The translations under genes were made by a program, and so were the position numbers. This document shows positions 1 to 64,000 of a stretch of DNA of 64,000 nucleotides, in pieces. This DNA is from Pseudomonadota bacterium (GTDB lineage: Bacteria; Bdellovibrionota; Bdellovibrionia; Bdellovibrionales; JACTMU01). The stretch spans positions 95,333 through 159,332 of the forward strand of contig JACTMU010000012.1 in assembly GCA_014584465.1 (NCBI GenBank), given 5' to 3'. Positions within the stretch are counted from its first letter, which is position 1. Each line of letters begins with the position of its first letter. Below the pieces are notes generated by a model. It made no database searches and had not been told where the DNA came from. It was given only the letters and a program-made list of their open reading frames with translations.

Positions 1-847
1 CCGAGACTCGGGTCTTAAGTACTTCTTGAAGACTTTGAGCAGGACATGTTTCAGGAGAAGTGACATCATCTTCATTGGCTGCGAGAATGTACACGTGGAA
101 GCTATCCGGATATCGCTCTTTGGAATCCTGAATGGCCCTATAGAGCGTACATAGACCCTGTTCTTGATCTGATCCATCGGTATCAAGTTGATCGATTGAG
201 TTCGCATAAGAGGCAGTAAAATCGTCAAACTCAGTGTCATTCATCGAGTCACGAAATACGAGTTCCGACGATGCTCCAAAAGGAGACGAAAGAGAGTAGC
301 TGGTAATGAGTTTGTAGGGAGTCTCTTCGGGGATCAAATAGAATTCGCTCGTGTCGATCAGGTACTCCAGCCCCAAAAAGTCCATATAAGAGATCTGATG
401 GTCCTTTTTAAAAGAGGGAAGAGATCCACTTTCGTCTTGAGTGGTCGTGTAGAGGCTCATGGAACCATTAAAGCCCTTGAATATCTTTGAGACATTTTGA
501 AAGGCACTCTTAACATCCTGCTGAATTGGCTTCATGCTGTAGGAGTTATCAAGAATGGTTGTGACGTGAACATCTGGGCGATATTCTGTTGTTTGAGGAT
601 TGAGTTTAAGATCAAATTCGATAAAGGATTCTTCGATAGATCCTGATCCGGGAGGTTCTTCAGTAGGGGTGTCGGTGGCCTGAGGTCCGTTTGGATCTTC
701 TGTGCGATCGGGTTCTCTAAATTCGAGGTTTGTGGCATCTATGGCGCCGAAGTCAAAGGTGCCGCCACAGTTTTGATAGGAGACGATCATGGTCAGAATG
801 CAAGCCCAAATCAGAAGTTGGTTTGATCGATAGTCATTTCGAATCAT
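1..847 (-). CDS. vWA-domain lipoprotein, partial (3' end lies beyond the window start)
   Basis: Own translation of the minus strand from ATG 847..845: MIRNDYRSNQLLIWACILTMIVSYQNCGG... (signal peptide followed by Cys). The frame stays open to position 1. 'VTTILDNSYSMKP' carries the DxSxS MIDAS motif of von Willebrand A domains. It is absent from the ORF track because no stop codon falls inside the window. Confidence 0.6.
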   Translation of the reverse strand, partial: MIRNDYRSNQLLIWACILTMIVSYQNCGGTFDFGAIDATNLEFREPDRTEDPNGPQATDTPTEEPPGSGSIEESFIEFDLKLNPQTTEYRPDVHVTTILDNSYSMKPIQQDVKSAFQNVSKIFKGFNGSMSLYTTTQDESGSLPSFKKDHQISYMDFLGLEYLIDTSEFYLIPEETPYKLITSYSLSSPFGASSELVFRDSMNDTEFDDFTASYANSIDQLDTDGSDQEQGLCTLYRAIQDSKERYPDSFHVYILAANEDDVTSPETCPAQSLQEVLKTRVS

Positions 848-1108
848 GGCGTCTCCCTTATTTCTTGTCTCAAATTAAAACAGTGTCGACGAACCATATG
901 ATTTGAAATCAGATTTTTCCTACCTAGAGCTTTGTACATTCACTTTATGGGCCAACTCACGGGCCCGTTTAAGAGGGGCTGCCCCCATTCTACGTGTCAA
1001 ACTTGCTCACACTTAGCACCGGGGTGTACATGAAATATCGCGTATTATCAAATACTTACATGTGAAACAGGGGTGAATTGACGATGTCAACAACAAGACG
1101 TCTCAAAA

Positions 1109-1229
1109 AGTGCCAGGTTCCGTTTGCTGGACGCAGCGCTATCCAAGGCGATCGAACCTGTTTATCCTGTGAAACGTTGAGGGCCATCCGGAATTGATGC
1201 ATCATGCCCAGCAAACGGAACCTGGCACT
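1109..1229. repeat. 121-bp palindromic unit: perfect 22-bp inverted repeat around a 77-bp spacer
   Basis: Read directly. AGTGCCAGGTTCCGTTTGCTGG at 1109..1130 is the exact reverse complement of 1208..1229. The unit ends 3 nt before the MITE-like element. Confidence 0.85.
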
Positions 1230-1232
1230 ATT

Positions 1233-1417
1233 TAGGGGCTGTCCGGTAATTCCATTTTTGCCGATTTCTATAAGTTTTCCTTATACCTTCGTTGAGCCTC
1301 CTCGAGTTAGCGCCTCTGGCTAGCCCTAGCGCCTCTGGCTAGCCCTTCGTCGGCCCGCCTCGGTATAAGAAAAACTTATAGAAATCGATCAAAAAGCGAA
1401 TTACCGGACAGCCCCTA
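1233..1417. mobile_element. MITE-like palindromic element, full-length copy A (185 bp, non-coding)
   Basis: TAGGGGCTGTCCGGTAATT...AATTACCGGACAGCCCCTA. The terminal arms are ~55 bp (1233..1287 and 1362..1417) and about 90% complementary. In the central core the 19-mer TAGCGCCTCTGGCTAGCCC is tandemly duplicated (1308..1326, 1327..1345). Related copies sit at 16611, 29078 and 32175. Confidence 0.8.
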
Positions 1418-2191
1418 TTTAGAATCGTCGGTGACGAGAAGGATCTCAACTCTCCGATTCTTGGAGCGACCCTCTTCGGTTGCATTTGTGGCGATGGGCC
1501 GTTGATCGGCGTAAGAAAGGACGACGAGTTGCGAAGGCTTAAGAGCTGTATACTTGATCAGATAACGAACGATCTTTGCCGATCTTGCACCAGCAAGCTC
1601 CCAATTGCTCGGGTAGTTTGGAGACGAGATAGGCTGGTTGTCAGTATGGCCCTCTACTATGATTTTATTGGGAGCTTGACTTAGAATCTTAGCTATCTTT
1701 TCAAGCTCTTCATGAGCAGTGGGTCTTAACTTTGCAGAGCCAATGTCAAAGAGTGCAGAGGCGGCAAGGGATATGCGGGCACCGATGGCATCGTGGCGAA
1801 CTGTGAGTGAGAGGCCTTCTCCCGTTTTGCGTGAATCTTGCGAAGCTCCACCAAGTTGTCGCTTAAGGTAGTCTGCCAACTCGCTTGGTCCCGTCCCTTT
1901 CTTCGGAAAGAGATCCAGATCGACCTTGAGAGAAGCTCCCAATTGAGCCCCTTCATTGGTTGAACCGGGGCCAGAATTGCCATGGTTCTGGCTCTCCGGC
2001 AATCCTCCAAACCCCATTAGTGCAAAGGATCTCTTGATAGACTCCTCAAACTCCTTGCTCTTTTCAAGGTCTTTGTTGGAGATGGCATAGAGAACTGTGA
2101 AGAAGGCAAACAGTAGGGTTATGAAGTCAGCATAAGATACGAGCCAGCGTTCATGATTTTCCTGTTCACCGTGATGACGTCTCTTTCGCAC
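1415..2191 (-). CDS. motB: flagellar motor stator protein MotB (OmpA-like C-terminal domain)
   Basis: 258 aa. 'RWLVSYADFITLLFAFFTVLYAIS' is the MotB-type TM/plug region. The C-terminus 'GHTDNQPI...NWELAGARSAKIVRYL...NRRVEILL' is an OmpA-like peptidoglycan-binding motif. The start overlaps the motA stop by 1 nt. Confidence 0.9.
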   Translation of the reverse strand: MRKRRHHGEQENHERWLVSYADFITLLFAFFTVLYAISNKDLEKSKEFEESIKRSFALMGFGGLPESQNHGNSGPGSTNEGAQLGASLKVDLDLFPKKGTGPSELADYLKRQLGGASQDSRKTGEGLSLTVRHDAIGARISLAASALFDIGSAKLRPTAHEELEKIAKILSQAPNKIIVEGHTDNQPISSPNYPSNWELAGARSAKIVRYLIKYTALKPSQLVVLSYADQRPIATNATEEGRSKNRRVEILLVTDDSK

Positions 2192-2952
2192 TACTCTTTT
2201 TCTCTTTGACTTGGTATGAGAAATGCTTTGAGTTTCTCTCGCACAACGTAGGGCGTTTTTCCTTCAAGAGAAGCTAAAGCTCCCTCAAGAACCATCTCTT
2301 TGATCAGGAGTTGGTTTTGAATGACGCTTTTGAGTTTATTACCCAAAGGGAGAAAAAAGAGGTTTGCAAAGGCAACTCCATAGATGGTGGCCACAAAGGC
2401 AACGGCAATTCCTTCGCCAAGTTTTGATGTATCAGAAAGATTTCCCATGACATGTATCAGGCCGAGGACGGCTCCAAGTATTCCAATGGTTGGGGCAAAC
2501 CCGCCAGCATCACTCCATATCTTTGCTCCAGCATTGAGTCGACTCTCCTCAAAAATGATTTGAGCTTCTACAATCTCGCGAAGTCCTTGAGCATCAACTC
2601 CGTCAGCAACCAATCGAAAGACATTGCGCACTTCAGGATGATGAAAAGTTGCAATCTTTTTTTCTAGATCCACAAGATTCCCGGAATTCATTGTTTGCAC
2701 TGCGGATAGAGTGTCCGAGATGACCTCATTGATTTTGTGATCCTTACAAAAAAAAGCACTCTTTGTCAGGGTAATGCCATTTTTCAAATCTTCAAGCGAG
2801 GTCGAAACTAGGACTGCCCCAAATGTGCCTCCTAAGACAATGAGGGCGGCTGTACCTTGGATCATGTCTGCTATGTGACCACCTTCGAAGAATTGACCTA
2901 GAAGAACGGCTCCAAAGCCAATCGTCAATCCGAAGAGCGTGGTTTTATCCAT
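2191..2952 (-). CDS. motA: flagellar motor stator protein MotA (MotA/TolQ/ExbB proton channel family)
   Basis: 253 aa with multiple TM segments. The C-terminal segment 'APTIGILGAVLGLIHVMGNL...AFVATIYGVAFANLFFLPLGNKL' is typical of the family. It lies directly upstream of motB. Confidence 0.9.
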   Translation of the reverse strand: MDKTTLFGLTIGFGAVLLGQFFEGGHIADMIQGTAALIVLGGTFGAVLVSTSLEDLKNGITLTKSAFFCKDHKINEVISDTLSAVQTMNSGNLVDLEKKIATFHHPEVRNVFRLVADGVDAQGLREIVEAQIIFEESRLNAGAKIWSDAGGFAPTIGILGAVLGLIHVMGNLSDTSKLGEGIAVAFVATIYGVAFANLFFLPLGNKLKSVIQNQLLIKEMVLEGALASLEGKTPYVVREKLKAFLIPSQREKE

Positions 2953-3044
2953 TAAAGACCTCTCTGGCTGCCATCTCGAAAATGCGTTTCGTATGACAAC
3001 GACAATTTGATTTTGACGAACTTCTCTATTCTGACATATTGTAG

Positions 3045-3665
3045 GTGAATGTCGAACAGCTCAGGAGTGAGGACTATTCAAAAGTTGTGGTGGAACTTGT
3101 GAGATGGATTCTTGATTTAGACCAATGGCTCTTTGAGAAGATCAATCAACACTGGACCAACAGCTTGTTGGATATTGTAATGCCAATAGTGACAGATCTT
3201 ACAAAGATTTTGTGGGTGACCTACGGGATCATCCCTCTTGGAATTGGATTTTGGATCTACAAGCAGCGGCGTAAAGCTGTGCGAGTTGTCCTAGAGGTGG
3301 CATTGGTTTTGGCAATTTCAGATATGGTGGCTTTCCGAATCTTTAAGCCCATCTTTGAACGAGCGAGACCCTATCATGATTTGACGAATGCAATTCTTCG
3401 GACCTCCGAGCACGTCGGTCCGAGTTTTCCTTCAAACCATGCGACCAATTCCTTTGCGGTTGCAACACTCATTGTGCTTTATTACCCCAGACTGGCCCTT
3501 CCACTTTTTCTTTTGGCGGCACTGATCAGTTACAGTCGAGTTTATGTGGGGGTCCACTATCCTCTTGATGTGTGCGCAGGGGCCGCTTTGGGGACAGCGA
3601 TTGCATTGATCTTTCGTAAGGTCTCTGATCGAGCCACATTGTTTCTAACCCGGATCCGAAATTAG
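3045..3665 (+). CDS. PAP2-family membrane phosphatase
   Basis: 206 aa with a GTG start. PAP2 motifs are present: 'KPIFERARP', 'PSNH' and 'SRVYVGVHYPLDV'. Confidence 0.85.
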   Translation: MNVEQLRSEDYSKVVVELVRWILDLDQWLFEKINQHWTNSLLDIVMPIVTDLTKILWVTYGIIPLGIGFWIYKQRRKAVRVVLEVALVLAISDMVAFRIFKPIFERARPYHDLTNAILRTSEHVGPSFPSNHATNSFAVATLIVLYYPRLALPLFLLAALISYSRVYVGVHYPLDVCAGAALGTAIALIFRKVSDRATLFLTRIRN

Positions 3666-3674
3666 AAATGGAGA

Positions 3675-4142
3675 TCAAAAGTGGCGAAGCAGCAACTTGT
3701 CTTTGACCTGGCTCATCGTCATGGTGGTATGGCGAAGCCTACCACAGAGGAACTGAGCAATGGATCGATAAAACGGTGCTGCAATCGTAGGATTCTTCTC
3801 TAAGAGAGAACTCAAACCTTCATAGTTGATCTCTAAAAGTTTGGTAGCTTCAACTGCTGTCGCAGAGGCAGATCGGCTTTCACCATCTAGAAATGCCATC
3901 TCTCCAAAATGAAGACCCGTACCTAAAATTGAGATTTCAATGGCATCCCCCTCTGAACCTTCAAGATGAATTTTAACGGAGCCCATCTTTACAATGAAAA
4001 GTGAAGAGGCCTTGTCTCCCTGTGCAAAGATGTCCTGACCCGGTGAATAGAGTCGTTCCTTTGTAATTTTTTCAATCAACTCGAGAGCCTGTGGGGGCAT
4101 CTCTTTGAAGAAATAGAGGTTTTTGAGTAAATCGGTTGCCAT
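3675..4142 (-). CDS. cyclic-nucleotide-binding domain protein
   Basis: 155 aa. 'FGEMAFLDGESRSASATA' matches the FGE...R[ST]A phosphate-binding cassette of cNMP-binding domains. Confidence 0.8.
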   Translation of the reverse strand: MATDLLKNLYFFKEMPPQALELIEKITKERLYSPGQDIFAQGDKASSLFIVKMGSVKIHLEGSEGDAIEISILGTGLHFGEMAFLDGESRSASATAVEATKLLEINYEGLSSLLEKNPTIAAPFYRSIAQFLCGRLRHTTMTMSQVKDKLLLRHF

Positions 4143-4230
4143 AGGAGCCTCCTCGAGTTCATTCCAGTAGACATTTCACGGATGATTCTATATCTAACAT
4201 GAAACCCTTTGAACAGGAACAGGATCTAGG

Positions 4231-5226
4231 ATGGGGAATTCAACAAAAGTACTTGTAACTGGCGCCAGTGGTTTTTTGGGGCACTGGATGACTCGTTATC
4301 TTTTGGACCAAGGTCTTGAGGTCAGGGTCCTTTGTCGCCACTCGAGCGATCTTTCTGAATTGGAAGGATTGAAATATGAAAAGGCTCATGGAGATGTGAC
4401 CGCACCCAGTTCGTTGTTAACAGCAATGGACGGTGTGGATTCCGTATTTCATCTTGCTGGGGTCATTGCCTATTCTCGACAGCAGAGGTTTGCTATGGAG
4501 CGAGTCAATGTTCTTGGCACTTCCTACGTTGTAGAGGCTTGCCTTCAGAAGAGGATTCGACGACTGGTTCATTTGAGTTCCGTGACTGCCATTGGAGCAA
4601 GTTTTGATGGTAGGGAGCCGCTCAACGAGGAGTCTTCCTACAATCTGACCCACCTCAATCTAGGATATTTTGAGACCAAACGCGAAGCTGAAGAGTTGGT
4701 GAGACGTGCGGTGAACAGTCGGGGTTTGAACGCGGTGATATTGAATCCTGCAACGATTTACGGAGCAGGAGACGCTAAGAAGGGGAGTCGGAGTGTTCAA
4801 CTTAAAGTAGCCCGTGGCAAGTTTCCATTTTACACGTCGGGGGGGGTGAACGTCATAGCTGTTGAAGATGTCGTTGCGGCCATTTTCACGGCTTGGAAAA
4901 GCGCTCCCAGCGGAGAAAGATATATATTGGGTGGTGAGAACCTTACCATTAAGGAGCTCTTTACGATGATTGCCGAGGAGGCGCAGGTGAATCCGCCACG
5001 AATTTATCTACCCAATGGAGTGGTTCACAGCCTAGGAGTCTTCGGAGATTTCATGGAGCGTTTCGGCAGAAAGGCTCCAGTAAATGGTGAGAGTGCTTGG
5101 ACCTCAATCCTGTTTCATTGGTTTGACAACTCAAAGGCTAAGCGCGAGTTAGGCTTAAATCCTAAACCTGCCAGAGACGCAATTCGCGCGAGTTTGGCGT
5201 GGTCCAAGAAGAAGGGTCTTATATGA
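4231..5226 (+). CDS. NAD-dependent epimerase/dehydratase (extended SDR)
   Basis: 331 aa. Rossmann motif 'VLVTGASGFLGHW' and catalytic YxxxK as 'YFETK'. Confidence 0.85.
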   Translation: MGNSTKVLVTGASGFLGHWMTRYLLDQGLEVRVLCRHSSDLSELEGLKYEKAHGDVTAPSSLLTAMDGVDSVFHLAGVIAYSRQQRFAMERVNVLGTSYVVEACLQKRIRRLVHLSSVTAIGASFDGREPLNEESSYNLTHLNLGYFETKREAEELVRRAVNSRGLNAVILNPATIYGAGDAKKGSRSVQLKVARGKFPFYTSGGVNVIAVEDVVAAIFTAWKSAPSGERYILGGENLTIKELFTMIAEEAQVNPPRIYLPNGVVHSLGVFGDFMERFGRKAPVNGESAWTSILFHWFDNSKAKRELGLNPKPARDAIRASLAWSKKKGLI

Positions 5227-6038
5227 AGAAGGGTCGCTTTAAAATGCTGATCATCTTTTGTGCTTTGTCGGTGGTGGGGGGCTATTTCTATTGGCAATAT
5301 AGAGAGTTGCCGAAGGTTCAAACACTTCGCTCATGCTTTAAAACCACACTTCATGGAGTTGATCTATGCTCAAAGAGCGGTTCGTATGTGAAGCTAAATA
5401 ATATTTCCGTGCATTTGAAACAGGCTGTGATTGTTTCCGAAGATTCCTCCTTTTACTACCATGAGGGTTTTGATTTTGAGGAGATCAAAAGCAGCTTGAG
5501 TACAAATTTTAAGGCAAGGAAGTGGCTCAGGGGGGCGTCCACCATCTCTCAGCAACTGGTAAAGAATGCCTTTTTGAATTCCGAGAAGAGTTTGCTTCGA
5601 AAGGCCAAAGAGGCTCTGCTTACCTATCATTTAGAAAAAAGCTTCACAAAAGATCAGATTCTTGAGCTTTATCTGAACGTTGTGGAATGGGGGCCTAAGA
5701 TATTTGGGATCAGACAGGCTGCACGCTACTATTTTAATAAAGTGCCAGATGATCTGGAAGTCCTTGAGTCTGCGTTTTTGGCGTTTCTGCTACCGAATCC
5801 GAAGAAATATCAGGTAAGTTTTCAAAAGGGGGCGTTGACTCGATTTGCACGAAAGCGTGTCAAAGATATTTGTCGAAAACTCTATCTCCATCAACGAATC
5901 AGTCGAGAGGTGTTCAATCAAACTCTTCGTGAAATCGATGATTTCCCTTGGAATGGAAAAGTTGATGAAGAGCTAGAGGAAAATGAAACTGAAGATGAAG
6001 ATACAGAAGAAGAATTCGAAGAAGGTCTTGTAATTTAG
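5223..6038 (+). CDS. mtgA: monofunctional peptidoglycan glycosyltransferase
   Basis: GT51 motifs 'EDSSFYYHEGFDFEEI' and 'GASTISQQLVKN'. ATG 5223 overlaps the upstream TGA (ATGA), so I chose it over the ORF-track start at 5199. The C-terminal tail is acidic. Confidence 0.85.
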   Translation: MKKGRFKMLIIFCALSVVGGYFYWQYRELPKVQTLRSCFKTTLHGVDLCSKSGSYVKLNNISVHLKQAVIVSEDSSFYYHEGFDFEEIKSSLSTNFKARKWLRGASTISQQLVKNAFLNSEKSLLRKAKEALLTYHLEKSFTKDQILELYLNVVEWGPKIFGIRQAARYYFNKVPDDLEVLESAFLAFLLPNPKKYQVSFQKGALTRFARKRVKDICRKLYLHQRISREVFNQTLREIDDFPWNGKVDEELEENETEDEDTEEEFEEGLVI

Positions 6039-6040
6039 TG

Positions 6041-6119
6041 CCTATCGCGAAACTTCATTTTGGCGGATTCACTTTTGACATTTTTGTCTCCATGTCTAAT
6101 TTCGGATCCAGGTTCTAAC
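6041..6119. repeat. ~80-bp repeat (family 2), left copy of an inverted pair flanking dus plus the tRNA
   Basis: The reverse complement of 6041..6119 aligns with 7407..7490 at roughly 85% identity by eye. The shared block is GTTAGAACC..GATCYGAAATTAG..ATGGAGACAAAAATGTCAAAAGTGAAT. It contains TTGACA (6075..6080), a 16-nt spacer, then TAATTT (6097..6102) on the + strand. Confidence 0.8.
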
Positions 6120-7173
6120 CATGACCAGAGACAAATGGAAGTTGAGGTTCCAGTTTCATTTGTTGAGATTTGTCTTCGAAGAAGTCGGAGATGAGGTCCT
6201 TGGCTGTTTCTATAGAGGTGGCTTTGAAAATCTTTTCTCGAAAAGAGCTAGAATGTGAAAAGCCGTGAGAGTACCAAGAGGAGAGTTTCTTGAGTTGAAT
6301 GAGCGCACGATGGGCCTGTACCTCTTGTTCAAGATAAAGATGGATCATCTGAAAGAGTTCTTTGTAGTTAAGATCAGGGCGTAAAGGTTGCCCCTGAAAC
6401 AGTGAGAGGGACTTTTGAAAAATCCATGGATCCTTTAGGGCCCCTCGGCCGATCATGATGCCCAAATAGGGGGCTCTTTTGAGATTGGAGACGGCTGTGG
6501 CAGGATCCACCACATCTCCATTCCCAATGATTGGGATGGGACTTTGATGGCATATCCAATCCAGGTAGTTCCAATCGACCATTCCGGAGTACCCTGCCGA
6601 ACGTGTTCGACCATGAATGCTGAGCCATAGAAGCCCACACTGATGTGCGATCTTGGCCACTTCGAGACTGTTCTTTGAGTGTTCGTCCCATCCGATTCGA
6701 ATCTTTGCCGTCACTGGGATGCGAGAGCGCTCCCTAACGGCCGAAAAGATCTTTTCAACCTGCAGGAGATCCTTAAGAATCGCAGCGCCTCCACCCTTTC
6801 GCACGACCTTGGGCACTGGGCAGCCAAAGTTGAGATCTACAAAATCAAATCCAAGATCAGAGACAATTTGAGAGGCCTCCGCAAGATCTTCTGCCCTTTC
6901 ACCGAAGAGCTGAGCTCCTATAGGACGCTCTATTTCAGAATACTCAAGAAGGTCGAACGAACGTTGATTTTGATAGAGTAGACTGCATGCGGACACGAGT
7001 TCTGTGGTCAATACACCCGCGCCCAACTCTTTCATAAAAGAACGAAAGATCCTCCCCGTAATTCCAGCCATGGGAGCTAAAAGAAAAGGATTTCTAGACA
7101 GGTAAGTCGTAATGGGCACAGAACGATCAAACTCATCGCCCCTAGCCTCTGGAGTCAAATTCAAGATTGTCAC
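6115..7173 (-). CDS. dus: tRNA-dihydrouridine synthase
   Basis: 352 aa. Dus-family segments 'LLAPMAGITGRIFR', 'VDLNFGCPVPKV' and 'LSIHGRT' are present. The stop codon (6115..6117) lies inside the family-2 repeat. Confidence 0.9.
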   Translation of the reverse strand: MTILNLTPEARGDEFDRSVPITTYLSRNPFLLAPMAGITGRIFRSFMKELGAGVLTTELVSACSLLYQNQRSFDLLEYSEIERPIGAQLFGERAEDLAEASQIVSDLGFDFVDLNFGCPVPKVVRKGGGAAILKDLLQVEKIFSAVRERSRIPVTAKIRIGWDEHSKNSLEVAKIAHQCGLLWLSIHGRTRSAGYSGMVDWNYLDWICHQSPIPIIGNGDVVDPATAVSNLKRAPYLGIMIGRGALKDPWIFQKSLSLFQGQPLRPDLNYKELFQMIHLYLEQEVQAHRALIQLKKLSSWYSHGFSHSSSFREKIFKATSIETAKDLISDFFEDKSQQMKLEPQLPFVSGHG

Positions 7174-7194
7174 TCAAAAAATACCATAAAGAAA

Positions 7195-7268
7195 TGGGCC
7201 CACCAGGACTTGAACCTGGGACCCACAGATTATGAGTCTGTTGCTCTAACCAACTGAGCTATAGGCCC
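7195..7268 (-). tRNA. tRNA with CAU anticodon (Met, or Ile2 read via lysidine); CCA not encoded
   Basis: Minus-strand sequence: GGGCCTATAGCTCAGTTGGTTAGAGCAACAGACTCATAATCTGTGGGTCCCAGGTTCAAGTCCTGGTGGGCCCA. The acceptor stem GGGCCTA/TGGGCCC has 7 bp including one G-U pair. It also has D-arm GCTC..GAGC, anticodon loop CTCATAA and T-arm CCAGGTTCAAGTCCTGG. Confidence 0.9.
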
Positions 7269-7406
7269 CCAAACGTCCACACAGACTACTCGATTCTTCT
7301 TGAATTGGCAATGAATCCGAGTTCCTCAGAGGGAGTCTCCAGTAGTGCAACTCCGCGTCGTTGATCTGTCCGCGGAACTCTTTGAGGGCATCGATCTGGA
7401 TAGGAA

Positions 7407-7490
7407 GTTAGAACCCCGATCTGAAATTAGCAATGGAGACAAAAATGTCAAAAGTGAATTCCCGAAATGAGGTTTCGCACCAGGCACTAA
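7407..7490. repeat. ~80-bp repeat (family 2), right copy of the inverted pair
   Basis: See 6041..6119; the orientation here is opposite. Confidence 0.8.
7424..7451 (-). promoter_or_regulatory. sigma70-like promoter candidate for tRNA-CAU and dus
   Basis: The minus strand reads TTGACA (7451..7446), a 16-nt spacer, then TAATTT (7429..7424). It lies about 150 nt upstream of the tRNA 5' end. This rests on sequence pattern only. Confidence 0.35.
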
Positions 7491-7560
7491 AATAGGGTGG
7501 CCGAACAACGGTGAAGCTGTATGATGAGAGGGGGCGATTCCACTAATAAGGGGGTGAGTC

Positions 7561-7917
7561 ATGAGCGGGAATAGTTTCTATGGTCGGTGGAGGTCTCGAC
7601 TGTGTTGGCAGGGGTTGAAGTGTGCGCTCTTTGTTTTTGGAAACCTTGCTTTGCTTTCTTGTACATGTCCTGAGAGGAGTGCAAAAGCTGGCATGGTTGA
7701 AAGCGAACCAGTGCGAGAGGTTGACGTGGAGCCCATCCAGTGCCGATGGGTCGAGAACTACAAGGATAGTGATGGAAAGGCAGGCGACAAGGATGTTTTG
7801 GTTATTCAGCGTGCTCGTGAAATTGGTGCAAATGTTATTTATCGAGGCAAGAATCCAAAGGATCCGCGAAAAATGTACAGCTGCCCAAAAATTCTTGAGG
7901 GGGCAGGGAAAAAATGA
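7561..7917 (+). CDS. hypothetical small lipoprotein/secreted protein
   Basis: 118 aa. The hydrophobic N-terminus 'ALFVFGNLALLSC' has a lipobox-like LLSC. I recognise no family. Confidence 0.45.
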   Translation: MSGNSFYGRWRSRLCWQGLKCALFVFGNLALLSCTCPERSAKAGMVESEPVREVDVEPIQCRWVENYKDSDGKAGDKDVLVIQRAREIGANVIYRGKNPKDPRKMYSCPKILEGAGKK

Positions 7918-7977
7918 TCCGCTCGAAATGGTGATGCGATTGAGTTATAGTCCATTCAGAATTTTCCGAATGGACGA

Positions 7978-9264
7978 CTATTTGCTTGGCGAAAGATAGT
8001 GGCTCTGAAGTTGATGTTGAACGTAGAGATTCATGAACGCCTCAGAATCTCGCGAATCGATGAAGAGAGTCTGGTTCGATTTAATGAGTTTTTCCTTCTG
8101 TGAAGTGGCCAAGACGCTTCCTGTCTTCAAATAGGGGATGTACCGCTTGTTCTCTTTGAGATAGAGATAGGTCGCAAAATGGAGGATTTGATCCGTTGGA
8201 AAATCATTGGTATCCAATGCCAGCTTGCCATCAGCGTTGGGGAGTGGTCGTTTTGGGAGTGGAGACAAATCCAATTGAACAATGCCAGATGCAACCTCGC
8301 TGCGATCTTTCACCTGGTGAGCCCAATGTGGGACTCTATTCTGAGACCATTGCAAAAAGTCAAATTCATCTGATTTGATGGTAAAATCTGGTCCAAAGAG
8401 AAGAGGAGCATCTGTTCCTGCGGCCTGCCTCATCAAAAGCCCTTTGTAGTTTGAAAATAGCGATTTATTGATGCCATTCAGGTAGTTGGTTGCAAAGATC
8501 AAGTATCCTTTAGTCACTTGGGAGATGACCGGAGAGACTTCGAAAGATAGGACCTTCTTGAGGGAACCATTGGGACTTTCTTCAGGAAAGACAAGTCCAT
8601 TCAAAGCCATGCCGAGTGTCTCGGTGAGTGGACGAGACTCAAACTTTGGAGGCAATGCAGAGGTCTTTGAGGTAGAAACACGAGTTTGGCGGCTGACGAT
8701 ACGGGCCCCAGAGTCCCTATTTTGAACAGAGAATGCATCACTTGAACCACCATTCTTTCGTTGAATTCGTGCAAGCGATTCAAGAAAATTGAGCGTTGCT
8801 TTCGTGGTGGATGGATTCGTATACCAATCATGAAGAATTTTTCGAAGTTTTAGTGAGAAGGTTGGTCCACTTGCATTTTTGAACATCTTATATTGAACAA
8901 ATGGGTTTTCATCAAGTTCCTTCTCGGATTCAAGACTGAGCTTCTCGCAAAACCCCACAAGTTTAATGTTGGCTTCGCGTGGTAACCATTGAATCGTTTC
9001 CATCAACAATGCATTATGAAAGTCTGTAGCGACAAATATGAAGTCGGGCATTCGTCTCGACAAGGCTCGAATCAGATCGTTGCTATCTCCACACAAAACG
9101 GTGAACCAATGGCGATCACTTAAAAACTCTGCGGCTGGTTCAAATCGAGATCGATCTTGTGCCACAATGATCACTCTTCCGCAATAGCGATCGAAATCAA
9201 ACGGAAGCAATTTCTGCACTTGGTTGGGTTCACTTGGCAATAATGGCCTTTTTGACAAACTCAT
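7978..9264 (-). CDS. hypothetical protein with a receiver-like N-terminal region
   Basis: The ORF-track entry is 442 aa. I start it at the internal 'MSLSKRPLL' (9264). 'RVIIVAQDRS...PDFIFVATDF' resembles a CheY-like beta1/beta3 pattern. The rest is unrecognised. Confidence 0.5.
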   Translation of the reverse strand: MSLSKRPLLPSEPNQVQKLLPFDFDRYCGRVIIVAQDRSRFEPAAEFLSDRHWFTVLCGDSNDLIRALSRRMPDFIFVATDFHNALLMETIQWLPREANIKLVGFCEKLSLESEKELDENPFVQYKMFKNASGPTFSLKLRKILHDWYTNPSTTKATLNFLESLARIQRKNGGSSDAFSVQNRDSGARIVSRQTRVSTSKTSALPPKFESRPLTETLGMALNGLVFPEESPNGSLKKVLSFEVSPVISQVTKGYLIFATNYLNGINKSLFSNYKGLLMRQAAGTDAPLLFGPDFTIKSDEFDFLQWSQNRVPHWAHQVKDRSEVASGIVQLDLSPLPKRPLPNADGKLALDTNDFPTDQILHFATYLYLKENKRYIPYLKTGSVLATSQKEKLIKSNQTLFIDSRDSEAFMNLYVQHQLQSHYLSPSK

Positions 9265-9351
9265 CGTGACTTCTCTTCGGTGAAAGTGCACTCGGACTTT
9301 AGTCAAATATTAAATAATATATATATTGTTATACTAAAATGTGACTCTGTT

Positions 9352-9774
9352 TCAAACTGAAGCAGCGACCGAGGCGAAAAAGTCACCGATCTTTTTTGGG
9401 ATAGGGCGCTTTGATCCTTCGACCCTGTCCACAAAGGAGTGGGTTGTAGTGACCTCCACACAAAGTGTAGAACCCTCTAAGATATGGTAGAGCAGGGTAA
9501 AGGAGGAGCCGCCTCTGTTTTTGAGCATGAGGACAATCTCGTAGTTTTTCCCGGGATAGAGGGGCCTCATGTACTTGGCATCACAATGAACAACAGGCAG
9601 TGCCCATGATGAATTGTGGAACCAAGTGGTCCATTCAAATTGGAGGATCTCAGTGACAAAACCCTCATAACATCTGTGAGCAACTTCCAGTGCGCGGGAG
9701 AAGAAAAGAACTCCGGCTGGATCGGCATCCAAGAATGAGGTAGTAAACTTTTGACGAAACAGCTCCTTTCCCAT
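9352..9774 (-). CDS. hotdog-fold acyl-CoA thioesterase (4HBT-like; possibly DHNA-CoA hydrolase)
   Basis: 140 aa. 'DADPAGVLFFSRALEVAHRCYEGF' is typical of 4HBT-type thioesterases. The gene is divergent from the polyprenyl synthase and menA pair. Confidence 0.6.
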   Translation of the reverse strand: MGKELFRQKFTTSFLDADPAGVLFFSRALEVAHRCYEGFVTEILQFEWTTWFHNSSWALPVVHCDAKYMRPLYPGKNYEIVLMLKNRGGSSFTLLYHILEGSTLCVEVTTTHSFVDRVEGSKRPIPKKIGDFFASVAASV

Positions 9775-9916
9775 GTTGTATTGACTAACGAAGAAATCGC
9801 TTCACGTCCAGCTTGATCCTTGACTTCCCCTCCCAATTTTCAATATGGTAGGCCGATTCACCAACAAGAAGGTAGGATTTGCGGGACGGCAAAGGGGTTA
9901 CGGGGTTGATTTTGGC

Positions 9917-10858
9917 ATGCGTATGAAGAATATCAAGATCTACAGCTTGGGTGACTTTCCTGCTTATTTGCCTAAACTCAACCTCTTGTACGATGATCTT
10001 TTTAGTGGAGGTAAGGGGCTACGTTCTCGTCTGGTTGCTTTGGTGGGAGACGCTCTCGATTTGAAGGAGAGCACAGTGATGCTCCTCTGCCAAACTATTG
10101 AATTCATTCACAATGCTTCACTGCTTCATGATGACTTAATTGATCGCTCCCCTCTTCGCAGAAATAGGACGACGGCATGGCTCAAATACACACCAGAGTA
10201 TGCAGTCCTTGCTGGGGATTACCTGTTGGCGCGAGTCATGGTCAATTTGGCGGCCTTTGGAAATCTGGAGTTGATTCAGCTTACAAGTCAGATGATCTCT
10301 GATCTTCTGGAGGGTGAGTGGATCCAAGACTCCTTGGTTCGTGATTGGGAGATCACACTTGAGGATTTGGATCGAGTTCACAATCTAAAGACGGGCTCTC
10401 TTTTTAAATGGTGTCTTCTGGCACCTTTTGTTGCCGTCGGAAGCGTCGATTCTGAAGTCAAGCGATCACTTGAAAATGCTGGGACCATTCTGGGACAACT
10501 CTTCCAACGAGGAGATGATCTTCTCGACTTTGATGTTCGTAATAGTGAAAAGAAGATGGTTTTGGGTGACCTAAAAGCAGGATACCTCAACTCTTTTGGA
10601 GTGTTTTTATCAGGTAGACTTTCTGGCGTACAGAAACAAGAATTTCTAAAGAGTCAGTCCATGAGTGATGTGTTTTCATCACTTGGCGAGTCATACTTTC
10701 AGGATCGTCTTTGTGAATTTGACAGGATGAACACAAGAATGATTGCACTCTATGGCCATCATGTGATGACCCTGAAAGGTCATCTGTGCGAAAGTGGGAT
10801 GTCTTTGATTGAGAATCTCTTAGAACTTCCCCAGAACCTTTATTGGAGAAAAAGATAG
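9917..10858 (+). CDS. polyprenyl diphosphate synthase
   Basis: First aspartate-rich motif 'LLHDDLIDRS' and second 'RGDDLLDF'. I chose ATG 9917 (MRMKNIK...) over the ORF-track start at 9845. Confidence 0.85.
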   Translation: MRMKNIKIYSLGDFPAYLPKLNLLYDDLFSGGKGLRSRLVALVGDALDLKESTVMLLCQTIEFIHNASLLHDDLIDRSPLRRNRTTAWLKYTPEYAVLAGDYLLARVMVNLAAFGNLELIQLTSQMISDLLEGEWIQDSLVRDWEITLEDLDRVHNLKTGSLFKWCLLAPFVAVGSVDSEVKRSLENAGTILGQLFQRGDDLLDFDVRNSEKKMVLGDLKAGYLNSFGVFLSGRLSGVQKQEFLKSQSMSDVFSSLGESYFQDRLCEFDRMNTRMIALYGHHVMTLKGHLCESGMSLIENLLELPQNLYWRKR

Positions 10859-10859
10859 C

Positions 10860-11939
10860 GTGGAAGAGATAAGGACGCTTTCTCCAAGAGACCCCAACTT
10901 TCATGCGTATCTTCTTGGTACCTTTTCTAAGACTCATCGTGCTTTACCAGTCAAGAGTCTTAATTTGATAGACGGAGACGAGCATGTCACTTTTCAGATT
11001 GCTCCCGTTTCTGAGCTCCGTCGTCCGTCTCCTTTAAAGATAGGCATGCAGCTCGTGCGTGTTCCAAGTTTGATGACGAGTTTGTTTCCGCTTTTAATCT
11101 CGTGGGTCTTTCTTGAGCAAAGGTCCATCGAGGTCCATAAGAATCTGGCGTTGATGGCCCTTGTAGGGGTGGGTTTTCTCCACATAGCGGTTCATCTTCT
11201 CAATGATTTTCGGGACCACATGAAGGGCTATGATGGCTTGAGTCCGTATCGTGGGAGCCGAGTTATACAAGAGGGGTGGATGACGGCACAACGGGTGCGC
11301 ATCATCGGTTGGAGTTTCTTTTCGTTGGCTCTATTGGTGGGACTTTATGCGATTTGGTCTAAGCCAACACTTGTTGTAATCCTTTTTGGAATTGGAAGCT
11401 TAGGAGGAGTCGCAAGTTATTCGGCCTCTTCGTTTGGTCTGAAGTATTGGGGCTTAGCAGAACCTGCTCTTTTTTTGTTGTTGGGCCCTGCCTTAACAAT
11501 TGGTTTTTCAAGTGTCGTTGCGGACGCCTGGGATCTTTCCTTGTTTTTGATTGGCTGTGGGCTCGGTGCCTTGGTTTCACTTAACCATTATCTAAAAAAT
11601 CTTATTGATATGATGGGACAGTGGAAACAGGGATTTAGATCGCTTCCGATTTTGTTAGGATTTGATCGTGCCAAACGAGCTCCACTCCTTTTTTTGGCGG
11701 TCATGATACTCTCATTTGCGTTGGCGGCGATCTCCACTGAGTTCTCCGAGACGCTTTCAAGTGCAGTTCTGATTTCTCTGATATTTGCCATCTCTATATT
11801 GAAGAGAGTGTTTCGAGCGCGTTCTTGTTTTTCGTCTCTGTTGCCACAGACACAAAGGGCCGGATTGCTCTTTTATCTTTCCATCTCTTTCACTCTTCTA
11901 GTGGGCTTTTTAATTCAAGGAACTCAGAGTGGAGGCTAA
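10860..11939 (+). CDS. menA: UbiA-family prenyltransferase, MenA-like (1,4-dihydroxy-2-naphthoate polyprenyltransferase)
   Basis: 359 aa and multi-TM. 'LNDFRDHMKGYD' is the NDxxDxxxD motif. The GTG start gives a ~60-aa N-terminal extension, so the true start may be an internal Met near 11046. Confidence 0.75.
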   Translation: MEEIRTLSPRDPNFHAYLLGTFSKTHRALPVKSLNLIDGDEHVTFQIAPVSELRRPSPLKIGMQLVRVPSLMTSLFPLLISWVFLEQRSIEVHKNLALMALVGVGFLHIAVHLLNDFRDHMKGYDGLSPYRGSRVIQEGWMTAQRVRIIGWSFFSLALLVGLYAIWSKPTLVVILFGIGSLGGVASYSASSFGLKYWGLAEPALFLLLGPALTIGFSSVVADAWDLSLFLIGCGLGALVSLNHYLKNLIDMMGQWKQGFRSLPILLGFDRAKRAPLLFLAVMILSFALAAISTEFSETLSSAVLISLIFAISILKRVFRARSCFSSLLPQTQRAGLLFYLSISFTLLVGFLIQGTQSGG

Positions 11940-12675
11940 GAGAATTTGTGTTTCCGCAGCCACTTCGGACTGCGAAGACCGAGCGTATTCTCTTTCCAAG
12001 GAGATGAAACTCGAATTTTCCAATTTGCCACAGACCTTTGAATTCTCCCTTGTGGTATCTAGTTCAGGCTTTAAGCTCTACTATTTTGGAGGGGAAACGT
12101 TAACGTTACACCTGGATTACTCTCAGGAGATGGTCCAAAATCGGTGGAAACGAGGCCGTATTGATCTTGCACGAGCCGTGGATACAAAGAAATACACCAA
12201 TGTGTTGGATGTGACGGGAGGACTGGGACGTGATGCCCTAACGCTTGCAGCTCAAGGATGTCGCGTTCTTGCCATAGAGCGATCGAAGGTTCTTTTCGAG
12301 TTGGCACAGGAAGCGATTGGTCGCGCAAGAGTTGAACGAGGTCCTTGGGATCTTGTTCAATTTGTTCATATGGATTCTGCGGATTACTTACGGCAGATTG
12401 ATGAAAGGCCTCAGGTTATTTATATGGACCCCATGTTTTCTCTATCCAAGAAAAACGCACTTCCCAAGAAAGAGCTGCAAGTTTTAAGGGCTCTGCTTGG
12501 CTCAAAAGATTTTGATGAGAAGTCTGATGTAGAATCATTGTGGGAACTCTCCCTTAAGGTGGCCTTGAATCGAGTCGTAGTCAAGCGACACGCGATGGAG
12601 CCCATTCTAGGAGGAAAGTGCAGTTTTTCTTTGACGGGGAAAGTGGTTCGTTACGACGTCTATGTCCCGTCTTAA
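11929..12675 (+). CDS. rsmJ: 16S rRNA (guanine1516-N2)-methyltransferase RsmJ-like
   Basis: 248 aa. 'DVTGGLGRDALTLAAQGCRVLAIERS', 'VIYMDPMF' and 'VVVKRH' parallel E. coli RsmJ/YhiQ as I recall it. Confidence 0.8.
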   Translation: MEAKRICVSAATSDCEDRAYSLSKEMKLEFSNLPQTFEFSLVVSSSGFKLYYFGGETLTLHLDYSQEMVQNRWKRGRIDLARAVDTKKYTNVLDVTGGLGRDALTLAAQGCRVLAIERSKVLFELAQEAIGRARVERGPWDLVQFVHMDSADYLRQIDERPQVIYMDPMFSLSKKNALPKKELQVLRALLGSKDFDEKSDVESLWELSLKVALNRVVVKRHAMEPILGGKCSFSLTGKVVRYDVYVPS

Positions 12676-12694
12676 GAATTCCTTCTTCGAATTG

Positions 12695-13570
12695 CTATTT
12701 GATGATGATTAGATCCCTAGATCTTCGAGTCCTTTCGTTGGCTCGAAGTTTTTTGAATGTCTTTACAACTTCACTAGGAGAGTACTCCATATCATGAAAA
12801 GAGAAATATCTTTTTAAATCGTTAAGAGCTTCTTTACGAAACCCCATTTTGGCTAGAAGCAAAGCACGTTCACCAAGCGCATGAACCTTTGCAATCTGTT
12901 CGTGGACAAGCAGGTCGAGTACAAGAAGGTGTTTTTCATACGAAGTGGCCTGAGAGTAGAGTTTTCTGAGCTTTTCAAGGATAAAAAAGACCAAATTGAG
13001 TGAGTGAAGGGGTTCCAAATAAGAGGCATTAAGCTCCTCGGACAATTGATTCATCCCATTGAGGCGGTGAAGCAGATCAATGCTTGACAACAAAGATCCC
13101 TCATTTTCGAGATCGACATAATAAAGATTTTCGGACGAAGCATATCTCAAAATTGAGGTGGTAGGAAGATCCAATAGATCCAGCGAGACTCCCAAGCTTT
13201 CCGCAAGAGCCTTGTAAATCAAGCCTACGATTCGAGCATTACCGCCTTTGTTTTTTATTACCTCTGAAAGCAAAAAATCAGATTCAGTTGAGGCTGAGGA
13301 GTCATCTGATATCTTGAACCTTTGCTCATTGAACAGGTGATAGCTTATGGATTCTAAGATTTCGGGAGGTCGAGAGTCGTTGGTGACATCTGAACTGATC
13401 TCATGACCCATAAAAAGAATCTTTTTTAGCGTTTTGGAGTCGTGACTATGTCGAGTGATGAGGGCGGAAAAGGAATCCAGCCAGCGCAAAAGGTCCATGG
13501 TGGAGCCTGTAGAAATTTTATTGAGTTCTTGGTTAAGAATTTGAACTTTTGAACGCAACTGGGTTAACAT
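12695..13570 (-). CDS. SirB1/transglutaminase-like N-domain plus TPR protein (tentative)
   Basis: I trimmed the 394-aa ORF to ATG 13570 (MLTQLRSK...), because the upstream part is antisense to the 13611 gene. 'YKALAESLGVSLDLLDLPTTSILRY...LYYVDLENEG' resembles the SirB1/UPF0162 family. Confidence 0.45.
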   Translation of the reverse strand: MLTQLRSKVQILNQELNKISTGSTMDLLRWLDSFSALITRHSHDSKTLKKILFMGHEISSDVTNDSRPPEILESISYHLFNEQRFKISDDSSASTESDFLLSEVIKNKGGNARIVGLIYKALAESLGVSLDLLDLPTTSILRYASSENLYYVDLENEGSLLSSIDLLHRLNGMNQLSEELNASYLEPLHSLNLVFFILEKLRKLYSQATSYEKHLLVLDLLVHEQIAKVHALGERALLLAKMGFRKEALNDLKRYFSFHDMEYSPSEVVKTFKKLRANERTRRSRDLIIIK

Positions 13571-13610
13571 AGCTAATGAGCAAAACACAGCTTGTTGACC
13601 ATTTGCAAGA

Positions 13611-14543
13611 ATGGATGCGTCGAAAGTCGAGGTTTTTGTTATGTCCAAAAGGGAACTGGATGAGTTACGCGAAGAGATTAGGGAGCTCAAATGTGAGCTT
13701 GCCGATCGTGAAAAGGATCTTGCGGTCTTTCGTGAAGAGTTGACCAAAGCGAACCAACGAATTGAGAAGATTGTAGGCCAGGTGACTCGCGAACTAAGTG
13801 TAGCACACGTGATACAAAAGATATTGATTCCAACGGAGTTGCCCCACATTTCGGGCTTTGAGTTTAGCACCAAGTTCATACCTAGCCCTATATCAGGGAG
13901 TGATTACTTCGACATCTTTGAACACGAAAACCGTCTGAGATTTGGGGTTGTTCTGGCCAATTCAACTGGCTACAGCCTTACAGCGTTGCTCTTAAGTGTC
14001 TTGCTGCGACTGACCGGGGCACTTGAGGCGCGGAAGGGGCTAAATCCCAATGCGATGCTTCATCAGATCGCAAAGGAACTTATCCCCAACATTCGGTCGA
14101 TGGAATCTGTGAGCCTCTTCTATGGCGTGGTGGATCGCGGGCGCTTTGAGATGGAGTACTCCAATGTCGGAAATCTTGTGGCTCTGTATCAAAAGAAGAA
14201 CGATCGACAACTTGGGCCATTAGTCTCCGATGGTCCACCACTTTCTGGTGAGTCTGAGGTGGAGTTTGTGAATCATCGGTTGAGTCTTGACTCAGGAGAT
14301 CGAATTCTTCTTGGGTCTGAGGGGCTTTGGATGGCCAAGAACCCAAAAGGTGAAATTTTTGGCAAAGAGCGTCTCTATAAGGCAATTTTTGAAGCCCCTC
14401 AAAAGGGGGTTCACGACTTTCGTAATGAGATCCTCTATCGATTAGAAAACTTTGCTCAAGGTGAACCGTTGCCGAAGGATGTAACGCTGATCGTGGTAGA
14501 GGCAAGCGAACGTGTATTGAAGCTTGCAGGAACTTCAGAGTAG
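13611..14543 (+). CDS. PP2C/SpoIIE-family serine phosphatase with N-terminal coiled coil
   Basis: 310 aa. 'AHVIQKILIPTELPHISGFEFSTKFIPSPISGSDYFDIF' follows the RsbU/SpoIIE entry motif (IQ..L.P...P......Y.P...VGGDFYD). Confidence 0.75.
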   Translation: MDASKVEVFVMSKRELDELREEIRELKCELADREKDLAVFREELTKANQRIEKIVGQVTRELSVAHVIQKILIPTELPHISGFEFSTKFIPSPISGSDYFDIFEHENRLRFGVVLANSTGYSLTALLLSVLLRLTGALEARKGLNPNAMLHQIAKELIPNIRSMESVSLFYGVVDRGRFEMEYSNVGNLVALYQKKNDRQLGPLVSDGPPLSGESEVEFVNHRLSLDSGDRILLGSEGLWMAKNPKGEIFGKERLYKAIFEAPQKGVHDFRNEILYRLENFAQGEPLPKDVTLIVVEASERVLKLAGTSE

Positions 14544-14701
14544 CCGCTCTTCTCCTGCGAAGTCTCATGGTCGTGACGAAATAGATGGTCGGATCTGGTT
14601 GTCAAAGAAGTCTCGCTGGGTTACATTAAGAGTGGTGCGTGGTGGTCTTCATGGTTTTTAGCCTATTTCTAATTTCAGATCCGAGTTGAAGGGGAAGAGT
14701 T

Positions 14702-15838
14702 ATGTCTGAGGTCTATAGCGGGGCTATTGATAAGGGTTTGGAGGGTGTTGTTGCCTGTACGACCGGCATTTCCTCGATTGTGGATGCGACACTATGCTAT
14801 TGCGGCTACACCATTGAAGATTTAGCTGCAAACTCAACTTTTGAGGAGGTCGTATTTCTTCTGTGGAATAAGAGACTTCCTAATCGTAATGAGCTTGAAA
14901 AGTTCACTTCGGAATTAAGAACACTGCAGTTCTTAGATCCGCAGTTTGTCGAGCTACTTAAAAAACTTCCTGCTGAGAATGTTCATCCGATGTCCTGGCT
15001 TCGAACGGCCACCTCAATGCTGTCGCTTTGGGATCGTAACACGCAGTTGGATACTCCAGAGGGCCGCAAAAACGTAGCGATCAATCTTGTTGCTAAGATG
15101 GGACTTTTGGTCACGGCGTTTTCTCGAATGAGGGAGAAGAAGGAGGTTGTGGCTCCTAAAAAGGATAGGAGCACAGCATGGAACTTTCTCTATACGTTGA
15201 CGGGAGAGGAGCCCAGCGAATCTCTTGTAAAAGACTTTGATGTGTGTCTTGTTCTGCATGCAGACCACGAACTCAACTGTTCCGCATTTGCGGCGAGGGT
15301 GACCGCTTCGTCACTAAGCGACATCTACTCCTCGGTTGTGAGTGCCATAGGTGCCCTTAAAGGACCACTTCATGGAGGCGCCAATGAGCAGGTTATGAGG
15401 ATGCTCAAGGATAAGGTCAAAGAGACTTCGCTTGCTCCGACATGGGTTCGTCGTGCTTTAGATAACAAAGAGAAGATTATGGGATTTGGCCATCGTGTTT
15501 ACAAGAATGGCGATCCTCGGGCTAAGATTTTACGAGATATGAGCAAAAGACTTTGTTCGCAAATTGGGCAACCCCAATGGTATGAAATGTCCGACATCAT
15601 TGATCAGACGGTGCGAAACGAAAAAGGATTGTTGCCCAACGTCGACTTCTACTCGGCCTCGGTGTATTACAGCATGAAGATCCCACTTGATCTCTATACC
15701 CCCATTTTTGCGGTTTCTCGCGTATCTGGTTGGTTGGCCCATGCCTTTGAGCAATATGCGAACAATCGAATCTACAGACCAAGGGGCGAATGGACTGGAG
15801 CCACTGGTTTGAAATGGAAGCCCCTCTCCGAACGCTAG
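14702..15838 (+). CDS. gltA: citrate synthase
   Basis: 378 aa. Contains the signature 'GFGHRVYKNGDPRA' and 'LHADHELNCS'. Confidence 0.92.
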   Translation: MSEVYSGAIDKGLEGVVACTTGISSIVDATLCYCGYTIEDLAANSTFEEVVFLLWNKRLPNRNELEKFTSELRTLQFLDPQFVELLKKLPAENVHPMSWLRTATSMLSLWDRNTQLDTPEGRKNVAINLVAKMGLLVTAFSRMREKKEVVAPKKDRSTAWNFLYTLTGEEPSESLVKDFDVCLVLHADHELNCSAFAARVTASSLSDIYSSVVSAIGALKGPLHGGANEQVMRMLKDKVKETSLAPTWVRRALDNKEKIMGFGHRVYKNGDPRAKILRDMSKRLCSQIGQPQWYEMSDIIDQTVRNEKGLLPNVDFYSASVYYSMKIPLDLYTPIFAVSRVSGWLAHAFEQYANNRIYRPRGEWTGATGLKWKPLSER

Positions 15839-15853
15839 TCTCAATTTGAAGCA

Positions 15854-15910
15854 AAGGTGCCAGGCGTATTTTTCGGATGCTGTGCATCCGAAAAATACGC
15901 CTGGCACCTT
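15854..15910. terminator. 27-bp perfect hairpin with a 3-nt loop followed by a T-run (gltA terminator / palindromic repeat)
   Basis: AAGGTGCCAGGCGTATTTTTCGGATGC-TGT-GCATCCGAAAAATACGCCTGGCACCTT, followed by ATGTTTTTGGGCTTTT. Confidence 0.7.
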
Positions 15911-15943
15911 ATGTTTTTGGGCTTTTGTCCGATAAGATTGAGT

Positions 15944-16609
15944 ATGGTGCAGACACTGATCGTGACCCCAGATCAGCATAGATTTCAGGAGATCGAAGAG
16001 CTTCTCTCTTCTTTGGATCTGCAATTTGATCCTTTGATTACCGTCGAGCACCCCCTTCGACTTCCCGAAGGATACTACCGATACATACTGATAGATCAAA
16101 TGCTCTTTTCCCTTGAAAACATGTCGGAACTCATGGCCTTTCGGAAGCGCAATGAAGAGGTTCCACTTCTGTTCTTGGTAGACAAAGTTGAAAGCGCGAA
16201 CTTCGATTTTGTTCGAAGACTTGGGAACGCATTGATGTTGCAAAACCCTCTAGATCGCCAAGAATTGATCACGCTGACACTAAAAATGCTTTCGCACGAC
16301 CGGGTCTTTCATCGATTTCATAAACGCTTTTCCGTTGATCTGACAACCAATCTTGAGAACTTTGGAGATGGCAAAAAATCAAAAGCATATCTGAAGAACC
16401 TTTCTCAGGGCGGTGCCTTTGCGGTTGCCGACCGCACCTTTCGAACGGGAGATGTTGTATTTCTAAATATTACCTTAGATCAAATCAATAAACATCATCG
16501 GATGAATGCAAAAGTCGTTTGGACCGGTCGAAACGACTCAGGCGACAGCTGTGTCGGCTTACGTTTTGTAAGTGCCGAAGAGGTCTATCGAAATCTCCTT
16601 AAAATGTAA
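15944..16609 (+). CDS. PilZ-domain protein with degenerate receiver-like N-terminus
   Basis: I start it at ATG 15944 (MVQTLIVTPDQ...), because the ORF-track start at 15857 lies inside the hairpin. The C-terminus 'RFSVDL...LKNLSQGGAFAV...GDVVFLNITL' follows the PilZ pattern. Confidence 0.65.
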   Translation: MVQTLIVTPDQHRFQEIEELLSSLDLQFDPLITVEHPLRLPEGYYRYILIDQMLFSLENMSELMAFRKRNEEVPLLFLVDKVESANFDFVRRLGNALMLQNPLDRQELITLTLKMLSHDRVFHRFHKRFSVDLTTNLENFGDGKKSKAYLKNLSQGGAFAVADRTFRTGDVVFLNITLDQINKHHRMNAKVVWTGRNDSGDSCVGLRFVSAEEVYRNLLKM

Positions 16610-16610
16610 C

Positions 16611-16737
16611 TAGGGGCTGTCCGGTAATTCGCTTTTTTATCGATTTTGATAAGTTTTTCTTATACCGAGGCGGGCCGACGAAGGGCTAGCCAGAGGCGCT
16701 AACTCGAGGAGGCTCAACGAAGGTATAAGGAAAACTT
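16611..16737. mobile_element. MITE-like element, copy B (truncated, opposite orientation to copy A)
   Basis: It matches the reverse complement of copy A from the TAGGGGCTGTCCGG terminus through the core, with a single 19-mer, to ...GGTATAAGGAAAACTT. There are about 3 mismatches. The last ~38 nt of the far arm are missing. Confidence 0.8.
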
Positions 16738-17145
16738 CTACTTTTGTTCGATGCTGATGGCAAACTTCTTAATTCCTGCACGCTTTACGGCATCGATGAC
16801 GGAGACAACCTGACCATGCGGGACCTCCTTATCGGCAGCGATGACAGCTTGCAGGTCGGGCTTTTCAGCCACTGCCTTCTCAGCATAGGATGCAAGCGAA
16901 TCTAGATCACTGGGAGCCCCATTGAGTTGGATGGTTCCATCGCGAGACATTGAGATTTGAAGTGAAGTCGGAAGGGTGGACTCTCCTGAAGAGGCCTCTG
17001 GGAGATTTACATTGATGCTCGGTTGCATAATCATCGGAGCCGTCACCATGAAAATGATCAGAACCACAAGAATGATGTCCACAAATGGAGTTACATTGAT
17101 TGTGGCTATTGGGTCATCAGCATCGCCACCTAAGGAAGCTGCCAT
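16738..17145 (-). CDS. exbD: ExbD/TolR biopolymer transport protein
   Basis: 'INVTPFVDIILVVLIIFMV' is the TM segment, followed by a periplasmic domain. ATG 17145 shares 1 nt with the exbB stop (TGATG). Confidence 0.85.
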   Translation of the reverse strand: MAASLGGDADDPIATINVTPFVDIILVVLIIFMVTAPMIMQPSINVNLPEASSGESTLPTSLQISMSRDGTIQLNGAPSDLDSLASYAEKAVAEKPDLQAVIAADKEVPHGQVVSVIDAVKRAGIKKFAISIEQK

Positions 17146-17774
17146 CACTTCCCCTTCTTTTTCGAGTATGCAAGGCAAAGCTCTCTCACGCTCTCAAGGC
17201 TTGTAAGGGACGATTTGACCTGTCTCTGAAAATAGTTGTAGGCGATGACTGCCGGGATAGCTACAAGAAGGCCCACTGCAGTGGCGACGAGGGCCTCTGC
17301 GATGCCGGCCATGACGACACGATTGTCCGCGGCTTGGCTGACGCTGAGATCGTTGAAGGCCTTCATGATTCCCAGAACCGTTCCCAAAAGCCCAATAAAC
17401 GGAGCATTTGATCCTACAGTTGCAAGAAAGTTGAGGTACCGTTCGAGGGGTGGTTTCTCTGTAAGAGCAAAGGAGGTAAGAAACTCTGAGAGTCCTTCAG
17501 AACCATTCTCCTCGATGTGCCGTAATCCGTACGCCAAAGCTTGACCCTCAAGTGAATCGCGATCTCGACTCAAATCTTCAATCTCTTTCAAGGAGTTGGA
17601 CCTGATGAGACTTTGGAGACGGACACGCATACTTTCACTCTGACGTTTTACGGTTCGAAGAGCAAAAAAGCGCTCAAGGATAATGCCAATGCTAAGGATA
17701 CTGAGAGCCAATAGAAACCAGAGGACAACCTCTGCGCCATTTTGGGCAACGGCAAAAATCTTCTCTGTCAACAT
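17145..17774 (-). CDS. exbB: ExbB/TolQ (MotA/TolQ/ExbB proton channel family)
   Basis: I trimmed it to ATG 17774 (MLTEKIF...). 'APFIGLLGTVLGIMKAF...IAEALVATAVGLLVAIPAVIAYNYF' is the family signature. Confidence 0.85.
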   Translation of the reverse strand: MLTEKIFAVAQNGAEVVLWFLLALSILSIGIILERFFALRTVKRQSESMRVRLQSLIRSNSLKEIEDLSRDRDSLEGQALAYGLRHIEENGSEGLSEFLTSFALTEKPPLERYLNFLATVGSNAPFIGLLGTVLGIMKAFNDLSVSQAADNRVVMAGIAEALVATAVGLLVAIPAVIAYNYFQRQVKSSLTSLESVRELCLAYSKKKGK

Positions 17775-17946
17775 GTCACACTCCTCAAGATCTCTCGGTT
17801 CAGTATGATTATCGCTATGATCCCACCCAATGGTCAACCCAGGAGTGGTGGTTTCACCATTCAGTCCCGAAGGTAATGAAATGACGCTTGGTCCAGGTCC
17901 GGTTGTTCTTGCATCGCGCAGGACTCCTTTGGCAAAATCATCTTTC

Positions 17947-19764
17947 ATGAAAAGAATTGTTACCTCGATTTTGTCGCTCATCCTTGTCTGTTGCAAAAGT
18001 GGACATGAGGAGCGCCCATCTGTTTTGGTGATCGCCGTTGATATGCTTCCTCTCTCTTCGATCGCGTGTGAAACTGAGTCACAGGGGCAAAACAAAAGAT
18101 CAGGATTTCAGGTCTTTTGTCAGGACTCAGTTCGATTCACTCATGCCTACACGACCTCAACGATGTCCCAATCTGCATTGACCTCCATACTTACGTCGAG
18201 ATATCCACATGAACATGGTGTGTGGCACAATGGGAATCAATTTCTACCGTCGCAGGTCGAAACCGTTACAGAGGTGGCAACAAAGAGCGGATATCGAACA
18301 CTCTTTTTTTCCGGAGGACCTCCTATTTGGCGCAAGTCCGGGCTAAGTCAGGGCTTTGAAACTTTTGACGATAACATTTCTGTGAGCACCGCACTCTACT
18401 ATCGTCCAGTTCTGGAGACATTTGATCTTTTCCTAGATAGCCTCCGCAAAGGTGTGTCCAAGGATGTTCCGTTTTTTTCTCTGATCACCGTTCCAGATCT
18501 TCAATTTTCTCATTTTCCGACGAAGGACAACTTTGGAATTCAACGCCCAAGATCTTACCAGGGGCAATTGGATGAACTCGATGAATCACTTTACTATCTG
18601 ATTGAGGAGCTCAAGCAGTCGGATTACTGGAACTCTTCGTATGTTATCTTGACGGGTTTAACAGGTCGACCAAGTCAGGACAGTCCTGGCGATCTGACGG
18701 GATACAATCTCTTTGCAGACAACACGCTCATCTCCTTGTACATTAAACCTCCGCGCAAAAAACGAGATCTGGGCTTACAGTGGAAGATCGATAAGAACGT
18801 GAGCTTGGTGGATCTTGGTGCAACACTGTTTGACATTGTGGAGGCTCCTGTTCCTAAGCCTCCATCAAGGAGCATTGCCGTCGTATCTCTGCTACCTTCT
18901 GTTCTAAAGATGGAAACGGATTGGGATGAGTCTCGTCTCATTGTCATTGAATCGGCATGGGCGCAATGGCACCAAATTGGAGGGAGTCGATTTGCCGTAA
19001 GAAAGAACAACCTCCTGTTTCTCTGTGATCAAGATATGAAAGCCTACAATACGCTCATAGATCGCCTCGAGCTCAACCCGCTTTCACTTCAGGATCCATA
19101 CATTCGCCAAAATCTAGATGAGGTTCAATTCTTTCTTGACGAGAAGGGGTTTATCAAGTGGAAAGCGATATCAGATGTCACAGTGGACAAAGTGGTTCTC
19201 GGAGCATCGCTTTTTGATGAGACGGATGGACATGCAGCCATCATCAAAGAGATCCGATTGCTTCTAAAGAAAATGCCGTGGGATTCAGACCTCCTGAACT
19301 GGTGGGCCTATTTGGCGATCAAAAACAGAGATTGGAAGTCCCTTCGAGAAGTTGGTGAAATGGCCGCAAGGCCGATATGGACCTATGTTGCTCGACGAAA
19401 CCTCGGTGAAGAGCATGCCAAAATGCCAATGGATGCCTGTCTCAAGCTTCTCAATCGTAAAGTGCCTCGTCTGTCGAACATAGAAACAAAACAGTGCTCA
19501 GATCGTCTATTTTTAGATTTTGTAACATGGATCAAGCAAGATCCAAATAGCGATCAGGAGGTTCGATATCAGGAGGATTTCATAAAGTCCTATTCTGATC
19601 ATCTTATCACAAAGAACCTATCGCTGCTCAATCTCTCCTTAAATTTAATGTGGGACATCCCACTGGATTCATTTTATCCTACACGAACAGAAATGGTCTT
19701 AAATCTTCCTCGTTTCAAAAAATATCGCCGAATTATAGACAAGAGGATACAAAGCACGTTCTGA
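17947..19764 (+). CDS. sulfatase/alkaline-phosphatase-superfamily lipoprotein
   Basis: I start it at ATG 17947 (MKRIVTSILSLILVCC...). 'VLVIAVDML' and 'YTTSTMSQSALTSILTSRYPHEHG' are sulfatase-like N-domain motifs. The C-terminal ~300 aa are unrecognised. Confidence 0.6.
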   Translation: MKRIVTSILSLILVCCKSGHEERPSVLVIAVDMLPLSSIACETESQGQNKRSGFQVFCQDSVRFTHAYTTSTMSQSALTSILTSRYPHEHGVWHNGNQFLPSQVETVTEVATKSGYRTLFFSGGPPIWRKSGLSQGFETFDDNISVSTALYYRPVLETFDLFLDSLRKGVSKDVPFFSLITVPDLQFSHFPTKDNFGIQRPRSYQGQLDELDESLYYLIEELKQSDYWNSSYVILTGLTGRPSQDSPGDLTGYNLFADNTLISLYIKPPRKKRDLGLQWKIDKNVSLVDLGATLFDIVEAPVPKPPSRSIAVVSLLPSVLKMETDWDESRLIVIESAWAQWHQIGGSRFAVRKNNLLFLCDQDMKAYNTLIDRLELNPLSLQDPYIRQNLDEVQFFLDEKGFIKWKAISDVTVDKVVLGASLFDETDGHAAIIKEIRLLLKKMPWDSDLLNWWAYLAIKNRDWKSLREVGEMAARPIWTYVARRNLGEEHAKMPMDACLKLLNRKVPRLSNIETKQCSDRLFLDFVTWIKQDPNSDQEVRYQEDFIKSYSDHLITKNLSLLNLSLNLMWDIPLDSFYPTRTEMVLNLPRFKKYRRIIDKRIQSTF

Positions 19765-19803
19765 TTGTATCTGCGGGTAGAATTGTACGGATGGGCGACA
19801 CTT

Positions 19804-20472
19804 CTAGAACTCGATAAGGCCGAGCCAAAATGGGAGATCTGCATCATCAGAAGAGAGCACTTGGCTTATGGAATCAAGGTTTCCTGGGCAGTTGAAAAAA
19901 GAGACGGGCACTGTGGAGCGGGAAAGTAGGGCAATCTTGTCGCTCTTGCGGGGGCGAAATGAGTTTAAGATAAGGTTTGCGGAGGTGTCGACGCCAATAA
20001 GATCGCGTGGAAGAGGTGGCAGGAGTTTCGTTTCAGAACTCAATTCAAGAGAGAAATCAATCGAGCTACCTAGAGGAACAGGCGTTGTGCAGTCTCGAAA
20101 CAAGAAAAGTTGCGGATGACCGACTTGAACCCACTGAAGTTCCTTCGAAACCAAGCTGCAGACAAAGAGTTCAAGACCCGAACGATACTCATGTGAGTTG
20201 ACTCTTTGATAGAGAGTTTCGTTTGCAAGCAGAACCGAAGTTCGAAGATTGTTGAGGGTTGTGTTAAGACAGGAGAGCTTCCCAAATGGTGAAGTAAGTT
20301 CTCCATCATCGTTGGCAGAAAGATAATAGTCAGCTATAATTTGGATTGCCTCGGTTGCGGTCTTTCTTAGACCCCAAGGTGTTGCGACAATGAGTAAGTT
20401 AGAGGAATCAAGAAAGATCTCCGGCCTCGGACGAAAAAAGACACCACCAAAAGATCGCTCTTGAATTTTCAT
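19804..20472 (-). CDS. degenerate PP2C/SpoIIE-like protein (tentative), last gene of the FHA operon
   Basis: 222 aa. 'LQWVQVGHPQLFLFRD' and 'LPPLPRDLIGVD...SDKIALLSRS' echo the SpoIIE-domain pattern, but I do not see the metal-binding Asp motifs. ATG 20472 overlaps the upstream TGA (ATGA). Confidence 0.35.
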   Translation of the reverse strand: MKIQERSFGGVFFRPRPEIFLDSSNLLIVATPWGLRKTATEAIQIIADYYLSANDDGELTSPFGKLSCLNTTLNNLRTSVLLANETLYQRVNSHEYRSGLELFVCSLVSKELQWVQVGHPQLFLFRDCTTPVPLGSSIDFSLELSSETKLLPPLPRDLIGVDTSANLILNSFRPRKSDKIALLSRSTVPVSFFNCPGNLDSISQVLSSDDADLPFWLGLIEF

Positions 20473-22406
20473 TTCACACCATAGAGGGAAAGTTTCTTCT
20501 TTGCCTTGTTGTAGTAGTCGCCAGTCTCTAGATCGAGGTCTTTGATTTTCTTCCAGATCGTCTTTGCTTCATCCACATTCCCGATGCTCTCCTGTAGAAT
20601 GCTGTCTTCGTAAAACTCCTTTAGAATAATATTGAGTTTTGATGAGGACTGACTTCGAATCTCGAGGGCCTTTTTTTGGTTAGAGTCAACTTTTAGAACG
20701 TCATCTGCTGCAATGATTGCTTCCTTAAGCTGTCCCTTCTCGAAATAGGATTGTGCAGAACTTAGACCTTCAGAAATGCGATTTTCCAAGAGAGAATCTA
20801 TTGAGGCAATATGGCGTTTAGCTCTTGCTTTGTATCCGCCTGCATCGGGAATCTGAGATCGAATGTATTTTGAAAATGCAGAGCGGGCCTCATGATACTT
20901 TTGTGCTTCGAGAAGATTCTCTGCTGATTGAAATTCACGTTTAGATTGAATGAGTTGTTCTTGGCGATTGCGTTCATTCATCTCTGCCAATCGAATCTTT
21001 TCAAGATTCATCTCAACCGTTTCTAGAATGTGGCTGGCTTCGATGTTTCCTGGATCTTTCTCAAGAACTAAAGAGAGACAGGATTCAATCTCCTCGAGGG
21101 ATCTAGTTGAGGAGGCCATTGACTTGCACTTGCTTAGGACTTCATTCATTTCGATACGCAACCGTTCCTGTTCTTCTTTAGCTCGAAGATTTTGTGTCTG
21201 GAGCTGTCGTATCTCAATGGCTCGATTGCAATGTCCTTCGATTTCCCTAGAATCCTTATAGGACGCAATCAGCTGATGTATTTTGTCAATTTCTGACTTT
21301 GCAAGTTCAAATTTGCCCTGGGTGAAAAGCTTCTTAGCAAGCGCATGTGTATCCATTACAATCAACTGATCTTTTGCACTGAGGCGATCAAATGGATCTT
21401 TACTATCTTTGGCGATTTCTTTCTTTGGATTGGGTTCATTGAAAATTTGGTAGACAATGACACCAATAATCAAAACAATGACCAATGTGAGAACTCTGTC
21501 TTTTGCCCCTTTCTTTGTCTTTCGATGGCGAGGAGATGGGTAAGGAGCAATGGAATCATGTCTTACATTGGGGTATTCAATCCCCATGTTTGATGCTGAG
21601 TAAAAATCTTGTTGAGATTGGGCCAGCTGGTTGGATTGAGGGATGATCAACTGGTTGGCTGGAAGTTCAACTCGAGAATCAAAATTTAGATCTTTGATCT
21701 CAAATGAAAAAACATTGTCCAGTGTGGAGATCGTATCACCACTGGACATTCGAATGAGCTCATTAGGTTCGATCTTTGTTCCATTGAGATTTGTTCCATT
21801 GGAGCTTTCAAGGTCTTTTATATAATATTCTTCATTGACCTTGGATATTTCAAATTGCCGACGACTGATGCGATTGTCAGGGACTACAAGATCACAGTTT
21901 TTGTCACGTCCTACGGTCCATTGAGTTCCCTCAAGACGAATCGATCGTGAGGAAGATAGTTGAGGTGACGAGAGAGTCAATGTTGCCTGAAAAGCACGTG
22001 TTTGAATCGCAGTAAATTGATCAAGATCTTCAGCTGAGATGGGTTCTTGCTTGTTTTGAAAAGATTCTTGGTCTAAGGGAACAATTCCCACACTCTGGTG
22101 TGACACAGAAGGTTCCTCCTGAAAGAATTGAAACGAATAGGGAGGAATCGAGAAAATAAGTTCATGATCCAGATTTATGGACTCGATCCTTTCATTCTTA
22201 TGTTCGAGCGTGCCCAACTTTGAGGTCAATTCTGCAACCCAAAATGGATGGACAAAGTGAAGCTTTAAGTGTTGTCGTGAAATTCCAGGATAGTCCTTTA
22301 ATACGACATCACAGGCTTGACTTCGGCCAAAGAGATACTCCTTGTTTGGGTCGAGATCAATTTTGTGAACTGTCTCGCCATTGAGTAAGATGACAAGCGC
22401 GGCCAC
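20469..22406 (-). CDS. double-FHA-domain membrane protein with TPR/coiled-coil C-terminal region
   Basis: 645 aa with a GTG start. FHA1 is 'YLFGRSQACDVVLKDYPGISRQHLKL'. FHA2 is 'WTVGRDKNCDLVVPDNRISRRQFEI...SSNGTNLNGTKI'. The TM segment is 'VLTLVIVLIIGVIVYQIF'. Confidence 0.8.
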   Translation of the reverse strand: MAALVILLNGETVHKIDLDPNKEYLFGRSQACDVVLKDYPGISRQHLKLHFVHPFWVAELTSKLGTLEHKNERIESINLDHELIFSIPPYSFQFFQEEPSVSHQSVGIVPLDQESFQNKQEPISAEDLDQFTAIQTRAFQATLTLSSPQLSSSRSIRLEGTQWTVGRDKNCDLVVPDNRISRRQFEISKVNEEYYIKDLESSNGTNLNGTKIEPNELIRMSSGDTISTLDNVFSFEIKDLNFDSRVELPANQLIIPQSNQLAQSQQDFYSASNMGIEYPNVRHDSIAPYPSPRHRKTKKGAKDRVLTLVIVLIIGVIVYQIFNEPNPKKEIAKDSKDPFDRLSAKDQLIVMDTHALAKKLFTQGKFELAKSEIDKIHQLIASYKDSREIEGHCNRAIEIRQLQTQNLRAKEEQERLRIEMNEVLSKCKSMASSTRSLEEIESCLSLVLEKDPGNIEASHILETVEMNLEKIRLAEMNERNRQEQLIQSKREFQSAENLLEAQKYHEARSAFSKYIRSQIPDAGGYKARAKRHIASIDSLLENRISEGLSSAQSYFEKGQLKEAIIAADDVLKVDSNQKKALEIRSQSSSKLNIILKEFYEDSILQESIGNVDEAKTIWKKIKDLDLETGDYYNKAKKKLSLYGVK

Positions 22407-23425
22407 TAGTATCCTCCTTCAAGTCGAAGTTCGCACTCAATCTTCATTTGATGCGCTTCTTGAAAGATGGCACTTTGTTGATCATGAACCATAACGAGAA
22501 CATTTCGTAAATATGAGATACAGAAGTCAAATTTGTTTTGGTCGTGATACTGTCGACCTCGAATCATGTAGTATTGTATGAGTTCGTCACGTTTTTGCTT
22601 TGCCTTTTTTCGATAGACCTCTGCCATCTGGTGCTGAGGATAAAGATTGAGACATGCAGTAAAGAGCTCAATGGACTCATCATAGGCTCCATTTTGATAG
22701 GCCCTAAACCCTTGAGTATAGAGTGCATTGGCATCAAAATATTGGCGTGTATTTTTTCCTGTGTGAGCACGCTGCTGTTTGATGAGATCGATTTGAGAGC
22801 GAGTTGCCTCAGTCTCCCCTTCTTGCTGCTGCAGTGTTCGAATTGGAACTTCAGTTTTTGGATTTGGATGAGATGTAAAGAGCCATCCGGCCAAAGCAAC
22901 AATTCCGAGCAGAAGGAAGTAAAAGGTCGCTGAACTCTTCTTTTTTCTGACACGGACTTTTGGTGGATTCTGTGAATGAAGATCCATGCCGGGCGTTGCT
23001 GAGAAGACTTGTGGAGGGGGCATTGGCGCAAAACCGGTTTCAGGAAGAGGACTGGGAGGAGTGTGAACCTGTGCCGATGGAAATGGAGCAGGAACTTGAG
23101 GAGAAGATTCAAGTCCAAACCGAAGTTCAGTATCGCCTATTTGAATGATGGAGCCTTCATTGAGAAGGGTCTTCTTCACTCTCTTTCCGTCCACAACAAG
23201 TGGTACCTTTTCACTTAAGTTTGAGATTGTAATTCGATTTTGCTCAAAGTTGATGCGCGCTTGGTTGCGACTGCATTTCTTATCATTAAGAACGATCTCG
23301 CACTCTTTGGCTCGACCAATCACGAGGGGCCGATCATTTGGAAGCATGAGTTTCGTTCCTCGATCAGGTCCATTGACAATGATGATGTTGGGTTGAAGTT
23401 GAGCAAGGGTGAGGGCGTGACTCAT
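22406..23425 (-). CDS. FHA-domain membrane protein with Pro-rich linker and TPR-like C-terminus
   Basis: 339 aa. FHA is 'LVIGRAKECEIVLNDKKCSRNQARINF'. The TM segment is 'FYFLLLGIVALAGWLF'. Confidence 0.8.
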   Translation of the reverse strand: MSHALTLAQLQPNIIIVNGPDRGTKLMLPNDRPLVIGRAKECEIVLNDKKCSRNQARINFEQNRITISNLSEKVPLVVDGKRVKKTLLNEGSIIQIGDTELRFGLESSPQVPAPFPSAQVHTPPSPLPETGFAPMPPPQVFSATPGMDLHSQNPPKVRVRKKKSSATFYFLLLGIVALAGWLFTSHPNPKTEVPIRTLQQQEGETEATRSQIDLIKQQRAHTGKNTRQYFDANALYTQGFRAYQNGAYDESIELFTACLNLYPQHQMAEVYRKKAKQKRDELIQYYMIRGRQYHDQNKFDFCISYLRNVLVMVHDQQSAIFQEAHQMKIECELRLEGGY

Positions 23426-25014
23426 GAATACCCTCCAGCGACATCTTCAGCTGGATGAATCGTGATGATATAGTATGCAACACTGTGGTCACCAAATATG
23501 GCGTGAGCAAATATTTCATAGTTTGAGCCACTAAAATCTATAGAGTCAGAGGCTATCCCAGATGATTGTGACTCCAGGTAGAGGAGAAGATCAGAAACAT
23601 TTTGTTGCAAAGCCTGATCTGGCAAATCTTGGATGGTCATATTCACGAGCGATTGGGCGTTGATTCCCGTTATGGCCTCAAAGAGACTGTTGGCCCCAAT
23701 GATGGTTTGATCATTTGGAGAGATGGCAAGGGCGGCAGCTCCTAGAATTTGGAGAAGATTTTGGGCTTCAGCTCGCCGGTCATGGACCGCTGTAAGTGGC
23801 ATCTCATCTTGAGTTGGGCCTTGAGCCATTCGAGAAAGCGCTGTATTGATGTTGGAAATCAGGTTTTGAAGAGGAGCAAATTGAAACTTCATGGTGATCG
23901 TTTCTGTTTTATTTTTGAGCGCAGAATCCACATGACGATTGAGGCGAACGAAGGGATATTCAATCAATCGATAGAGAAAGTAGTGGGCCAAAAGCGCAAC
24001 GAGAACTGCCATGAACAAGGTTTGAAAAAAGAGACTCATCGTTCGCCCATCATCGATGGCAAGCGAACCCATGTCGTAGATGACAATCGCATAGGCAGCC
24101 ACCTCCTGAGTCTGACGCTCAGGACTGTAATAGGTGATGGGAACTGAGGCCCCGATGGTCGAATCATCAATTTGATCGACATAAACAACATCTTTTCGTC
24201 GTGCTTGAGCAATAAAGGGTTCGCTTGGAAAGGTTCCAGCAAGACGTGACGGAGCCAGCACACTTCCGTCTGCATTGGAAAGAATATAGAGGGATTTTAC
24301 TCCCTCTTCCATCTGTGCTTCTTGAGTGGTTAATGAGGAATCCAACTTTTGGAGTACAGCCCGTTCATTTCTTTCCGCCAGATTGGTCGCTATGGTGAGA
24401 GATCGTCTGCGGCTTTCAACTTCAATGCTGTTCTTTGAAATTCGAATCATTGGAATGACCGAGAGAGTTGAGACGCATACAACTAGAGCGAGTATGATGC
24501 CAAGAACCACATATTTGAGTTCCACAAGATCTGCAAGTTTGTAGACCCCTGGGAGCATAACACGCTCTACGTAGTATCTGAAAAACTTTGGAAGATCATG
24601 GATGGCCTGAATGCGAGGAGCTACATTTGGATTTTCAGAAGGCGAGGATGATGTCATCGATGTAGAAGGATGCGCATGAAGTTGATGAACAGAAGCAAGT
24701 GGTGGCGGTGTCTGAAGTGTTGCAATTGAGTGACGAATAAGGTCGAACATCTTGTCTCCGAGAGAGAAGCGATCTCCCTCCTTGAGAAGTTTGGAACGAA
24801 TCTTGGTTCCATTGACAAAAGTTCCATTGGTTGAGTTTCGATCGACAAGCACAACGCCTTTGGGTGAAGTTTCGATTTGGGCATGCGTCTTGGAGATTCC
24901 TGTTTCGTTGAAATGAAGGGTGCAGTTTTGGGCTCTGCCAATTGTGAGAGTGCCTGGTTTGAGCGGAATGATCTGTCCTCGTTGTTCACCTGAAAGGATT
25001 CTAATGGCCCACAT
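23422..25014 (-). CDS. FHA-domain transmembrane sensor with C-terminal PAS-like domain
   Basis: I start it at ATG 25014 (MWAIRILSGEQRGQ...). FHA is 'TIGRAQNCTLHFNETGISKTHAQI...STNGTFVNGTKI'. It has two hydrophobic segments flanking ~150 aa, and a PAS-like C-terminus. I see no enzymatic output domain. Confidence 0.7.
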   Translation of the reverse strand: MWAIRILSGEQRGQIIPLKPGTLTIGRAQNCTLHFNETGISKTHAQIETSPKGVVLVDRNSTNGTFVNGTKIRSKLLKEGDRFSLGDKMFDLIRHSIATLQTPPPLASVHQLHAHPSTSMTSSSPSENPNVAPRIQAIHDLPKFFRYYVERVMLPGVYKLADLVELKYVVLGIILALVVCVSTLSVIPMIRISKNSIEVESRRRSLTIATNLAERNERAVLQKLDSSLTTQEAQMEEGVKSLYILSNADGSVLAPSRLAGTFPSEPFIAQARRKDVVYVDQIDDSTIGASVPITYYSPERQTQEVAAYAIVIYDMGSLAIDDGRTMSLFFQTLFMAVLVALLAHYFLYRLIEYPFVRLNRHVDSALKNKTETITMKFQFAPLQNLISNINTALSRMAQGPTQDEMPLTAVHDRRAEAQNLLQILGAAALAISPNDQTIIGANSLFEAITGINAQSLVNMTIQDLPDQALQQNVSDLLLYLESQSSGIASDSIDFSGSNYEIFAHAIFGDHSVAYYIITIHPAEDVAGGYS

Positions 25015-25345
25015 AGAGCTGATCTCCTTTGCAGGTAGGAACACGCTTAAGAGTGCCACCAGGAAGTTCGAAGACAGACCTGGCTCTGAACAAAATGCGA
25101 GTCATGCGCCATGGCCTGATGTTTTCATAGGCTCGAACCACGATGAGATTTTCGTCAACAAATAGGGCATCAATTGCAAATTTCATAAAGCATGTATGGA
25201 TGCTGTTGCACTGAGAAATCCAAAGAGCGCTTTGGTCTCTCATATTTGACGTGCCAAGGAGCCCTTTCAGCCTGGAGTAGAAGGTCGAGGCCATGGTCAC
25301 GTTTTCTGCAAGAACTCTGTTTGTTGAGACGTTTGTAAGTTTCAT
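25001..25345 (-). CDS. DUF192 (COG1430) protein
   Basis: 114 aa. 'RLKGLLG...IHTCFMKFAIDALFVD...VFELPGGT' matches the DUF192 pattern as I recall it. Confidence 0.65.
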   Translation of the reverse strand: MKLTNVSTNRVLAENVTMASTFYSRLKGLLGTSNMRDQSALWISQCNSIHTCFMKFAIDALFVDENLIVVRAYENIRPWRMTRILFRARSVFELPGGTLKRVPTCKGDQLYVGH

Positions 25346-26268
25346 TATGGAGTTTTACCTCCGTAAAAGAATTGCAGAATCACAGGACCAAAGACCATGA
25401 TGAACACGGCGGGTATAATGAAAATCATGAGAGGAATTAGAATCATTTGCGAAGCTCGAGCCCCTGCTTTTTCTGCTCGTACAAATCGGTTCAGACGCAT
25501 TTGGATGCTTTGATCTTTAAGGACACCGGCAATGCCTGCTCCGGTGGCGTCGGCATCAATGAGCATTGTGACAAAACTTTGAATTTCTGTCATATCAAGG
25601 CGATGGGCAAGGGCAAGAAGGGCATCTTTTCGAGAGCTACCGAGCTTGAGATCCTTGAGGACCACGCTGAATTCATCTGCGAGTACACTCTCTTCGGCCT
25701 TATCGACGATCCTTTGAATGGAGCCAATGAAATCCAGTCCAGCCTCAGTTGATAAGGCAAGAAGGTCAATGAAAAATGGGAGGTCGATCTGCACCGAAAG
25801 CATTCTCTTTTTGCGTTGGGCTTTTGCATGCCATTTAGGCAACTGAAAACCAAGGAGTCCAACGACAAAGACAAGGGGCCAGGGATAGCCAAGCTCGAGG
25901 GCAAAATTGAGGATGAGCAGTACGATAGGAAAGATCACGCCCCAAAGGATCTGTAACCCTATGAACTCATCAACGTTGAGCTCACTGCCCAGTCCTGAAG
26001 TTAAGATCAGATGGTTGAGGCGTTCACGGTATTTGGGATTTTTGATGCGTGCTGCATGTTGAATTGTAAAGTTGTGAACAAGGGGACGGGAGAGCTCAAT
26101 GAGTTTGGATTTCGAGCGCACCGGTTCATTGCCGCTCGCCCAAGAGAGTGCTTTCACCTCTTGGTTTTCACGAAAGACGGTCGAGATGAAGATGTAGATC
26201 GCAAAACCCGCAAGCAGCAGTCCTGCAATAAGTAAGAAAAAGTCACTTCCCATTTGGATAGACTCCAT
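25345..26268 (-). CDS. tadC: type II secretion system F-family protein (TadB/TadC-like pilus platform protein)
   Basis: 307 aa. The T2SSF domain is 'LPFFIDLLALSTEAGLDFIGSIQRIV...LGSSRKDALLALAHRL...GVLKDQS...R...AEKAGARASQMILIPLMIFIIPAVF'. Confidence 0.8.
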   Translation of the reverse strand: MESIQMGSDFFLLIAGLLLAGFAIYIFISTVFRENQEVKALSWASGNEPVRSKSKLIELSRPLVHNFTIQHAARIKNPKYRERLNHLILTSGLGSELNVDEFIGLQILWGVIFPIVLLILNFALELGYPWPLVFVVGLLGFQLPKWHAKAQRKKRMLSVQIDLPFFIDLLALSTEAGLDFIGSIQRIVDKAEESVLADEFSVVLKDLKLGSSRKDALLALAHRLDMTEIQSFVTMLIDADATGAGIAGVLKDQSIQMRLNRFVRAEKAGARASQMILIPLMIFIIPAVFIMVFGPVILQFFYGGKTP

Positions 26269-26282
26269 GGTTTATTACATCT

Positions 26283-26879
26283 ATGAGTCGTCTCATTTTG
26301 GCCTCAAAGTCACCGCGTCGAAAGGAGATTCTTGAAAAAGCAGGAATCTCCTTTCAGGTTTCCTACGTAGAAGTATCGGAAATTCCTAATGAAAACCTGA
26401 GTTTAATTGAACAGATCAGAGAAATCGCAGGACGTAAGGCGAGGGCTCTCGTGGACCAGGGTAAAGTGCTGAAAGGACAAGGGAATTGGGTTCTTTCAGC
26501 AGACACTTTGGTGATCGTTGAGGGTTGCGTTCTGGGTAAGCCTCGGTCTCAAAATGAGGCAGTGGCGTTTTTGCGAAGACTCTCCGGGAAAACCCACCAG
26601 GTCATCACGGCCCTTTGTCTGTGGGACGTTGATCAAGGAGAGCCAATGTTGACGGAAGAGACTGCAACTGTGACTTTTCGGCAGCTCTCAGAAGATGAGA
26701 TCACTGAGTATGTGACAACAGGTGATCCTATGGACAAAGCCGGGGCCTACGGGATTCAAGGGAAAGCTGCCCAATTTGTAAGCTCCATTGAGGGATCTGT
26801 TGAAAACGTGATGGGATTACCGATTGAATTGGTCAAGAGACTTCTGAGGGAACATGGTTGGCAAGGATCAGATAGATAA
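26283..26879 (+). CDS. maf: Maf-like nucleoside triphosphate pyrophosphatase
   Basis: 198 aa. 'LILASKSPRRKEILE' and 'DKAGAYGIQG' are Maf signatures. Confidence 0.9.
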   Translation: MSRLILASKSPRRKEILEKAGISFQVSYVEVSEIPNENLSLIEQIREIAGRKARALVDQGKVLKGQGNWVLSADTLVIVEGCVLGKPRSQNEAVAFLRRLSGKTHQVITALCLWDVDQGEPMLTEETATVTFRQLSEDEITEYVTTGDPMDKAGAYGIQGKAAQFVSSIEGSVENVMGLPIELVKRLLREHGWQGSDR

Positions 26880-27555
26880 ACAACTTTCATTTGTGAAAGA
26901 TGAAATCAGTCATGCTTGCAGACGTGTGTCTCGTTTACCTCAGGAGATTCGGCTTGTGGCCATTTCCAAGATGCAGGCATCATCGGCGATTCAAGCTGCC
27001 TTTGAGTGCGGTCAAGTTGAATTTGGGGAGAACTATGTTCAAGAGGCACAAAAAAAGATGTTGGATCTTTCCGCACTTGCAATCCAATGGCACTTTGTAG
27101 GGCACATTCAAACCAACAAGGTTAAGCAGATCGTTGGAAAATTTACCCTGATTCACTCGGTGGATCGCATTGAGGTCGCGCGGGAGATTTCAAAGTGCGC
27201 GGGCAAGCTCGGTACATCACAAGATATTTTGATCGAGGTGAACCTTGGTGGTGAACTTTCAAAATCGGGAGTCTTGCCAGATCAGGGTGAGGATTTGATC
27301 AGGGAGATCCTGCAACTGTCGCAGATTCGCATTTGTGGCCTCATGGCGCTTCCGCCGATCTCTGAAAGGGCCGAAGATTCTCGACTCTATTTTTCTCGAT
27401 TGAGAACTTTAAGGGAGACTTGGGGGCACTCTCTTGGTATCCTAGAAGAGTTGTCCGAGCTTTCCATGGGAACGAGTGACGACTACGTGGTGGCCATTGA
27501 AGAGGGTGCCACGATCGTTCGCGTTGGGACTAAGATTTTTGGGTCTCGAAGATGA
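26854..27555 (+). CDS. yggS: YggS-family pyridoxal-phosphate homeostasis protein
   Basis: 233 aa. 'LVAISKMQ', 'FGENYVQE', 'WHFVGHIQTNKVK' and 'LSMGTSDD' are present. Confidence 0.9.
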   Translation: MVGKDQIDKQLSFVKDEISHACRRVSRLPQEIRLVAISKMQASSAIQAAFECGQVEFGENYVQEAQKKMLDLSALAIQWHFVGHIQTNKVKQIVGKFTLIHSVDRIEVAREISKCAGKLGTSQDILIEVNLGGELSKSGVLPDQGEDLIREILQLSQIRICGLMALPPISERAEDSRLYFSRLRTLRETWGHSLGILEELSELSMGTSDDYVVAIEEGATIVRVGTKIFGSRR

Positions 27556-27573
27556 ACAACAGAAGGAGTCGTT

Positions 27574-28416
27574 ATGGTTTCAAGCAATCAAGAGATAGGA
27601 TTCATCGGCACGGGTCATCTTGCTCAAGCGATCATCAAGGGTCTTATTGATTCAAGTATTGTTCCCCCAGAGAAGATCATTGGGAGCAACCGGTCTCCAG
27701 GAAAGTTGCAAAAGGTTGTGGATCTCTATGGAATTCGATCTGCGCCAAATAATGAAAAGTTGGTTGAGGAGGCTCAAGTTGTCTTTGTTGCGGTTAAACC
27801 TCAGGATCTTGCCGAAGCCCTTGAGCCGATCAGCAGTCTTTTTGACAAATCTCACATCGTAGTGAGTCTGGCGGCCGGCATATCGTTAAAACAGCTGAAA
27901 CGTTACTTTCCAAATGGTTCGGCCGTTGTGAGGGTGATGACCAATACGCCGATCCTTATTCGGCGCTCGGTGATTGGATATTGTGTCTCTGAGGGGGCGG
28001 AGTATTCCAGGAACATTATCGAGAGACTACTTACGCCGTTAGGTTATCTGGTCCCTGTTGAGGAGGGAGACCTCTTTGAAGCATTGACGGTCGCCTGCAG
28101 CAGTGGAACAGGATTTGTTTTCGAACTCATGCAGTACTGGATCGAATGGCTCGAGGAGCATGGCTTTAATGAATCCGTTGCTCGTAAGATGACCGTCGAA
28201 ACCTTTTTAGGTGCGGCCTTGTTGGCCGATGGAGAAAGTCAAACAACCATAATTGAGCTTCAAAAGAGGATTGTTTCTAAAAAGGGGGTGACCGCCGCGG
28301 GTCTTGATTCTCTTCGAGAGCTCGAGGTCGAGCGTGCACTCAGGATCAGCTTTGAGAAGGCGGCTTTGCGAGATCGTGAATTAGGTAGTGGCCGGAGCGA
28401 AACCTCATTTCGGTGA
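27574..28416 (+). CDS. proC: pyrroline-5-carboxylate reductase
   Basis: 280 aa. 'IGFIGTGHLAQAI', 'VAVKPQD' and 'KKGVTAAGL' are present. Confidence 0.9.
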   Translation: MVSSNQEIGFIGTGHLAQAIIKGLIDSSIVPPEKIIGSNRSPGKLQKVVDLYGIRSAPNNEKLVEEAQVVFVAVKPQDLAEALEPISSLFDKSHIVVSLAAGISLKQLKRYFPNGSAVVRVMTNTPILIRRSVIGYCVSEGAEYSRNIIERLLTPLGYLVPVEEGDLFEALTVACSSGTGFVFELMQYWIEWLEEHGFNESVARKMTVETFLGAALLADGESQTTIIELQKRIVSKKGVTAAGLDSLRELEVERALRISFEKAALRDRELGSGRSETSFR

Positions 28417-28529
28417 ATTTGTCATAAGTTTTCCCACTAGGTAGTGCTAAGGTCTAGGTTCACGGGGGTGCAGCTTGAAGGTGGGCTCATTTCTTTCTAT
28501 TCTAGGAGAAAGTCTACCAGGAGATAGAA

Positions 28530-29033
28530 ATGAAGATAGCGCCCATTGACATTGCACACAAGGAGTTCGATCGGAAGTTCATGGGATTTGATCCTACTCA
28601 GGTCGCTCATTTTTTGACATCTATCTCATCTGAGCTTGAAGATCTCATTAAAGAGAGAAACTCTCTTAAAGAAAATTTGCGTGAAAAAGAGCTTACGGTC
28701 TTAGATTTCAAAGAACGCGAGCAGGCACTGAAAAAGACCCTTGAAACAGCCACCCAAATGGCTGAGCGAATTCGCACCGATGCGGAACGAGAGGCTAAGT
28801 TGATCGTCAATGATGCTAACTACAAGGCCGAAACCATCGTTCGAGATGCGCGTGACTCACTCAAGAGAATCTATCAGGAGATCAGTGAGTTGAAGAAGAT
28901 TCGAGTTCAATTTGAAAGCAATCTTAGGGCTCTGGCTCAAGCCCATCTGGCCATCTTGGATGAGGGCGCAAAGTACATGCCCACAACCACAAAGGGCATC
29001 CTCCCGCAGGCCGAACCGCCTCAATCGAACTAA
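28530..29033 (+). CDS. divIVA: DivIVA-domain protein
   Basis: 167 aa. The N-terminus 'IDIAHKEFDRKFMGFDPTQVAHFL' is followed by coiled coil. The yggS-proC-divIVA context fits. Confidence 0.85.
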   Translation: MKIAPIDIAHKEFDRKFMGFDPTQVAHFLTSISSELEDLIKERNSLKENLREKELTVLDFKEREQALKKTLETATQMAERIRTDAEREAKLIVNDANYKAETIVRDARDSLKRIYQEISELKKIRVQFESNLRALAQAHLAILDEGAKYMPTTTKGILPQAEPPQSN

Positions 29034-29053
29034 GACTCGCACCAGGTACTATC

Positions 29054-29075
29054 TAGTGCTTGGCGCCAAGCACTA
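29054..29075. repeat. perfect 22-bp palindrome TAGTGCTTGGC|GCCAAGCACTA abutting MITE copy C
   Basis: Read directly. It lies 20 nt after the divIVA stop and 2 nt before copy C. The junction GCACTATCTAGGGGC mirrors GCACTATTTAGGGGC at 1225..1239. Confidence 0.8.
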
Positions 29076-29077
29076 TC

Positions 29078-29176
29078 TAGGGGCAGTCCGGTAATTCCAT
29101 TTTTGCCGATTTCTATAAGTTTTCCTTATACCTTCGTTGAGCCTCCTCGAGTTAGCGCCTCTGGCTAGCCCTTCGT
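29078..29176. mobile_element. MITE-like element, copy C (left half only)
   Basis: It matches copy A 1233..1326 with 1 mismatch and continues through CTTCGT as A does after its second 19-mer (1346..1351), so C carries one 19-mer. The match ends abruptly at 29176. The kinase stop codon (29165..29167) lies inside it. Confidence 0.85.
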
Positions 29177-31105
29177 AATCATTCGGACTTGGAGTTTTTC
29201 AGATTCTTTCTTGATGGCGTCATCTTCGTATTGGCTTGAGACTAATATAGATGAGTGCGAGATGTCCATTTTTTGGATCAGCTCCAAGCCATTTTCTGAT
29301 TGTCCTAATAACTCAAAGTCAACTAAGAAAAGGACATGGTCCTTGGCGTGAGTCTGGCACCAGATTTTGAAATCCGAACCAGAGGTAAAACTCAAAATAG
29401 GTACGCCTTGAATACGGTTTTTCCAAACTTGGTGGATCGATAGATCATCGTCTAATACGACCACAAGACTGTACTTTGACATATCTAACTGTTCTACGAA
29501 CCACGATGGAGAGTCCGCTCTTGGAAGATGAAGGTCAACAATGGTCCCCTGACCGGGTACGCTTTGAATGTTCAGTGTTCCTCCAATGTTCTCGATGGTT
29601 CTTCGCGCATGAAGAACTCCGATCCCAGATCCGCTTTGACTCTCTTTTTTTCCGAAAGATACAGGCATCTCTCCGAGTCTATCTAGAACATCTTTCTGAA
29701 TTCCAACACCGTTGTCTTGAACTCTAATGTGCACTTGATTCTTTGTGCCATTTACACGAACAACAATCTTTCCATGCCTATCTATAATTGCTTCAACCGA
29801 ATTGTTTATGAGATTGGACAGTGCTCGTTTAAATTCAACCTGATCAATCCTAGCAAAGCAACCATAGGATTGATTCAGATCAGAAGATATTTCAATGTCC
29901 ATTCGGTTTCGATATTGGACTCGTTTTTCAGAAATCAGCATGTCCACAAGAACGGGGATGAGTTCTGTTGTGGCAGTTGATTTTACAGATGCCGAAGTTT
30001 CCTTGTCACCTTGTTGAGTCAATTTTGCTTTACTCAAAAGTGTATTTGCTATGTCGTTGATTCGATTAGCTGCATTACGCAGGAGCAATCTTTTTTCTTC
30101 GGGGACCTGGTCAAGAGTATTGACAACCAAGGTAAGTGCAGAAAGTGGTGATCTTATGTCATGGGAAACCTGTCTTGCAGTTTGTTCCAAGAGCAAAACT
30201 TTCTCGGATTTTAGTTTTTGCAAATGAAGTTCGTGAAGATTTCTCTCTAATGTGTCAACGGCATTTTCAAGAATTCTAATTTCATTTTTTTCACCCTCCA
30301 AAGGCGAACTTTGAGCCTTATGCAGCACCTTGTTGGATAGATCCTCAATAGGTTTGACAACGAGATCTTTGAGTCTGTGAATTCCATAAACAACTGAAAG
30401 AGTCGTAACCAAGAAGATGCCGCCCAGCATTCCAAAAAAAGAGATATAACCGTTTTCCGAATCCTTAATGGTAATTTGAATCGAATCCACCTGTTCGTGA
30501 TTTTCAAACGAGCCGACAAAGATTTTGTTCTCAAATTGACTTTCCAAATCAGAAGTGGAAATTGCAACAAAAAGAACACCTACTGTTCTAGCATTAGGGC
30601 CCGACTGCTGTTGATCATCGAGACGCACAATCTTTTTGAGAATGAGAAATCCATTTACAGAGGAATAAGGAGCTCGCTCAGTGTCTCTTAACAAAACTTG
30701 TTCTAGGTCAACTGTGGAAACGTTTCCCAAATTTCCAGTTCGAATCAACTCTTGGTAATCCTTCGATACGAGCATCCAATACGTTTGTAATGATTGTTTC
30801 TGTACAAATTCTGTAATTCTGCCATAGACACGGTTTTCAAGAAATGGACGCATGACATCGGGTGCCAATAAAAAATCCGTGACTTCAGAAGATCGCAAAA
30901 AAAGCTCTGCATCGTTTTCTAAAAAAGTGAGCTGTCTCTGAATATCAGAAACAATTTGTCGGTTTTGAAATTCAACCATATTTTTGCGACGAGTTTCAAC
31001 ATTATAAATTAAATATCCAAAGACCAACGACGCCAAACTGATGGGAAGAATGCCAACAAAAAATTGAATGGATATAAATTCTTGTTTCAAAGTTCGTCTA
31101 TTCAT
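29165..31105 (-). CDS. hybrid sensor histidine kinase (2 TM, HisKA, HATPase, C-terminal receiver cut short)
   Basis: 646 aa. H-box 'QVSHDIRSPLSAL', N-box 'NLINNSVEAI' and G-boxes 'DNGVGI' and 'GSGIGV'. The receiver is 'LVVVLDDD...FLVDFEL...SILVSS...VRMITKG*'. Confidence 0.85.
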   Translation of the reverse strand: MNRRTLKQEFISIQFFVGILPISLASLVFGYLIYNVETRRKNMVEFQNRQIVSDIQRQLTFLENDAELFLRSSEVTDFLLAPDVMRPFLENRVYGRITEFVQKQSLQTYWMLVSKDYQELIRTGNLGNVSTVDLEQVLLRDTERAPYSSVNGFLILKKIVRLDDQQQSGPNARTVGVLFVAISTSDLESQFENKIFVGSFENHEQVDSIQITIKDSENGYISFFGMLGGIFLVTTLSVVYGIHRLKDLVVKPIEDLSNKVLHKAQSSPLEGEKNEIRILENAVDTLERNLHELHLQKLKSEKVLLLEQTARQVSHDIRSPLSALTLVVNTLDQVPEEKRLLLRNAANRINDIANTLLSKAKLTQQGDKETSASVKSTATTELIPVLVDMLISEKRVQYRNRMDIEISSDLNQSYGCFARIDQVEFKRALSNLINNSVEAIIDRHGKIVVRVNGTKNQVHIRVQDNGVGIQKDVLDRLGEMPVSFGKKESQSGSGIGVLHARRTIENIGGTLNIQSVPGQGTIVDLHLPRADSPSWFVEQLDMSKYSLVVVLDDDLSIHQVWKNRIQGVPILSFTSGSDFKIWCQTHAKDHVLFLVDFELLGQSENGLELIQKMDISHSSILVSSQYEDDAIKKESEKLQVRMITKG

Positions 31106-32102
31106 AGCGCAAAGACTGCCACCATTTATTAAGCACCTTAAGCTCTTCGTTGCCAGGTGGACGAATTTCTACTGCAGATGAATCTTGAACACTCTTGAGA
31201 ATTTCCCTGTAAAGCTTGATCACCTTTGGGTGAAGGCCTTTGGTATGGTTCAGATAGGGGGAAAAATATTGTGTTTTTTCCATATTCCATTCAATGCTCT
31301 CACGATCTGTAATGGCCTCTACGATTCGGATGAGACGAGATTTCTTTTGTTTTGTATTGGAAGTGATGCAAACGTAGTCAATTCCTACAACCGGATGATG
31401 TTTTGCAGCAGCAAAAGTCAGCCACGGAACAGATACATTGCCTGATGCCGAGGCTCCTTGCCAACCGTATGTCGCAAAGTTGCCTTTTTTAATGATGTTT
31501 TCGATGCTAGATGCGAAATCCTCTTTTTTTAAAAAATTCCTATTATGTGATAGCAGAGAGACACAGTTCTTAAGTGGGTTCGTCTTTCCACAACTTTTGA
31601 CATTGTCAAGCAATAAACGCGTTGCCACTTCAAGTTGATCATCAATAACACCGATTCGTATTCCATTTTCTTTGAGTTTCACGAGGTGGAATAAGGACGC
31701 CGGTGTTTCTTTTACAAATCTTGAATCGTAACTGTATACGGTAGAAGACCAAAGATACGGTATGCAGTTGTTTTTGACGACGATATCGGTGTGGTAGTTA
31801 TCCACTCGTTTCATTTGTAATTTTCGTAACGAAACATCGTCGATTAGCTTAGATTGAAACAGAACTGGTAATATTGAATTTGAAACCACGATTATATCAA
31901 ACCCATGTGTTTTTATCGCCAACTTACTTAATGCAACTTCGTTAGATCGATATTCTACAACTTGAATCTTCTCGCCTAATTTTTCAAGCTTGAGCAAGAT
32001 TCTCTTATCAAGATAGTCCCACCAATTAAGAACCCTAACAGTTTCGGCAGAAACGCTTGTTTGCCACAAGAACATCAGTAAAATGTAGATTCGCCCGGTC
32101 AT
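31098..32102 (-). CDS. periplasmic solute-binding protein (PotD/PotF-like)
   Basis: 334 aa. The signal peptide is 'IYILLMFLWQTSVSA', and 'VRVLNWWDYL' is typical of polyamine-type SBPs. The gene overlaps the kinase start by 8 nt. Confidence 0.65.
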   Translation of the reverse strand: MTGRIYILLMFLWQTSVSAETVRVLNWWDYLDKRILLKLEKLGEKIQVVEYRSNEVALSKLAIKTHGFDIIVVSNSILPVLFQSKLIDDVSLRKLQMKRVDNYHTDIVVKNNCIPYLWSSTVYSYDSRFVKETPASLFHLVKLKENGIRIGVIDDQLEVATRLLLDNVKSCGKTNPLKNCVSLLSHNRNFLKKEDFASSIENIIKKGNFATYGWQGASASGNVSVPWLTFAAAKHHPVVGIDYVCITSNTKQKKSRLIRIVEAITDRESIEWNMEKTQYFSPYLNHTKGLHPKVIKLYREILKSVQDSSAVEIRPPGNEELKVLNKWWQSLRYE

Positions 32103-32174
32103 TTCAATTCCATTGTGTAGAAAATTATTTCGATGAATTCTAGCAACGAATTAGGGCACATATCAAATCAATTG

Positions 32175-32337
32175 TAGTCTGTTCGGAAAATTCTGCGATG
32201 CAAATTGCGAAGGTGTTTTTTATCAGATTGAATAAAAATCGACGAAGGACTAGCCAGAAGCTAATCCGAGGAGATCTTTGTTCAATCTGGTGAAAAAGAA
32301 CGAGGAAGTTGTGTCGTAGAATTTTCCGAACGGACTA
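32175..32337. mobile_element. MITE-like element, copy D (divergent subfamily, 163 bp)
   Basis: Termini are TAGTCTGTTCGGAAAATTC...GAATTTTCCGAACGGACTA. Its core CGACGAAGGACTAGCCAGAAGCTAATCCGAGGAG matches CGACGAAGGGCTAGCCAGAGGCGCTAACTCGAGGAG of copies A and B. The arms differ in sequence from A but remain self-complementary. Confidence 0.7.
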
Positions 32338-33132
32338 TATGTAGTTTTTTTTCTGCCGTATTTGAATCAAAACTTTGGAGAGCTCCTCAAAGCCCTCGCC
32401 ACCTGGTTTTTGTGTTACAAATTGAGGCTTGTGATGCATTTGGTGAACAAAGTTTTGAACATTTGCAACGCCAACTGAAAACGGAAAATATCCAAACATA
32501 GGTTCATCGTTTGGCGAGTCGCCGCAGAAGATCACCCGATCTTTGCATTCGTCCAAATTGAGTTGATGCTCATTTTGAAAATAGATCTTACAGGTCGAAA
32601 GTTTGTCGTACTCGCCGAACCATCCATTGACATGAATGGAACTTACTTTGGCTTGAGCGCCATGTTTTTGAAAGATCGAAACAATTTGATTCACGCTTTT
32701 GGGATCCAGTGGGGGGACATCTTCACAAAAATCAATGGCAAGATCCATTTGTCGACAAAACTGATCAGAAGCCACTTGAGCTCCTGGAATGTTGTTAAGC
32801 ACCTCTCCCTCGATCTTCTTAAGAAGTTGGCGGTTCTTCTTTCGCAACTCTTCCTGAACTAGATAAACGCGTTTCATCTGACCCTTGAGTTGACGAAAAT
32901 AGAGCCCTCCATTTTCACCAACAACTCCATCCACAGGCCAAAAACGAGCTATCATTTCACACCACCCCGCGGGGCGACCGGTGATGGGCACAATCTGAAA
33001 TCCGTGATCATTGAGTTTCCAAAGGGCATCGTAGGCTGGACTTTTCAATTTGCCATGATCGGTGAGGGTGTCATCGATATCGGTAAGTACCCATCGTATG
33101 GAGCTTGCATCCAGCTCCTTCAGTGACTTCAT
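32335..33132 (-). CDS. HAD-IIB family hydrolase (sugar-phosphate phosphatase-like)
   Basis: I start it at ATG 33132 (MKSLKELD...). HAD motif I is 'VLTDIDDTLTD', and 'ITGRP' and 'CGDSPNDEPMF' are also present. The stop codon is the terminal TAG of copy D. Confidence 0.8.
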   Translation of the reverse strand: MKSLKELDASSIRWVLTDIDDTLTDHGKLKSPAYDALWKLNDHGFQIVPITGRPAGWCEMIARFWPVDGVVGENGGLYFRQLKGQMKRVYLVQEELRKKNRQLLKKIEGEVLNNIPGAQVASDQFCRQMDLAIDFCEDVPPLDPKSVNQIVSIFQKHGAQAKVSSIHVNGWFGEYDKLSTCKIYFQNEHQLNLDECKDRVIFCGDSPNDEPMFGYFPFSVGVANVQNFVHQMHHKPQFVTQKPGGEGFEELSKVLIQIRQKKNYI

Positions 33133-33283
33133 GTGCCCCTCCCTCTGTTTCTCGAGTCTCAATCTTATGGAACAGACCCTAAGTCCTAACGGCATGCGTT
33201 GATTGGAATTTCCTCTTGCTTGCCCTATCTATCCAAACCATCTTATAAGCCTACCTTCTATTTACAATTTCGAAATTGGGATT

Positions 33284-36019
33284 ATGGCAAAGAGAGCGCA
33301 AACAGGAAATAAGAAGTTGGTTATTGTGGAGTCACCGGTCAAGGCGAGGACGATCAAACGTTTCTTGGGCGGGGATTATGTGGTGGAATCGTGCATGGGC
33401 CATGTGCGGGACTTGCCGCAGTCGGCTAAGGATTTGCCAGAAAGATATAAGAAGGAGTCTTGGGCTTCGTTGGGTGTCGATGTCGACCACGGTTTTGAAC
33501 CCTACTACTGTGTGCCAAAATCAAAACTCAAAGTTGTAAAGAGCCTTAAGGAGCACCTTGAAGGGGCGAATGAGCTGATTCTCGCAACCGACGAAGACCG
33601 TGAAGGAGAGAGCATCAGTTGGCACTTGGTTGAAGTTCTCAAGCCAAAAGTTCCAGTGAAACGGATGGTGTTTCACGAGATCACAAAGGAGGCCATCTCA
33701 GACGCGCTTAAGAGCTTTCGTACCATTGATCAGAATTTGGTGCGAGCTCAAGAGGCAAGAAGGATCTTGGACCGATTGGTTGGCTATACACTTTCTCCGC
33801 TCATTTGGAAAAAGGTCGCTTATGGTTTGTCCGGCGGTCGAGTTCAATCTGTTGCCGTACGCCTTTTGGTTGAGAGAGAGCTTGAGCGAATCACCTTTGA
33901 ATCATCGAAGTATTGGGGTGTTTTGGCCAATTGCAAAAAAGAGGGGGATCTCTTTGAAGCTCGTTTGGTGAGTTTGGATGGCCGTCGCATTGTGACCAGC
34001 CGCGATTTTGATCGCACCACGGGTAAGTTGAACGATAAGGGCGATCTCTTAAGTCTGGGTGAGGAAAAGGCTCAGGAGTTGGCAAAGACTCTTCTTAAAG
34101 AGAAGTGGGTTGTCTCAGACATTGAGGAAAAGCCCATCACTCGTAAACCACCACCACCTTTTATCACCTCAACTCTTCAACAAGAGGCCAACAGAAAGTA
34201 TGGATTTGCGGCACGTAAAACCATGCAGGTCGCTCAAAAACTTTATGAACGTGGTTTTATTACCTACATGAGAACTGATTCAACGGCCCTTTCACAACAG
34301 GCCATCACGGCAGCCCGTGAGTGTGTGATGGAGCTTTATGGATCTGAGTACCTTCCCAAAGAGGCTCGGATCTATTCAGGGAAGAAGGTAAAGGGTGCTC
34401 AAGAGGCCCATGAAGCGATTCGACCTGCAGGGACACGATTTGCCACACCCAGTGAGTTGGGACTTGCTGATGAGGAGTTCAAACTTTATGACCTGATTTG
34501 GAAGCGAACCGTTGCAAGCCAAATGGAAAACTGCCAACAAAAGCAGCAAAAGGTTGTGCTTCAGGTCGACAAGGCGGTCTTTCATGCTCATGGGATGGTC
34601 ATTGTATTTCCTGGTTTTCTGCGCGCCTACGTTGAGGGAACAGATGATCCAGAGGCAGCTTTGGAGGAGCGCGAAACCTATTTGCCACTTTTAAAGGTTA
34701 AAGAAGAGGTCAAGTGCGATTCACTCAAGGCCACCGATCACGAAACCAAACCGCCGCCGCGATTCACAGAGGCATCCTTGGTGCAGACCATGGAAAAAGA
34801 GGGGATTGGGCGACCATCAACTTATGCCACTGTGATCGGCACCATCATTGATCGCGGATATGCACGAAAAAATGGAAATGCGCTTGTCCCAACCTTTACA
34901 GCCATGGTGGTCTCGAAGCTTTTGAGCCAGCATCTACCTCAATATGTTGATCTTGGCTTTACTTCCCAGATGGAGAGTAACCTGGATGAAATTGCCCAGG
35001 GAGAACTTGAGTGGACTGGATACTTGAAGGGGGTCTATTTCGGAAAGGATGGGCTAAAGAATCAGGTCGAGGTGCAACAAAAGAAGATTGATCCTGATGA
35101 GGCGAGACTTTTGAAGTTGCCAGGTCTAGAGGAGTTGAACTTCCGCGTGGGTCGCTACGGAGCCTACGTTTGCAAGTCGGCTCAGAGAGGGGACAAGGAG
35201 ATTTGTGCTTCGCTCCCTGATGCTGTTGCGCCAGCAGATTTGACTTCGGAGATTGCCAATAAGTTGATTGATCAAAAGATCAATGGAGCTGACGCAATTG
35301 GAAAGGATCCTGAGAGTGGTCTGCCGGTCTATGTTTTGACCGGTCGATATGGGCCCTATGTTCAATTGGGGGACTCCGATGGCGAGAAGCAAAAGATCAA
35401 ACGTGCCACGATTCCTCCTGACAGGAAGCCCGAAGAGATCACTTTAGAAGAGGCCTGCATGCTTTTAAAACTTCCCCTTACTTTGGGCGATCATCCTGAA
35501 GTCAAGGAGCCTGTTAAGGTCGGGTTCGGCCGATTTGGCCCCTATGTGGTTTGCAAAGGGGAGTACCGATCGATCCCAAAGGGACAGTCTCTTTTTGAGG
35601 TCACTTTAGATCAGGCGCTCCATCTGTTGCGACAGCCCAAAGGACGACGTGGCCAAAAGAAGGTGATTCAGGAACTTGGAGTTCATCCATCCAATGGTGA
35701 GAAGGTCTTGGTGATGGATGGCAAGTACGGACCCTACATCAACTGTGGAAAGACAAATGCCTCTTTGAATAAAGAGAGTGATCCCACAAAAGTAACCCTC
35801 GAAGAGGCTTTGGCACTTCTTGGTGGCAAAGAAGAGAGTGGTCAAGCAACTAAAAAAAGTGGAAAATCTTCAAAAAAAGCCTCTGGGGAAAAGTCCGGGG
35901 AAAAAACGGTCGAGAGATCCGGTAAAAAGGTTGGGCGGACCACCAAGACAAGTAAGAAGGGTAAGAAGAGCTCCAAAGCGACGACAGCACGATCATCAAA
36001 AGATCGACAATTATCATAA
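33284..36019 (+). CDS. topA: DNA topoisomerase I
   Basis: I start it at ATG 33284 (MAKRAQTGNKKLVIVESPVKARTIKRFLG). Toprim 'LATDEDREGE' and active-site region 'ITYMRTDS' are present. It has four Cys-poor C-terminal repeats (GRYGAYV, GRYGPYV, GRFGPYV, GKYGPYI) and a Lys-rich tail. Confidence 0.95.
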   Translation: MAKRAQTGNKKLVIVESPVKARTIKRFLGGDYVVESCMGHVRDLPQSAKDLPERYKKESWASLGVDVDHGFEPYYCVPKSKLKVVKSLKEHLEGANELILATDEDREGESISWHLVEVLKPKVPVKRMVFHEITKEAISDALKSFRTIDQNLVRAQEARRILDRLVGYTLSPLIWKKVAYGLSGGRVQSVAVRLLVERELERITFESSKYWGVLANCKKEGDLFEARLVSLDGRRIVTSRDFDRTTGKLNDKGDLLSLGEEKAQELAKTLLKEKWVVSDIEEKPITRKPPPPFITSTLQQEANRKYGFAARKTMQVAQKLYERGFITYMRTDSTALSQQAITAARECVMELYGSEYLPKEARIYSGKKVKGAQEAHEAIRPAGTRFATPSELGLADEEFKLYDLIWKRTVASQMENCQQKQQKVVLQVDKAVFHAHGMVIVFPGFLRAYVEGTDDPEAALEERETYLPLLKVKEEVKCDSLKATDHETKPPPRFTEASLVQTMEKEGIGRPSTYATVIGTIIDRGYARKNGNALVPTFTAMVVSKLLSQHLPQYVDLGFTSQMESNLDEIAQGELEWTGYLKGVYFGKDGLKNQVEVQQKKIDPDEARLLKLPGLEELNFRVGRYGAYVCKSAQRGDKEICASLPDAVAPADLTSEIANKLIDQKINGADAIGKDPESGLPVYVLTGRYGPYVQLGDSDGEKQKIKRATIPPDRKPEEITLEEACMLLKLPLTLGDHPEVKEPVKVGFGRFGPYVVCKGEYRSIPKGQSLFEVTLDQALHLLRQPKGRRGQKKVIQELGVHPSNGEKVLVMDGKYGPYINCGKTNASLNKESDPTKVTLEEALALLGGKEESGQATKKSGKSSKKASGEKSGEKTVERSGKKVGRTTKTSKKGKKSSKATTARSSKDRQLS

Positions 36020-36106
36020 AATTGAAGGTTTCCTCGAGTCTAACCGAAAGTATTAGGGATGTTTCATTAAGACCATTTCGTTTTTGCAGTGTAGGAAAGG
36101 TAATTT

Positions 36107-38221
36107 ATGTATAAGAGCGATTTCATAAGTTTCATAAGAAAGTGGACATTTGGAGTTCTTCAATCGATTTTGTTCATCGGTCTTGTTGGCACGGCGGTTA
36201 CAGTACCGGCCGCAGAGGGCAAAAAGGAAGATGATGAGGGGCTTCAGTGTGAACATCTCCACCTTATTGCTCAAGGATATCTTGCTCAGCATGTGACCTA
36301 CAGTCAGTTCGACTCCAATCTGGAGCGACGGACCATTGATCAGTTCATTAAACGTCTGGACTCTTCCAAGATTTACCTTTTGAAGCCCGACATCGATCTG
36401 ATCACTCAGTGGCTTACCAAATATTTTCGATCCAACAAGAGGTCGGATTGTCAAGCGTTGGTTGAGATTCAAAAGCTCTATTTGAAGAGGGTGACGGACC
36501 GGGCGGAATTTGCAAAGAAAGTCTTAGATAAGAATTTCAAATTTGATAAGAACGTTTCGCTGGTTTTGAACTCAAAAAAGCGAGACTATTTTGCTTCACA
36601 AAGTGAATTGGAAAACTATCAGAGAAAATACATTCACTTTCAGGTCTCAAGCTATCTCAACACAGACATGGAGCTCAAAGAGGCCAAAGAGCACGTCATT
36701 CGTGCCTATGAGAGGACTGTAAGGCGCATCAGTGAGTGGAAGCAGGAAGATCTCTACTCATCCTATCTTGACTCCTTTGCAAGGTCATTGGATCCACACT
36801 CGACCTTCTTTTCCTATGATGCTCTAGAAGATTTTCAGATCTCCATGAGCCTGAGTCTTGAAGGGATCGGGGCAACTTTGAGCCAACAAGATGGTTTTAC
36901 GGTTGTGGAGCAATTGGTACCTGGAGGTGCGGCCGATCGCCAAGGAAGTCTTGAAACCAAGGATAAGATCATTGCAGTTGGGCAAGGGGAGCATGGTAAG
37001 TTTGAAAATGTGATCGAGATGGATCTTCGTGACGTCGTCAGAAAGATACGGGGGCGTAAGGGTACGAAGGTTCGGTTACGAGTATTAAGAAAAAAGGAAA
37101 AGGCTCAGGAAAAGCTCGACATCGTATTGGTTCGTGACGAGATTAAGCTTGAAGACGAGGCTGCTGCCATCTCCTACATTGATCGCAAGATTGGCGAGAG
37201 GTCCTTCAAAATTGGAATCCTCAATCTGCCATCGTTTTACTCGGATTCTAAGAGTGGAGGTCGAACAAGTGCTTCTGACATGAAGAAGCTTTTAGCTGAA
37301 GCTAAGAAGAACAAAGTGGACGGGATCGTGCTTGACCTGTCGAAAAATGGCGGGGGAAGTCTTGATGACGCTGTTGCAATCTCAGGACTCTTTTTCAAAA
37401 CGGGAGCTGTGGTAAAGCAGTCTGGTAAGAATCCCAAAAAGAGTGAAAAGGTGCTCGCCGACACAGATGAGTCCGTCGATTACAACGGACCTCTCGTGGT
37501 TCTTACAAGTCGTGTCACTGCGAGTGCCTCAGAGATCGTATCGGGAACCTTGCAAGATTACAGGCGTGCGGTCATTGTGGGCGCTGATCACACTTTTGGC
37601 AAGGGGAGCATTCAGTCGGTGATCCCACTACCTCAAAAATTGGGCGCATTCAAAGTGACGATAGGTTACTTTTTTGTGCCTGGTGGAAATTCAACACAGC
37701 ATCGTGGAGTCTCTTCTGATGTGATCTTTCCTTCGGCACTGGATTCCGATGAGATTGGGGAGAAGAGCTTAGACTACTCATTGCCGCCAAAGAAGCTAAA
37801 GCCCTTTTTGTCCGAAGAGGCTTACGTAAGCAATGGCGACGGAATGTGGAGAAAGATTGATGAGCATCAAGTTGCCATTCTTAAAGAAAAGTCAAGACTT
37901 CGTGTCTCTCAGAATGAAGAGTTTAAGAAAATTCAAGAAAGTCTCGTAAAGGCAGAAAAGAAGAAGGACGAGATTGTAAAGGTTGGCGAGTTGCTCAAAG
38001 AGCGAGAAGAGGAAGAGAAAAAAGAGAAGGAAGAGGGGAAGGTCAAGAGCAAAGAGGAGCGACTTGCCCTATATTTGAAACGTCCTGAGATTCAAGAGTC
38101 CATGAATGTGATCAGTGATTTGATTGAGATTCAGTCCAAAGACGACTCTCTCCTTGTTCGAACCCATGGAGAGAAAAAAGGTCTTTCGTCGGATCAAAAT
38201 GATACAGCAAACCATGATTGA
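36107..38221 (+). CDS. prc: tail-specific (C-terminal processing) protease, S41 family
   Basis: 704 aa. PDZ region 'GIGATLSQQDGFTVVEQLVPGGAADRQG' and S41 core 'TASASEIVSGTLQDY...GADHTFGKGSIQ' are present. Confidence 0.9.
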   Translation: MYKSDFISFIRKWTFGVLQSILFIGLVGTAVTVPAAEGKKEDDEGLQCEHLHLIAQGYLAQHVTYSQFDSNLERRTIDQFIKRLDSSKIYLLKPDIDLITQWLTKYFRSNKRSDCQALVEIQKLYLKRVTDRAEFAKKVLDKNFKFDKNVSLVLNSKKRDYFASQSELENYQRKYIHFQVSSYLNTDMELKEAKEHVIRAYERTVRRISEWKQEDLYSSYLDSFARSLDPHSTFFSYDALEDFQISMSLSLEGIGATLSQQDGFTVVEQLVPGGAADRQGSLETKDKIIAVGQGEHGKFENVIEMDLRDVVRKIRGRKGTKVRLRVLRKKEKAQEKLDIVLVRDEIKLEDEAAAISYIDRKIGERSFKIGILNLPSFYSDSKSGGRTSASDMKKLLAEAKKNKVDGIVLDLSKNGGGSLDDAVAISGLFFKTGAVVKQSGKNPKKSEKVLADTDESVDYNGPLVVLTSRVTASASEIVSGTLQDYRRAVIVGADHTFGKGSIQSVIPLPQKLGAFKVTIGYFFVPGGNSTQHRGVSSDVIFPSALDSDEIGEKSLDYSLPPKKLKPFLSEEAYVSNGDGMWRKIDEHQVAILKEKSRLRVSQNEEFKKIQESLVKAEKKKDEIVKVGELLKEREEEEKKEKEEGKVKSKEERLALYLKRPEIQESMNVISDLIEIQSKDDSLLVRTHGEKKGLSSDQNDTANHD

Positions 38222-38249
38222 GTAACCACTATTGAGCTGGAGCAAAAAG

Positions 38250-39062
38250 ATGAGCGGAGCGTATTCGAAGAAGATAAAGCTAAAACCTTTTGATAAGTAT
38301 GACTACTATCAGAAATCAGTTCAGTCCCCTGATGTGGATGTGGAGTTCTTAAGAGATGTATATCAGGAGATCCGTGGCAAGAAGCCCATATCAATGAGAG
38401 AGGATTTTTGTGGGACGCACCTTCTTTGTTGTGAATGGGTGAAGCTCCATAGGTCTTTTGAAGCATACGGTGTGGACCTTGACCCAGAGCCGATCGAATA
38501 TGGAATGATGCACTCCCAATCACAGCTAAGCAATCATCAAAGGTCACGAGTTCACATTGTTCAAAACAATGTTCTCAGTAAAAAACTTCCTCGAGCCGAC
38601 ATCATCGTGGCTCAGAACTTTTCCTATTTTATTTTTAAAACACGTAAGCTTCTACTGAAGTATCTGAAACGAGTGCACAGCACATTAGAGAATCAGGGCA
38701 TTGCCGTTTTGGACTGTTTTGGCGGATCCCAATGCATGGGCGCCATTGAAGAGGAGACAGCTCATAAGGATTTTAGTTATTTTTGGGATCAAGAATTCTT
38801 TGATCCCATCACCAATCATGGCCTCTTCTACATTCACTTTAAGCGAAAAGGGGAGAAGAAACGCGAACGAGTCTTCACCTATGATTGGCGCATGTGGTCC
38901 ATACCAGAGATCCGAGAGATGATGGACGAAGCGGGCTTTTCAAAGACCTATGTCTATTGGGAAGGCACGGACCGCAACGGCGATGGTGATGGCAAGTTCG
39001 TCCAAGTTGAAACAGGTGAAGAGTGTGAATCCTGGGTCGCCTACGTCGTGGGCGAACGGTGA
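38250..39062 (+). CDS. class I SAM-dependent methyltransferase
   Basis: I prefer ATG 38250 over the TTG at 38232. 'DFCGTHLLCCEWVKL...AYGVDLDPEPI' is a motif I-like region, followed by 'DIIVAQNFSYF'. Confidence 0.65.
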   Translation: MSGAYSKKIKLKPFDKYDYYQKSVQSPDVDVEFLRDVYQEIRGKKPISMREDFCGTHLLCCEWVKLHRSFEAYGVDLDPEPIEYGMMHSQSQLSNHQRSRVHIVQNNVLSKKLPRADIIVAQNFSYFIFKTRKLLLKYLKRVHSTLENQGIAVLDCFGGSQCMGAIEEETAHKDFSYFWDQEFFDPITNHGLFYIHFKRKGEKKRERVFTYDWRMWSIPEIREMMDEAGFSKTYVYWEGTDRNGDGDGKFVQVETGEECESWVAYVVGER

Positions 39063-39116
39063 GTCTATCTCACAATTTGTATTGCTCGCGGTTAAATTGT
39101 ATGTAAAAATAACCAC

Positions 39117-40262
39117 ATGTACACCAGATTATTGGGTAAGAGCCTCCAATCCTCCCCTAAGAGCATCTTGCTATTAGGGCCCCGGCAAGTTGGCAAGTCT
39201 ACACTGATCAAACAATTAAAACCTGACATGATCATCAACCTTGCAAGCGAGAAGGAGTACTTTGATTTTCAAAGCCATGTTGGAGAGCTTGAAAATCGCC
39301 TTGAAGGTCGAACCCCCAAAACCGTGTTCATTGACGAGATTCAACGAATTCCAAGGTTATTGAACACAGTTCAGGCTCTTCTAGACGAAGGACGAGAAAT
39401 TAAGTTTTTTCTAACTGGTTCGAGTGCACGTAAGCTTCGAAAGGGTAGGGCTAATTTGCTTCCGGGACGTCTGTTCTCTTACGAAATGGCGCCTCTTTGT
39501 GTTGAAGAGATGGCAACGGACTGGAACGTAAATAATGCTCTCCAGTTTGGAAGTCTGCCGGGAGTTCTTAATCTGAAGAATTCAAGAGAGAAGAAGAAGC
39601 TCCTCCTAAGCTATGCCAACACCTATCTCAAAGAGGAGATCTTGGCGGAATCTTTAGTCAGGGGGATTGATGGATTTGTTCGATTTTTGCGAGAAGCCGC
39701 AGTTATGGCGGGTGATTTTTTGGATTATTCGAAACTTTCAAGAAGAGCGAAAGTTCCACGACAATCTGTCGTCAGGCATTTTGAGGTCCTTGAAGATACG
39801 CTGATTGTGAAGGCGATCGAAAATGATCCCGACTTGGATTCAGCTGAGAATGATCTCATTAAACACCCTCGGTATTTCCTTTTTGATGTTGGTGTGTGCA
39901 ATGCGCTTAAGGGGAGCTTTGACATATCAGGGGATCGAATCGGCTCTTTGTGGGAACATCTCGTCTTCAATCAATTGGTTAATACAGGTTGCGCCAAAGA
40001 CATTCCAATCCGAATTAATAATTTCAGGACTCGAGGTGGCCTCGAAGTTGATTTTATTGTACAGATTGATGGAGTCAAGTTTGCTATAGAGTGCAAGGCG
40101 ACCCAAATGGTCACAGAGGTTGATACGAAGAATCTGGGCAAGATAAAGTCTTACTATCGGAAAATTGAGAAACTATTGATCTACTTCGGTCCACACCCCA
40201 AAAAAATCAATGGCGTTTGGGCGTTGCCTTTGCCAAAGGCACTTAAACATTTAGGGTTATGA
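39117..40262 (+). CDS. AAA+ ATPase with DUF4143-type C-terminal domain
   Basis: 381 aa. Walker A is 'LLGPRQVGKSTL' and Walker B-like is 'VFIDEIQ'. The C-terminal 'LWEHLVFNQL...GGLEVDFIV' is typical of the AAA_14/DUF4143 family. Confidence 0.75.
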   Translation: MYTRLLGKSLQSSPKSILLLGPRQVGKSTLIKQLKPDMIINLASEKEYFDFQSHVGELENRLEGRTPKTVFIDEIQRIPRLLNTVQALLDEGREIKFFLTGSSARKLRKGRANLLPGRLFSYEMAPLCVEEMATDWNVNNALQFGSLPGVLNLKNSREKKKLLLSYANTYLKEEILAESLVRGIDGFVRFLREAAVMAGDFLDYSKLSRRAKVPRQSVVRHFEVLEDTLIVKAIENDPDLDSAENDLIKHPRYFLFDVGVCNALKGSFDISGDRIGSLWEHLVFNQLVNTGCAKDIPIRINNFRTRGGLEVDFIVQIDGVKFAIECKATQMVTEVDTKNLGKIKSYYRKIEKLLIYFGPHPKKINGVWALPLPKALKHLGL

Positions 40263-40362
40263 GCATTTCTAAAAAGCACTCAAACGTTCTGCGGGAATTT
40301 AGGGAGTACTTTGGGTTATAGATCCTAGACTTTTCCAAAAAAATTATAGAATTTTACTTTGA

Positions 40363-40629
40363 TTAATTTGCAGATTTTCTGGTTATGAAACATGCGACGA
40401 CATTGTATCTTACGTTGTCACTGCTATCTACATATCTATCCGTTGTAAACGACATGGAGTCTATTTTCCCATACGATCTGGCGATCGTATTTCCCCTGTC
40501 ACGAATTTCATCGTTGATATCGCTGAACGAGAGCTTATCCCACTTGTCACAATGGACCCCTGATGCTCCGGCCATTGAAATTGAGGTCATCAGTGTTACG
40601 GCTGCGATTGTTGATAAAATTGCTTTCAT
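40363..40629 (-). CDS. small secreted hypothetical protein
   Basis: 88 aa. The signal peptide is 'MKAILSTIAAVTLMTSISMAGA'. A strong SD (AAAGGAGGACAAAATG) is read on the minus strand. I recognise no family. Confidence 0.6.
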   Translation of the reverse strand: MKAILSTIAAVTLMTSISMAGASGVHCDKWDKLSFSDINDEIRDRGNTIARSYGKIDSMSFTTDRYVDSSDNVRYNVVACFITRKSAN

Positions 40630-40803
40630 TTTGTCCTCCTTTCATTTGTTAATGGACAAAAACATGAAAAAGCAATCTTGATGCCAAACCGATGGAGGTT
40701 AGAATCCTTATATTTGAGCTCATTTCAAAATAGAACGAAGTGCTCAACCAGAGCTCCTCTTGTGACAATTGTTGTTGACAGATATCAGATGTCTAGACGT
40801 TCG

Positions 40804-42339
40804 CTATGATAAAATCCTGGGGAAGAGTGGGTCCCCCTTTTCAATGGGGGTCCCTTCCTTAAGAAGGTCGCTTTGGAGAGCGTCCGAATAGGAGACATCC
40901 TTTGACCAGCCAATCCGACGAAGAAGCTCGGTGATCTTCTGAGGCATCACAGGATAGAGCAAGATGGAGGCAATCCGCAGCACCTCAAGGGAGGCGCGCA
41001 GGGACTCGCCAGCAAGGGCCAGATTGGTCTTTGCCTCTTTCCAGGGTGCGAGCTCCTCAAGGTAGCGATTGGCTTCATTGAGTAAGGCAATCACCTTCTC
41101 AATGGCCATGTTGGGTGCCATCTGTTCGATCTCCTTTTTCACATGCAGAGGTGTCGCAATTGCAAGATCTAAAAGAGGCTTTGTCTTTTCGTGGTTCAGG
41201 GTGAGTGGTGGAATCTTGCCTTCAAAATACTTGGCAATGAGTTGGGTGGTGCGACTTAAGAGGTTTCCAAGATTGTTGGCAAGCTCCGCATTGACTCGGG
41301 CAATGACAAGATCGACGGAGAACTGAGCATCATTTCCAAGATAGATATCTCGGCAGAGAAAGTACCGTAGAGCATCCACACCCACAATGTCTTTTACATC
41401 AAGAGGACTTACGCCTGTTCCACGAGATTTGGCCATCTTCTCATTGTCGGGAGTGAGCCACCAACCATGTGCAAATATCTGCTTTGGCAGAGGCGCCCCA
41501 AGGGCCATGAGCATTGTGGGCCAATAGACCGCATGGGTCATCAAAATATCTTTGCCGATCAGATGAATGGCACCGCCTTGAGGTGGGCACCACCACTTCT
41601 TAAACTCTTCGTCTCGTTCGGGCTGCAAAAACCCCACCCCCGTTGCATAGTTAAGGAGAGCGTCAAACCAAACGTAGGTGACATATTCAGAATCAAATGG
41701 GATCTCAACTCCCCAGGTGAGACGACTTTTGGGACGACTGATGCAGAGATCTTCAAGGGGCTGTTTGAGAAATCCCAAGACCTCTCTCTTCTTGGATTCA
41801 GGTTGAATGAACTCGGGATGGGTCTCGATCCATTCAATAAGTCGCTTTTGGTATTTGGACATTTTAAAAAAATAGTTCTTTTCTGTGATGCGTACGACTT
41901 CGTTGTCGTTAGGACTCTTGCCATCCACCAGATCCTTCTCTTGATAGAAGATTTCCTCACTGACGCAGTACCAGCCCTCATACTCATCGTCGTAGATATC
42001 TCCTTTCTCACGCAACAGAGAAAGGGCTCTTTGGACCGCCTTTTTATGAAATGGGTCTGTTGTGCGAAAAAAGATGTCGTAATTGATCTCAAGCTCTTTC
42101 CAGATCTCTTTGAAGCGTGGGACAAGTTCATCGCAATGTTCCTGAGGGGTCTTGCCTCGTTTGTCTGCCGCATTTTGCGCCTTTTGTCCGTGTTCGTCGG
42201 TCCCGGTCAACAATCGCGTTTGGTCACCAAAGAGCCTGTGGTATCGAGTCAGCACATCAGCGACCACGGTGGTGTAGGCGTGGCCAATGTGAGGTGTATC
42301 ATTGACGTAATAGAGCGGAGTCGTAAGGTAAAAGTTCAT
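40804..42339 (-). CDS. metG: methionine--tRNA ligase
   Basis: 511 aa. It has the HIGH motif 'PHIGHAYT' and a KMSKS variant 'KMAKSRG'. Confidence 0.95.
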   Translation of the reverse strand: MNFYLTTPLYYVNDTPHIGHAYTTVVADVLTRYHRLFGDQTRLLTGTDEHGQKAQNAADKRGKTPQEHCDELVPRFKEIWKELEINYDIFFRTTDPFHKKAVQRALSLLREKGDIYDDEYEGWYCVSEEIFYQEKDLVDGKSPNDNEVVRITEKNYFFKMSKYQKRLIEWIETHPEFIQPESKKREVLGFLKQPLEDLCISRPKSRLTWGVEIPFDSEYVTYVWFDALLNYATGVGFLQPERDEEFKKWWCPPQGGAIHLIGKDILMTHAVYWPTMLMALGAPLPKQIFAHGWWLTPDNEKMAKSRGTGVSPLDVKDIVGVDALRYFLCRDIYLGNDAQFSVDLVIARVNAELANNLGNLLSRTTQLIAKYFEGKIPPLTLNHEKTKPLLDLAIATPLHVKKEIEQMAPNMAIEKVIALLNEANRYLEELAPWKEAKTNLALAGESLRASLEVLRIASILLYPVMPQKITELLRRIGWSKDVSYSDALQSDLLKEGTPIEKGDPLFPRILS

Positions 42340-43454
42340 GATTCATCCTCGGAGTTGTCATTTTTTATATTAAAAACCTTGAAGAACTCTTTTCGCATTT
42401 GAGTTAAGTGGGTCAAGGAGGCCAGGGTACGTAAATAATCCTTTACAGGTTCAAGTGGATGTCCTCCGTAGGCCCCTGGTTTGGTTACGGACTGATGAAT
42501 GGCCGATCGACCAGCAATCTGTACATGGTCTGTAACCGTGATGTGTCCGTTGACGGTTGAATGTCCTCCGCAGGCAAAATGGTCCCCTATACGAGTTGAT
42601 CCAGCGGTTACAAAACCGGCGGTGACCAAACCGTGTTTTCCAATTTCAAAATTGTGGGCAAAGTGGCAAATGTTGTCAATTTTGGTGCCATCGCCAATTC
42701 GGGTGGGCTCGATCGTTCCACTGTCCACCGCAGAGTGGGCTCCGATTTCAACATCATCGCCAATGACAACGCCACCAGTTTGAGGAATTCGATAGTGTTT
42801 ACCTTGAGAATCATGAGCAAAACCGTAACCTTCTGTGCCAATGGAGACATGGGACTGGAGAAAGCACCGGTTCCCAATCTTCGTGTTTCGGCCTAAAAAG
42901 CAGAGTGGTTGAATCGTACAATCATCGCCGATCACCACCCCCTCTTCAATCACGGTGCTTGCACCAATGAAGCAATTTTTTCCAATGATTGCATCTTCAT
43001 AGATGGTTGCATGTGGCCCGATCACCACCCCCTCTCCTAAGGTTGCTGAGGCGGCAATGGTGGCCGAAGGGTGGATTGCATATCCCTCAAACTTGCTTGA
43101 GCGAGGATCAATCCAAAAGAATCGTTTAGCAACAAGAGCCATGGTCAATGAGACATTTTTTGAAATGAGAAGGGTCAATGAGTCCGATCGATCTGAAAAT
43201 CTTTCCAGCCATCTCGGATGAAGTAGGAGAGCTCGTATCTTGTGATTTGCACAGGCAGATCGACAGGACTTTTCATTGTCGACAAAGACGAGGGAGTCGC
43301 CGGAAGCTCTATCGGGTGTGCTTCGGTGAGAAACGGTGACCGTGAGATCGCCGCGTGTTTCCTGGATCAAAGAAGAGAATTCTCGAGCGATCTGTCCACA
43401 TTCAACCGGTTGACATTGATCTCGATGATCACCAAGGTCTTCATTTTCCCTCAT
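42336..43454 (-). CDS. lpxD: UDP-3-O-acylglucosamine N-acyltransferase
   Basis: 372 aa. A long run of hexapeptide repeats (left-handed beta-helix) follows an LpxD-type N-domain ('SLVFVDNEK'). The exact start is uncertain. Confidence 0.8.
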   Translation of the reverse strand: MRENEDLGDHRDQCQPVECGQIAREFSSLIQETRGDLTVTVSHRSTPDRASGDSLVFVDNEKSCRSACANHKIRALLLHPRWLERFSDRSDSLTLLISKNVSLTMALVAKRFFWIDPRSSKFEGYAIHPSATIAASATLGEGVVIGPHATIYEDAIIGKNCFIGASTVIEEGVVIGDDCTIQPLCFLGRNTKIGNRCFLQSHVSIGTEGYGFAHDSQGKHYRIPQTGGVVIGDDVEIGAHSAVDSGTIEPTRIGDGTKIDNICHFAHNFEIGKHGLVTAGFVTAGSTRIGDHFACGGHSTVNGHITVTDHVQIAGRSAIHQSVTKPGAYGGHPLEPVKDYLRTLASLTHLTQMRKEFFKVFNIKNDNSEDES

Positions 43455-43731
43455 GAGGGCCCTCCAAAAAGATGCAGCGCATAAACTTACCTTTGATCAT
43501 CTATGATCTTCTGCACTCATTTCGAATGCAGCTCCTACCGTCGAGTGATCCCGACTTCCCCGACCGCTGTGTTGCTGCTCTAAAAGTACATTTTCGTGCT
43601 TAGATTACACTACATTGTCGAGGGTTTCACCTAACTTTTGCTTGTCTTTGGCGGGGCTTTAAGAATAATAAGAGAGAACAGTGGACGAGGCTCTTAGGCA
43701 AAAGTAGAATGCGATTGGAAAAAGATGGTTT

Positions 43732-43950
43732 ATGGCAAAAGATGATTTAGCGCAGATTGACGGCAAGATTGTGGATGTGGGTGCCGGAGGCCTCTACAAA
43801 GTTAAGCTTGATAACGAATTAGAAATTCAAGCTAAGTTGTGTGGAAAGATGCGACGGTTTAATATTCGAGTGGTGGTAGGAGATAAGGTGACCGTTGGGG
43901 TTTCACCCTATGACCCCACCCATGGACTTATTTTGTATCGCCACAAGTAG
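43732..43950 (+). CDS. infA: translation initiation factor IF-1
   Basis: 72 aa. 'MAKDD...GKMRRFNIRVVVGDKVTVGVSPYD...GLILYRHK' is present. Confidence 0.95.
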   Translation: MAKDDLAQIDGKIVDVGAGGLYKVKLDNELEIQAKLCGKMRRFNIRVVVGDKVTVGVSPYDPTHGLILYRHK

Positions 43951-43966
43951 GTGGCTCTCAGGGAGA

Positions 43967-46438
43967 ATGGAAACTACATTTCAAACTTTCTTGACCACGT
44001 TTCTTCCAGGAATTCCTCTTAACTCCGCAGCCGCAGTGATCGAGCTGACCAAGGAGGGGGGCACGGTGCCCTTCATTGCTCGTTATCGCAAAGAGAAGAC
44101 GGGAAATCTTGATGAGGTGCAGATCCGAGAAGTTTTGGATCTGCATGAAACCTTTGAAGAGATTGTAAAACGAAAGCAGTTTCTGATTAAGGAGATTCAT
44201 TCCCAGGGCAACTTGACCGATGAGCTTAAGGCGCGGATTGAGGCCTCCATGAATCTCGAAGAGCTGAATGAGATCTATCGTCCCTTCAAAAGAAAGAAGA
44301 AGACGAAAGCGACCCTTGCTCGTGATGCCGGTTTGGAGCCCCTTTCACAGTGGATTTGGGATCTTGGTCATGGGCTGATTCAAGATTCGACGGCGATGGA
44401 AGTTCGCGCCAAAGAGTACATCAACCCCAAGGCTCAGTTTGTGACCTATGACATGGCCCTCAAGGGGGCTATGGACATCCTTGTGGAAAGGGTGGCAAAC
44501 ACTCCACACCTACGTGAAGAGGTCCGAAAGGAGCTCTTCGAAAATGGAAAGATTCATTCCAAAAAGACTAAGAAATTTAAAGAGCACTCCAAATATGAGA
44601 TGTACGCTGAGCATGAAGAGGGCGTCAGTGGCCTGATGGACAAAAAGGCCAGCCACAGGTACTTGGCTATGCGTCGAGCTTGGCAAGAGGAGGAGGTGAC
44701 TCTCTCCATCCACGGAGACGAAGAGAGGCTTCTGAGAAGTTTTGAACACTTTTCTTGCACTCAACAAAATCAGGCAACCGACTTTTTAAAGCAGTGCGCC
44801 AAACAGGCACTGAATGTTCATGTACTGCCATCCATCTCCACAGAGGTGCACAGCGCTTTGAAAGAGAAGGCCGATGACCATGCCATTACGGTTTTCTCTG
44901 AAAATGTGCGAAGAGTTTTGCTGGGGAGTCCGTTTGGAGCTCGGTGCATTTTGGGGGTCGATCCCGGCTTGCGAACGGGATGTAAGGTTGCCCTTGTAGA
45001 TAAAGCCGGAAGATATGTTTCTCACACCGTCTTTCAAATCAAGGGTGATGATGCTGAGGAAAAGGCAAAGAAGCTCTTTGGAGAGGTCTTTAAGCAGATC
45101 AAGATTGACGCCATTGCCGTGGGTAATGGGACTGCTGGGCGAGAGACAGAGGCCTTTGTTCGTAAGATCGTTAAAGATTTGGGTGAGAGTACACCGGTTG
45201 TAATGGTGAACGAATCCGGTGCAAGTGTCTATTCAGCCTCGGACATAGCAAGGGAGGAGTTTCCCGATTTGGACATAACGGTTCGTGGAGCAATATCCAT
45301 TGCTCGACGTCTTCAAGATCCACTTGCAGAGCTCGTGAAAATCGACCCCAAGAGCATTGGAGTTGGTCAATATCAACACGATGTATCGGCCACACGTCTT
45401 AAGAAGAGTCTTCACGGAGTGGTGGAGTCGTGTGTAAACAATGTGGGGGTTGATCTCAATACGGCTTCAGAGAGTCTTCTAAGCTATGTTTCAGGTATTG
45501 GTGAGGGGTTGGCCAAGAGAATCACAGATCATCGAAAGCAGCATGGGCTCTACAAGGAGCGTGAGGATCTTCTTAAAATACCTCACTTTTCTACAAAGGT
45601 GTTTGAACAATCTGCAGGGTTTCTTCGAATTCTCGGTGGAAGTGTGGTTTTAGATCAGACGGGAGTTCATCCCGAGCGTTATTCAGCTGTTCGTGACATG
45701 GCTCATGAGTTGGGAGTCACGGTGTCTCAGCTTGTGGGCTCAGGTGCTGCATCGTTAAATCAACTTCGTGAGAAGTGGAGCAAGCTCATTGGTCCCTTCA
45801 CTTTTGAGGACATTGTGAAGGAGCTTGAGAGCCCTGGTCGCGATCCGAGAGACCCATTTAAGGCATTTGCATTTAGGGACGACATCTTTGAGGTTAAAGA
45901 TCTTAAGGAGGGCATGATCTGCCCCGGTATAGTGACCAACGTCACAAACTTTGGAGCCTTCGTCGACATCGGTGTTCACCAAGACGGTTTGGTTCATATT
46001 TCAGCATTGGCCCAAAAATTTGTCGATGATCCTCGAAAGGTCGTAAATCCAGGTGATCAAGTGACGGTCAAAGTTCTAGGAGTGGATTTGGACAAAAACC
46101 AGATCTCGCTCTCGATGAATTGGGATAAGCCGGTTGCACAGCGTGAAGCTCGAGAGAGGACTCCTCAAAGTGATCGACCACGTCGTGACGACCGTCCACG
46201 CCGCGAGGACCGACCTCGCAGAGAGGCTGGAGCTGGATCTGGAGCTGATCAAAAGGCTCGAGGTGACCGTCGCCCTCGTGGCGAAGGACAGGTCACCTCG
46301 GATCGACCTCGTAGAGCCAAAGAGAAGCATTCGGCGGCCAAAGGAAAGTCCGATTCTCCTAACAAGCTTCATATACGAAAAGGGAGTCCATTTAACAATC
46401 CCTTTGCGGCGCTGAACAACATCAAGCCTAAACCCTAA
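43967..46438 (+). CDS. tex: Tex-like transcription accessory protein (YqgF/HhH/S1 domains)
   Basis: I start it at ATG 43967 (METTFQTF...). 'TVPFIARYRKE', 'GVDPGLRTGCK' and the S1 domain 'GIVTNVTNFGAFVDIGVHQDGLVHIS' are present. The C-terminal tail is Arg/Asp-rich. Confidence 0.9.
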   Translation: METTFQTFLTTFLPGIPLNSAAAVIELTKEGGTVPFIARYRKEKTGNLDEVQIREVLDLHETFEEIVKRKQFLIKEIHSQGNLTDELKARIEASMNLEELNEIYRPFKRKKKTKATLARDAGLEPLSQWIWDLGHGLIQDSTAMEVRAKEYINPKAQFVTYDMALKGAMDILVERVANTPHLREEVRKELFENGKIHSKKTKKFKEHSKYEMYAEHEEGVSGLMDKKASHRYLAMRRAWQEEEVTLSIHGDEERLLRSFEHFSCTQQNQATDFLKQCAKQALNVHVLPSISTEVHSALKEKADDHAITVFSENVRRVLLGSPFGARCILGVDPGLRTGCKVALVDKAGRYVSHTVFQIKGDDAEEKAKKLFGEVFKQIKIDAIAVGNGTAGRETEAFVRKIVKDLGESTPVVMVNESGASVYSASDIAREEFPDLDITVRGAISIARRLQDPLAELVKIDPKSIGVGQYQHDVSATRLKKSLHGVVESCVNNVGVDLNTASESLLSYVSGIGEGLAKRITDHRKQHGLYKEREDLLKIPHFSTKVFEQSAGFLRILGGSVVLDQTGVHPERYSAVRDMAHELGVTVSQLVGSGAASLNQLREKWSKLIGPFTFEDIVKELESPGRDPRDPFKAFAFRDDIFEVKDLKEGMICPGIVTNVTNFGAFVDIGVHQDGLVHISALAQKFVDDPRKVVNPGDQVTVKVLGVDLDKNQISLSMNWDKPVAQREARERTPQSDRPRRDDRPRREDRPRREAGAGSGADQKARGDRRPRGEGQVTSDRPRRAKEKHSAAKGKSDSPNKLHIRKGSPFNNPFAALNNIKPKP

Positions 46439-46577
46439 ATTCAAAGGAGAGCTTTTCGCCCAGCTCAGCGCATTGATGCGATGTGATTGCTTTGCCACCA
46501 ATGGATCAGCTACGATATTGCGTTTTACAATTTTTGATTAGAGGTCACCCATTTTAGAAAAAACAATTCACAAATTT

Positions 46578-47600
46578 TTGTGGACTTTTTCTCTTTGGAT
46601 CATTCTGGTTCCGCAAGCTCAATGCGAAACTCTGAAGCTTGATCAATATTTGGAAGAGGTTAGAAATCAGAACACCGGTTACAAAGGGGCCATAGAAAGT
46701 GCCGAAGGAGCAGAAAGGCGAATCGTAGAGGCTGAGCTCATCACGTCGCCCAATCTCTTTGTTCACAGTCAGTGGTACCACAGTGAACTTCAGAACACTC
46801 AACCAGCTTTTCTGGGCACTTGAAACGAAAAGCAAGAGTATTCACTGGGTGTTGCTCAACAGACCTCCTTTGGACTCCAGGCCAAGCTCTATTATTTACT
46901 CAGTCACACTGCACTTGAGGGGGTGAGTCCCACGATCAACCCCGTTCCAAACTATTGGGATGGCCGGCCCATCTTGGAACTCTCTCTGCCACTTTGGAGA
47001 AATGCTTTTGGACGAGAGGTTCGTGCCAACCAAGAGGCTCTCGAAGCTCAAGCAAGGGCCACTCAACACTCAGAGAGGTTTGGTGGGAAGGTGACTCTCG
47101 TTGAGGCAGAGGCTGCTTATTGGCGTCTTTCCATGGCGCGAGAGATGCTTCAACTTCAAAAGGAGAGTTATGCTCGTGGGGCCAAGCTTCGAGAGTGGAG
47201 TTTAAAACGCAGCACCCTTCAGTTGGCGGATCGCTTCGATCTGTTGCAGGCTGAAAGTGGACTTCGAATACGGTCGTTAGATAAACAGACAGCTCTCGAA
47301 GAGGTTCAAAATGCTGAGAGGCAGTTCAACTCATTAAGGGGAGTCTCACGTGAAGAGGTTGTTGAAGAGCTAGAGCCCTTTGGCATCAACACACGATTGG
47401 AGATCGACATTTCCTCCACGCGAGATGATGTTTTGGCAGCCGAAGAGGCATTGAAGGCCTCAGAAGCTATGGCAAAAGTGGGCCAGGAAAAGAACAGAGC
47501 ATCTTTGGAGCTCTATGGGCAGCTTTCTAAAAACGCAGCGCAAGTCGAACAGGGTGAGGCAACCTCAAAATCCCTATCGGAAAATCATATGGCCACCGTG
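46578..47600 (+). pseudogene. TolC-family outer-membrane efflux protein, disrupted (in-frame TGA at 46821..46823; C-terminus missing)
   Basis: ORFs 46578..46823 and 46923..47774 share one frame and read through as ...FLGT*NEKQEYSLGVAQQTSFG.... The OEP-type heptad pattern is present ('AEAAYWRLSMAREMLQLQKESY', 'DLLQAESGLR'). The similarity fades near 47590, and that end coordinate is approximate. Confidence 0.6.
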
Positions 47601-47611
47601 GTGGGTGTTCG

Positions 47612-48061
47612 ATGGGGCAGAACATCCCTGCAGGAAAGATCAGCCGCTTCAAATCTGAGACGGTTTACCGAACCTTGGGAGAGTATCAAAGTCTTAAGGA
47701 TTTGGAACAGACCAGCGTCAATTTCATTGGCAATGATGTTTCTGTTCGAGTTTCTGATTTGGGACAAGTGGTAGATACCCTAAAGGATGAGCGAATGAAG
47801 GCCTTTCACAATGGGGAAGAGGCCATCTTTTTGAGGGTTTTTCGACAAAGTGGCTCCAACACCATCGCTGTGGCCGATGCGATCATTGAGAAAGTCCAAC
47901 GCCTTAACGAAAGTTTTCTTACGAAAAAGGGCAAACCCAAATTGAGCGTGGTGTTGGATCTCTCTAAGTTCATTCGCTTTAATGTGGAAGATGTTCAAGA
48001 GTCGATCTTTTTTGGAATTACTCTTCCATCCGATGGATATCGCTTGCATTTTCCTAAATAG
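47612..48061 (+). pseudogene. internal fragment of an RND (AcrB-like) efflux pump
   Basis: 'VRVSDLGQVVDTLKDERMKAFHNGEEAIFLRVFRQSGSNTIAVADAIIEKVQRLNE...LDLSKFIRFNVEDVQESIFFGI' matches the periplasmic porter region at roughly residues 230-340 of AcrB-type pumps. No N-terminal or C-terminal TM bundles are present. Confidence 0.6.
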
Positions 48062-48081
48062 TGTGAGACACTATTTAAGGA

Positions 48082-48420
48082 GTGGCGAAGTTTGAATTTG
48101 TCTTTTGGTTAGTGAAATGGATTTTAGAACAAGAGATATTTGAATTCGAGTGGGATGAAGGCAATTTAACTAAGAATCTAAAAAAGCATAGGATTACCTC
48201 TGAAAGTGCCGAACAAGTTTTCTTAAACAAAGACCTGATTGTTCCACTAGGTATTCAAGTTGCACCGGTGACCAATGAGCCAAGGTTTGGATTGCTTGGT
48301 TCGGACTTCTCGGGAAAAAGGCTGTCTCTTTGTTTTACGATCCGGGAAGGACGAATTCGGATCATTTCGGCACGGCCTATGAGTAAATTGGAGAGAAAGA
48401 ACTATGAAACGATTCGTTAA
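48082..48420 (+). CDS. brnT: BrnT-family toxin (DUF497)
   Basis: 'FEFEWDEGNLTKNLKKHRITSESAEQVF...RIISARPMSKLERKNYE' is present. There is no ATG. The start is GTG at 48082 or 48112. Confidence 0.75.
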   Translation: MAKFEFVFWLVKWILEQEIFEFEWDEGNLTKNLKKHRITSESAEQVFLNKDLIVPLGIQVAPVTNEPRFGLLGSDFSGKRLSLCFTIREGRIRIISARPMSKLERKNYETIR

Positions 48421-48658
48421 GAGTGAGAAGGGATATGAGAAGTCGTTTGATGCAGACTGGAAGGCAGTCAAGAAGGGTCTTAAGAAGGTTAGGGCTGAAG
48501 TTGGAGAGCCGAAAAAGGTTCCTACTTCTGTTGCTCTGGATCCACGCTTCATTTCTGAATTGAAAAAGGAGGCCAAGGCTCGTGGGATCCCATATCAGGT
48601 CCTCATGAGAATGTTTATTATCGAGGGGTTTCAAAGATTGAAGAAACAAACGGCGTAA
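48404..48658 (+). CDS. brnA: BrnA-family antitoxin
   Basis: 84 aa and overlaps brnT by 17 nt. The C-terminal 'GIPYQVLMRMFIIEGFQRLKK' is the typical BrnA ending. Confidence 0.7.
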   Translation: MKRFVKSEKGYEKSFDADWKAVKKGLKKVRAEVGEPKKVPTSVALDPRFISELKKEAKARGIPYQVLMRMFIIEGFQRLKKQTA

Positions 48659-48890
48659 TTAACAGATTTCTCGCCAGGCATTGAATCGATTTTTCTCTTA
48701 ATCGTTTTGTCAGAGGAGTGTTCCATATAAAAGAGAATAGGGGCATTGCCAAAAAGTCAATGGAACACAGAATTCTTGATGTCGAAAGAGGGCTCTTTCT
48801 TGAATAATTTACTATTGCAGACTTCCCTATTGAGATTTTCTCGTAATCTCGAATATACTGCCGTCCAACTCTTGGTAGGAGTGAGACGTC

Positions 48891-50030
48891 ATGATCAAAT
48901 GGATTTGTATTATTTCTATTGTATTTTCTTTAAAGTCACTGGCCTTTGAACCACTTCGTGATCCTTCGCTGCTTTGGGAAGCCAAACCAGAAAACGTGGT
49001 GCGCGTCACCACGGGGAAGGTGGTAATTGCTGATTATGAGTTGATACGACGAGATTTTCCTGAGACACGCAATTGGTCAACCGAAGCTATTGACCAATGG
49101 TTGGTTCGCAACACCTCATTTGTATCGAAGGAACAGGCAGCTCAGACTGAAGTGAACACTCCGATTGAGATTTCATCTGAAGAGCGGGAGGCTTATCGAC
49201 CTCGTGAGTATCGACGTGCACATGTTTTTGCAGTGGATACGGGAGGCCTTATTGATGCCAAAGGCACTGGGGCTGCAGATCCTCAGGGTGGTTCTCACGA
49301 CAATGGTCTTGCAACTTTGGGAGATATGATTCGTGAATTTGCATTTGAAAAACTGATCCATGCTTTGTTCGTAAAGGATGGTCGCTTTGATACAGTGGGA
49401 AGTTATGCAGTCATAGATTTTGGTTTTTCTATAAAACATCCAAAAGGCGGAACATCTCGCGCCGGTGTGATACTTCGTCAGGCTCATGTTCGACACCATA
49501 GTGAACCCATCGGAAATCGGACCAGAGGACAGTCTGTCATGCTACCTAGGAGTTTGCAGGTTTCGATTGAAAAATTTCTACGTCGGTTTGGAATCACCTC
49601 CTCGGTTAAATTTGGAGGAATTGATTTCGTGAATCTCCAAGGTGCTGAAAATGGGGCGGTCATAGACTTTGGATCTTTTTTAGTGGAAGAGAGGTTTACC
49701 CGTGAGGTCTCATTTTTCTATAACAAGAAGGGTGAGGTGAGTAGTGGAGAGGAGAAGATCATGTCGCCCGGAGAACGTGATTTTGTTCAACCCGAACGAG
49801 ATCTTCAAATGCCCTTTGAAACTTGGGGTTACTCTGAAAAAGGAATATCAGACCCTAAATACGATAATCCATATATATGGTCTCATCGCTTGGCTGAGGA
49901 TTTGGCATCAGGAAAGGCAGGTCGTGGAGATGCTGAGCAACATTTGCGAAATCTTTTTGACAAACCCAGGGTGCAAAACATCTTCAGGTCCATTCCCCGA
50001 TTTCGGCCTCGAAGAGCATCCGTACGTTAA
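48891..50030 (+). CDS. secreted SelO-like / atypical protein-kinase-fold protein (tentative)
   Basis: 379 aa. The signal peptide is 'MIKWICIISIVFSLKSLA'. 'IDAKGTGAADPQGGSHDNGLATLGDMIREFAFEKL' parallels SelO/YdiU '[33 protein letters not shown]'. 'RAGVILRQAHVRH' parallels 'GAMLMRVAPSHLRFG'. 'VNLQGAENGAVIDFGSF' parallels 'MNTDNMSLLGLTLDYGPF'. Confidence 0.4.
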   Translation: MIKWICIISIVFSLKSLAFEPLRDPSLLWEAKPENVVRVTTGKVVIADYELIRRDFPETRNWSTEAIDQWLVRNTSFVSKEQAAQTEVNTPIEISSEEREAYRPREYRRAHVFAVDTGGLIDAKGTGAADPQGGSHDNGLATLGDMIREFAFEKLIHALFVKDGRFDTVGSYAVIDFGFSIKHPKGGTSRAGVILRQAHVRHHSEPIGNRTRGQSVMLPRSLQVSIEKFLRRFGITSSVKFGGIDFVNLQGAENGAVIDFGSFLVEERFTREVSFFYNKKGEVSSGEEKIMSPGERDFVQPERDLQMPFETWGYSEKGISDPKYDNPYIWSHRLAEDLASGKAGRGDAEQHLRNLFDKPRVQNIFRSIPRFRPRRASVR

Positions 50031-50048
50031 GCTGATTTTCGCAAAATT

Positions 50049-50798
50049 TCATTTTATGGAGAGTCGTCGCAAATTGAAAATAGAGTATCCGATGAGGGCA
50101 AAGCTGATCCAAGTGGAGATGGAGAGTTGAAACCACATCGCTCCACGAGGGTCGTCGCGAAAGGTCTCCATAAGAATGCGACCAACGGCATGACTAAGGA
50201 GCCATACGAAGAAAATTGAACCGGGACGAGTTGAGAAAAACTTCTTACGTTCAAGCAACAAAATGGCAACGCAAAGAAGGCTCTCCCAAAAAAAGGCATA
50301 GAGCTGTGTGGGATGGCGGACCAACGAATCTACAGCAGGAATGGCAAAAGCCCAAGGAACCTCAGTGGCTTTACCGTAACAGCATCCGGCACTGAAGCAG
50401 CCGAGGCGCCCCACGCTGTAACCAGCGGCAAGAATAGGAGCAAATAGATCGTACCATACTGCAGGGGCCTCTTTTCTTCTCCAAAGATAGATGCGTCCAC
50501 ACATCCAGGCAGCTAAAAATCCCCCGTAGAAGGTAAAACCACCCTGCCAAACCTTAAAGATCATCATGGGGGATCGTGCGTAGTAGGACCAATTTTCATA
50601 GAAGATATGGAAAAGCCGAGCGCCAAAGAAGCCAGAAATCATCAAGATCAGAATAAGATCGAGAGCCACTCGTGGATCGAGGGATCGTTGGTCCGCACGC
50701 CTCATCAACCAAAAGATGGCGGCAGTAAAATAGAGACTGATCATTAAGAGGTAGACAGGAACGATAAAATAGGGGCCGATTTGAATCGTGGGGAGCAA
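50049..50798 (-). CDS. lgt: prolipoprotein diacylglyceryl transferase
   Basis: 249 aa. 'WQGGFTFYGGFL' and 'GRLGCFSAGCCYGK' are present. Confidence 0.92.
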   Translation of the reverse strand: MLPTIQIGPYFIVPVYLLMISLYFTAAIFWLMRRADQRSLDPRVALDLILILMISGFFGARLFHIFYENWSYYARSPMMIFKVWQGGFTFYGGFLAAWMCGRIYLWRRKEAPAVWYDLFAPILAAGYSVGRLGCFSAGCCYGKATEVPWAFAIPAVDSLVRHPTQLYAFFWESLLCVAILLLERKKFFSTRPGSIFFVWLLSHAVGRILMETFRDDPRGAMWFQLSISTWISFALIGYSIFNLRRLSIK

Positions 50799-50805
50799 TC
50801 TTTTC

Positions 50806-51306
50806 CTAACTCGCGTTTGCTTGTGGCACAGGCTCCTTTTGTCTTAAGACAAGTAGAGCAAGCAGCGATACCCCAAGCACAATGGCCATATCCGCAACAT
50901 TGAACGCAGGCCAATGGTAGTTTTGAACGTAAAAATCCAAGAAATCAATAACCCAACCAAACCGCAGTCGATCGATGTAGTTGCCAATCGCGCCACCAAA
51001 GATGCTCGAAAGAGCCACGATTTGAATGCGATCTTTGTCATCAACACCCCTGAGAATGGCCAAAATCAAAATCAGAGCCGCAGGAGGAGTCAACAGAAAC
51101 AGAACCTCACGAAACGTTGGGTGGCTTGTGGAAAAGATTCCAAAGGCAGCCCCTTGGTTTCTCACGTAGGTGATGTCAAAGAATCCTCCGATGACCTCAA
51201 GAGACTCATGAAGTTGAAAGTGAGTATGGATGTACATCTTAGTGACCTGATCCAGGCAAATAAGAAACCCAGTGATTGCGATGAGAAAGAGATACTTTTG
51301 TTTCAT
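50806..51306 (-). CDS. lspA: lipoprotein signal peptidase (signal peptidase II)
   Basis: 166 aa. 'NQGAAFG', 'GGAIGNYIDR' and 'FNVADMAI' are present. The gene overlaps the ileS stop. Confidence 0.92.
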   Translation of the reverse strand: MKQKYLFLIAITGFLICLDQVTKMYIHTHFQLHESLEVIGGFFDITYVRNQGAAFGIFSTSHPTFREVLFLLTPPAALILILAILRGVDDKDRIQIVALSSIFGGAIGNYIDRLRFGWVIDFLDFYVQNYHWPAFNVADMAIVLGVSLLALLVLRQKEPVPQANAS

Positions 51307-54065
51307 GTTAAAGCCTCAATGCAACGTGGACAGATGCCTGGCCACGATTTGTCTGTGCCTGTCTTTTCTGAATAGTTCCAGCAGCGCTGGCACTTTTCGC
51401 CGAGAGCCTTTTCAGCTCGAATCTGAATTGGGCCGCTTTCAATGCTCACTTGAGAGACAATGAAGAGTTCAGGAAGATCCGCCTCATATTTTCTTAAAAG
51501 TTCAAACTGCTTGCCGTTTGCTGTGATCTTCACAAATGCCTCTAAGCCAGAGCCGATGATCTTTTCGGCTCTCAGCCCCTCAAGCACCTTATTGACCTCT
51601 GCACGAAGCTCAAAGAGTTGATCCATTTCGGTCAAGAGCTCTTCGTCGATCCACTCACGGGTTGGCTTTGGAAAGCTTGCCAGGAAGACACTCTCTTCTT
51701 TAAGGCCAGGGAGAAATCCATAGACCTCTTCAGAGAGAAACGAAAGAATCGGAGCCATAACGGGTGTCAACGTGGACACAAGCTCAAACAAAACGGTCTG
51801 AGCTGAGCGTCGTCGAGCTCCATCGCGCCGGTGGGTGTAGAGTCGATCCTTGATGATGTCCAAGTAGGTGGCCGAAAGATCCACAGTGAAAAAGAGTGAG
51901 AGAAGGTGGTAGACCCTATTGAACTGATACTGGCTGTAGGCCTCTTCACTCTTTTCTACAAGTTTTTGAAGGCGCACCAGAGTCCATCGATCAAGACTCG
52001 AAAGAGTCTGAAAAGATTGGTAGTCGGTTTGTGGATCAAAATCATAGAGATTTCCGAGCAAAAATCGAAAGGTGTTTCGAAATCGACGGTAGGTTTCGAT
52101 CACCTGTTTGAAGCTGTCCTTTCCGCAATTGAGATCTTGTCGATAGTCTTCAAAGACACACCAGAGGCGAAGAATCTCAGCCCCCGAATCTTTGATCACG
52201 CTCAAGGGGTCGATCACGTTTCCGAGGCTCTTGCTCATCTTTCGGCCTTGGCCATCGAGAACAAAACCATGAGTGACAAGACATTTGAAGGGAGCTTTGC
52301 CATGAGCGGCAATGGACGAGAGTAGACTTGTTTGAAACCATCCTCGATGTTGGTCACTTCCCTCAAGGTAAAGATCGGCAGGAAATCCAAGCCCCTCTTT
52401 TTTTCGTTGAACAGCAGCATGACATACTCCGCTGTCAAACCAAACATCAAGAATGTCTCGACCTCTTACAAACTCCTTGGCCCCACACTTCTTACATTGA
52501 TGGCCTTTTGTAAAATGGGAGATCTCGGTTTGCCAGTAAGATTCAATGCCATTTCCCTTTTCCATGACCGATGCAATTTTTTCCATGAGATCGGTCGTGA
52601 TCAATTCGGTCTCGCACTTTTCACAATAGAAGACGGGGATGGGGACACCCCAGAGTCGTTGGCGACTCAACGTCCAATCGGGGCGAAGTTCAACCATCGA
52701 GCGCAGGCGAGACTCTCCCCACTTGGGAACAAACTCAATTTGGCTTAACGATTCAAGGGCCTCATTGCGAATCGATCGCTTGGGGTCGTCCATCTTCAAA
52801 AACCACTGTGGAGTTGCCCGAAAAATCAGCGGACTCTTGGACCTCCAACAATGTGGATAACTGTGTTGAATCTCTCGATATCCTAAGAGATGTCCTGTCG
52901 ACTTGAGTTTTTCCACAACCAGGGGATTTGCTTTAAAGACATTGATCCCTGCCCATTCAGGAACCTCATCTGTGAACTCACCGGCAGCGTTGACGGGACT
53001 GAGTATGGGGAGTTGGTAGCGCAGCCCCACGTGGTAGTCGTCTTGTCCGTGCCCTGGTGCCGTGTGAACACAACCCGTACCAGCCTCTAGGGTGACATGT
53101 TCACCGAGGACCACCTTGGAGGTTCGATTCATAAAGGGGTGCTGAGCCTCTAGGCCTTCGAGATCTTTACCCTTAAAAATTCTGCCTGTGGACTTAAGCT
53201 GAATGGAAGCGTCCGATTCAACCGATTCGCGTAATTTTTGTGCAAGAAGGAGGTAGGCTCCTTCATGTTCATAGATTTCATAATCAAACTCAGGGTGGAG
53301 CGCGATGGCCACGTTGGCAGGCAAAGTCCAAGGTGTTGTGGTCCAGATCACAATCGAAAGCGGTCGATCCAGCTTTCCTAAGGGTGCCGCTTGTCCCGGA
53401 TCGACTTGAAACTTCACATAGATGGCAGGGCTCTTGTGATCGGCATACTCCACTTCAGCTTCGGCAAGGGCAGTTTGAAGGGGAATGCACCAGTAGACCG
53501 GCATGGTTCCACGGTAGATCTGTCCACGCTGAAAGATTCGTGAAAATTCACGAATCTCTTCGGCTTCATACTCTTTGTCGAGAGTTAAGTAGGGTTGATC
53601 CCAATCGGCCATCACGCCGAGGCGTTCAAATTGCCCTCTTTGTGTCTGAACCCATTTGAGGGCTTCTTTACGACACTCTCCGCGAATCTCTTCGTCACCT
53701 TTGCCTCGAGCTTTCGAGCCTAAATTGCTTAAAACCTTTTGTTCTATGGGAAGACCATGGCAATCCCAGCCAGGTATGAAGGGGGCGCGCTTTCCATTCA
53801 TGTTCTGAAATTTGATGACAATATCTTTGAGAACTTTGTTGAGTACATGTCCTATGTGGATGTCGCCGTTGGCGTAGGGGGGGCCATCGGGCATCACAAA
53901 GCTCTCTTTGTCTACATTCTTTTGCAATAGCGATTGATAGGTCTTTTGGGTTTGCCAGCGCTGAATCATAAGAGGCTCTCGACGAGGAAGGTCGGCCTTC
54001 ATCGGAAACTCTGTTTCAGGAAGATTCAAAGTCTGTTTGTAACTTGGGACATCCGCATCAGCCAC
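51303..54065 (-). CDS. ileS: isoleucine--tRNA ligase
   Basis: 920 aa. HIGH motif 'GDIHIGHVLNK', 'KMSKSLGN', and a C-terminal zinc-finger-like 'CQRCWNY...CPRC'. Confidence 0.95.
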   Translation of the reverse strand: MADADVPSYKQTLNLPETEFPMKADLPRREPLMIQRWQTQKTYQSLLQKNVDKESFVMPDGPPYANGDIHIGHVLNKVLKDIVIKFQNMNGKRAPFIPGWDCHGLPIEQKVLSNLGSKARGKGDEEIRGECRKEALKWVQTQRGQFERLGVMADWDQPYLTLDKEYEAEEIREFSRIFQRGQIYRGTMPVYWCIPLQTALAEAEVEYADHKSPAIYVKFQVDPGQAAPLGKLDRPLSIVIWTTTPWTLPANVAIALHPEFDYEIYEHEGAYLLLAQKLRESVESDASIQLKSTGRIFKGKDLEGLEAQHPFMNRTSKVVLGEHVTLEAGTGCVHTAPGHGQDDYHVGLRYQLPILSPVNAAGEFTDEVPEWAGINVFKANPLVVEKLKSTGHLLGYREIQHSYPHCWRSKSPLIFRATPQWFLKMDDPKRSIRNEALESLSQIEFVPKWGESRLRSMVELRPDWTLSRQRLWGVPIPVFYCEKCETELITTDLMEKIASVMEKGNGIESYWQTEISHFTKGHQCKKCGAKEFVRGRDILDVWFDSGVCHAAVQRKKEGLGFPADLYLEGSDQHRGWFQTSLLSSIAAHGKAPFKCLVTHGFVLDGQGRKMSKSLGNVIDPLSVIKDSGAEILRLWCVFEDYRQDLNCGKDSFKQVIETYRRFRNTFRFLLGNLYDFDPQTDYQSFQTLSSLDRWTLVRLQKLVEKSEEAYSQYQFNRVYHLLSLFFTVDLSATYLDIIKDRLYTHRRDGARRRSAQTVLFELVSTLTPVMAPILSFLSEEVYGFLPGLKEESVFLASFPKPTREWIDEELLTEMDQLFELRAEVNKVLEGLRAEKIIGSGLEAFVKITANGKQFELLRKYEADLPELFIVSQVSIESGPIQIRAEKALGEKCQRCWNYSEKTGTDKSWPGICPRCIEALT

Positions 54066-54083
54066 GCCAGCTCCTCTTTTTAT

Positions 54084-54653
54084 CTACGATCTTGATGGTA
54101 AGATGGTCTTTGCCTTTTCATAACCCAAGGTTGTTAAGAGTCTTAAAACCTCGATGTCGGACTCCATGTTGAGAGAGGATTTCACATGTTGAATCAACTC
54201 ATAGCAAGAGGGACCTAGCACTCTTGCAAGCTGATTCTCCCGAGATGGTGGGGGTGGTTCACGGTGAGGCGCTCCTTCATGAGAATGAGTTTGCAACGGA
54301 GGCGTCTGTGGCGATGCCACCGGAGAGGCCATTGGCGTTGACTGCAAAGCCCCCTGTGGAGGCATCTGAGGCGCTGCAGCCTGTGGGTCTCGCAGAAGTT
54401 CACGAAGGTGTGCCTGGGTGTCAAAGTTCTCTCTTGAACGAGAATCGGTGAAACGCTGAAGCTCCTGAGCTCCAAGTTCACCAGAGAGATCCCCAACCTT
54501 AAAACCCTTTTTGGAGCGTAAAAAAATGGCGACCAATCGATCCGGATTGGTTGCATAACGAGCAACCTCCTCAGGTTGATCCTTAAGCCAATTGTAGGCC
54601 TGAGCTAGAGTCTCTTTGGTGTATGCTTGTGGTGGGATTGTTCCAAGTGCCAT
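54084..54653 (-). CDS. hypothetical Pro/Gln-rich protein
   Basis: 189 aa. A low-complexity middle segment (PQMPPQGALQSTPMASPVASPQTPP) lies between two structured ends. I recognise no family. Confidence 0.5.
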   Translation of the reverse strand: MALGTIPPQAYTKETLAQAYNWLKDQPEEVARYATNPDRLVAIFLRSKKGFKVGDLSGELGAQELQRFTDSRSRENFDTQAHLRELLRDPQAAAPQMPPQGALQSTPMASPVASPQTPPLQTHSHEGAPHREPPPPSRENQLARVLGPSCYELIQHVKSSLNMESDIEVLRLLTTLGYEKAKTILPSRS

Positions 54654-54739
54654 AGAAAAACCCTACAGCGAGTTGCTTTTGACTTCAACTTCAAACCCAA
54701 ACGTCATCGTTCCTGCACTACCTTGATGCAACGCACCCT

Positions 54740-56278
54740 TTAACCCTTAGAGTACTCCTTGGCAATGATCCCGAACTTCTCCATCTTTCTTAGGAGAGTC
54801 TTTTTGGAGATGTTGGCATGTATGGCCGTTTGGTTGATGCGACCTTTAAAGGTCTTAAGAGCCTTAATGATGAACTCTTTTTCAAAGGCCTCCTTCTGTC
54901 GGTAGTAGTCGAGCTTTCCACCAGGCAGATAAGAGACGTTGGCACCAAGAGCTCCTTCGACCTCGGTGTCACCTTCACCCATCGAGATCTCCTCGTCGTC
55001 AGAATCTGAGAGGTCCATCGAAGCCACTTCATCACTTGCGTCGATGTCGCCGTCATCGGGCTCAATGAGAGTCTTACCTTTTAAGATATGGTGAGAGACG
55101 GAGACACCCGTTGCAGCCAAAAGTTTCTCTGGCATTGAAGCGAGGGTGAGTTTGTTGGAAGTTTCAAGAATGAAAGCATGCTCGATCACATTTTCAAGTT
55201 CTCGAATGTTGCCTGGCCACTCATAGCGTTTAAGAAGAGCTAGGGCATCAGGTGTGATCCCGATGATTTTTTTACTTTGAGAGGTGTTGAACTTCTTAAT
55301 GAAGTTGGCGACCATCTGATCGATGTCATTTTTTCGTTCTGCAAGCGAAGGAAGAAAGATCGGGATGACATTGAGTCGGTAAAAAAGATCTTCTCTAAAG
55401 CTATTTTCTTCGATCATCTTTTCAAGAGGTCGGTTTGTGGCGGCAATGATGCGCACATCGGACTGGATTTCTCGGTTCGCTCCGACAGGAGTAAAGACCT
55501 TCTCCTGCAACACACGAAGAAGTTTTGCTTGAAGTAAGAGAGGAAGATCTCCAACTTCATCCAAAAATAGTGTACCACCTTCAGCAAATTGAAATTTCCC
55601 GATCTTTCGTTGATCCGCTCCTGTAAAAGAGCCCTTTTCGTGACCAAAGAGTTCACTTTCAAAGAGATTTTCTGGAATGGCAGAACAGTTGATGGCAACA
55701 AATTTTCCGCCCTTTCGAGCAGAGTTGAAATGTATGGCTCGCGCGACAAGCTCTTTACCCGTGCCCGAGGCTCCACGAATCAACACAGGTGTGTCGACCT
55801 TTGAGAGACGATTGATGATGTTAAAGACCTTTTGCATTTCTGCGGAGTTGCCAATGATGCGTCTTCCGGCCTCCATGAGAACAGGTGATGAAGCTGCAAG
55901 TTGGGCGATCATGCTCTTGGCACTCACGGCACGGTTGACCATGTCCACGAGAGTGGGGGCCTCAACGGGTTTTGAAATGTAATCGTAAGCACCCTCTTTG
56001 ACAGAGCGTACGGCATCGTCAATGTTGGCGTAGGCGGTGACAATCAAGACTGTGATGCTAGGATCGTGTTGTTTGATCTGTCGAAGGGCCTCAAGACCAT
56101 CAAGGTGAGGCATATCCACATCTAAAATCACAAGGTCATAGTGGCTGCTCCTTGTCTTTTCCACGGCACTGAGACCGTCCACAGCCTCATCGACTTCGAA
56201 GCGTCCGGTCGCCTCTAGGGTTGATCGAACGATGAGTCTTAGACCTTGATCATCATCTGCAACGAGTACACGCAACAT
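54740..56278 (-). CDS. sigma54-dependent response regulator (NtrC family)
   Basis: 512 aa. Receiver 'VLVADDD...LVILDVDMP', AAA+ 'GASGTGKELVARAIH' and 'GSFTGA', an acidic insertion, and a C-terminal HTH. Confidence 0.9.
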   Translation of the reverse strand: MLRVLVADDDQGLRLIVRSTLEATGRFEVDEAVDGLSAVEKTRSSHYDLVILDVDMPHLDGLEALRQIKQHDPSITVLIVTAYANIDDAVRSVKEGAYDYISKPVEAPTLVDMVNRAVSAKSMIAQLAASSPVLMEAGRRIIGNSAEMQKVFNIINRLSKVDTPVLIRGASGTGKELVARAIHFNSARKGGKFVAINCSAIPENLFESELFGHEKGSFTGADQRKIGKFQFAEGGTLFLDEVGDLPLLLQAKLLRVLQEKVFTPVGANREIQSDVRIIAATNRPLEKMIEENSFREDLFYRLNVIPIFLPSLAERKNDIDQMVANFIKKFNTSQSKKIIGITPDALALLKRYEWPGNIRELENVIEHAFILETSNKLTLASMPEKLLAATGVSVSHHILKGKTLIEPDDGDIDASDEVASMDLSDSDDEEISMGEGDTEVEGALGANVSYLPGGKLDYYRQKEAFEKEFIIKALKTFKGRINQTAIHANISKKTLLRKMEKFGIIAKEYSKG

Positions 56279-56368
56279 CCTTCCTACTCCTTTTTTGAAG
56301 TCCGGGAGGCTCAGTGCCCACTTTTGACCAGCGTTGAACCCCCGCGGAAACCAGTAACCCCAAAATTT

Positions 56369-58225
56369 TTACAGCCCTGTTGGCAATTCTACAATGAAGC
56401 TTGATCCCATTTTGACACCACTTTCAACACTTATGGTGCCTTGATGCAGCTCAACGAAATACTTAGCAAGATACAAGCCAAGCCCAGAGCCTTTGATCTT
56501 TGAAGTTTTTACATCCTTGCTTCGGTAGAACTTAAGAAAGATGTTATTGAGTTCATCACGCGGTATGCCGAGGCCGTCATCTTGGACCTCCACAACAACA
56601 AATCCATCTCGTTCATTGGTTGAGACGGTGATGTGGCTCTTTTCAGGGCTGTACTTGATCGCATTTTCAATCAAATTGGAAAAGACCTGTCCCATGAGCT
56701 CCACATCGATGCGGATACTAAAGAGCGGCTCAAAGTTGGTCGCAATGGAGATCTCTTTAGTAGATGCCAAATATTCGAATTTTTTAATGATTTCAGAAAG
56801 CAATGCATTGATATCTTTACTTGTAAGATGAAGTTTGATCTCTTTGCTTTCAACCCTTCCCAAATCCAAAATGGAGCTGATGAATCGGGTCAGCTCCTGC
56901 CCCGACTGGCGTATGGTCATGATTGCATCGCGTTGTCGATCGCTCAGAGTCTTTGGATCTCCGAGAATGATTTCTGTCATCCCCTGAATTCGAGCAAGTG
57001 GGGTCTTAAGGTCATGGGACATCATGCTGATGAAGTTGGTCTTTAGCTCTTCAACTTGAGTGAGAAGTTTGTTCTTTTGAAAATACTCCCAGCTGCGACG
57101 ATTCTCCATAATCAATCGATAGGGGATCAAGAGATAGTAGCAGAGGAAGCTTGCCAGCAGCGGATGGATCATCACCAAAATGACGCCAAACAGTGAAAAA
57201 AGAGCATAAGATAATAGACAAAATGTCACCACCACTAGGGTCAATGTGGCAAGGCCAATGGCGGGCTTGAGAGCCAAGACTGCATAGGTGATGACCAAGA
57301 CCACAAGTGAGGTCAAAACGAAGTTGACCCAATCCGGAGGACTTACCGGCGATGAATCAAGCAAAATCGTATCAAGCATATTGGCATGCATCTCAAGCAG
57401 GCTCATCCCAATGACCTCTCTTGAGTAGGGCGTTTGAATGTAGTCATCAGCATCCGTCTCAGAGTCGATGCCTAAAAAGACAAATCGATCGGTAAAGGTC
57501 CCTTGCGGAAAGTTCCCCTTGATCACATCGAGAAACGACGTTTGCGGATAGGACTTTGCGGGTCGATAATCTATTAAAAGTTGATCGGAATCATTAAAGT
57601 CAAAGACTCCTCTATACTTCTTGCTATCAGCTTCAGGATGGACCAACTGAGCCAATTGAAAGTGAAGGGTCTTTTCGCCGCCCCAATAGGTCAGAACAAC
57701 CCTTCTTGTCACCCCATCATTGGCCAATCGTCCACTGTCTCGAGTCCGTGGTCCCACCACCACACTGAGATGCTCAAGCGGTGGAGGCATAAGAAGCTCC
57801 TTCTCTTGCCCCTTGGCCACAGGATCTTGAGTCTGCACATAAAAGTGCTCAAACGACATCGCGACTCGAGCAAACTCCTCACGATCTTCCCGAACCCCCT
57901 CAAGACGCATCGGTGACACCAAATAGATCACCGCTTTAGGTCGATCCTTATGAATCTGATCCAAGAACTGAACATGATCTCGAAGACTCGGGGTGCGAGC
58001 GAGCTCCTTGATCGTTGGTCGATCAATGGCCACGGTTTGAATCTGCCCAGAGACCTCGTGAGCGGGCCGAGCCCTCACCCGCATATCATAAAGATAGCTT
58101 TCAAAATAGTAGAGCGGAAACTGATTCAAGATCGCGCCCGCCACAATCGCAAACCCAATTCTCAATCCATGAAAAAACCACTTATGTTTGATCACCTTAC
58201 GAATATTCAACGATGCCTCCATCAC
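56369..58225 (-). CDS. CHASE2-domain sensor histidine kinase
   Basis: 618 aa. It has a long extracytoplasmic N-domain, then 3 TM segments, then H-box 'MSHDLKTPLARI' and G-box 'GSGLGLYLAKYFVELHQG'. Confidence 0.8.
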   Translation of the reverse strand: MMEASLNIRKVIKHKWFFHGLRIGFAIVAGAILNQFPLYYFESYLYDMRVRARPAHEVSGQIQTVAIDRPTIKELARTPSLRDHVQFLDQIHKDRPKAVIYLVSPMRLEGVREDREEFARVAMSFEHFYVQTQDPVAKGQEKELLMPPPLEHLSVVVGPRTRDSGRLANDGVTRRVVLTYWGGEKTLHFQLAQLVHPEADSKKYRGVFDFNDSDQLLIDYRPAKSYPQTSFLDVIKGNFPQGTFTDRFVFLGIDSETDADDYIQTPYSREVIGMSLLEMHANMLDTILLDSSPVSPPDWVNFVLTSLVVLVITYAVLALKPAIGLATLTLVVVTFCLLSYALFSLFGVILVMIHPLLASFLCYYLLIPYRLIMENRRSWEYFQKNKLLTQVEELKTNFISMMSHDLKTPLARIQGMTEIILGDPKTLSDRQRDAIMTIRQSGQELTRFISSILDLGRVESKEIKLHLTSKDINALLSEIIKKFEYLASTKEISIATNFEPLFSIRIDVELMGQVFSNLIENAIKYSPEKSHITVSTNERDGFVVVEVQDDGLGIPRDELNNIFLKFYRSKDVKTSKIKGSGLGLYLAKYFVELHQGTISVESGVKMGSSFIVELPTGL

Positions 58226-58383
58226 ACCCCCGCCACCTTACCATAGAGAGTGTGATTTCAGCAATCAGAGAACGCCCTGTAAATTCTACATATTGAGCAT
58301 CGAGTTAACTGCGTATATAAGAGTTCGAATCATCTTTTCTTCGGAAGTCGAAACAGATGACCAAAACGTGTAGAGGGGTAAGT

Positions 58384-59241
58384 ATGAATCGGGATTTCAG
58401 TTTTGGATATTACTTCAACGTACTGGCTCAAATGGTATTCTTCCCAAACCTTAAGATTAAACCCAAGCAAAAGTGGGTCAAAGCAATTGAAGATATAGGG
58501 CAAGTTCATAGGCTTCGTGTTCAACGTGATGGCAAGGTCGTCTCCGCAGTCAAAATATCTCGCACGAGTGAGCCTCAAGGCGTTGTGGTATTGGGGCATC
58601 CCATTTCAAAGAAAGCTAAATTCTTCTTTGGTGAAAAATCGCGAATTTCTTTCTATCTCGAGCGTGGTTTTGACGTTGTTGCATTTGACTTCAATGGCTT
58701 TGGTGAATCAGATCGGATCGATCTTCGATATTGGAAAGATGCCCAGGCCGTAGTACAACACCTTCGACAAGAATACAATAATCATCGATTTGTCCTCCAT
58801 GGTGTAAGTTTTGGGTCGTTTCATGTGCTAAGAGCCTACAAAGATTTGCCGAAAAATTCGGTTGTAGTCTTAGAAAATATGAGTCGATCACTCTATGATT
58901 ATTGGAAACGATGGCTTCATACAAGATTGATCATTAGATTTCTCGAAAAACTACCAATTCAAGCATTCCAGGAGATGGAAGTGATTGAGCAGTTTAAAAC
59001 TTGGGATCGACCGGATATCACCATTATGGCCATTGCGAGCGAAAAGGACATTTATACGCCTGCAGATGAAATGAAGGACGCCATCTCCTACCTAAGACAA
59101 AGGAATCACTTTGTACTTCTACCTAATGCGACTCACTTGCAAGGTCCTTATGAACAGTCGGATCTCTATCGACTGTCACTGAATCGTGCGCTCAACCCAT
59201 CTCAAAACAAAATAATGTTTTATGAGTCCGCGCAACCATAG
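58384..59241 (+). CDS. alpha/beta hydrolase
   Basis: I chose ATG 58384 (AGAGGGG SD upstream). The nucleophile elbow is 'HGVSFGS', with candidate Asp ('SEKDIYTP') and His ('NATHLQG'). Confidence 0.75.
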   Translation: MNRDFSFGYYFNVLAQMVFFPNLKIKPKQKWVKAIEDIGQVHRLRVQRDGKVVSAVKISRTSEPQGVVVLGHPISKKAKFFFGEKSRISFYLERGFDVVAFDFNGFGESDRIDLRYWKDAQAVVQHLRQEYNNHRFVLHGVSFGSFHVLRAYKDLPKNSVVVLENMSRSLYDYWKRWLHTRLIIRFLEKLPIQAFQEMEVIEQFKTWDRPDITIMAIASEKDIYTPADEMKDAISYLRQRNHFVLLPNATHLQGPYEQSDLYRLSLNRALNPSQNKIMFYESAQP

Positions 59242-59293
59242 GTGGAAGTGATTATTGGTACAAGTTTAGGATAGACTTAAAAGGAATCTGAAT

Positions 59294-59401
59294 ATGCTGG
59301 ATGGTCGAGCCAAGAGACAGGAGCTTTGGATTAATAATGCAACCTTCAATAACGGAATTCCATTTGAGGTTGAGACTCATTTTGGTTTCCCAAGAAAATG
59401 A
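59294..59401 (+). CDS. unannotated 35-codon ORF: candidate precursor peptide
   Basis: Own translation: MLDGRAKRQELWINNATFNNGIPFEVETHFGFPRK*. AAGGA sits at 59281..59285 with an 8-nt spacer to the ATG. The TGA overlaps ATG 59398 (ATGA). Coding status is unproven. Confidence 0.3.
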   Translation: MLDGRAKRQELWINNATFNNGIPFEVETHFGFPRK

Positions 59402-59421
59402 TAAATTTGGAGGATATATTA

Positions 59422-59715
59422 ATGGGGGTAAATATGAAGTGGACTTCGATTCTATTGACCGTTCTTTCTCAAGCCGGCTTCTGTCAGTCCGACAGTATAA
59501 ACCAAAAGACATTTGATGCAGATACTGCCAAACAAGTTTTGGTAGCTCTTACCTCGGTGACACCACAGGAAGGAAAGCCCTATCCTTTATTATCTGAGCT
59601 TTTAGCTGGTCGCCTTACGATTGAGACACTTTCGGACAATGAAAAGATAGACCTTGAAGTTGAGATTAGACTGCTTGCAGCCAGCTTAGCCGAAAAACAA
59701 GGTTCAATTATCTAA
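59422..59715 (+). CDS. small protein with signal-peptide-like N-terminus (function unknown)
   Basis: There are three in-frame ATGs (59398, 59422, 59434). ATG 59422 has the best SD (GGAGGA at 59409..59414). The sequence reads MGVNMKWTSILLTVLSQAGFCQSD.... Confidence 0.55.
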   Translation: MGVNMKWTSILLTVLSQAGFCQSDSINQKTFDADTAKQVLVALTSVTPQEGKPYPLLSELLAGRLTIETLSDNEKIDLEVEIRLLAASLAEKQGSII

Positions 59716-59738
59716 ATCACAGTGAGAACCGAGACAAT

Positions 59739-61238
59739 ATGGGCGATGAATCTGAACTCTTTATAGTTTTATCGAATACATGTAATTTCAAATGTTCCCA
59801 TTGCGTCAGCATGTCTGCCCCAATCCCAGAAAATAAGTTTAGTATCTCTTTATCCGAGATAACAGATTTGGTTGAATGGATTAAGAATGAGGCTAGGATT
59901 AAGCGAATTCACTTTTCCGGTGGCGAGCCTACGTTACATCTTGATCTAATTCAGTTGATTCAAGTTCAATTGCCAAATCTGTCGTATGCCATGACCACAA
60001 ATGGTTGGTTCGGGAAGAATCCGGATAAGATCTTAGGAAAAATGAGGCTAGATCTCGTATTTTTTTCATATGATCAATTCCACAAGCCATTCATAGATAC
60101 GGAACCTCTTAGAAATGCAATGGGAGCGACTGTTAGAAAGGGAATCAGAACATTTCTAAAGTTTACTGTAAACTGTGCCGAAGATTTTGCCTTAATTCCG
60201 GAAATAATGGTCCCGGGGGTCAAAATTGTTTCTAACAGCACTGTTCTTGCCGGACGCGCGAGAAAGAAGAATATTGGGATAAGTCGGCCGTCTAAACCCG
60301 AAATGGTGGCACTTGAAGGTTGTCCTTCATTGCGAGAAGACCGAATCGATTCACTGGAGAGAATTGTCTTTCACCCAGGTAAAGGTTTGAGTCCTTGTTG
60401 TGGGCCATTAGTTGATCCATTACTTGGGGATCCTGATCTTTTGTTCACTAAAACTGGTGAAGACTACTTTCGAGGAAACAGAATGCGTAATTTTCTGATG
60501 AGAGGTAATTTTTTGGCGCAGGTTCCTAACCTAAACGTACCTGTTGAGCATTGCAAATCGCAATGTTCAGTATGTGAATATATTTATGGTAGATTCAAAA
60601 CGCCTGGATTGAGATCTGACATTATGAAAGCAATGGAGCCATCTTGTATACCACTAAACACCTATTTGGATTCAGATGATCAAGACCGATTGAAATCCAA
60701 ATTTAGACTTGCATATTTTTTAAGCTCAAGTGCCTCGTCGTTGGCAATCGCAAAGTCAGAGATCGTAGCTGTTGAGGCACACGGGATTAGAACTGAACTC
60801 ATAACTGAAGCAAATCAGTCGAGGGCCTTAGACCTTTTTATCAGAGCTTTCGAACGAAAGTGCCCAAACCGGGCGTCGGCCGAAGAATTGGCAGACATTC
60901 GCACTAAACTAGGAGGCTTCTTAGTAAATTCAGGCAGTTCACTCCTCTACTATTCCAATAACCAAGCTGTTGGTTTATTCGGAATTTGGAGAGGAATGTT
61001 TCACTATTTCTTTCAGAAGAAGGTGAATCATGTTGGCGTCTATGGCTACGATTCTAATTTAGTTAACAAAACTCAAGCTCAAGCAATGAAGCAACATTGG
61101 TATCAGGAAATGATAGGTTTAGTTGATAAAAATAACAAGCTTGATACAACTGTGAGAATTGATACATTTAACCTACCATCCTTAAAACTTGCTCACAAGT
61201 TTGGTTTTATGGTAACTGGATTAGAAATTTCACCATGA
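59739..61238 (+). CDS. radical SAM protein with Cys-rich auxiliary region fused to a GNAT-like C-terminal domain
   Basis: 499 aa. 'SNTCNFKCSHCV' is the CxxxCxxC motif, and 'FSGGEPTL' is the SAM-binding GGE motif. Later Cys motifs are 'EGCPS...GLSPCCGP' and 'CKSQCSVCEY'. The last ~170 aa end in 'NLPSLKLAHKFGFMVTG', which is GNAT-like and tentative. Confidence 0.7.
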   Translation: MGDESELFIVLSNTCNFKCSHCVSMSAPIPENKFSISLSEITDLVEWIKNEARIKRIHFSGGEPTLHLDLIQLIQVQLPNLSYAMTTNGWFGKNPDKILGKMRLDLVFFSYDQFHKPFIDTEPLRNAMGATVRKGIRTFLKFTVNCAEDFALIPEIMVPGVKIVSNSTVLAGRARKKNIGISRPSKPEMVALEGCPSLREDRIDSLERIVFHPGKGLSPCCGPLVDPLLGDPDLLFTKTGEDYFRGNRMRNFLMRGNFLAQVPNLNVPVEHCKSQCSVCEYIYGRFKTPGLRSDIMKAMEPSCIPLNTYLDSDDQDRLKSKFRLAYFLSSSASSLAIAKSEIVAVEAHGIRTELITEANQSRALDLFIRAFERKCPNRASAEELADIRTKLGGFLVNSGSSLLYYSNNQAVGLFGIWRGMFHYFFQKKVNHVGVYGYDSNLVNKTQAQAMKQHWYQEMIGLVDKNNKLDTTVRIDTFNLPSLKLAHKFGFMVTGLEISP

Positions 61239-62701
61239 AAAAAATGAATATAATCAATCAAAAATTGGCTATTGCTCTTGTCTTGAGTGTAAGTATCTGT
61301 GTTAAATGTACTAAGAAAGTCGAAAATAGGACATTTAGAGTTGGGCTTCGGGCAATTCCAGAACGTCTTGATCCGAGAAATAATGACGTAAACATCTTCC
61401 ACTACATTAATAGCAACCTGTATTATCCTTTGTTTGACAAAACCAGCTATGGCAAACTTCAGAGCGATTTCTTAGATATGGACACGACAGAAGCACGAGA
61501 CCAAATTTTTAGTACTTTTAGAATGTGTCTTAAGGAAGGAATTAGTTTTTCTGACGGGACTTCAATAAGAAGCTCACACCTAGAGAATTCGATTAGATTT
61601 GTTCACCAAAAGGACATGGAATTGCCGGTCTTGGAATCTTTGAGAGCAGAAGGGTTTTGTGTAGACGTCAAGTTACAACGAGGTGAGCCGAAATATTTTG
61701 ATAAGCTTTCAACGTTGGAATCTACTTTGCTTAAGGAGGAGCCATCATTTGAAAATCCAGCACCAATAGGTCTTGGTCCATTTCATATCATTGTTATGAA
61801 TAATGAAAAGATTATCTTGAAAAGATCTTCTGCTCAGTCGACTAAGCGAGGCATAGATGTTTTAGAATTCCTTAAAATTGCTACCCCAGAAGACGGTGAA
61901 CGTTTGCAAATTCATGACTGGAACAATCTCTGGCCACACCTTGGGGCAAACGCACCCTTGCCATCGTACATCATAAATGATTGGCGGCGATTTGAACAAA
62001 GTTTAGTGCGTAGCTTAATGATAGTGACTCACATCAAAAATGCGAATTTGAGTAAGAAACTCGCGTATTGTTTTGATCGCCTGACCTATAAAAAGCGACT
62101 TGGTATGGATCTTACGAATATTCCGGGCTTTTTACCAAAGGGGCTCACTGGTTCACGCGTTTCGTTTGAGGAAATAAAGGGCACTTGGGGATTCACTAAA
62201 GAGGACTGTCGAGCGGCTTCAAAAAATACGAAAATCGTGCCATTTATCTTGTTCTATCCAACACTTGAGGCTCATTTAAGACTATTTCTAGAAGACGTCC
62301 AAGATTCATTGCCCATACGGATAGGAGTATCTACAGTATCGGTCAACGAGGCGATAGCTAAACTGTATAGTGGAGAAGAGCTACTTATTGCCACCCTCGC
62401 TGATACGATCAAAGGGCGAGCAGCTGGGTTTTTCGTACCTTTTTTAGGCGATAAGAGGGTTATAATTCAAAATTTAATTGGACTTGATGCGCTATTGAGA
62501 AAGGGTGCCACATCTAATGACGTGGACGAGTCTGAAAAATATTTTGAAATTGTCCATAGAAAGCTTCTCGAAACAGGAGCAATAATACCTCTAGGACAAG
62601 TGCATTCGACATTCTACTATCCAAAATTTGTCAAAGCAATTCCAGCCGTTGATCTTGCAAATGGATTTCCGAGAATTGATCAAATTGAGGTGGCAGAGTG
62701 A
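61235..62701 (+). CDS. periplasmic solute-binding protein, family 5 (OppA/DppA/NikA-like)
   Basis: 488 aa with an N-terminal signal/lipobox-like 'LVLSVSICVKC'. 'FRVGLRAIPERLDPR' is typical of the family-5 SBP N-terminus. The ATG overlaps the rSAM TGA (ATGA). Confidence 0.65.
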   Translation: MKKMNIINQKLAIALVLSVSICVKCTKKVENRTFRVGLRAIPERLDPRNNDVNIFHYINSNLYYPLFDKTSYGKLQSDFLDMDTTEARDQIFSTFRMCLKEGISFSDGTSIRSSHLENSIRFVHQKDMELPVLESLRAEGFCVDVKLQRGEPKYFDKLSTLESTLLKEEPSFENPAPIGLGPFHIIVMNNEKIILKRSSAQSTKRGIDVLEFLKIATPEDGERLQIHDWNNLWPHLGANAPLPSYIINDWRRFEQSLVRSLMIVTHIKNANLSKKLAYCFDRLTYKKRLGMDLTNIPGFLPKGLTGSRVSFEEIKGTWGFTKEDCRAASKNTKIVPFILFYPTLEAHLRLFLEDVQDSLPIRIGVSTVSVNEAIAKLYSGEELLIATLADTIKGRAAGFFVPFLGDKRVIIQNLIGLDALLRKGATSNDVDESEKYFEIVHRKLLETGAIIPLGQVHSTFYYPKFVKAIPAVDLANGFPRIDQIEVAE

Positions 62702-64000
62702 ATCGGATATTCCTGTTTCTTTTTTTGGGAGGTGCTATCGCGACGCCGTCAGCCATGATAGCAGAGAACTTCGAGCAGGATCGCTTAGTCAAGCGATCTC
62801 TTGAAGTTTGGGAACAGGAACTCGCATCTTCTATCGTTTCAGAACAAATGTTTATGGTGGATCGAATTGTAAATAGCCTTAAAACGGAGGTCATCGAGCG
62901 AATCAGTATTACAAAAGATGATAAGAATTTTTTTTCGATACCGTCAATGGCTGAAATCGGAACTTGCAAATTTAGTTCAGGGAAGGATATCTATCGTTAT
63001 AATCGAAGGGTTGCCCGTCTAGAATATTGTAAGTCCGTAAGAAATCTTTTTGTTCTTGCCATCGAGTCGACCTTCTTTTGGTTCTTACTTTCAGGATTTA
63101 TTGCATTGAGTTTGGTTGTTCAGATCCTATCTCTTAGGGGATATCGTTCATCGTTGTTGAACGTACTTGATTATTTGAGAAATTGGGCGGAGTCAGATTT
63201 GTCAAGAAAGCAGCTTGAAACAGAACTTTTGGGACAGAAAGACGATCCTTTGGCCCAACAGTTGATAGGTTTAGTGAGCGAAGGCACTGCGGTACGACTG
63301 GAGTTATTGAAGGTGAAAGGTGACCTGGAAAAGAATGAACTTATGGCCATAGTTGCAAGTCAAGTGGCCCATGACATTCGTTCACCATTATCAGCTCTAG
63401 ATATGGTATTGAAAGATCTAGGCAACATGCCTGAAGATAAAAGAATCTTAGTTCGTACTGCCACACAGAGAATTAAAGACATAGCAAACAATTTAATTGA
63501 AAAGAATAGATCAAGAAAGTTGGGACTTTGTACAATCGATGGATCAAATTTGAACCAAGTACCCACTGTCCACTTGATTTCAAATGTACTTGACTCGATC
63601 GTGTCTGAAAAACGAACTCAGTTTAGAAATAGACCAAGTGTAGAGATTGACCTTTTAGTAGACGAACAGAGCTACGGTCTGTTTGCCATTGTGAATTTAT
63701 GTGAGCTAAAACGAATCATTTCAAACCTCATAAATAACTCGGTGGAGGCCTTAGGCGATAGTGGGTTTGTGCGAGTGCAAATCATTTCTCCAGATAGTAG
63801 ATGTTTGAAGATTCAGGTGAGAGATAACGGCAAAGGCGTGCCATCGCATATACTCGCGCAATTTGGTGAGCGCGGCGTGAGCCATAAGAAAGCCGATACT
63901 GAGTCAGGTAGTGGGCTTGGTATTCCTCACGCAAAGTCTACTATAGAAGGATGGGGTGGTAAATTTGAGGCTGAGAGTACAGTTGGCAAGGGGACAACGG
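62698..64000 (+). CDS. sensor histidine kinase, partial (3' end beyond the window)
   Basis: Own translation from GTG 62698, which overlaps the SBP TGA. It has two hydrophobic segments, H-box 'QVAHDIRSPLSAL', N-box 'NLINNSVEAL' and G-boxes 'DNGKGVP' and 'GSGLGIPHAK'. It is absent from the ORF track because it is open-ended. Confidence 0.8.
   Translation, partial: MNRIFLFLFLGGAIATPSAMIAENFEQDRLVKRSLEVWEQELASSIVSEQMFMVDRIVNSLKTEVIERISITKDDKNFFSIPSMAEIGTCKFSSGKDIYRYNRRVARLEYCKSVRNLFVLAIESTFFWFLLSGFIALSLVVQILSLRGYRSSLLNVLDYLRNWAESDLSRKQLETELLGQKDDPLAQQLIGLVSEGTAVRLELLKVKGDLEKNELMAIVASQVAHDIRSPLSALDMVLKDLGNMPEDKRILVRTATQRIKDIANNLIEKNRSRKLGLCTIDGSNLNQVPTVHLISNVLDSIVSEKRTQFRNRPSVEIDLLVDEQSYGLFAIVNLCELKRIISNLINNSVEALGDSGFVRVQIISPDSRCLKIQVRDNGKGVPSHILAQFGERGVSHKKADTESGSGLGIPHAKSTIEGWGGKFEAESTVGKGTT

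Follow-up and report, generated by a model that had tools for sequence, protein, structure and literature searches.

A near-palindrome of 185 nt (positions 1233-1417) ends in the stop codon of a motB-like gene in the 64-kb stretch of DNA analysed here (the window), which belongs to a Bdellovibrionales MAG (3.75 Mb, 120 contigs, 46.8% GC), and it raises the questions of what this element is, how it is propagated and what its central part does. A first-pass annotation had described it as a MITE-like element present in four copies in the window, always located at gene 3' ends, and had proposed that it could act as a bidirectional terminator or as an mRNA stabiliser.

The element at the motB gene end and its relatives in the window

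The near-palindrome is present as described. Indeed, copy A (+ strand), a full-length member of a family named T1, has arms of ~55 bp (1228-1287 and 1362-1422, 88% complementary) on either side of a 74-nt centre, and its 185 nt correspond to the 166 nt of a canonical full T1 copy plus a tandem duplication of 19 nt. As RNA, it has a folding energy of -112.8 kcal/mol (z = -15 versus shuffles). The 19-nt terminus TAGGGGCTGTCCGGTAATT occurs four times in the window versus 0.00 expected from shuffles, namely at both ends of copy A, at one end of copy B (16611) and at one end of copy C (29078). The + strand of copy A carries the pyrimidine-rich strand of the core, which comprises a conserved left block CCTTCGTTGAGCCTCCTCGAG (1286..1306, +) forming the 5' side of a ladder of pairs and mismatches, two tandem copies of the 19-mer TAGCGCCTCTGGCTAGCCC (1308..1326 and 1327..1345, +), and a conserved right block TTCGTCGGCCCGCCTCGG (1346..1363, +) forming the 3' side of the ladder. 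Within the core, the 19-mer corresponds to the apical hairpin (stem UUAGC/GCUAG, loop GCCUCUG), and the duplication doubles exactly this hairpin; it is private to copy A, as had been reported, its junction being found once in the whole genome. The 19-mer had been taken as a curiosity, and it proves to be the apical hairpin of a core that is conserved throughout the phylum.

Copy A is bordered by two copies of the target TATTTA (of the form TANNTA), the left one (1229..1234) abutting the first G of the element from outside and the right one lying at 1416..1421. Positions 1416-1417 of the latter, together with C1415, make up the TAG stop codon of the motB-like gene (1415..2191, - strand), so that the terminal TAG of the element is indeed the motB stop, within the element terminus. 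The reconstructed empty site would also read ...AAA TAG, and the MotB protein is predicted to be unchanged by the insertion. On the other side, copy A adjoins a different palindromic unit with AGTGCCAGGTTCCGTTTGCTGG arms (1109..1229), whose GCACTA end, together with the neighbouring TTTA, forms the TATTTA site of copy A.

Copies B and C are, as stated earlier, nearly identical to copy A (96-99% identity), but both are truncated and neither is a full copy. Copy B (16611..16741, - strand) is a T1 element without element positions 1-37, with convergent genes on either side and a left flank TAACTA (16607-16612), and its truncated end holds the stop codon (16738-16740) of a minus-strand gene. Copy C (29078..~29180, + strand) is the left half of T1, is preceded by a TATCTA flank and ends just 3' of the apical hairpin; the second TATCTA is absent, a minus-strand ORF (29165..31105) stops within the copy, and copy C belongs to the class in which the deletion extended into the flank. 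The fourth copy is a member of a sister family, T4 (~32185..32353, - strand), with different arms (TATAGTCCGTTCGG...) and a shorter version of the T1 core at 32213-32301. The count of four is thus right for the cores, all four of which are detected by the covariance model presented below, but not for T1 alone. In line with the initial description, the four transposase families searched (PF13358, PF01609, PF01797 and PF13359) all have no match in the window.

Abundance in the genome, termini and target site

A BLAST search with the 185-mer retrieved 174 loci in the genome, which establishes the element as a repeated one. The termini of T1 (TAGGGGCTGTCCGGTAATT) are found 155 times and those of a second family, T2 (TAGTGCCTGGCGCGAAACC), 200 times; ~80% of the inner 90 nt are common to T1 and T2, and their outer arms differ. 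The T4 family comprises ~20 copies with a shorter version of the T1/T2 core, and the palindromes of a further family, T3 (45 termini), are 83 nt long and lack the core. Once merged, the T1, T2 and core-matching loci amount to 270 loci and 22.1 kb, i.e. 0.59% of the genome. Many T1 copies are 97-100% identical, and this near-identity of more than 100 copies reflects a recent burst and not selection acting locus by locus. Several contigs start inside an element and the shortest contig is not under 2.6 kb; collapsed repeats, including IS elements, are therefore probably missing from the assembly.

The elements have TAG(R)GCC inverted termini (TAGGGGCTGTCCGG...CCGGACAGCCCCTA), and the flank lying outside the first G of the T1 termini reads T-A-N-N-T-A, with T at -6 (145 of the 155 termini) and -2 (151), A at -5 (139) and -1 (149), and an enrichment of C at -7 (74). 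The TANNTA pattern is also found in the T2 flanks, and the T3 flanks are without it. An identical 6-mer is present on both sides of 25 of the 36 complete (paired) T1 elements, for a chance agreement of the NN of 1 in 16. The target is thus a symmetric (C)TANNTA(G), which is duplicated; duplications of 2, 4 or 6 bp (symmetric cuts) all yield the same product, and the sequence alone is compatible with each of them. Elements often abut one another, the target being recreated by the GCACTA-NN-TA end of the neighbouring element. Furthermore, at one orthologous gene end of the complete Bdellovibrio-like genomes, the element is present in some species and absent in others. Sister families in other genomes have different duplications, TA-in-CTAG or TTA/TAA, which might point to several types of enzyme; all of them are TA-centred, like those of IS630- and IS5-type transposition. 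The two arms of T1 differ from each other at fixed positions that are inherited by all copies, which rules out a regeneration of the second arm by fold-back.

Bacterial MITEs are defined by a length of <200 bp, terminal inverted repeats (TIR), terminal 5'-TA-3', a target-site duplication (TSD) and a long stem-loop (PMC2229807). The element is non-coding (stop codons in the core by inspection), shorter than 200 bp, repeated and dispersed, has terminal inverted repeats with 5'-TA-3' ends (T 151/155, A 149/155) and duplicates its target, and it consequently qualifies as a bacterial MITE. The description of a recently spread and non-autonomous element is upheld by the identity of the copies, by the target duplication and by the lack of a cognate transposase among the genes found.

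Gene context and transcription

Gene contexts were derived from a simple ORF map (3280 ORFs, 89% coding). The 270 loci are distributed between convergent (66), tandem (105) and divergent (42) gene pairs, overlaps with ORFs (34) and contig edges (23). Convergent gaps represent 16% of the intergenic regions, yet they contain 31% (66/213) of the intergenic elements, i.e. a ~2-fold enrichment, and divergent gaps contain 20% of them. All four copies of the window touch a gene 3' end, but at the scale of the genome the rule proposed initially does not hold, as 42 loci lie between divergent genes; location at gene 3' ends is a tendency. In this respect motB is a typical case: the TAG stop of the adjoining ORF comes from the element at 20 of the 155 T1 termini, the TAN of the target terminates 10 further ORFs, and 25% of the T1 termini overlap an ORF end. 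These gene-end positions and donated TAG codons can be accounted for by the target, which is TA-rich and stop-codon-like, in addition to selection against disruptive insertions.

The function of bidirectional terminator suggested for the hairpin was not borne out. Indeed, the ends of the hairpin run into TANNTA and not into a T-run, so that the U-tract of an intrinsic terminator is missing, and a consensus-based terminator scan returned nothing for the long hairpin and only a weak 6-bp site in one arm, within shuffle expectation. The orientation relative to transcription is not consistently biased either: in this genome, 40 of the 61 tandem contexts have the purine-rich strand as sense strand (40:21, p = 0.02), whereas the strands are split 10:12, without bias, in 22 tandem contexts of other genomes, and the transcription-strand bias is consequently not robust. 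With respect to GC skew, the orientation of the core shows no bias, unlike the replication-strand bias expected of an insertion into single-stranded DNA. An mRNA-stabilising side effect of this hairpin of -113 kcal/mol is possible.

A conserved core within interchangeable arms

Sequences matching the inner part of the element are found in other families of the order. The 18-mer TTAGCGCCTCTKGCTAGC, which is essentially the duplicated 19-mer, recurs in several Bdellovibrionales MAGs at the tip of hairpins of 160-190 nt that have arms unrelated to those of T1 and TAG(R)GCC ends, and whose centres have the two flanking blocks in common with T1. Centres of the T1 type are embedded in unrelated arms in at least 8 other MAGs. 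A covariance model (R1) was built from ten families and, with at most 28 candidates scored per genome in partial samples of the genomes, it detects the core in at least 47 of the 151 sampled genomes of the order, representing at least 11 of its 13 families, and in at least 9 sampled genomes from other orders of the phylum. The carriers include complete Bdellovibrio-like genomes with ~5-20 copies each (BLAST, one element). These comparisons show that the core (~60 nt, at the centre) is conserved throughout the phylum, whereas the arms of ~55 bp are exchanged as a whole.

Matches of the 18-mer in Tannerellaceae, Burkholderia and Gammaproteobacteria were set aside as chance matches, the surrounding core being absent, and among viral contigs scanned for the right core block there were 5 pattern matches, none of which fits the covariance model. 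The Rfam search advised in the first-pass annotation gave no RNA family: cmscan against Rfam 15 returned only chance miRNA-hairpin matches for copy A (E >= 0.06) and no match for eight elements from other genomes. Interpretations of the centre as a sigma-54 promoter, an IHF site, a peptide ORF or an attC site were considered by eye and discarded for unfit spacing or consensus or the lack of a start codon.

The fold of the core: apical hairpin and mismatch ladder

RNAalifold, applied to the ten families, predicts the apical hairpin and shows that its changes are compensatory. The stem of this hairpin varies in the model-fitted alignments, with the forms GGTTAGC/GCTAGCC, GGCGTAC/GTACGCC, GCTGTAC/GTACAGC, GAATTGGC/GCCAGTC and GCGTTTGC/GCAAGCGC, and the flanking blocks CTCTTCGTTGCTCSTCSTC and TTCSTCSTCGCGCCTCGAT are nearly constant across these stem variants. 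At their S positions, the two blocks show antiparallel complementarity, the left CGTCGTC being associated with the right CCTCCTC and vice versa, and the mixed and T-A cases follow the same rule of complementarity. In an alignment of 59 distinct sequences (A4), the three ladder pairs thus exchange their bases, at columns 38-117 (CG 25, GC 25, UA 2, AU –, GU 1, other 5), 41-114 (CG 29, GC 20, UA 3, AU 1, GU 1, other 3) and 31-120 (CG 30, GC 8, UA 4, AU 1, GU 1, other 13). Ladder cells are paired in 87.8% of cases versus 46.6% after shuffling, a value reached by 0 of 500 shuffles, with a significance that is overstated as the sequences are related. The slide control, in which the partner is shifted, gives at most 63% of paired cells, and this control and the counts of pairs changed on both sides are more reliable guides than the shuffles.

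The bases lying between the ladder pairs are near-invariant (T.C/C.T on the pyrimidine-rich strand), and on the purine-rich strand they correspond to three tandem-mismatch units 5'-GA-3'/3'-AG-5'. The tandem GA/AG mismatch is a stable motif of sheared pairs in RNA and in DNA. As the pairs swap while the mismatches stay, for which there would be no reason in duplex DNA, the selected form is most likely a folded single strand; covariation and fixed mismatches together indicate that the core acts in this form. As regards the strand involved, the purine strand is favoured by the folding energies (better in 38 of 45 cases) and by the GA/AG mismatches, and two conserved G.U pairs, which exist only on the pyrimidine strand, favour the latter.

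Hairpin maintenance extends to the arms. In nine diverged paralogues of one complete genome, the arms stay paired, with both sides changed in 17 of 33 pairs, and the arms of the complete genome examined are homologous but diverged, not unrelated. Hairpin-preserving compensatory change is a signature of REPINs, and the pairing of the paralogue arms fits a selection on the element for a hairpin.

Decay by internal deletion

Alignments extended inward from the T1 termini have a preferred break point just 3' of the apical hairpin: 44 of them stop at consensus positions 90-99 versus ~21 that are full-length. Most half copies retain both copies of the target and 1-12 nt of the distal terminus, and they are therefore products of internal deletion, for which the structured core is a hot spot. 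Plausible causes of these deletions are stalling during the gap repair that follows excision, or a processing event at the tip of the palindrome.

Search for the mobilising enzyme

A search for an IS or transposase with matching termini, another of the checks proposed for this element, found none in the MAG, an assembly without contigs shorter than 2.6 kb, or in related MAGs. Between facing termini with equal flanks, at distances of 0.4-6 kb, only ordinary genes are found. The MAG, with a completeness of 99.7% according to marker genes, has neither DDE_3 (PF13358) nor DDE_Tnp_4, and its DDE_Tnp_1 matches consist of an IS1380-like element, an IS1634-like element and fragments. Several candidate sources were rejected: the IS1634-like element has unrelated inverted repeats, the IS1380-like element has no TAG(R)GCC-like terminus in its region, the IS630-like genes of a related MAG have no matching ends, and two solo termini lying 1.1 kb apart in a related MAG enclose a permease gene and not a transposase.

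Furthermore, a RAYT-like gene (C107:36791-37501) is encoded in the genome, with a match to NF047646 of 66.9 bits, below the cut-off of 80. It is flanked by the T3 repeat TAGGTGCCAGGCG and not by T1, in a classical REP-RAYT arrangement. The T2 termini TAGTGCCTGGCGCG resemble this T3 repeat, and a role of the RAYT in the mobility of T2 is conceivable, although the target duplication speaks against it. Another Y1 gene adjoins a T4 element in this genome; its candidacy as mobiliser was dismissed as a coincidence, since 0 of 29 homologue loci in other genomes have the core.

Comparison with known systems

The element works most like the Correia and ERIC types, which had been named as possible analogues in the initial description and are set side by side with it here by description, and its hairpin is maintained as in REPINs. 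Among MITEs, the best analogue is the Correia/NEMIS element of Neisseria (PMC2229807), which is likewise <200 bp and non-coding, with TIRs, TA ends, a target duplication and a long stem-loop, is dispersed in hundreds of copies, often at gene ends, and has an internal functional motif, which is an IHF site in the 155-bp form (PMC2229807). In contrast to Correia, the target is here TANNTA and not plain TA, the hairpin extends over the entire ~55-bp arm and is not confined to a TIR of ~25 bp, a covarying fold with invariant tandem mismatches takes the place of the duplex protein site as internal motif, and this motif is found throughout a phylum, in families with unrelated arms, whereas Correia is limited to one genus. 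ERIC/IRU elements are also full-length imperfect palindromes (~127 bp) with TA ends, a TSD, a wide taxonomic range and no assigned transposase, and the conservation of their hairpin has been discussed in terms of selection on the RNA (PMC2229807). They differ in having one consensus throughout their copies, while only the centre is common here and the arms are interchangeable, and in their orientation-dependent effect, none being indicated here.

REPINs and BIMEs share with the element the hairpin doublets, the hundreds of copies and the compensatory maintenance of stems, and BIMEs also have a conserved linker between inverted arms. T1 and T2 differ from REPINs in having a duplicated target and TA ends that are symmetric, and the repeat on either side of the RAYT-like gene of the genome is another one, T3. 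REPs of the GTAG type are 20-40 bp long with an unpaired GTAG at one end (PMC3733652), whereas T1 is 166 nt long with a TAG at both ends, and its TAG pairs with the opposite CTA and is preceded by a variable base. As for RUP of Streptococcus pneumoniae, an IS630-Spn1-dependent MITE, it has a TA-containing target and TIRs as well, and the sister families that insert in CTAG elsewhere with a TA duplication are RUP-like. RUP serves as the paradigm for trans-mobilisation of a MITE by an IS630/Tc1-type enzyme. The present element departs from it by its TANNTA pattern, as the duplication includes a variable NN, and by the lack of a match to PF13358, no DDE_3 gene being found in the MAG and none with matching ends in the related MAG.

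The literature searches retrieved no paper on MITEs, REPs or REPINs in Bdellovibrio. The combination of a phylum-wide core with interchangeable arms, of a ladder of covarying pairs and invariant mismatches and of a TANNTA target, which we consider as new, was not found in Rfam 15 or in the literature searched.

Proposed mechanism and alternative explanations

With moderate confidence, we propose that the element is a high-copy non-autonomous MITE moved in trans by an enzyme that is missing from the assembly, and that its core is a cis-acting module for propagation. This enzyme would act in trans on (C)TANNTA(G) and leave the target on both sides of the insertion; after its recent spread, the element would decay through internal deletions. 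The core would fold as a single strand (ssDNA or RNA) and would be required for the propagation of the element itself, for example as a binding site for the mobilising enzyme or for a host factor, and it is probably not a device retained for the benefit of the host.

The conservation and covariation of the core would fit a host-level RNA function equally. According to such an explanation, which takes up the function suggested in the first-pass annotation, the transcribed gene-end hairpin would be a terminator or a block to 3' exonucleases, a role reported for REP, ERIC and Correia, and the core would bind an RNA-binding protein or a nuclease of the host. Tandem GA mismatches are typical of protein-binding RNA motifs, the hairpin is very stable (-112.8 kcal/mol, z = -15), the old paralogues of the complete genome retain their stems, and MITE RNAs are known to affect neighbouring transcripts (PMC2229807). 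The context data speak in both directions, with convergent intergenic regions enriched ~2-fold (66/213 loci versus 16% of regions) but 42 loci between divergent genes and others overlapping ORFs, and with a purine-rich sense strand in 40 of 61 tandem contexts here (p = 0.02) but no such bias in the 22 tandem contexts of other genomes. The missing U-tract and terminator call, the lack of an Rfam family match, and the near-identity of more than 100 copies, which would result from a recent burst and not from selection at each locus, further weaken a host role. The arm pairing kept by diverged paralogues, together with an orientation that is neutral to GC skew and inconsistent relative to transcription, leads us to prefer a cis-acting role in the propagation of the element to a function as host RNA, which we regard as rather unlikely.

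A REPIN-like element whose folded single strand is the substrate of a RAYT transposase (HUH/Y1) would also account for the compensatory, hairpin-preserving changes, and the stop-supplying terminal TAGs have a precedent in GTAG REPs, in which they frequently provide stop codons (PMC3733652). A gene for a RAYT-like protein (NF047646, 66.9 bits for a cut-off of 80) is present in the genome, and the T2 termini TAGTGCCTGGCGCG resemble the repeat TAGGTGCCAGGCG that flanks this gene. This repeat is however that of T3 (83 nt, core-less) and not T1, and the T3 flanks are without TANNTA, while the target duplication of T1 and T2 is clear. Such a duplication is not expected of an HUH-type single-strand insertion (IS200/IS605). 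Moreover, the Y1 gene lies beside T4 only in this genome, with the core at 0 of 29 homologue loci elsewhere, and there is no orientation bias relative to GC skew, which together make a RAYT-driven origin improbable. The core could alternatively be itself the mobile or functional unit, as a small structured RNA or DNA module (ribozyme-like) gaining arms locally, T1 and T2 being one amplified instance; the core is indeed far more conserved than the arms across the phylum, and the outer arm sequence of one copy is unique within a complete Bdellovibrio-like genome. This possibility has, in our opinion, little chance of being correct, as whole elements, arms included, are repeated with TAG(R)GCC ends and target duplications, both here and in several MAGs, the arms in the complete genome are homologous but diverged, the fixed arm mismatches in all T1 copies exclude regeneration by fold-back, and Rfam gives no match to a ribozyme or other RNA family.

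A more specific hypothesis can be put forward tentatively, namely that the core, with its apical hairpin and its three covarying Watson-Crick pairs alternating with invariant tandem G.A/A.G (or U.C/C.U) mismatches, is an undescribed, structure-specific module recognised as a single strand, which would define a superfamily of mobile hairpins in Bdellovibrionota that swap their arms and ends, with a folded single-strand intermediate and an enzyme or host factor new to MITEs. Bacterial MITEs are usually restricted to the genus level and recognised by their ends. In the present case, ends and arms can be exchanged, whereas an internal fold stays invariant across a phylum of predatory bacteria. If the mobilising machinery recognises this fold, the core provides a handle for finding that machinery, and the system would be a new case of structure-specific DNA mobility beside IS200/IS605, REP-RAYT and the attC sites of integrons.

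On a practical level, these elements occupy ~0.6% of the genome and break short-read assemblies. They give stop codons to about 1 in 8 neighbouring genes, truncate or overlap ORFs, and confuse gene callers in Bdellovibrio-like MAGs.

Internal deletions of the MITEs

Internally deleted copies are found in T1 and probably also in T2, the two main MITE families of the source MAG (G000), which share a core of about 60 nt and differ in their outer arms. Genome-wide, an identical internal breakpoint (...GGCGCTAACTC), located just after the apical hairpin of the core, is present in at least 33 T1 copies (for example at G000:C41:41445, C43:7654, C52:39855 and C97:98436, where Cn is a contig of the MAG). 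These copies keep both copies of the TANNTA target, and their far terminus is reduced to 1-12 nt. Candidate explanations for this clustering of T1 deletions at the structured core are stalling of gap repair and cleavage of the palindrome tip. In T2, eleven perfect mini-palindromes of 35 nt were identified across the genome, in which paired T2 termini stand head to head (GTGCCTGGCGCGAAACC-N-GGTTTCGCGCCAGGCAC; e.g. G000:C112:10923-10957 and C118:7533-7567), and these are probably remnants of extreme internal deletion.

In the window, copy C is the left half of a T1 element and lacks the second target copy. A histidine-kinase-like ORF (29165..31105, minus strand) extends into this truncated copy (overlap 29165-29180) and ends at a TAG within the element core. 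Given the missing target copy, the distal half of copy C may have been lost in a deletion that also took away the genuine 3' end of the kinase-like gene. In the last 160 residues of the ORF, the end of HATPase_c is the sole Pfam match (E <= 0.001), and a receiver domain was not found there by the same scan.

Transposase genes and other repeats

Outside the window, the region G000:C107:36650-37700 contains a gene for a RAYT-like Y1 transposase (237 aa; NF047646, 66.9 bits), bordered on both sides by repeats of T3 (TAGGTGCCAGGCGTATTTTTCGGAGGCAGTGAATCAA), a separate family of 83-nt palindromes with 45 termini in the whole genome. The arrangement resembles a classical REP/REPIN-RAYT system, present in the genome alongside the MITEs. 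The window itself contains a T3 copy (15854-15910), a 27-bp perfect hairpin following a gene that ends near 15838. At G000:C80:10009-13148 there is also a tandem pair of transposase genes of the IS1380 family (494 and 525 aa), with no recognisable inverted repeats found around either gene.

Among related genomes, the genes flanking the element at one locus of a complete Bdellovibrio-like genome (G118:C1:1136664-1138164) lie about 650-700 kb apart in other genomes of the same genus, which places this element at a synteny breakpoint. In a related MAG, a c-di-GMP-I riboswitch (70.8 bits; SXSU01000106.1, L025:2620-2709) and a core element lie about 1.7 kb apart, and the two are unrelated.

A further repeat type (…TAACCCGGATCCGAAA…) is present in the window at 3640-3680, 6038-6121 and 7407-7487, as one more component of this genome's dense repeat landscape. 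Together with T2-like termini, it makes up 61-nt inverted repeats that are separated by 1.3 kb and enclose a segment comprising dus and a tRNA.

Follow-up and report, generated by a model that had tools for sequence, protein, structure and literature searches.

Bdellovibrio bacteriovorus carries a group of six genes, Bd0470–Bd0475, that has been called the "tadC locus" and has partly been examined by genetics (PMC6561027, PMC12034629, bioRxiv 10.64898/2026.07.08.737194). Transposon phenotypes with complementation were reported for Bd0470 and Bd0474 and interpreted as those of a single operon: TadC (Bd0470) is required for prey attachment, and a Bd0474::tn mutant attaches to prey without subsequent rounding or killing (PMC6561027). 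The genes Bd0470–0475 have also been handled as one operon in work where Bd0474 bound the TPR/GYF protein Bd0075 in a two-hybrid assay (PMC12034629). A recent preprint described the tadC locus as separate, remarked on the neighbouring FHA/TPR/PAS genes, localized TadC-mCherry to the pole, at the invasive end of the cell, and reported failed attempts to delete tadC, which the authors read as essentiality (bioRxiv 10.64898/2026.07.08.737194). FHA proteins are also enriched in kil clusters, and one of them, MXAN_4649, was scored as PrgH-like (Seef 2021, PMC8460266).

A conserved six-gene tadC operon

Here, we analysed a 64-kb stretch of DNA (the window) from an uncultured Bdellovibrionales species. 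It contains six collinear open reading frames on the minus strand, which span positions 19804–26268 and overlap at every junction (25345–26268, 25001–25345, 23422–25059, 22406–23425, 20469–22406 and 19804–20472). They encode TadC, a DUF192 protein, three membrane proteins carrying four FHA domains, and a 222-aa protein. From 5' to 3' along the operon, the overlaps are TAATG, a 14-nt overlap between the DUF192 gene and the gene of FHA protein 1 (ATGTGGGCCATTAG), ATGA, TAGTG and ATGA. A sequence check reproduced these coordinates and all five overlaps exactly as given in an earlier note on this DNA. For FHA protein 1, the reading frame reaches 25059 and the real start is the ATG at 25014. The tadC gene probably starts at the ATG at 26253 rather than at 26268, with a GGAG 9 nt upstream, in agreement with the NCBI call (P0001).

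The operon is the counterpart of the known tadC locus, and its arrangement is conserved, not new. In gene order, the six proteins are one-to-one best matches to Bd0470–Bd0475 (64, 52, 36, 28, 31 and 36% identity). The two loci (B. bacteriovorus CP102930.1; Duncan 2019; Abulude 2025; Tesseur 2026 preprint) agree in their genes and gene order, in the domain architectures of the products, in the junction overlaps and in the flanks, with Maf/YggS/ProC/DivIVA on one side and sulfatase/ExbD on the other. They differ in that the window belongs to another, uncultured species whose accessory proteins have strongly diverged. The earlier note could not map the operon onto a described Tad arrangement; the one-to-one correspondence largely amounts to the same gene order in a characterised, partly genetically tested Tad locus of a model organism.

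All six genes occurred in the same order, with conserved overlaps, in every one of the 52 Bdellovibrionales species genomes with a contig reaching far enough, an arrangement far beyond chance. The median gaps across the Bdellovibrionales loci were −1, −14, −4, −1 and −1. The DUF192 gene was found in 78 of 80 loci, and the remaining two contigs stop short of its position. What our analysis adds to the literature, where Bd0475 is "hypothetical", is the PP2C fold of this protein, the sensor-like layout of Bd0472 and how far the FHA domains keep their binding residues.

TadC, DUF192 and the relationship to Kil

The tadC product (25345–26253, minus strand; 302 aa from the ATG at 26253) is the inner-membrane platform protein of a Tad pilus (Pfam T2SSF, 1.3e-14). 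Sequence comparison places it nearer to Myxococcus-type KilH (39.7% identity, E 2e-47) than to KilG (28%, 1e-10). Around 95 aa at its N-terminus, which include an extra TM helix and a conserved motif, are absent from Myxococcota KilH according to alignment and TM prediction. Scanning the window ORFs of at least 150 aa (plus ExbD) against Pfam detected no Tad or type IV pilus gene nearby, as the earlier note had observed; a short Flp pilin gene would fall below this size limit. The label "orphan" nevertheless does not fit, as TadC of B. bacteriovorus, polar and reported as essential, belongs to a complete Tad machine that is otherwise encoded at separate loci.

As previously noted, tadC is followed by a DUF192 gene (25001–25345, minus strand; 114 aa; PF02643, 1.4e-15), whose start overlaps the tadC stop. 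Its product has no predicted signal peptide or TM helix. DUF192 also occurs in Firmicutes tad operons (PMC12786226).

On its 3' side, kil cluster 2 of M. xanthus ends in a similar order (KilB-KilG-KilH-MXAN_4649-MXAN_4648): the TadC orthologue KilH is directly followed by membrane proteins with N-terminal, cytoplasmic FHA domains. One of these FHA proteins carries TPR, and both systems serve predation. Among the Myxococcota-type loci sampled, kilH preceded a membrane FHA protein in three of four. In contrast to Kil, tadC of Bdellovibrionales is split from tadB/rcpC, the FHA proteins number three instead of two, and the Myxococcota loci lack the DUF192 and PP2C-fold proteins. Outside the FHA domain, the periplasmic parts of the Bdellovibrionales proteins did not significantly resemble the MXAN_4649 family, and the MXAN_4648-like protein gave a weak, TPR-level match (Prob 58%). 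The link to Kil is thus positional and architectural, short of proven orthology.

Architecture of the FHA proteins

Pfam matches support the earlier count of three membrane proteins with four FHA domains, two of them in the 645-aa protein, together with TPR. FHA protein 1 (Bd0472 orthologue; 23422–25014, minus strand; 530 aa; Pfam FHA 5.6e-17) combines a cytoplasmic FHA domain (24715–25014) with two TM helices (TM1, 24454–24510; TM2, 23986–24042) that enclose a periplasmic loop of ~137 aa (24043–24453). A cytoplasmic linker and a PAS-like domain (about 23440–23802) follow, and PAS families match 7–8 of 25 orthologues. The protein looks like the input module of a sensor kinase without the kinase (FHA–TM–periplasmic loop–TM–PAS).

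FHA protein 2 (Bd0473 orthologue; 22406–23425, minus strand; 339 aa; Pfam FHA 5.4e-14, TPR_2 4.5e-7) consists of a cytoplasmic FHA domain (23111–23392), a Pro-rich linker, one TM helix (22874–22930) with six K/R on its N-terminal side, and a periplasmic TPR domain (22409–22873). FHA protein 3 (Bd0474 orthologue; 20469–22406, minus strand; 645 aa) matches Pfam FHA in two stretches (3.3e-28), FHA-N (22107–22406) and FHA-C (21687–21986), followed by one TM helix (21438–21494) and a periplasmic helical/TPR domain of ~320 aa (20472–21437). The earlier note had placed TPR, coiled-coil and PAS-like parts outside the cytoplasm. This holds for TPR, while the PAS-like domain is cytoplasmic because it is located after the second TM helix of FHA protein 1.

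The variable linker between FHA-N and FHA-C contains a conserved [ED][KR]-T-x-[IV]-G island (22002–22019, Thr132). Just upstream of FHA-C, this Thr is 98% conserved in the Bd0474 family, preceded by an acidic residue (position −2) and followed by a hydrophobic one (+2). A conserved linker Thr upstream of the domain recalls the self-ligand FHA switches GarA/OdhI and Bdellovibrio DgcB, which are among the nearest solved FHAs. Unlike in those proteins, the Thr of the Bd0474 family is a candidate site only; it may be structural, as the modelled FHA-C domain has its N-terminal edge here (domain B begins at Met134; Abulude 2025).

A likely phospho-threonine-dependent module on the Tad platform

We consider it likely that the operon is the tadC locus of a predatory, Kil-like type IVc pilus machine of Bdellovibrionales, and that the FHA proteins form its phospho-Thr-dependent inner-membrane accessory module, with the kinase encoded elsewhere. 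The TadB partner of the TadC/KilH platform, the TadZA ATPase, the secretin and the pilins have their genes at other loci, and five accessory genes are tied to tadC by overlapping stop and start codons. In this model, the three FHA proteins would sit in the inner membrane beside the TadB/TadC platform, with TPR or sensor-like parts in the periplasm and FHA domains in the cytoplasm. There, the FHA domains would dock onto partners phosphorylated on Thr by a Ser/Thr kinase encoded elsewhere; these could be part of the Tad motor or platform, another FHA protein of the operon, or the conserved linker Thr of Bd0474. Prey contact could thereby license the machine for the transition from attachment to invasion. 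The general idea of a pThr-reading envelope module on a pilus platform had been put forward in the earlier note and fits a suspicion in the field (PMC8460266, PMC12428579, Tesseur 2026 preprint); its claims of an orphan, unmappable system did not survive.

All four FHA domains retain the Arg and Ser that hold phospho-threonine (GR and SxxH/Q conserved, 64–73 orthologues), so that docking onto Thr-phosphorylated partners would be expected. FHA1 (GR / SKxH / SxNGT, conservation of 90% or more across 73 orthologues) and FHA3-C match the canonical pattern in full. In FHA2, GR and SRxH are conserved among orthologues, with Gln in place of His in the window copy. Neither FHA2, in which the NG loop is degenerate, nor FHA3-N has a canonical Asn-Gly loop, and some of the domains may, judging from sequence, bind independently of phosphorylation. 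The nearest solved FHA structures in the PDB are true pThr binders, including Bdellovibrio DgcB.

The degenerate loops would also suit a purely structural role: similar to SctD (YscD/PrgH), the proteins would surround the Tad platform with a ring or scaffold in the inner membrane that does not depend on phosphorylation, their FHA domains would be protein–protein interfaces only, and no kinase would be involved. The PrgH-like score of MXAN_4649 points the same way, as does PF16697 (Yop-YscD_cpl), which matches all three proteins (1e-16 to 6e-23) as well as PF00498 does. PF16697 represents the cytoplasmic FHA-like domain of SctD/YscD, which is not known to have the pThr-binding residues. Like SctD of type III secretion systems, bitopic inner-membrane proteins with a cytoplasmic FHA-like and a periplasmic domain are here encoded with an export platform. 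However, the phosphate-binding residues are kept in the window proteins, no T3SS genes are present, and the SctD model TIGR02500 scored 35, 28 and 17 bits, far below its cut-off of 86. Moreover, the periplasmic parts are TPR or sensor-like, unlike ring-building motifs, and FHA1 has its two-TM layout with a cytoplasmic PAS domain. We therefore regard a purely structural role as rather unlikely.

Consistent with the earlier note, a six-frame scan of the 64-kb window revealed no Hanks-kinase motif. The motif was also absent within 10 kb of the operon in all 80 loci, one per species, in keeping with a kinase acting in trans. Neither the operon nor these 10-kb surroundings encode a kinase or an active phosphatase, which again would suit a structural role. 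For DgcB, a different FHA protein of Bdellovibrio, the suggested kinase is Bd3148 (PMC6733907); that it also serves this operon is speculation.

Alternatively, the five downstream genes could form a module that signals in a different envelope or cell-cycle process, such as divIVA-linked division or pole maturation (cf. actinobacterial FhaA/FhaB-PstP), and merely be co-transcribed with tadC. FhaB/FipA Rv0019c is indeed the best NCBIfam match of all three FHA proteins, but only over the FHA domain and at 47–63 bits against a cut-off of 125. The Maf-YggS-ProC-DivIVA cluster adjoins the operon in most loci, yet on the opposite strand, and FHA proteins are found after kilH also in Myxococcota loci without a neighbouring divIVA. 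The mycobacterial operon likewise pairs FHA genes with a PP2C-fold gene; against this, all junctions are stop/start overlaps with tadC at the head, and the defect of the Bd0474 mutant is specific to a predation stage, attachment without prey rounding (PMC6561027). Together, this makes a cell-cycle module highly improbable.

A PP2C-fold protein apparently lacking the catalytic aspartates

The last gene (Bd0475 orthologue; 19804–20472, minus strand) encodes a cytoplasmic protein of 222 aa that the earlier note had called PP2C-like. This holds for the fold: the best PDB matches by Foldseek of a confident AF2 model (pLDDT 91.8, pTM 0.90) were all PPM/PP2C phosphatases (E 1e-11 to 1e-8, TM 0.6–0.7), with tPphA, MspP, PstP, PppA and Stp1 at the top and the RssB PP2C-like domain (3f79) also among the matches. 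It gains nothing from family models, as no Pfam (including PP2C, SpoIIE and PP2C_2) or NCBIfam model matched, and the only PDB sequence match was Stp1 (E 0.58).

Activity as a phosphatase is unlikely. In an hhalign alignment to PstP, which was weak (E 0.07–0.09) but gave the same register twice, consistent with the fold match, I19, T31, H119 and R185 occupy the positions of the metal ligands D25, D38, D118 and D191. Across 292 family members, acidic residues occur at the D25, D38 and D191 positions in 0–1%, and conserved TPWG, S-x-S and FWLG stand in place of the DGxGG, DG and DN motifs. Since the metal-binding aspartates are apparently replaced family-wide, the protein is, on alignment grounds, probably a pseudophosphatase. 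Known PP2C-fold pseudophosphatases include the RssB C-terminal domain and TAB1. The window protein shares with this class the PP2C fold minus the metal ligands, and differs from it as a stand-alone protein without a receiver or other domain.

The T6SS threonine phosphorylation pathway (PpkA, PppA, Fha1/TagH) likewise encodes FHA and PP2C-fold proteins with a membrane nanomachine, and the proposed logic, in which contact triggers a pThr signal that recruits or activates the machine, would be the same. By analogy with PppA, which is among the best structural matches, the 222-aa protein might be an active phosphatase with a non-canonical site that resets FHA-bound phospho-sites. The family does retain the Arg aligned with the phosphate-binding R20 of PstP, and D56, E101 and D178 are invariant. 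Set against the lost ligands and motifs and the silent PP2C models, such activity appears improbable. The operon further differs from the T6SS pathway in lacking a kinase and T6SS genes, and the TagH model reached 56 bits against a cut-off of 120. Within the pThr-dependent module that we favour, the PP2C-fold protein would probably be a non-catalytic adaptor on one FHA protein or shield a phospho-site there. A hint at the partner comes from AlphaFold-Multimer, which paired Bd0475 with Bd0473, the counterpart of FHA protein 2 (ipTM 0.604; PMC12034629).

Identification of the operon as the tadC locus of a Tad/Kil-like machine

Six consecutive open reading frames (ORFs) were called on the minus strand of the window between positions 19804 and 26268. 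Pfam searches assigned T2SSF, DUF192, TPR and FHA domains to their products, with FHA domains in three proteins and two copies in the 645-aa protein. In the order of transcription, the genes encode a TadC-like platform protein, a DUF192 protein, three FHA proteins (FHA1, 530 aa; FHA2, 339 aa; FHA3, 645 aa) and a 222-aa protein. The junction overlaps reported in an earlier note are all present on the coding (minus) strand: TAATG between tadC and the DUF192 gene, 14 nt (ATGTGGGCCATTAG) between the DUF192 gene and FHA1, and ATGA, TAGTG and ATGA, in this order, at the remaining three junctions. The 14-nt overlap is preceded by an AAGGAG-like site, and FHA1 accordingly starts at 25014. The ATG at 26253 is the more likely start of tadC, because a GGAG motif lies 9 nt upstream, the public protein entry (P0001) starts there and the orthologues begin at the same residue.

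More than 2000 homologues of the window TadC-like protein were recovered, and the closest, which belong to Bdellovibrio and to Bdellovibrionales MAGs, share 63-72% identity with it; exact-sequence look-ups with the full ORF and with P0001 returned nothing on record. At the B. bacteriovorus locus (CP102930.1), the same six genes occur in the same order, with the domains and flanks of the window operon, and blastp recovered collinear one-to-one matches with 64, 52, 36, 28, 31 and 36% identity. The complete gene set of the tadC locus (TadC, DUF192, FHA, FHA-TPR, 2xFHA-TPR and a protein of ~225 aa) is thus present in the window, as judged from the B. bacteriovorus gene table and reciprocal blastp. 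So are its flanks, with the divergent genes Maf-YggS-ProC-DivIVA on one side and a sulfatase and ExbB/ExbD on the other. The operon is therefore the counterpart of B. bacteriovorus Bd0470-Bd0475, the tadC locus of a Tad/Kil-like machine, and the window adds one more orthologue to an operon already described. This overturns two statements of the earlier note, namely that the arrangement could not be mapped onto a described Tad system and that TadC is an orphan: TadC belongs to the Tad/Kil-like machine of Bdellovibrio, the parts of which are encoded apart.

Bd0470 was previously recognized as the orthologue of Myxococcus xanthus KilH, located apart from the main tad locus Bd0108-0119 (Seef et al., PMC8460266). 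[quoted passage not shown] The need for TadC in attachment and for the double-FHA protein after attachment is known solely for B. bacteriovorus (PMC6561027). Abulude et al. (PMC12034629) also handled Bd0470-0475 as a single operon and described Bd0474 as having two cytoplasmic FHA domains and an extracytoplasmic TPR region; its interaction with Bd0075 was confirmed by two-hybrid assay, and an interaction between Bd0473 and Bd0475 was predicted (ipTM 0.604). The name "tadC locus" was given by Tesseur et al. in a 2026 preprint (bioRxiv 10.64898/2026.07.08.737194), in which attempts to delete tadC were unsuccessful, taken by the authors as essentiality, TadC-mCherry localized to the invasive pole, and the adjacent FHA/TPR/PAS genes were mentioned without being studied. 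The main text of the RomR proximity-labelling paper names no FHA, Tad or Bd047x protein.

Conservation across Bdellovibrionales

A scan of one genome per species with the TadC alignment yielded 568 TadC relatives, the best 80 of which all belong to Bdellovibrionales. We called ORFs at these 80 loci and assigned them by blastp. In 52 of them, tadC is followed by 6.2 kb or more of sequence, and 51 of these 52 informative loci contained all six genes in order. In the single exception (L063), the FHA-TM-TPR gene was present too, slightly below the coverage filter. Median intergenic distances were -1, -14, -4, -1 and -1 nt, so the overlaps themselves are conserved, including the unusual one of 14 nt. 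That the six genes form one unit is thus borne out in the informative Bdellovibrionales loci among the best 80 of the 568 TadC relatives. The complete flank pattern was found in 27 loci, the others being cut by contig ends. A defence system or mobile element was rejected in view of the housekeeping flanks and of synteny that is stable across species.

The likely tadC start at 26253 (minus) lies only ~29 bp from the start of the divergent maf at 26283 (plus), so the promoters of tadC and maf must each be located inside the coding sequence of the neighbour. The spacing in B. bacteriovorus is similarly tight (28 bp).

Comparison with the Kil system of Myxococcota

A fragment of M. xanthus KilH, taken from a supplementary supermatrix (Seef et al.), was used to recover Myxococcota KilH proteins together with their contigs; an exact-sequence look-up of Stigmatella KilH gave nothing on record. 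The window TadC was 39.7% identical to KilH (E 2e-47) versus 28% to KilG (E 1e-10), and by these comparisons it is an orthologue of KilH, not KilG. In one Myxococcus-like locus (L002) and two loci from "deltaproteobacterial" MAGs (L083, L085), RcpC/KilB, KilG and KilH, in this order, are followed by an FHA-TM-periplasmic protein of 417-470 aa, encoded directly after kilH (L002 10740-12152, L083 8663-9916, L085 8736-10136); the FHA gene is absent from a fourth locus (L084). The periplasmic parts of these post-KilH proteins match each other with E values of 1e-16 to 1e-36. In L002, a fragmented FHA/coiled-coil gene comes next, and the two genes match MXAN_4649 and MXAN_4648 in the table of Seef et al. 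(PMC8460266). The MXAN_4649-like family is uncharacterized in the Kil literature consulted.

The window FHA proteins share with the MXAN_4649 family their position and the N-terminal FHA/TM layout, with sequence similarity confined to the FHA domain; in profile comparison, the TPR region of FHA3 matched the MXAN_4648-like protein weakly (Prob 58%). A tadC/kilH gene with membrane FHA proteins encoded behind it thus appears common to the predatory Tad systems of both groups. The genes kilG (tadB) and kilB (rcpC) adjoin kilH in the three Myxococcota-type loci and not the window tadC; no second T2SSF or RcpC gene was found in the window, nor upstream of tadC in the 80 loci. Compared with the Myxococcota Kil arrangement, that of Bdellovibrionales is expanded, separated from tadB, and the sole carrier of DUF192 and the PP2C-fold gene.

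Alternatively, the accessory genes could be an unrelated signalling module that only shares its transcript with tadC. Set against the overlap at every junction, the FHA genes that follow kilH in Myxococcota and the predation defect of Bd0474 mutants, we regard this as very improbable. We favour instead that the FHA proteins would serve the TadB/TadC platform as accessory subunits or regulators in the inner membrane.

Residues 1-95 of the Bdellovibrionales TadC (window 25969-26253) form an N-terminal extension that is not found in Myxococcota KilH. It comprises an extra TM helix and the conserved sequence SWASGDEP..SKS..SRPLVHxFTLQHA, and could be a lineage-specific docking site for accessory proteins. 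A sequence search of TadC against PDB chains produced no match.

On L002 (ENA contig_90565), the regions 12613-14124 and 16836-19381 hold several fragmented genes, among them those for the MXAN_4648-like FHA/TPR protein, polyprenyl synthase and DXP synthase. The broken genes are probably frameshift errors of long-read assembly, and gene lengths on this contig are therefore unreliable.

Topology and apparent phospho-threonine competence of the FHA proteins

Topology was assigned from hydropathy together with the positive-inside rule. In FHA1, two TM helices (aa 169-187 and 325-343) enclose a periplasmic loop of ~137 aa and are followed by a cytoplasmic C-terminal part made up of a linker and a PAS-like domain; PAS families matched 7-8 of 25 FHA1 orthologues, with a best E of 1.7e-5. 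Given the two TM helices and the PAS domain, FHA1 resembles a sensor-kinase input half in which FHA replaces the kinase. A single-sequence AF2 model of FHA1 was too low in confidence for use (pLDDT 40.6). A single TM helix was assigned to FHA2 and likewise to FHA3, which places their FHA domains in the cytoplasm and the TPR/helical parts outside.

The phosphate-binding Gly-Arg and Ser-x-x-His/Gln residues are kept in all four FHA domains (64-73 orthologues). The G-R, S-x-x-H and N-G loops of FHA1 are fully canonical, and the C-terminal domain of FHA3 is canonical apart from Gln instead of His; FHA2 and the N-terminal domain of FHA3 keep GR and SRxH and lack the Asn-Gly loop. The nearest solved relatives of the FHA1 profile are Ki-67, FhaA, GarA/OdhI, Rv1747 and Bdellovibrio DgcB, all true phospho-threonine readers. 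From these motifs, the FHA domains of the operon look competent for phospho-threonine binding.

NCBIfam matches on the operon, to FhaB, TagH, SctD and GltG, were confined to the FHA regions and all below threshold. The type III secretion protein SctD (YscD/PrgH) was rejected, as TIGR02500, for which the cut-off is 86 bits, scored 35, 28 and 17 bits, in the FHA region only; the window contains no T3SS genes. TagH/Fha of type VI secretion with PpkA/PppA was likewise discarded (TIGR03354, cut-off 120 bits, scores of 56 and 28 bits), and neither T6SS genes nor an adjacent Hanks kinase were found at the operon. A phospho-independent, SctD-like scaffold built from the FHA proteins would accord with their membrane layout and the loss of the Asn-Gly loop in two of the domains; with the phosphate-binding residues kept in all four, we consider it rather unlikely, and phospho-threonine reading remains our working interpretation.

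The linker between the two FHA domains of FHA3 is hypervariable and rich in indels except for an island, [ED][KR]-T-x-[IV]-G, in which the Thr is 98% conserved (aa 130-135; window 22002-22019, minus strand). In B. bacteriovorus Bd0474 the motif is EKT(M/V)IG, with Thr134 in CP102930.1. The island recalls the self-ligand tails of GarA, OdhI and DgcB. Its Thr is either a candidate phospho-acceptor or a structural edge of the C-terminal FHA domain, the latter because it lies at the modelled edge of that domain.

A predicted pseudophosphatase as the sixth protein

The 222-aa protein has no TM helix by hydropathy and matched no Pfam or NCBIfam model, including the PP2C, SpoIIE and PP2C_2 models. 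Its family comprises ~480 clusters at 50% identity, all ~225 aa long, and the few named members are all Bdellovibrionota. An AF2 model built from 30 homologues reached a pLDDT of 91.8 and a pTM of 0.90. The top Foldseek matches in the PDB were all PPM/PP2C phosphatases (tPphA, MspP, PstP, the T6SS regulator PppA, Stp1, SpoIIE and RssB), with a probability of 1.00, E values down to 1e-11 and TM scores of 0.6-0.7 to tPphA, MspP, PstP and PppA. A sequence-profile search of the PDB gave Stp1 as the sole match (E 0.58). The model indicates that the 222-aa protein has a PP2C fold.

For the active site, we used the catalytic domain of PstP (100% identical to 2cm1_A) as reference. Local hhalign of two different family alignments agreed in register, spanning 172 and 195 columns, at weak significance (E 0.09 and 0.07). 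In this register, R14 lies opposite the phosphate-binding R20 of PstP, the metal ligands D25, D38, D118 and D191 lie opposite I19, T31, H119 and R185, and the C-terminal DN motif (D229) is replaced by FWLG. Acidic residues occupy the D25, D38 and D191 positions in only 0-1% of 292 family members. The PP2C-like call of the earlier note is thus supported as to the fold, and the metal-binding aspartates are probably lost. The protein is probably catalytically dead, a pseudophosphatase, although the alignment to PstP is of low significance. The retained arginine and the fold itself would suit an active, non-canonical phosphatase, which the replaced metal ligands make improbable in our view. As a pseudophosphatase, the protein may serve as an adaptor or phospho-site shield.

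A possible phospho-threonine checkpoint on the Tad machine

The Tad/Kil machine is central to the switch of predatory bacteria from prey contact to invasion and killing, and the operon holds the best-conserved candidate regulators physically tied to it. Because predation by Bd0474 mutants stops after attachment, the most likely role of the module is to license the post-attachment step. We tentatively propose that the five accessory proteins constitute a phospho-threonine checkpoint through which contact with prey would move the Tad machine from attachment to invasion, a reading we hold as possible rather than probable. Phosphorylation of a Thr on a Tad or FHA component would come from a kinase encoded at another locus; one candidate site is the 98%-conserved Thr just upstream of the second FHA domain in the Bd0474 family. 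Such marks would be recognized by the four FHA domains. The pseudophosphatase with the PP2C fold would shield the phospho-site by binding it, or compete for it, without hydrolysis, and the sensor-like FHA-TM-loop-TM-PAS protein would give periplasmic input. A prey-contact kinase with several substrates was proposed in the DgcB study, with Bd3148 as the named candidate (PMC6733907). None of the 80 loci has an ORF with a Hanks-kinase motif within 10 kb, and a six-frame scan of the 64-kb window agrees with the earlier note in finding none.

If true, this checkpoint would be the first defined regulatory circuit of a type IVc (Tad) pilus that operates through Ser/Thr phosphorylation and a pseudoenzyme. 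Hypotheses for B. bacteriovorus and M. xanthus are sharpened by the invariant gene set in the sampled Bdellovibrionales, the apparent FHA competence and a last gene for a probably inactive PP2C-fold protein, and the mechanism of the FHA proteins has become more testable. The new annotation (pseudophosphatase fold, FHA competence, sensor-like FHA1 and conserved linker Thr) may be useful to work in model organisms.

The DUF192 protein and the genomic surroundings

The DUF192 protein of the operon has no TM helix by hydropathy, and a sequence search against PDB chains gave no match. A DUF192 gene also lies 6 kb downstream of tadB-tadC in L084, a deltaproteobacterial MAG locus (14689-15189), and DUF192 occurs inside the tad operons of the Firmicutes Bulleidia and Helcococcus (PMC12786226). 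Its presence near Tad genes in unrelated lineages hints at an unrecognized, recurrent Tad-associated role.

Pfam was run on the window ORFs of at least 150 aa, plus ExbD, a scope that a short Flp pilin gene would escape, and revealed no other Tad or T4P genes. The other scanned ORFs are mostly housekeeping genes (MotA/B, Dus, prenyl enzymes, citrate synthase, a PilZ protein, ExbD, the sulfatase, Maf-YggS-ProC-DivIVA, histidine kinases, TopA, Tsp, tRNA synthetases and Lgt/LspA), and a few lack a Pfam match. Beside divIVA, the stretch 29165-32102 (minus) carries a gene for a HisKA/HATPase histidine kinase of 646 aa and, with its stop overlapped by the kinase start, an upstream gene for a 334-aa protein without Pfam match; this pair is not at the corresponding position in B. 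bacteriovorus. Two further stretches of the window are of note, 15857-16609 and 54740-58225, with, farther off, a sigma-54 activator of the NtrC type alongside a CHASE2 histidine kinase.

Follow-up and report, generated by a model that had tools for sequence, protein, structure and literature searches.

What does a stretch of DNA conserve when most of its letters have changed? The question arises at positions 32175-32337 (+ strand) of the window (the whole 64,000-nucleotide stretch analysed here), where a 163-nt imperfect palindrome, copy D, had been set beside three other repeats, copies A, B and C. The original prediction held that the arms of copy D had diverged from those of A to C and still paired with each other, that the core had been kept, and that such a pattern argues for selection on a folded nucleic acid, or on a core recognised by a protein, rather than for neutral decay. 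To answer the question we consider what kind of element copy D is, how its relatives vary, and whether selection acts on each inserted copy or on the lineages that multiply.

Copy D and its relatives in the host genome

Copy D lies between a HAD-like gene and the promoter region of the next gene (31098..32102, - strand), for which a sigma-70-like site is present in the native flank (32166..32137, - strand). It reads TAGTCTGTTCGG...CGACGAAGGACTAGCCAGAAGCTAATCCGAGGAG...CCGAACGGACTA, exactly as it had been quoted. Its features are the following:

Copy D: 32175..32337, + strand; full-length member of the 'D' family, a hairpin MITE-like element
Left arm of copy D: 32175..32239, + strand; terminal inverted repeat TAGTCTGTTCGGAAAATTCT, assigned from folds and the family alignment
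Conserved tip of copy D: 32240..32273, + strand; 5' GACGA tract, mini-hairpin and 3' GAGGAG tract
Mini-hairpin of copy D: 32247..32267, + strand; GGA-C-TAGC-(CAGAA)-GCTA-A-TCC, which covaries between lineages
Right arm of copy D: 32274..32337, + strand; terminal repeat at the end ...AGAATTTTCCGAACGGACTA
TAG stop of the HAD-like ORF: 32335..32337, - strand; supplied by the terminus of copy D
Flanking TA: 32338..32339; right copy of the D-family TA (TATA) target duplication

The left counterpart of the target duplication (32173-32174) is a degenerate TG. Within the left arm, GCGAAGG (at approximately 32207-32215) forms the 5' half of a purine-rich internal loop. Neither an intrinsic terminator nor a promoter was found within copy D.

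The arms do pair along their whole length. Folded as RNA, the + strand forms a single rod of 66 pairs at -86.4 kcal/mol, compared with -36.2 +/- 3.4 kcal/mol for shuffled versions (z -14.9, none of 200 as low); folded as DNA, it reaches -42.5 kcal/mol (z -10.7). The - strand, as RNA, gives only -57.7 kcal/mol, and a covariance model scores 158.1 bits on the + strand versus 60.7 bits on the - strand. The sense strand of copy D, which reads CGACGAAGGACTAGCC, is the + strand of the window and is antisense to both flanking genes.

It is also correct that the arms share little with those of A to C: identity in gapped global alignments is 0.55-0.71, to be read against a baseline of about 0.54 for shuffled arms (13-lineage set). 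The termini are still recognisably akin (CCGTTCGGAAAATTC in copy D, CTGTCCGGTAATTC in A to C), and homology extends to the centre, which is CGACGAAGGACTAGCCAGAAGCTAATCCGAGGAG in copy D (32240-32273) and CGACGAAGGGCTAGCCAGAGGCGCTAACTCGAGGAGG in A, B and C.

One part of the earlier description must be revised. Copy D does not stand alone as a diverged member of the A-C family; it belongs, as an ordinary copy, to a separate sister family, represented by 8 full-length and about 9 partial copies with 77-95% identity (BLAST and covariance model) in the genome that holds the window (G000; 3.75 Mb in 120 contigs, 46.8% GC, Bdellovibrionales). The A-C type itself divides into A1 (TAGGGGCTGTCCGG...) and A2 (TAGTGCCTGGCGCG..., with sub-variants), with about 154 and 151 termini, respectively, in this genome. 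Jointly, A1 and A2 account for about 150 centres and 305 termini in 3.75 Mb. Further arm types, each with one or two copies, are E (on C46) and F (on C75 and C115). The elements are each 163-170 nt long and begin with TAG or TA. The 165 centres found in G000 comprise 132 in intergenic positions, 18 within crude ORF calls and 15 at contig edges, and the covariance model matched 129 among 150 candidates scored. Counting about 165 loci at some 140 nt apiece, the elements can be put very roughly at 0.6% of the genome.

The other members in the window are:

Copy A: 1233..1417, - strand; A1, full length, with TATTTA on both flanks
Copy B: 16611..16741, + strand; A-type, with a truncated right arm
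Copy C: 29078..29176, - strand; A1 half-element ending at the border of the centre
D-type remnant: 7950..7982; two termini alone, joined as a short hairpin

Copy A carries a 19-nt tandem duplication of its centre. A kinase ORF (29165..31105) enters the centre of copy C and terminates at its CTAG.

The window also contains several related structures. Two inverted halves of another A2-like repeat type lie 1.3 kb apart (6035-6121 and 7407-7494). They bracket two genes of the - strand, one dusB-like (6115..7173) and one encoding a tRNA (7195-7268); A2-like termini occur here at 6035-6062 and 7467-7494. The A2 left terminus, in the sense direction, is TGGCGCG-AAAC-CTGCT (for example, at C10:41659 in G000). 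This is near the sigma-54 consensus, TGGCACG-N4-TTGCW. The A2 right terminus has CTCAT at the matching place and so does not have the -12 GC. A perfect 27-bp hairpin at 15854-15910, whose stem base GGTGCCAGGCG resembles an A2 terminus, may be a centre-less remnant like those at C37:40494 or C111:28929. In addition, short palindromic units ending ...GGCACTA adjoin A1 copies at 1105-1233 and 29040-29077, where GCACTATTTAGGGGC and GCACTATCTAGGGGC form the junctions. Insertion seems to take place beside the TA-rich ends of other elements.

Covariation and the level of selection

The covariation check that had been proposed was carried out on ten lineage representatives aligned with MAFFT, for which RNAalifold predicts 46 pairs. 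Changes on both sides are seen in 33 of these. In the alignment, 95.4% of cells are paired compared with 72.4% after shuffling (0 of 500 shuffles as high), and the covariation score is 0.710, compared with 0.244 for shuffled sequences and 0.08-0.18 when the partners are slid by 1-3 columns; such shuffle statistics overstate independence, the lineages being related. A larger set of 40 distinct sense-strand copies from 10 genomes, placed in a model-guided alignment, has 96.7% of cells paired and double changes at 44 of the 46 pairs. The controls give 58.3% (maximum 61.1) for shuffled sequences and 37-47% for slid partners, the latter being the fair control for this set because a model-guided alignment favours structure.

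All 18 lineage representatives share the same format, a rod-like hairpin with almost perfect pairing (163-170 nt, 58-69 pairs, -71 to -109 kcal/mol), and arm identity between lineages is 0.60, near the 0.54 of shuffled arms. With pairing and covariation far above the shuffles, the arm substitutions are compensatory well beyond chance. Nor is the similarity of the core a coincidence: the tip is nearly invariant and its small hairpin covaries.

Across lineages the mini-hairpin of the tip has the form GGR-C-UAGC-loop-GCUA-A-YUC. In the 40-copy alignment its covarying pairs include 94:145 (GC:24/AU:15), 93:146 (GU:19/CG:13/UA:5) and one further pair (AU:33/GC:6); a second set of counts gives 80:98 (AU:10 GC:7) and 83:95 (AU:12 GC:4 UA:1). 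The mini-hairpin is flanked by (GAS)n tracts, in which a 5' GACGACGAA goes with a 3' GAGGAGGAG, the reverse arrangement being present in other lineages; a Watson-Crick position in these tracts flips from CG:30 to GC:8. To judge from these letters, the antiparallel tracts can form C-G/G-C pairs alternating with tandem G·A/A·G mismatches, with the G·A pairing being a prediction. Among A2 copies, divergence is 0.018 per site in the centre compared with 0.06-0.08 in the arms. A likeness of the tip to SRP RNA, and its reading as a CsrA site, were considered by eye and set aside: the 5' GGA is base-paired and is not conserved in every lineage.

The arms also contain parts that do not pair and yet persist. 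An asymmetric purine-rich loop, GCGMAGGRA opposite RAACAAGC, is kept in D, E and the lineages of G015, G431, G262, G410 and G375, while the stems around it change, and GC/CA is likewise conserved in A1 and A2. These features bear on a reading without structural selection, in which complementarity is restored by fold-back synthesis, by gene conversion between the arms, or when two inverted half-elements recombine at the centre. Half-elements ending at the centre are common, A1/A2 chimeras are joined at the centre, and one lineage (G433) has long, nearly unbroken arm pairing in its predicted fold, all of which such processes could produce. They would not be expected to leave asymmetric loops and fixed mismatches conserved between families and genera while the adjoining stems covary, mismatches skewed to G·U on one strand, or a length held at 163-170 nt. 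Simple regeneration of palindromes is disfavoured because the purine-rich asymmetric loops persist while the flanking stems change, and we regard an origin of the complementarity without structural selection as very improbable.

Where, then, does selection act? All 18 lineages fold at least equally well on the sense strand, with 72 versus 48 G·U pairs, and the family-level arm mismatches on this strand comprise 28 of the G·U type versus 9 of the A·C type. The private changes of individual copies comprise 55 G·U-type transitions, 43 A·C-type transitions and 60 transversions; private pair-breaking changes within families are roughly neutral. Double compensated changes track sub-family structure (26 versus 9.9 expected in A2, 7 versus 2.0 in D). 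Copy D has about 7 private unilateral changes of its own. It is a decaying insertion, a slightly worn copy of a small mobile element.

At the level of the family, the data support selection on a folded nucleic acid whose core is recognised. The original claim stands for the comparison between propagating lineages, where covariation is seen, and falls for the copy D locus itself, where private changes break pairs. Because the sense strand folds at least equally well, the mismatches are skewed to G·U and private changes are roughly neutral, we conclude that the constraint acts on one strand of fixed polarity in the lineages that multiply, and not on each inserted copy.

A fixed polarity could also reflect a function for the host, with a transcribed sense hairpin serving as a 3'-end stabiliser, as an RNase III or RNase E site, or as a dispersed platform or sponge to which an RNA-binding protein attaches; selection on such a role would then maintain both fold and tip. 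The preference for the sense strand in 18 of 18 lineages would fit, as would the combination of conserved loops with covarying stems, a classic non-coding RNA pattern, and the invariance of the tip over hosts of 39-74% GC. Correia and ERIC elements work in this way in mRNA (PMC10969869). The sense strand is co-oriented with the genes in tandem intergenic regions in 43 cases versus 26, although this bias is weak (p about 0.05), and the strand asymmetry does not point to RNA alone since G·T wobble is also tolerated in single-stranded DNA. Individual copies gather pair-breaking changes about as neutrality predicts, copy D is antisense to both neighbouring genes and no match is found in Rfam. We consider a host-level RNA function unlikely.

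Insertion, breakage and the candidate mobiliser

Several observations identify the elements as MITE-like. They are short, non-coding, multi-copy and dispersed, with terminal inverted repeats (TAGTCCGTTCGGAAAATTCT ... AGAATTTTCCGAACGGACTA) and a target-site duplication. TATA precedes 24-28 of 30 D termini, and A1 and A2 termini are preceded by a direct TANNTA. Among 67 complete elements, about 40 have identical NN letters at their two ends (chance expectation 1 in 16), and this agreement of the variable part shows TANNTA to be a target duplication. At C52:57205-57531 in G000, an A1 element has landed in a D-type mini-hairpin and is flanked on each side by a duplicated TAGCTA. This nesting is a built-in filled site and is the sole filled/empty comparison, a pattern search of metagenome contigs having found no empty site for copy D. 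The length of the duplication varies by lineage (TA, TAA, TATA, TANNTA), which would be odd for a single transposase family.

The insertion preference also explains the stop codon of the neighbouring gene. As had been noted, the 286-aa HAD-like ORF (32335..33195, - strand) takes its TAG stop from the CTA at 32335-32337. Of 335 element termini, 32 have a TAG that stops an adjacent ORF (A1, 20 of 154; A2, 11 of 151; D, 1 of 30), and at 17 further termini the outer TA of the target duplication acts in a stop codon. This feature arises because TA-targeted insertion occurs beside stop codons and the elements end in TAG; the HAD stop is a by-product of the insertion target and the TAG terminus.

A second regularity concerns the centre. 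Only 36 of approximately 132 A-type centres lie in fully intact elements. A junction is found directly to the right of the 23-nt centre GGGCTAGCCAGAGGCGCTAACTC in 44 cases and directly to the left in 31, and in none on both sides. In more than half of the A-type copies, a deletion, a duplication or a junction with foreign DNA falls precisely on the edge of the 23-nt centre. Examples of centre-border junctions are C32:359, C8:89222, C37:43017 and C107:1732, as well as copies A and C of the window. In 28 copies with both termini intact, one end of the deletion lies at consensus 61-74 or 88-97 and the other is variable. Replication slippage as the source of these centre-anchored deletions is ruled out by the microhomology at the junctions, which is 0-1 nt in 21 of the 28. 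Three A1/A2 chimeras are joined at the centre (C47:16836-16998, C81:340-503 and C97:27302-27464), which indicates recombination between families at the tip. The centre looks like a site-specific cut site or a barrier at the mini-hairpin, with a possible contribution from assembly.

Centre-abutting deletions without microhomology would suit site-specific nicking followed by strand transfer, as in a REPIN-like system in which single-stranded DNA hairpins are moved by a Y1 (HUH) transposase of the RAYT/IS200 type that also cuts beside the mini-hairpin. The elements resemble REPINs in being hairpins with compensatory changes, and the strand asymmetry is present. There are, moreover, two Y1_Tnp genes in G000, one of which (C6:446-1027) ends 22 nt before a full-length D copy (C6:1049-1210). 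This adjacency fails to hold across genomes and an association with RAYT was rejected. Y1_Tnp is found in 8 of 11 carriers and in 46 of 70 other genomes, so that there is no co-occurrence; G015 and G017, with 18-20 copies each, are without it; and the Y1 genes of G000 are not bracketed by elements on both sides. IS200/IS605-type transposition makes no target duplications, and the present elements possess them. A REPIN-like mobilisation is, in our opinion, improbable.

Other candidate partners were also sought. DDE_3, DDE_Tnp_4 and mariner domains are absent from G000. Its DDE_Tnp_1, rve (Mu/IS21-like) and Y1_Tnp genes are not bounded by element termini, and neither its group II intron-type reverse transcriptase nor a second reverse transcriptase carries such termini. 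An IS630-like gene of G017 was considered as an autonomous partner and rejected, its ends being unrelated to the element. For the families searched, no autonomous IS with element termini was found in G000 or in five other carriers, and metagenome-assembled genomes often miss multi-copy ISs.

The explanation that we favour, and hold to be probable, is a superfamily of MITE-like hairpins whose mobilising machinery recognises the fold together with the tip, and whose inserted copies decay. What the machinery (a transposase or a host factor) would recognise is the tip together with the hairpin, read as a single strand in one polarity. Lineages would continue multiplying only as long as they retained the fold, and a copy, once inserted, would lose the constraint and then decay. 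A more specific form of this model appears doubtful to us. In this, the elements would be mobile structured nucleic acids of a new kind: in a rod-like single-stranded hairpin, the invariant G·A-rich tip, and not the termini, would be the recognition module for a hairpin-reading mobilisation enzyme or for a conserved host protein titrated by the scattered copies, and the enzyme would cut beside the 23-nt centre. Cutting at this position would generate centre-anchored, homology-free deletions, duplication of the centre and chimeras.

Distribution and comparison with known systems

The covariance model built from the elements (R1) detects this architecture, again at 163-170 nt, in 11 of the 81 genomes searched from the order, with carriers spanning 7 GTDB families besides that of G000, and one carrier genome contains at least 35 copies with at least 5 arm families. 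An exact-pattern scan finds G000 alone among 401 genomes of the phylum, and a scan of 185,579 species adds only one other metagenome-assembled genome; such scans underestimate the spread because both loop length and arms vary. The 33-37 nt tip pattern is also present in seven metagenome contigs of 39-74% GC, in which the GC content of the arms tracks that of the contig and that of the tip does not. The superfamily is present in the Bdellovibrionales and in other bacteria.

Among the metagenome contigs, L067 (Ga0075429_100004720, element at 4402-4560), L068, L070 and L071 are 70-74% GC and have the same tip with GC-rich arms. In L067 a methyltransferase gene and a serine-hydrolase gene converge, and the element occupies exactly the space between their stop codons.

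The elements matter for annotating and assembling Bdellovibrio-like genomes because of their share of the genome, the stop codons that they donate, the gene fusions and the deletion hotspots: they provide the stop codons for approximately 10% of adjoining ORF ends, they fuse to or truncate genes, and they mark sites of frequent deletion. The covariance model can be used for masking or mapping them.

A literature search retrieved no paper on MITEs or elements of this kind in Bdellovibrio, and Rfam 15 families gave no match, only sub-threshold scores to microRNA hairpins. The elements represent a MITE superfamily that has not been described before, and the way in which they are conserved is unusual and RNA-like. 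They are not members of the Correia, ERIC/YPAL or REPIN families, as judged by eye and by the features compared below.

The closest parallels are Correia elements (CREE) of Neisseria and the ERIC/YPAL elements of enterobacteria and Yersinia. These are likewise small, non-coding, whole-element imperfect palindromes (roughly 100-170 bp) with terminal inverted repeats and a TA target; they too are intergenic, often at gene ends, and able to supply signals to neighbouring genes. Correia elements have Neisseria-type 26-bp terminal repeats and a central IHF site. The IHF consensus, WATCAANNNNTTR, was not seen in the A-type centre on inspection by eye. By eye, the present elements show no resemblance to the Correia termini, and no sequence similarity to Correia or ERIC/YPAL elements is apparent. 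In the present elements conservation is strongest in the tip rather than at the termini, and one tip is common to many families that differ in termini and duplication length and span at least 7 GTDB families. To our knowledge, centre-anchored deletions have not been described for Correia or ERIC/YPAL elements. When transcribed, hairpins of the Correia/ERIC type are RNase substrates (PMC10969869).

REPINs are a precedent for compensatory changes in hairpin mobile elements (PMC3116915). They are likewise dispersed, hairpin-forming repeats of about 100 nt with compensatory stem changes and persistence in lineages, from which selection for a single-stranded hairpin has also been inferred (PMC3116915). 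They differ in conserving both ends (the REP sequences) and varying the spacer, whereas the present elements conserve the centre and vary the ends. In addition, REPINs are without target duplications and adjoin a single-copy RAYT gene; the present elements have such duplications and no RAYT linkage.

With structured non-coding RNA families (Rfam) the elements share covarying stems, conserved loops, strand polarity and tandem G·A motifs, and they differ from these in being multi-copy and in having target duplications.

In the usual MITE families the ends are kept and the middle drifts. The present superfamily reverses this: a tip of 35-50 nt is almost letter-perfect in genomes of 39% to 74% GC, the stems covary, and both the ends and the length of the target duplication change across the superfamily. 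This pattern is the signature of a structured functional molecule that rides on, or constitutes, a transposon, and some conserved factor in these bacteria must read its tip.
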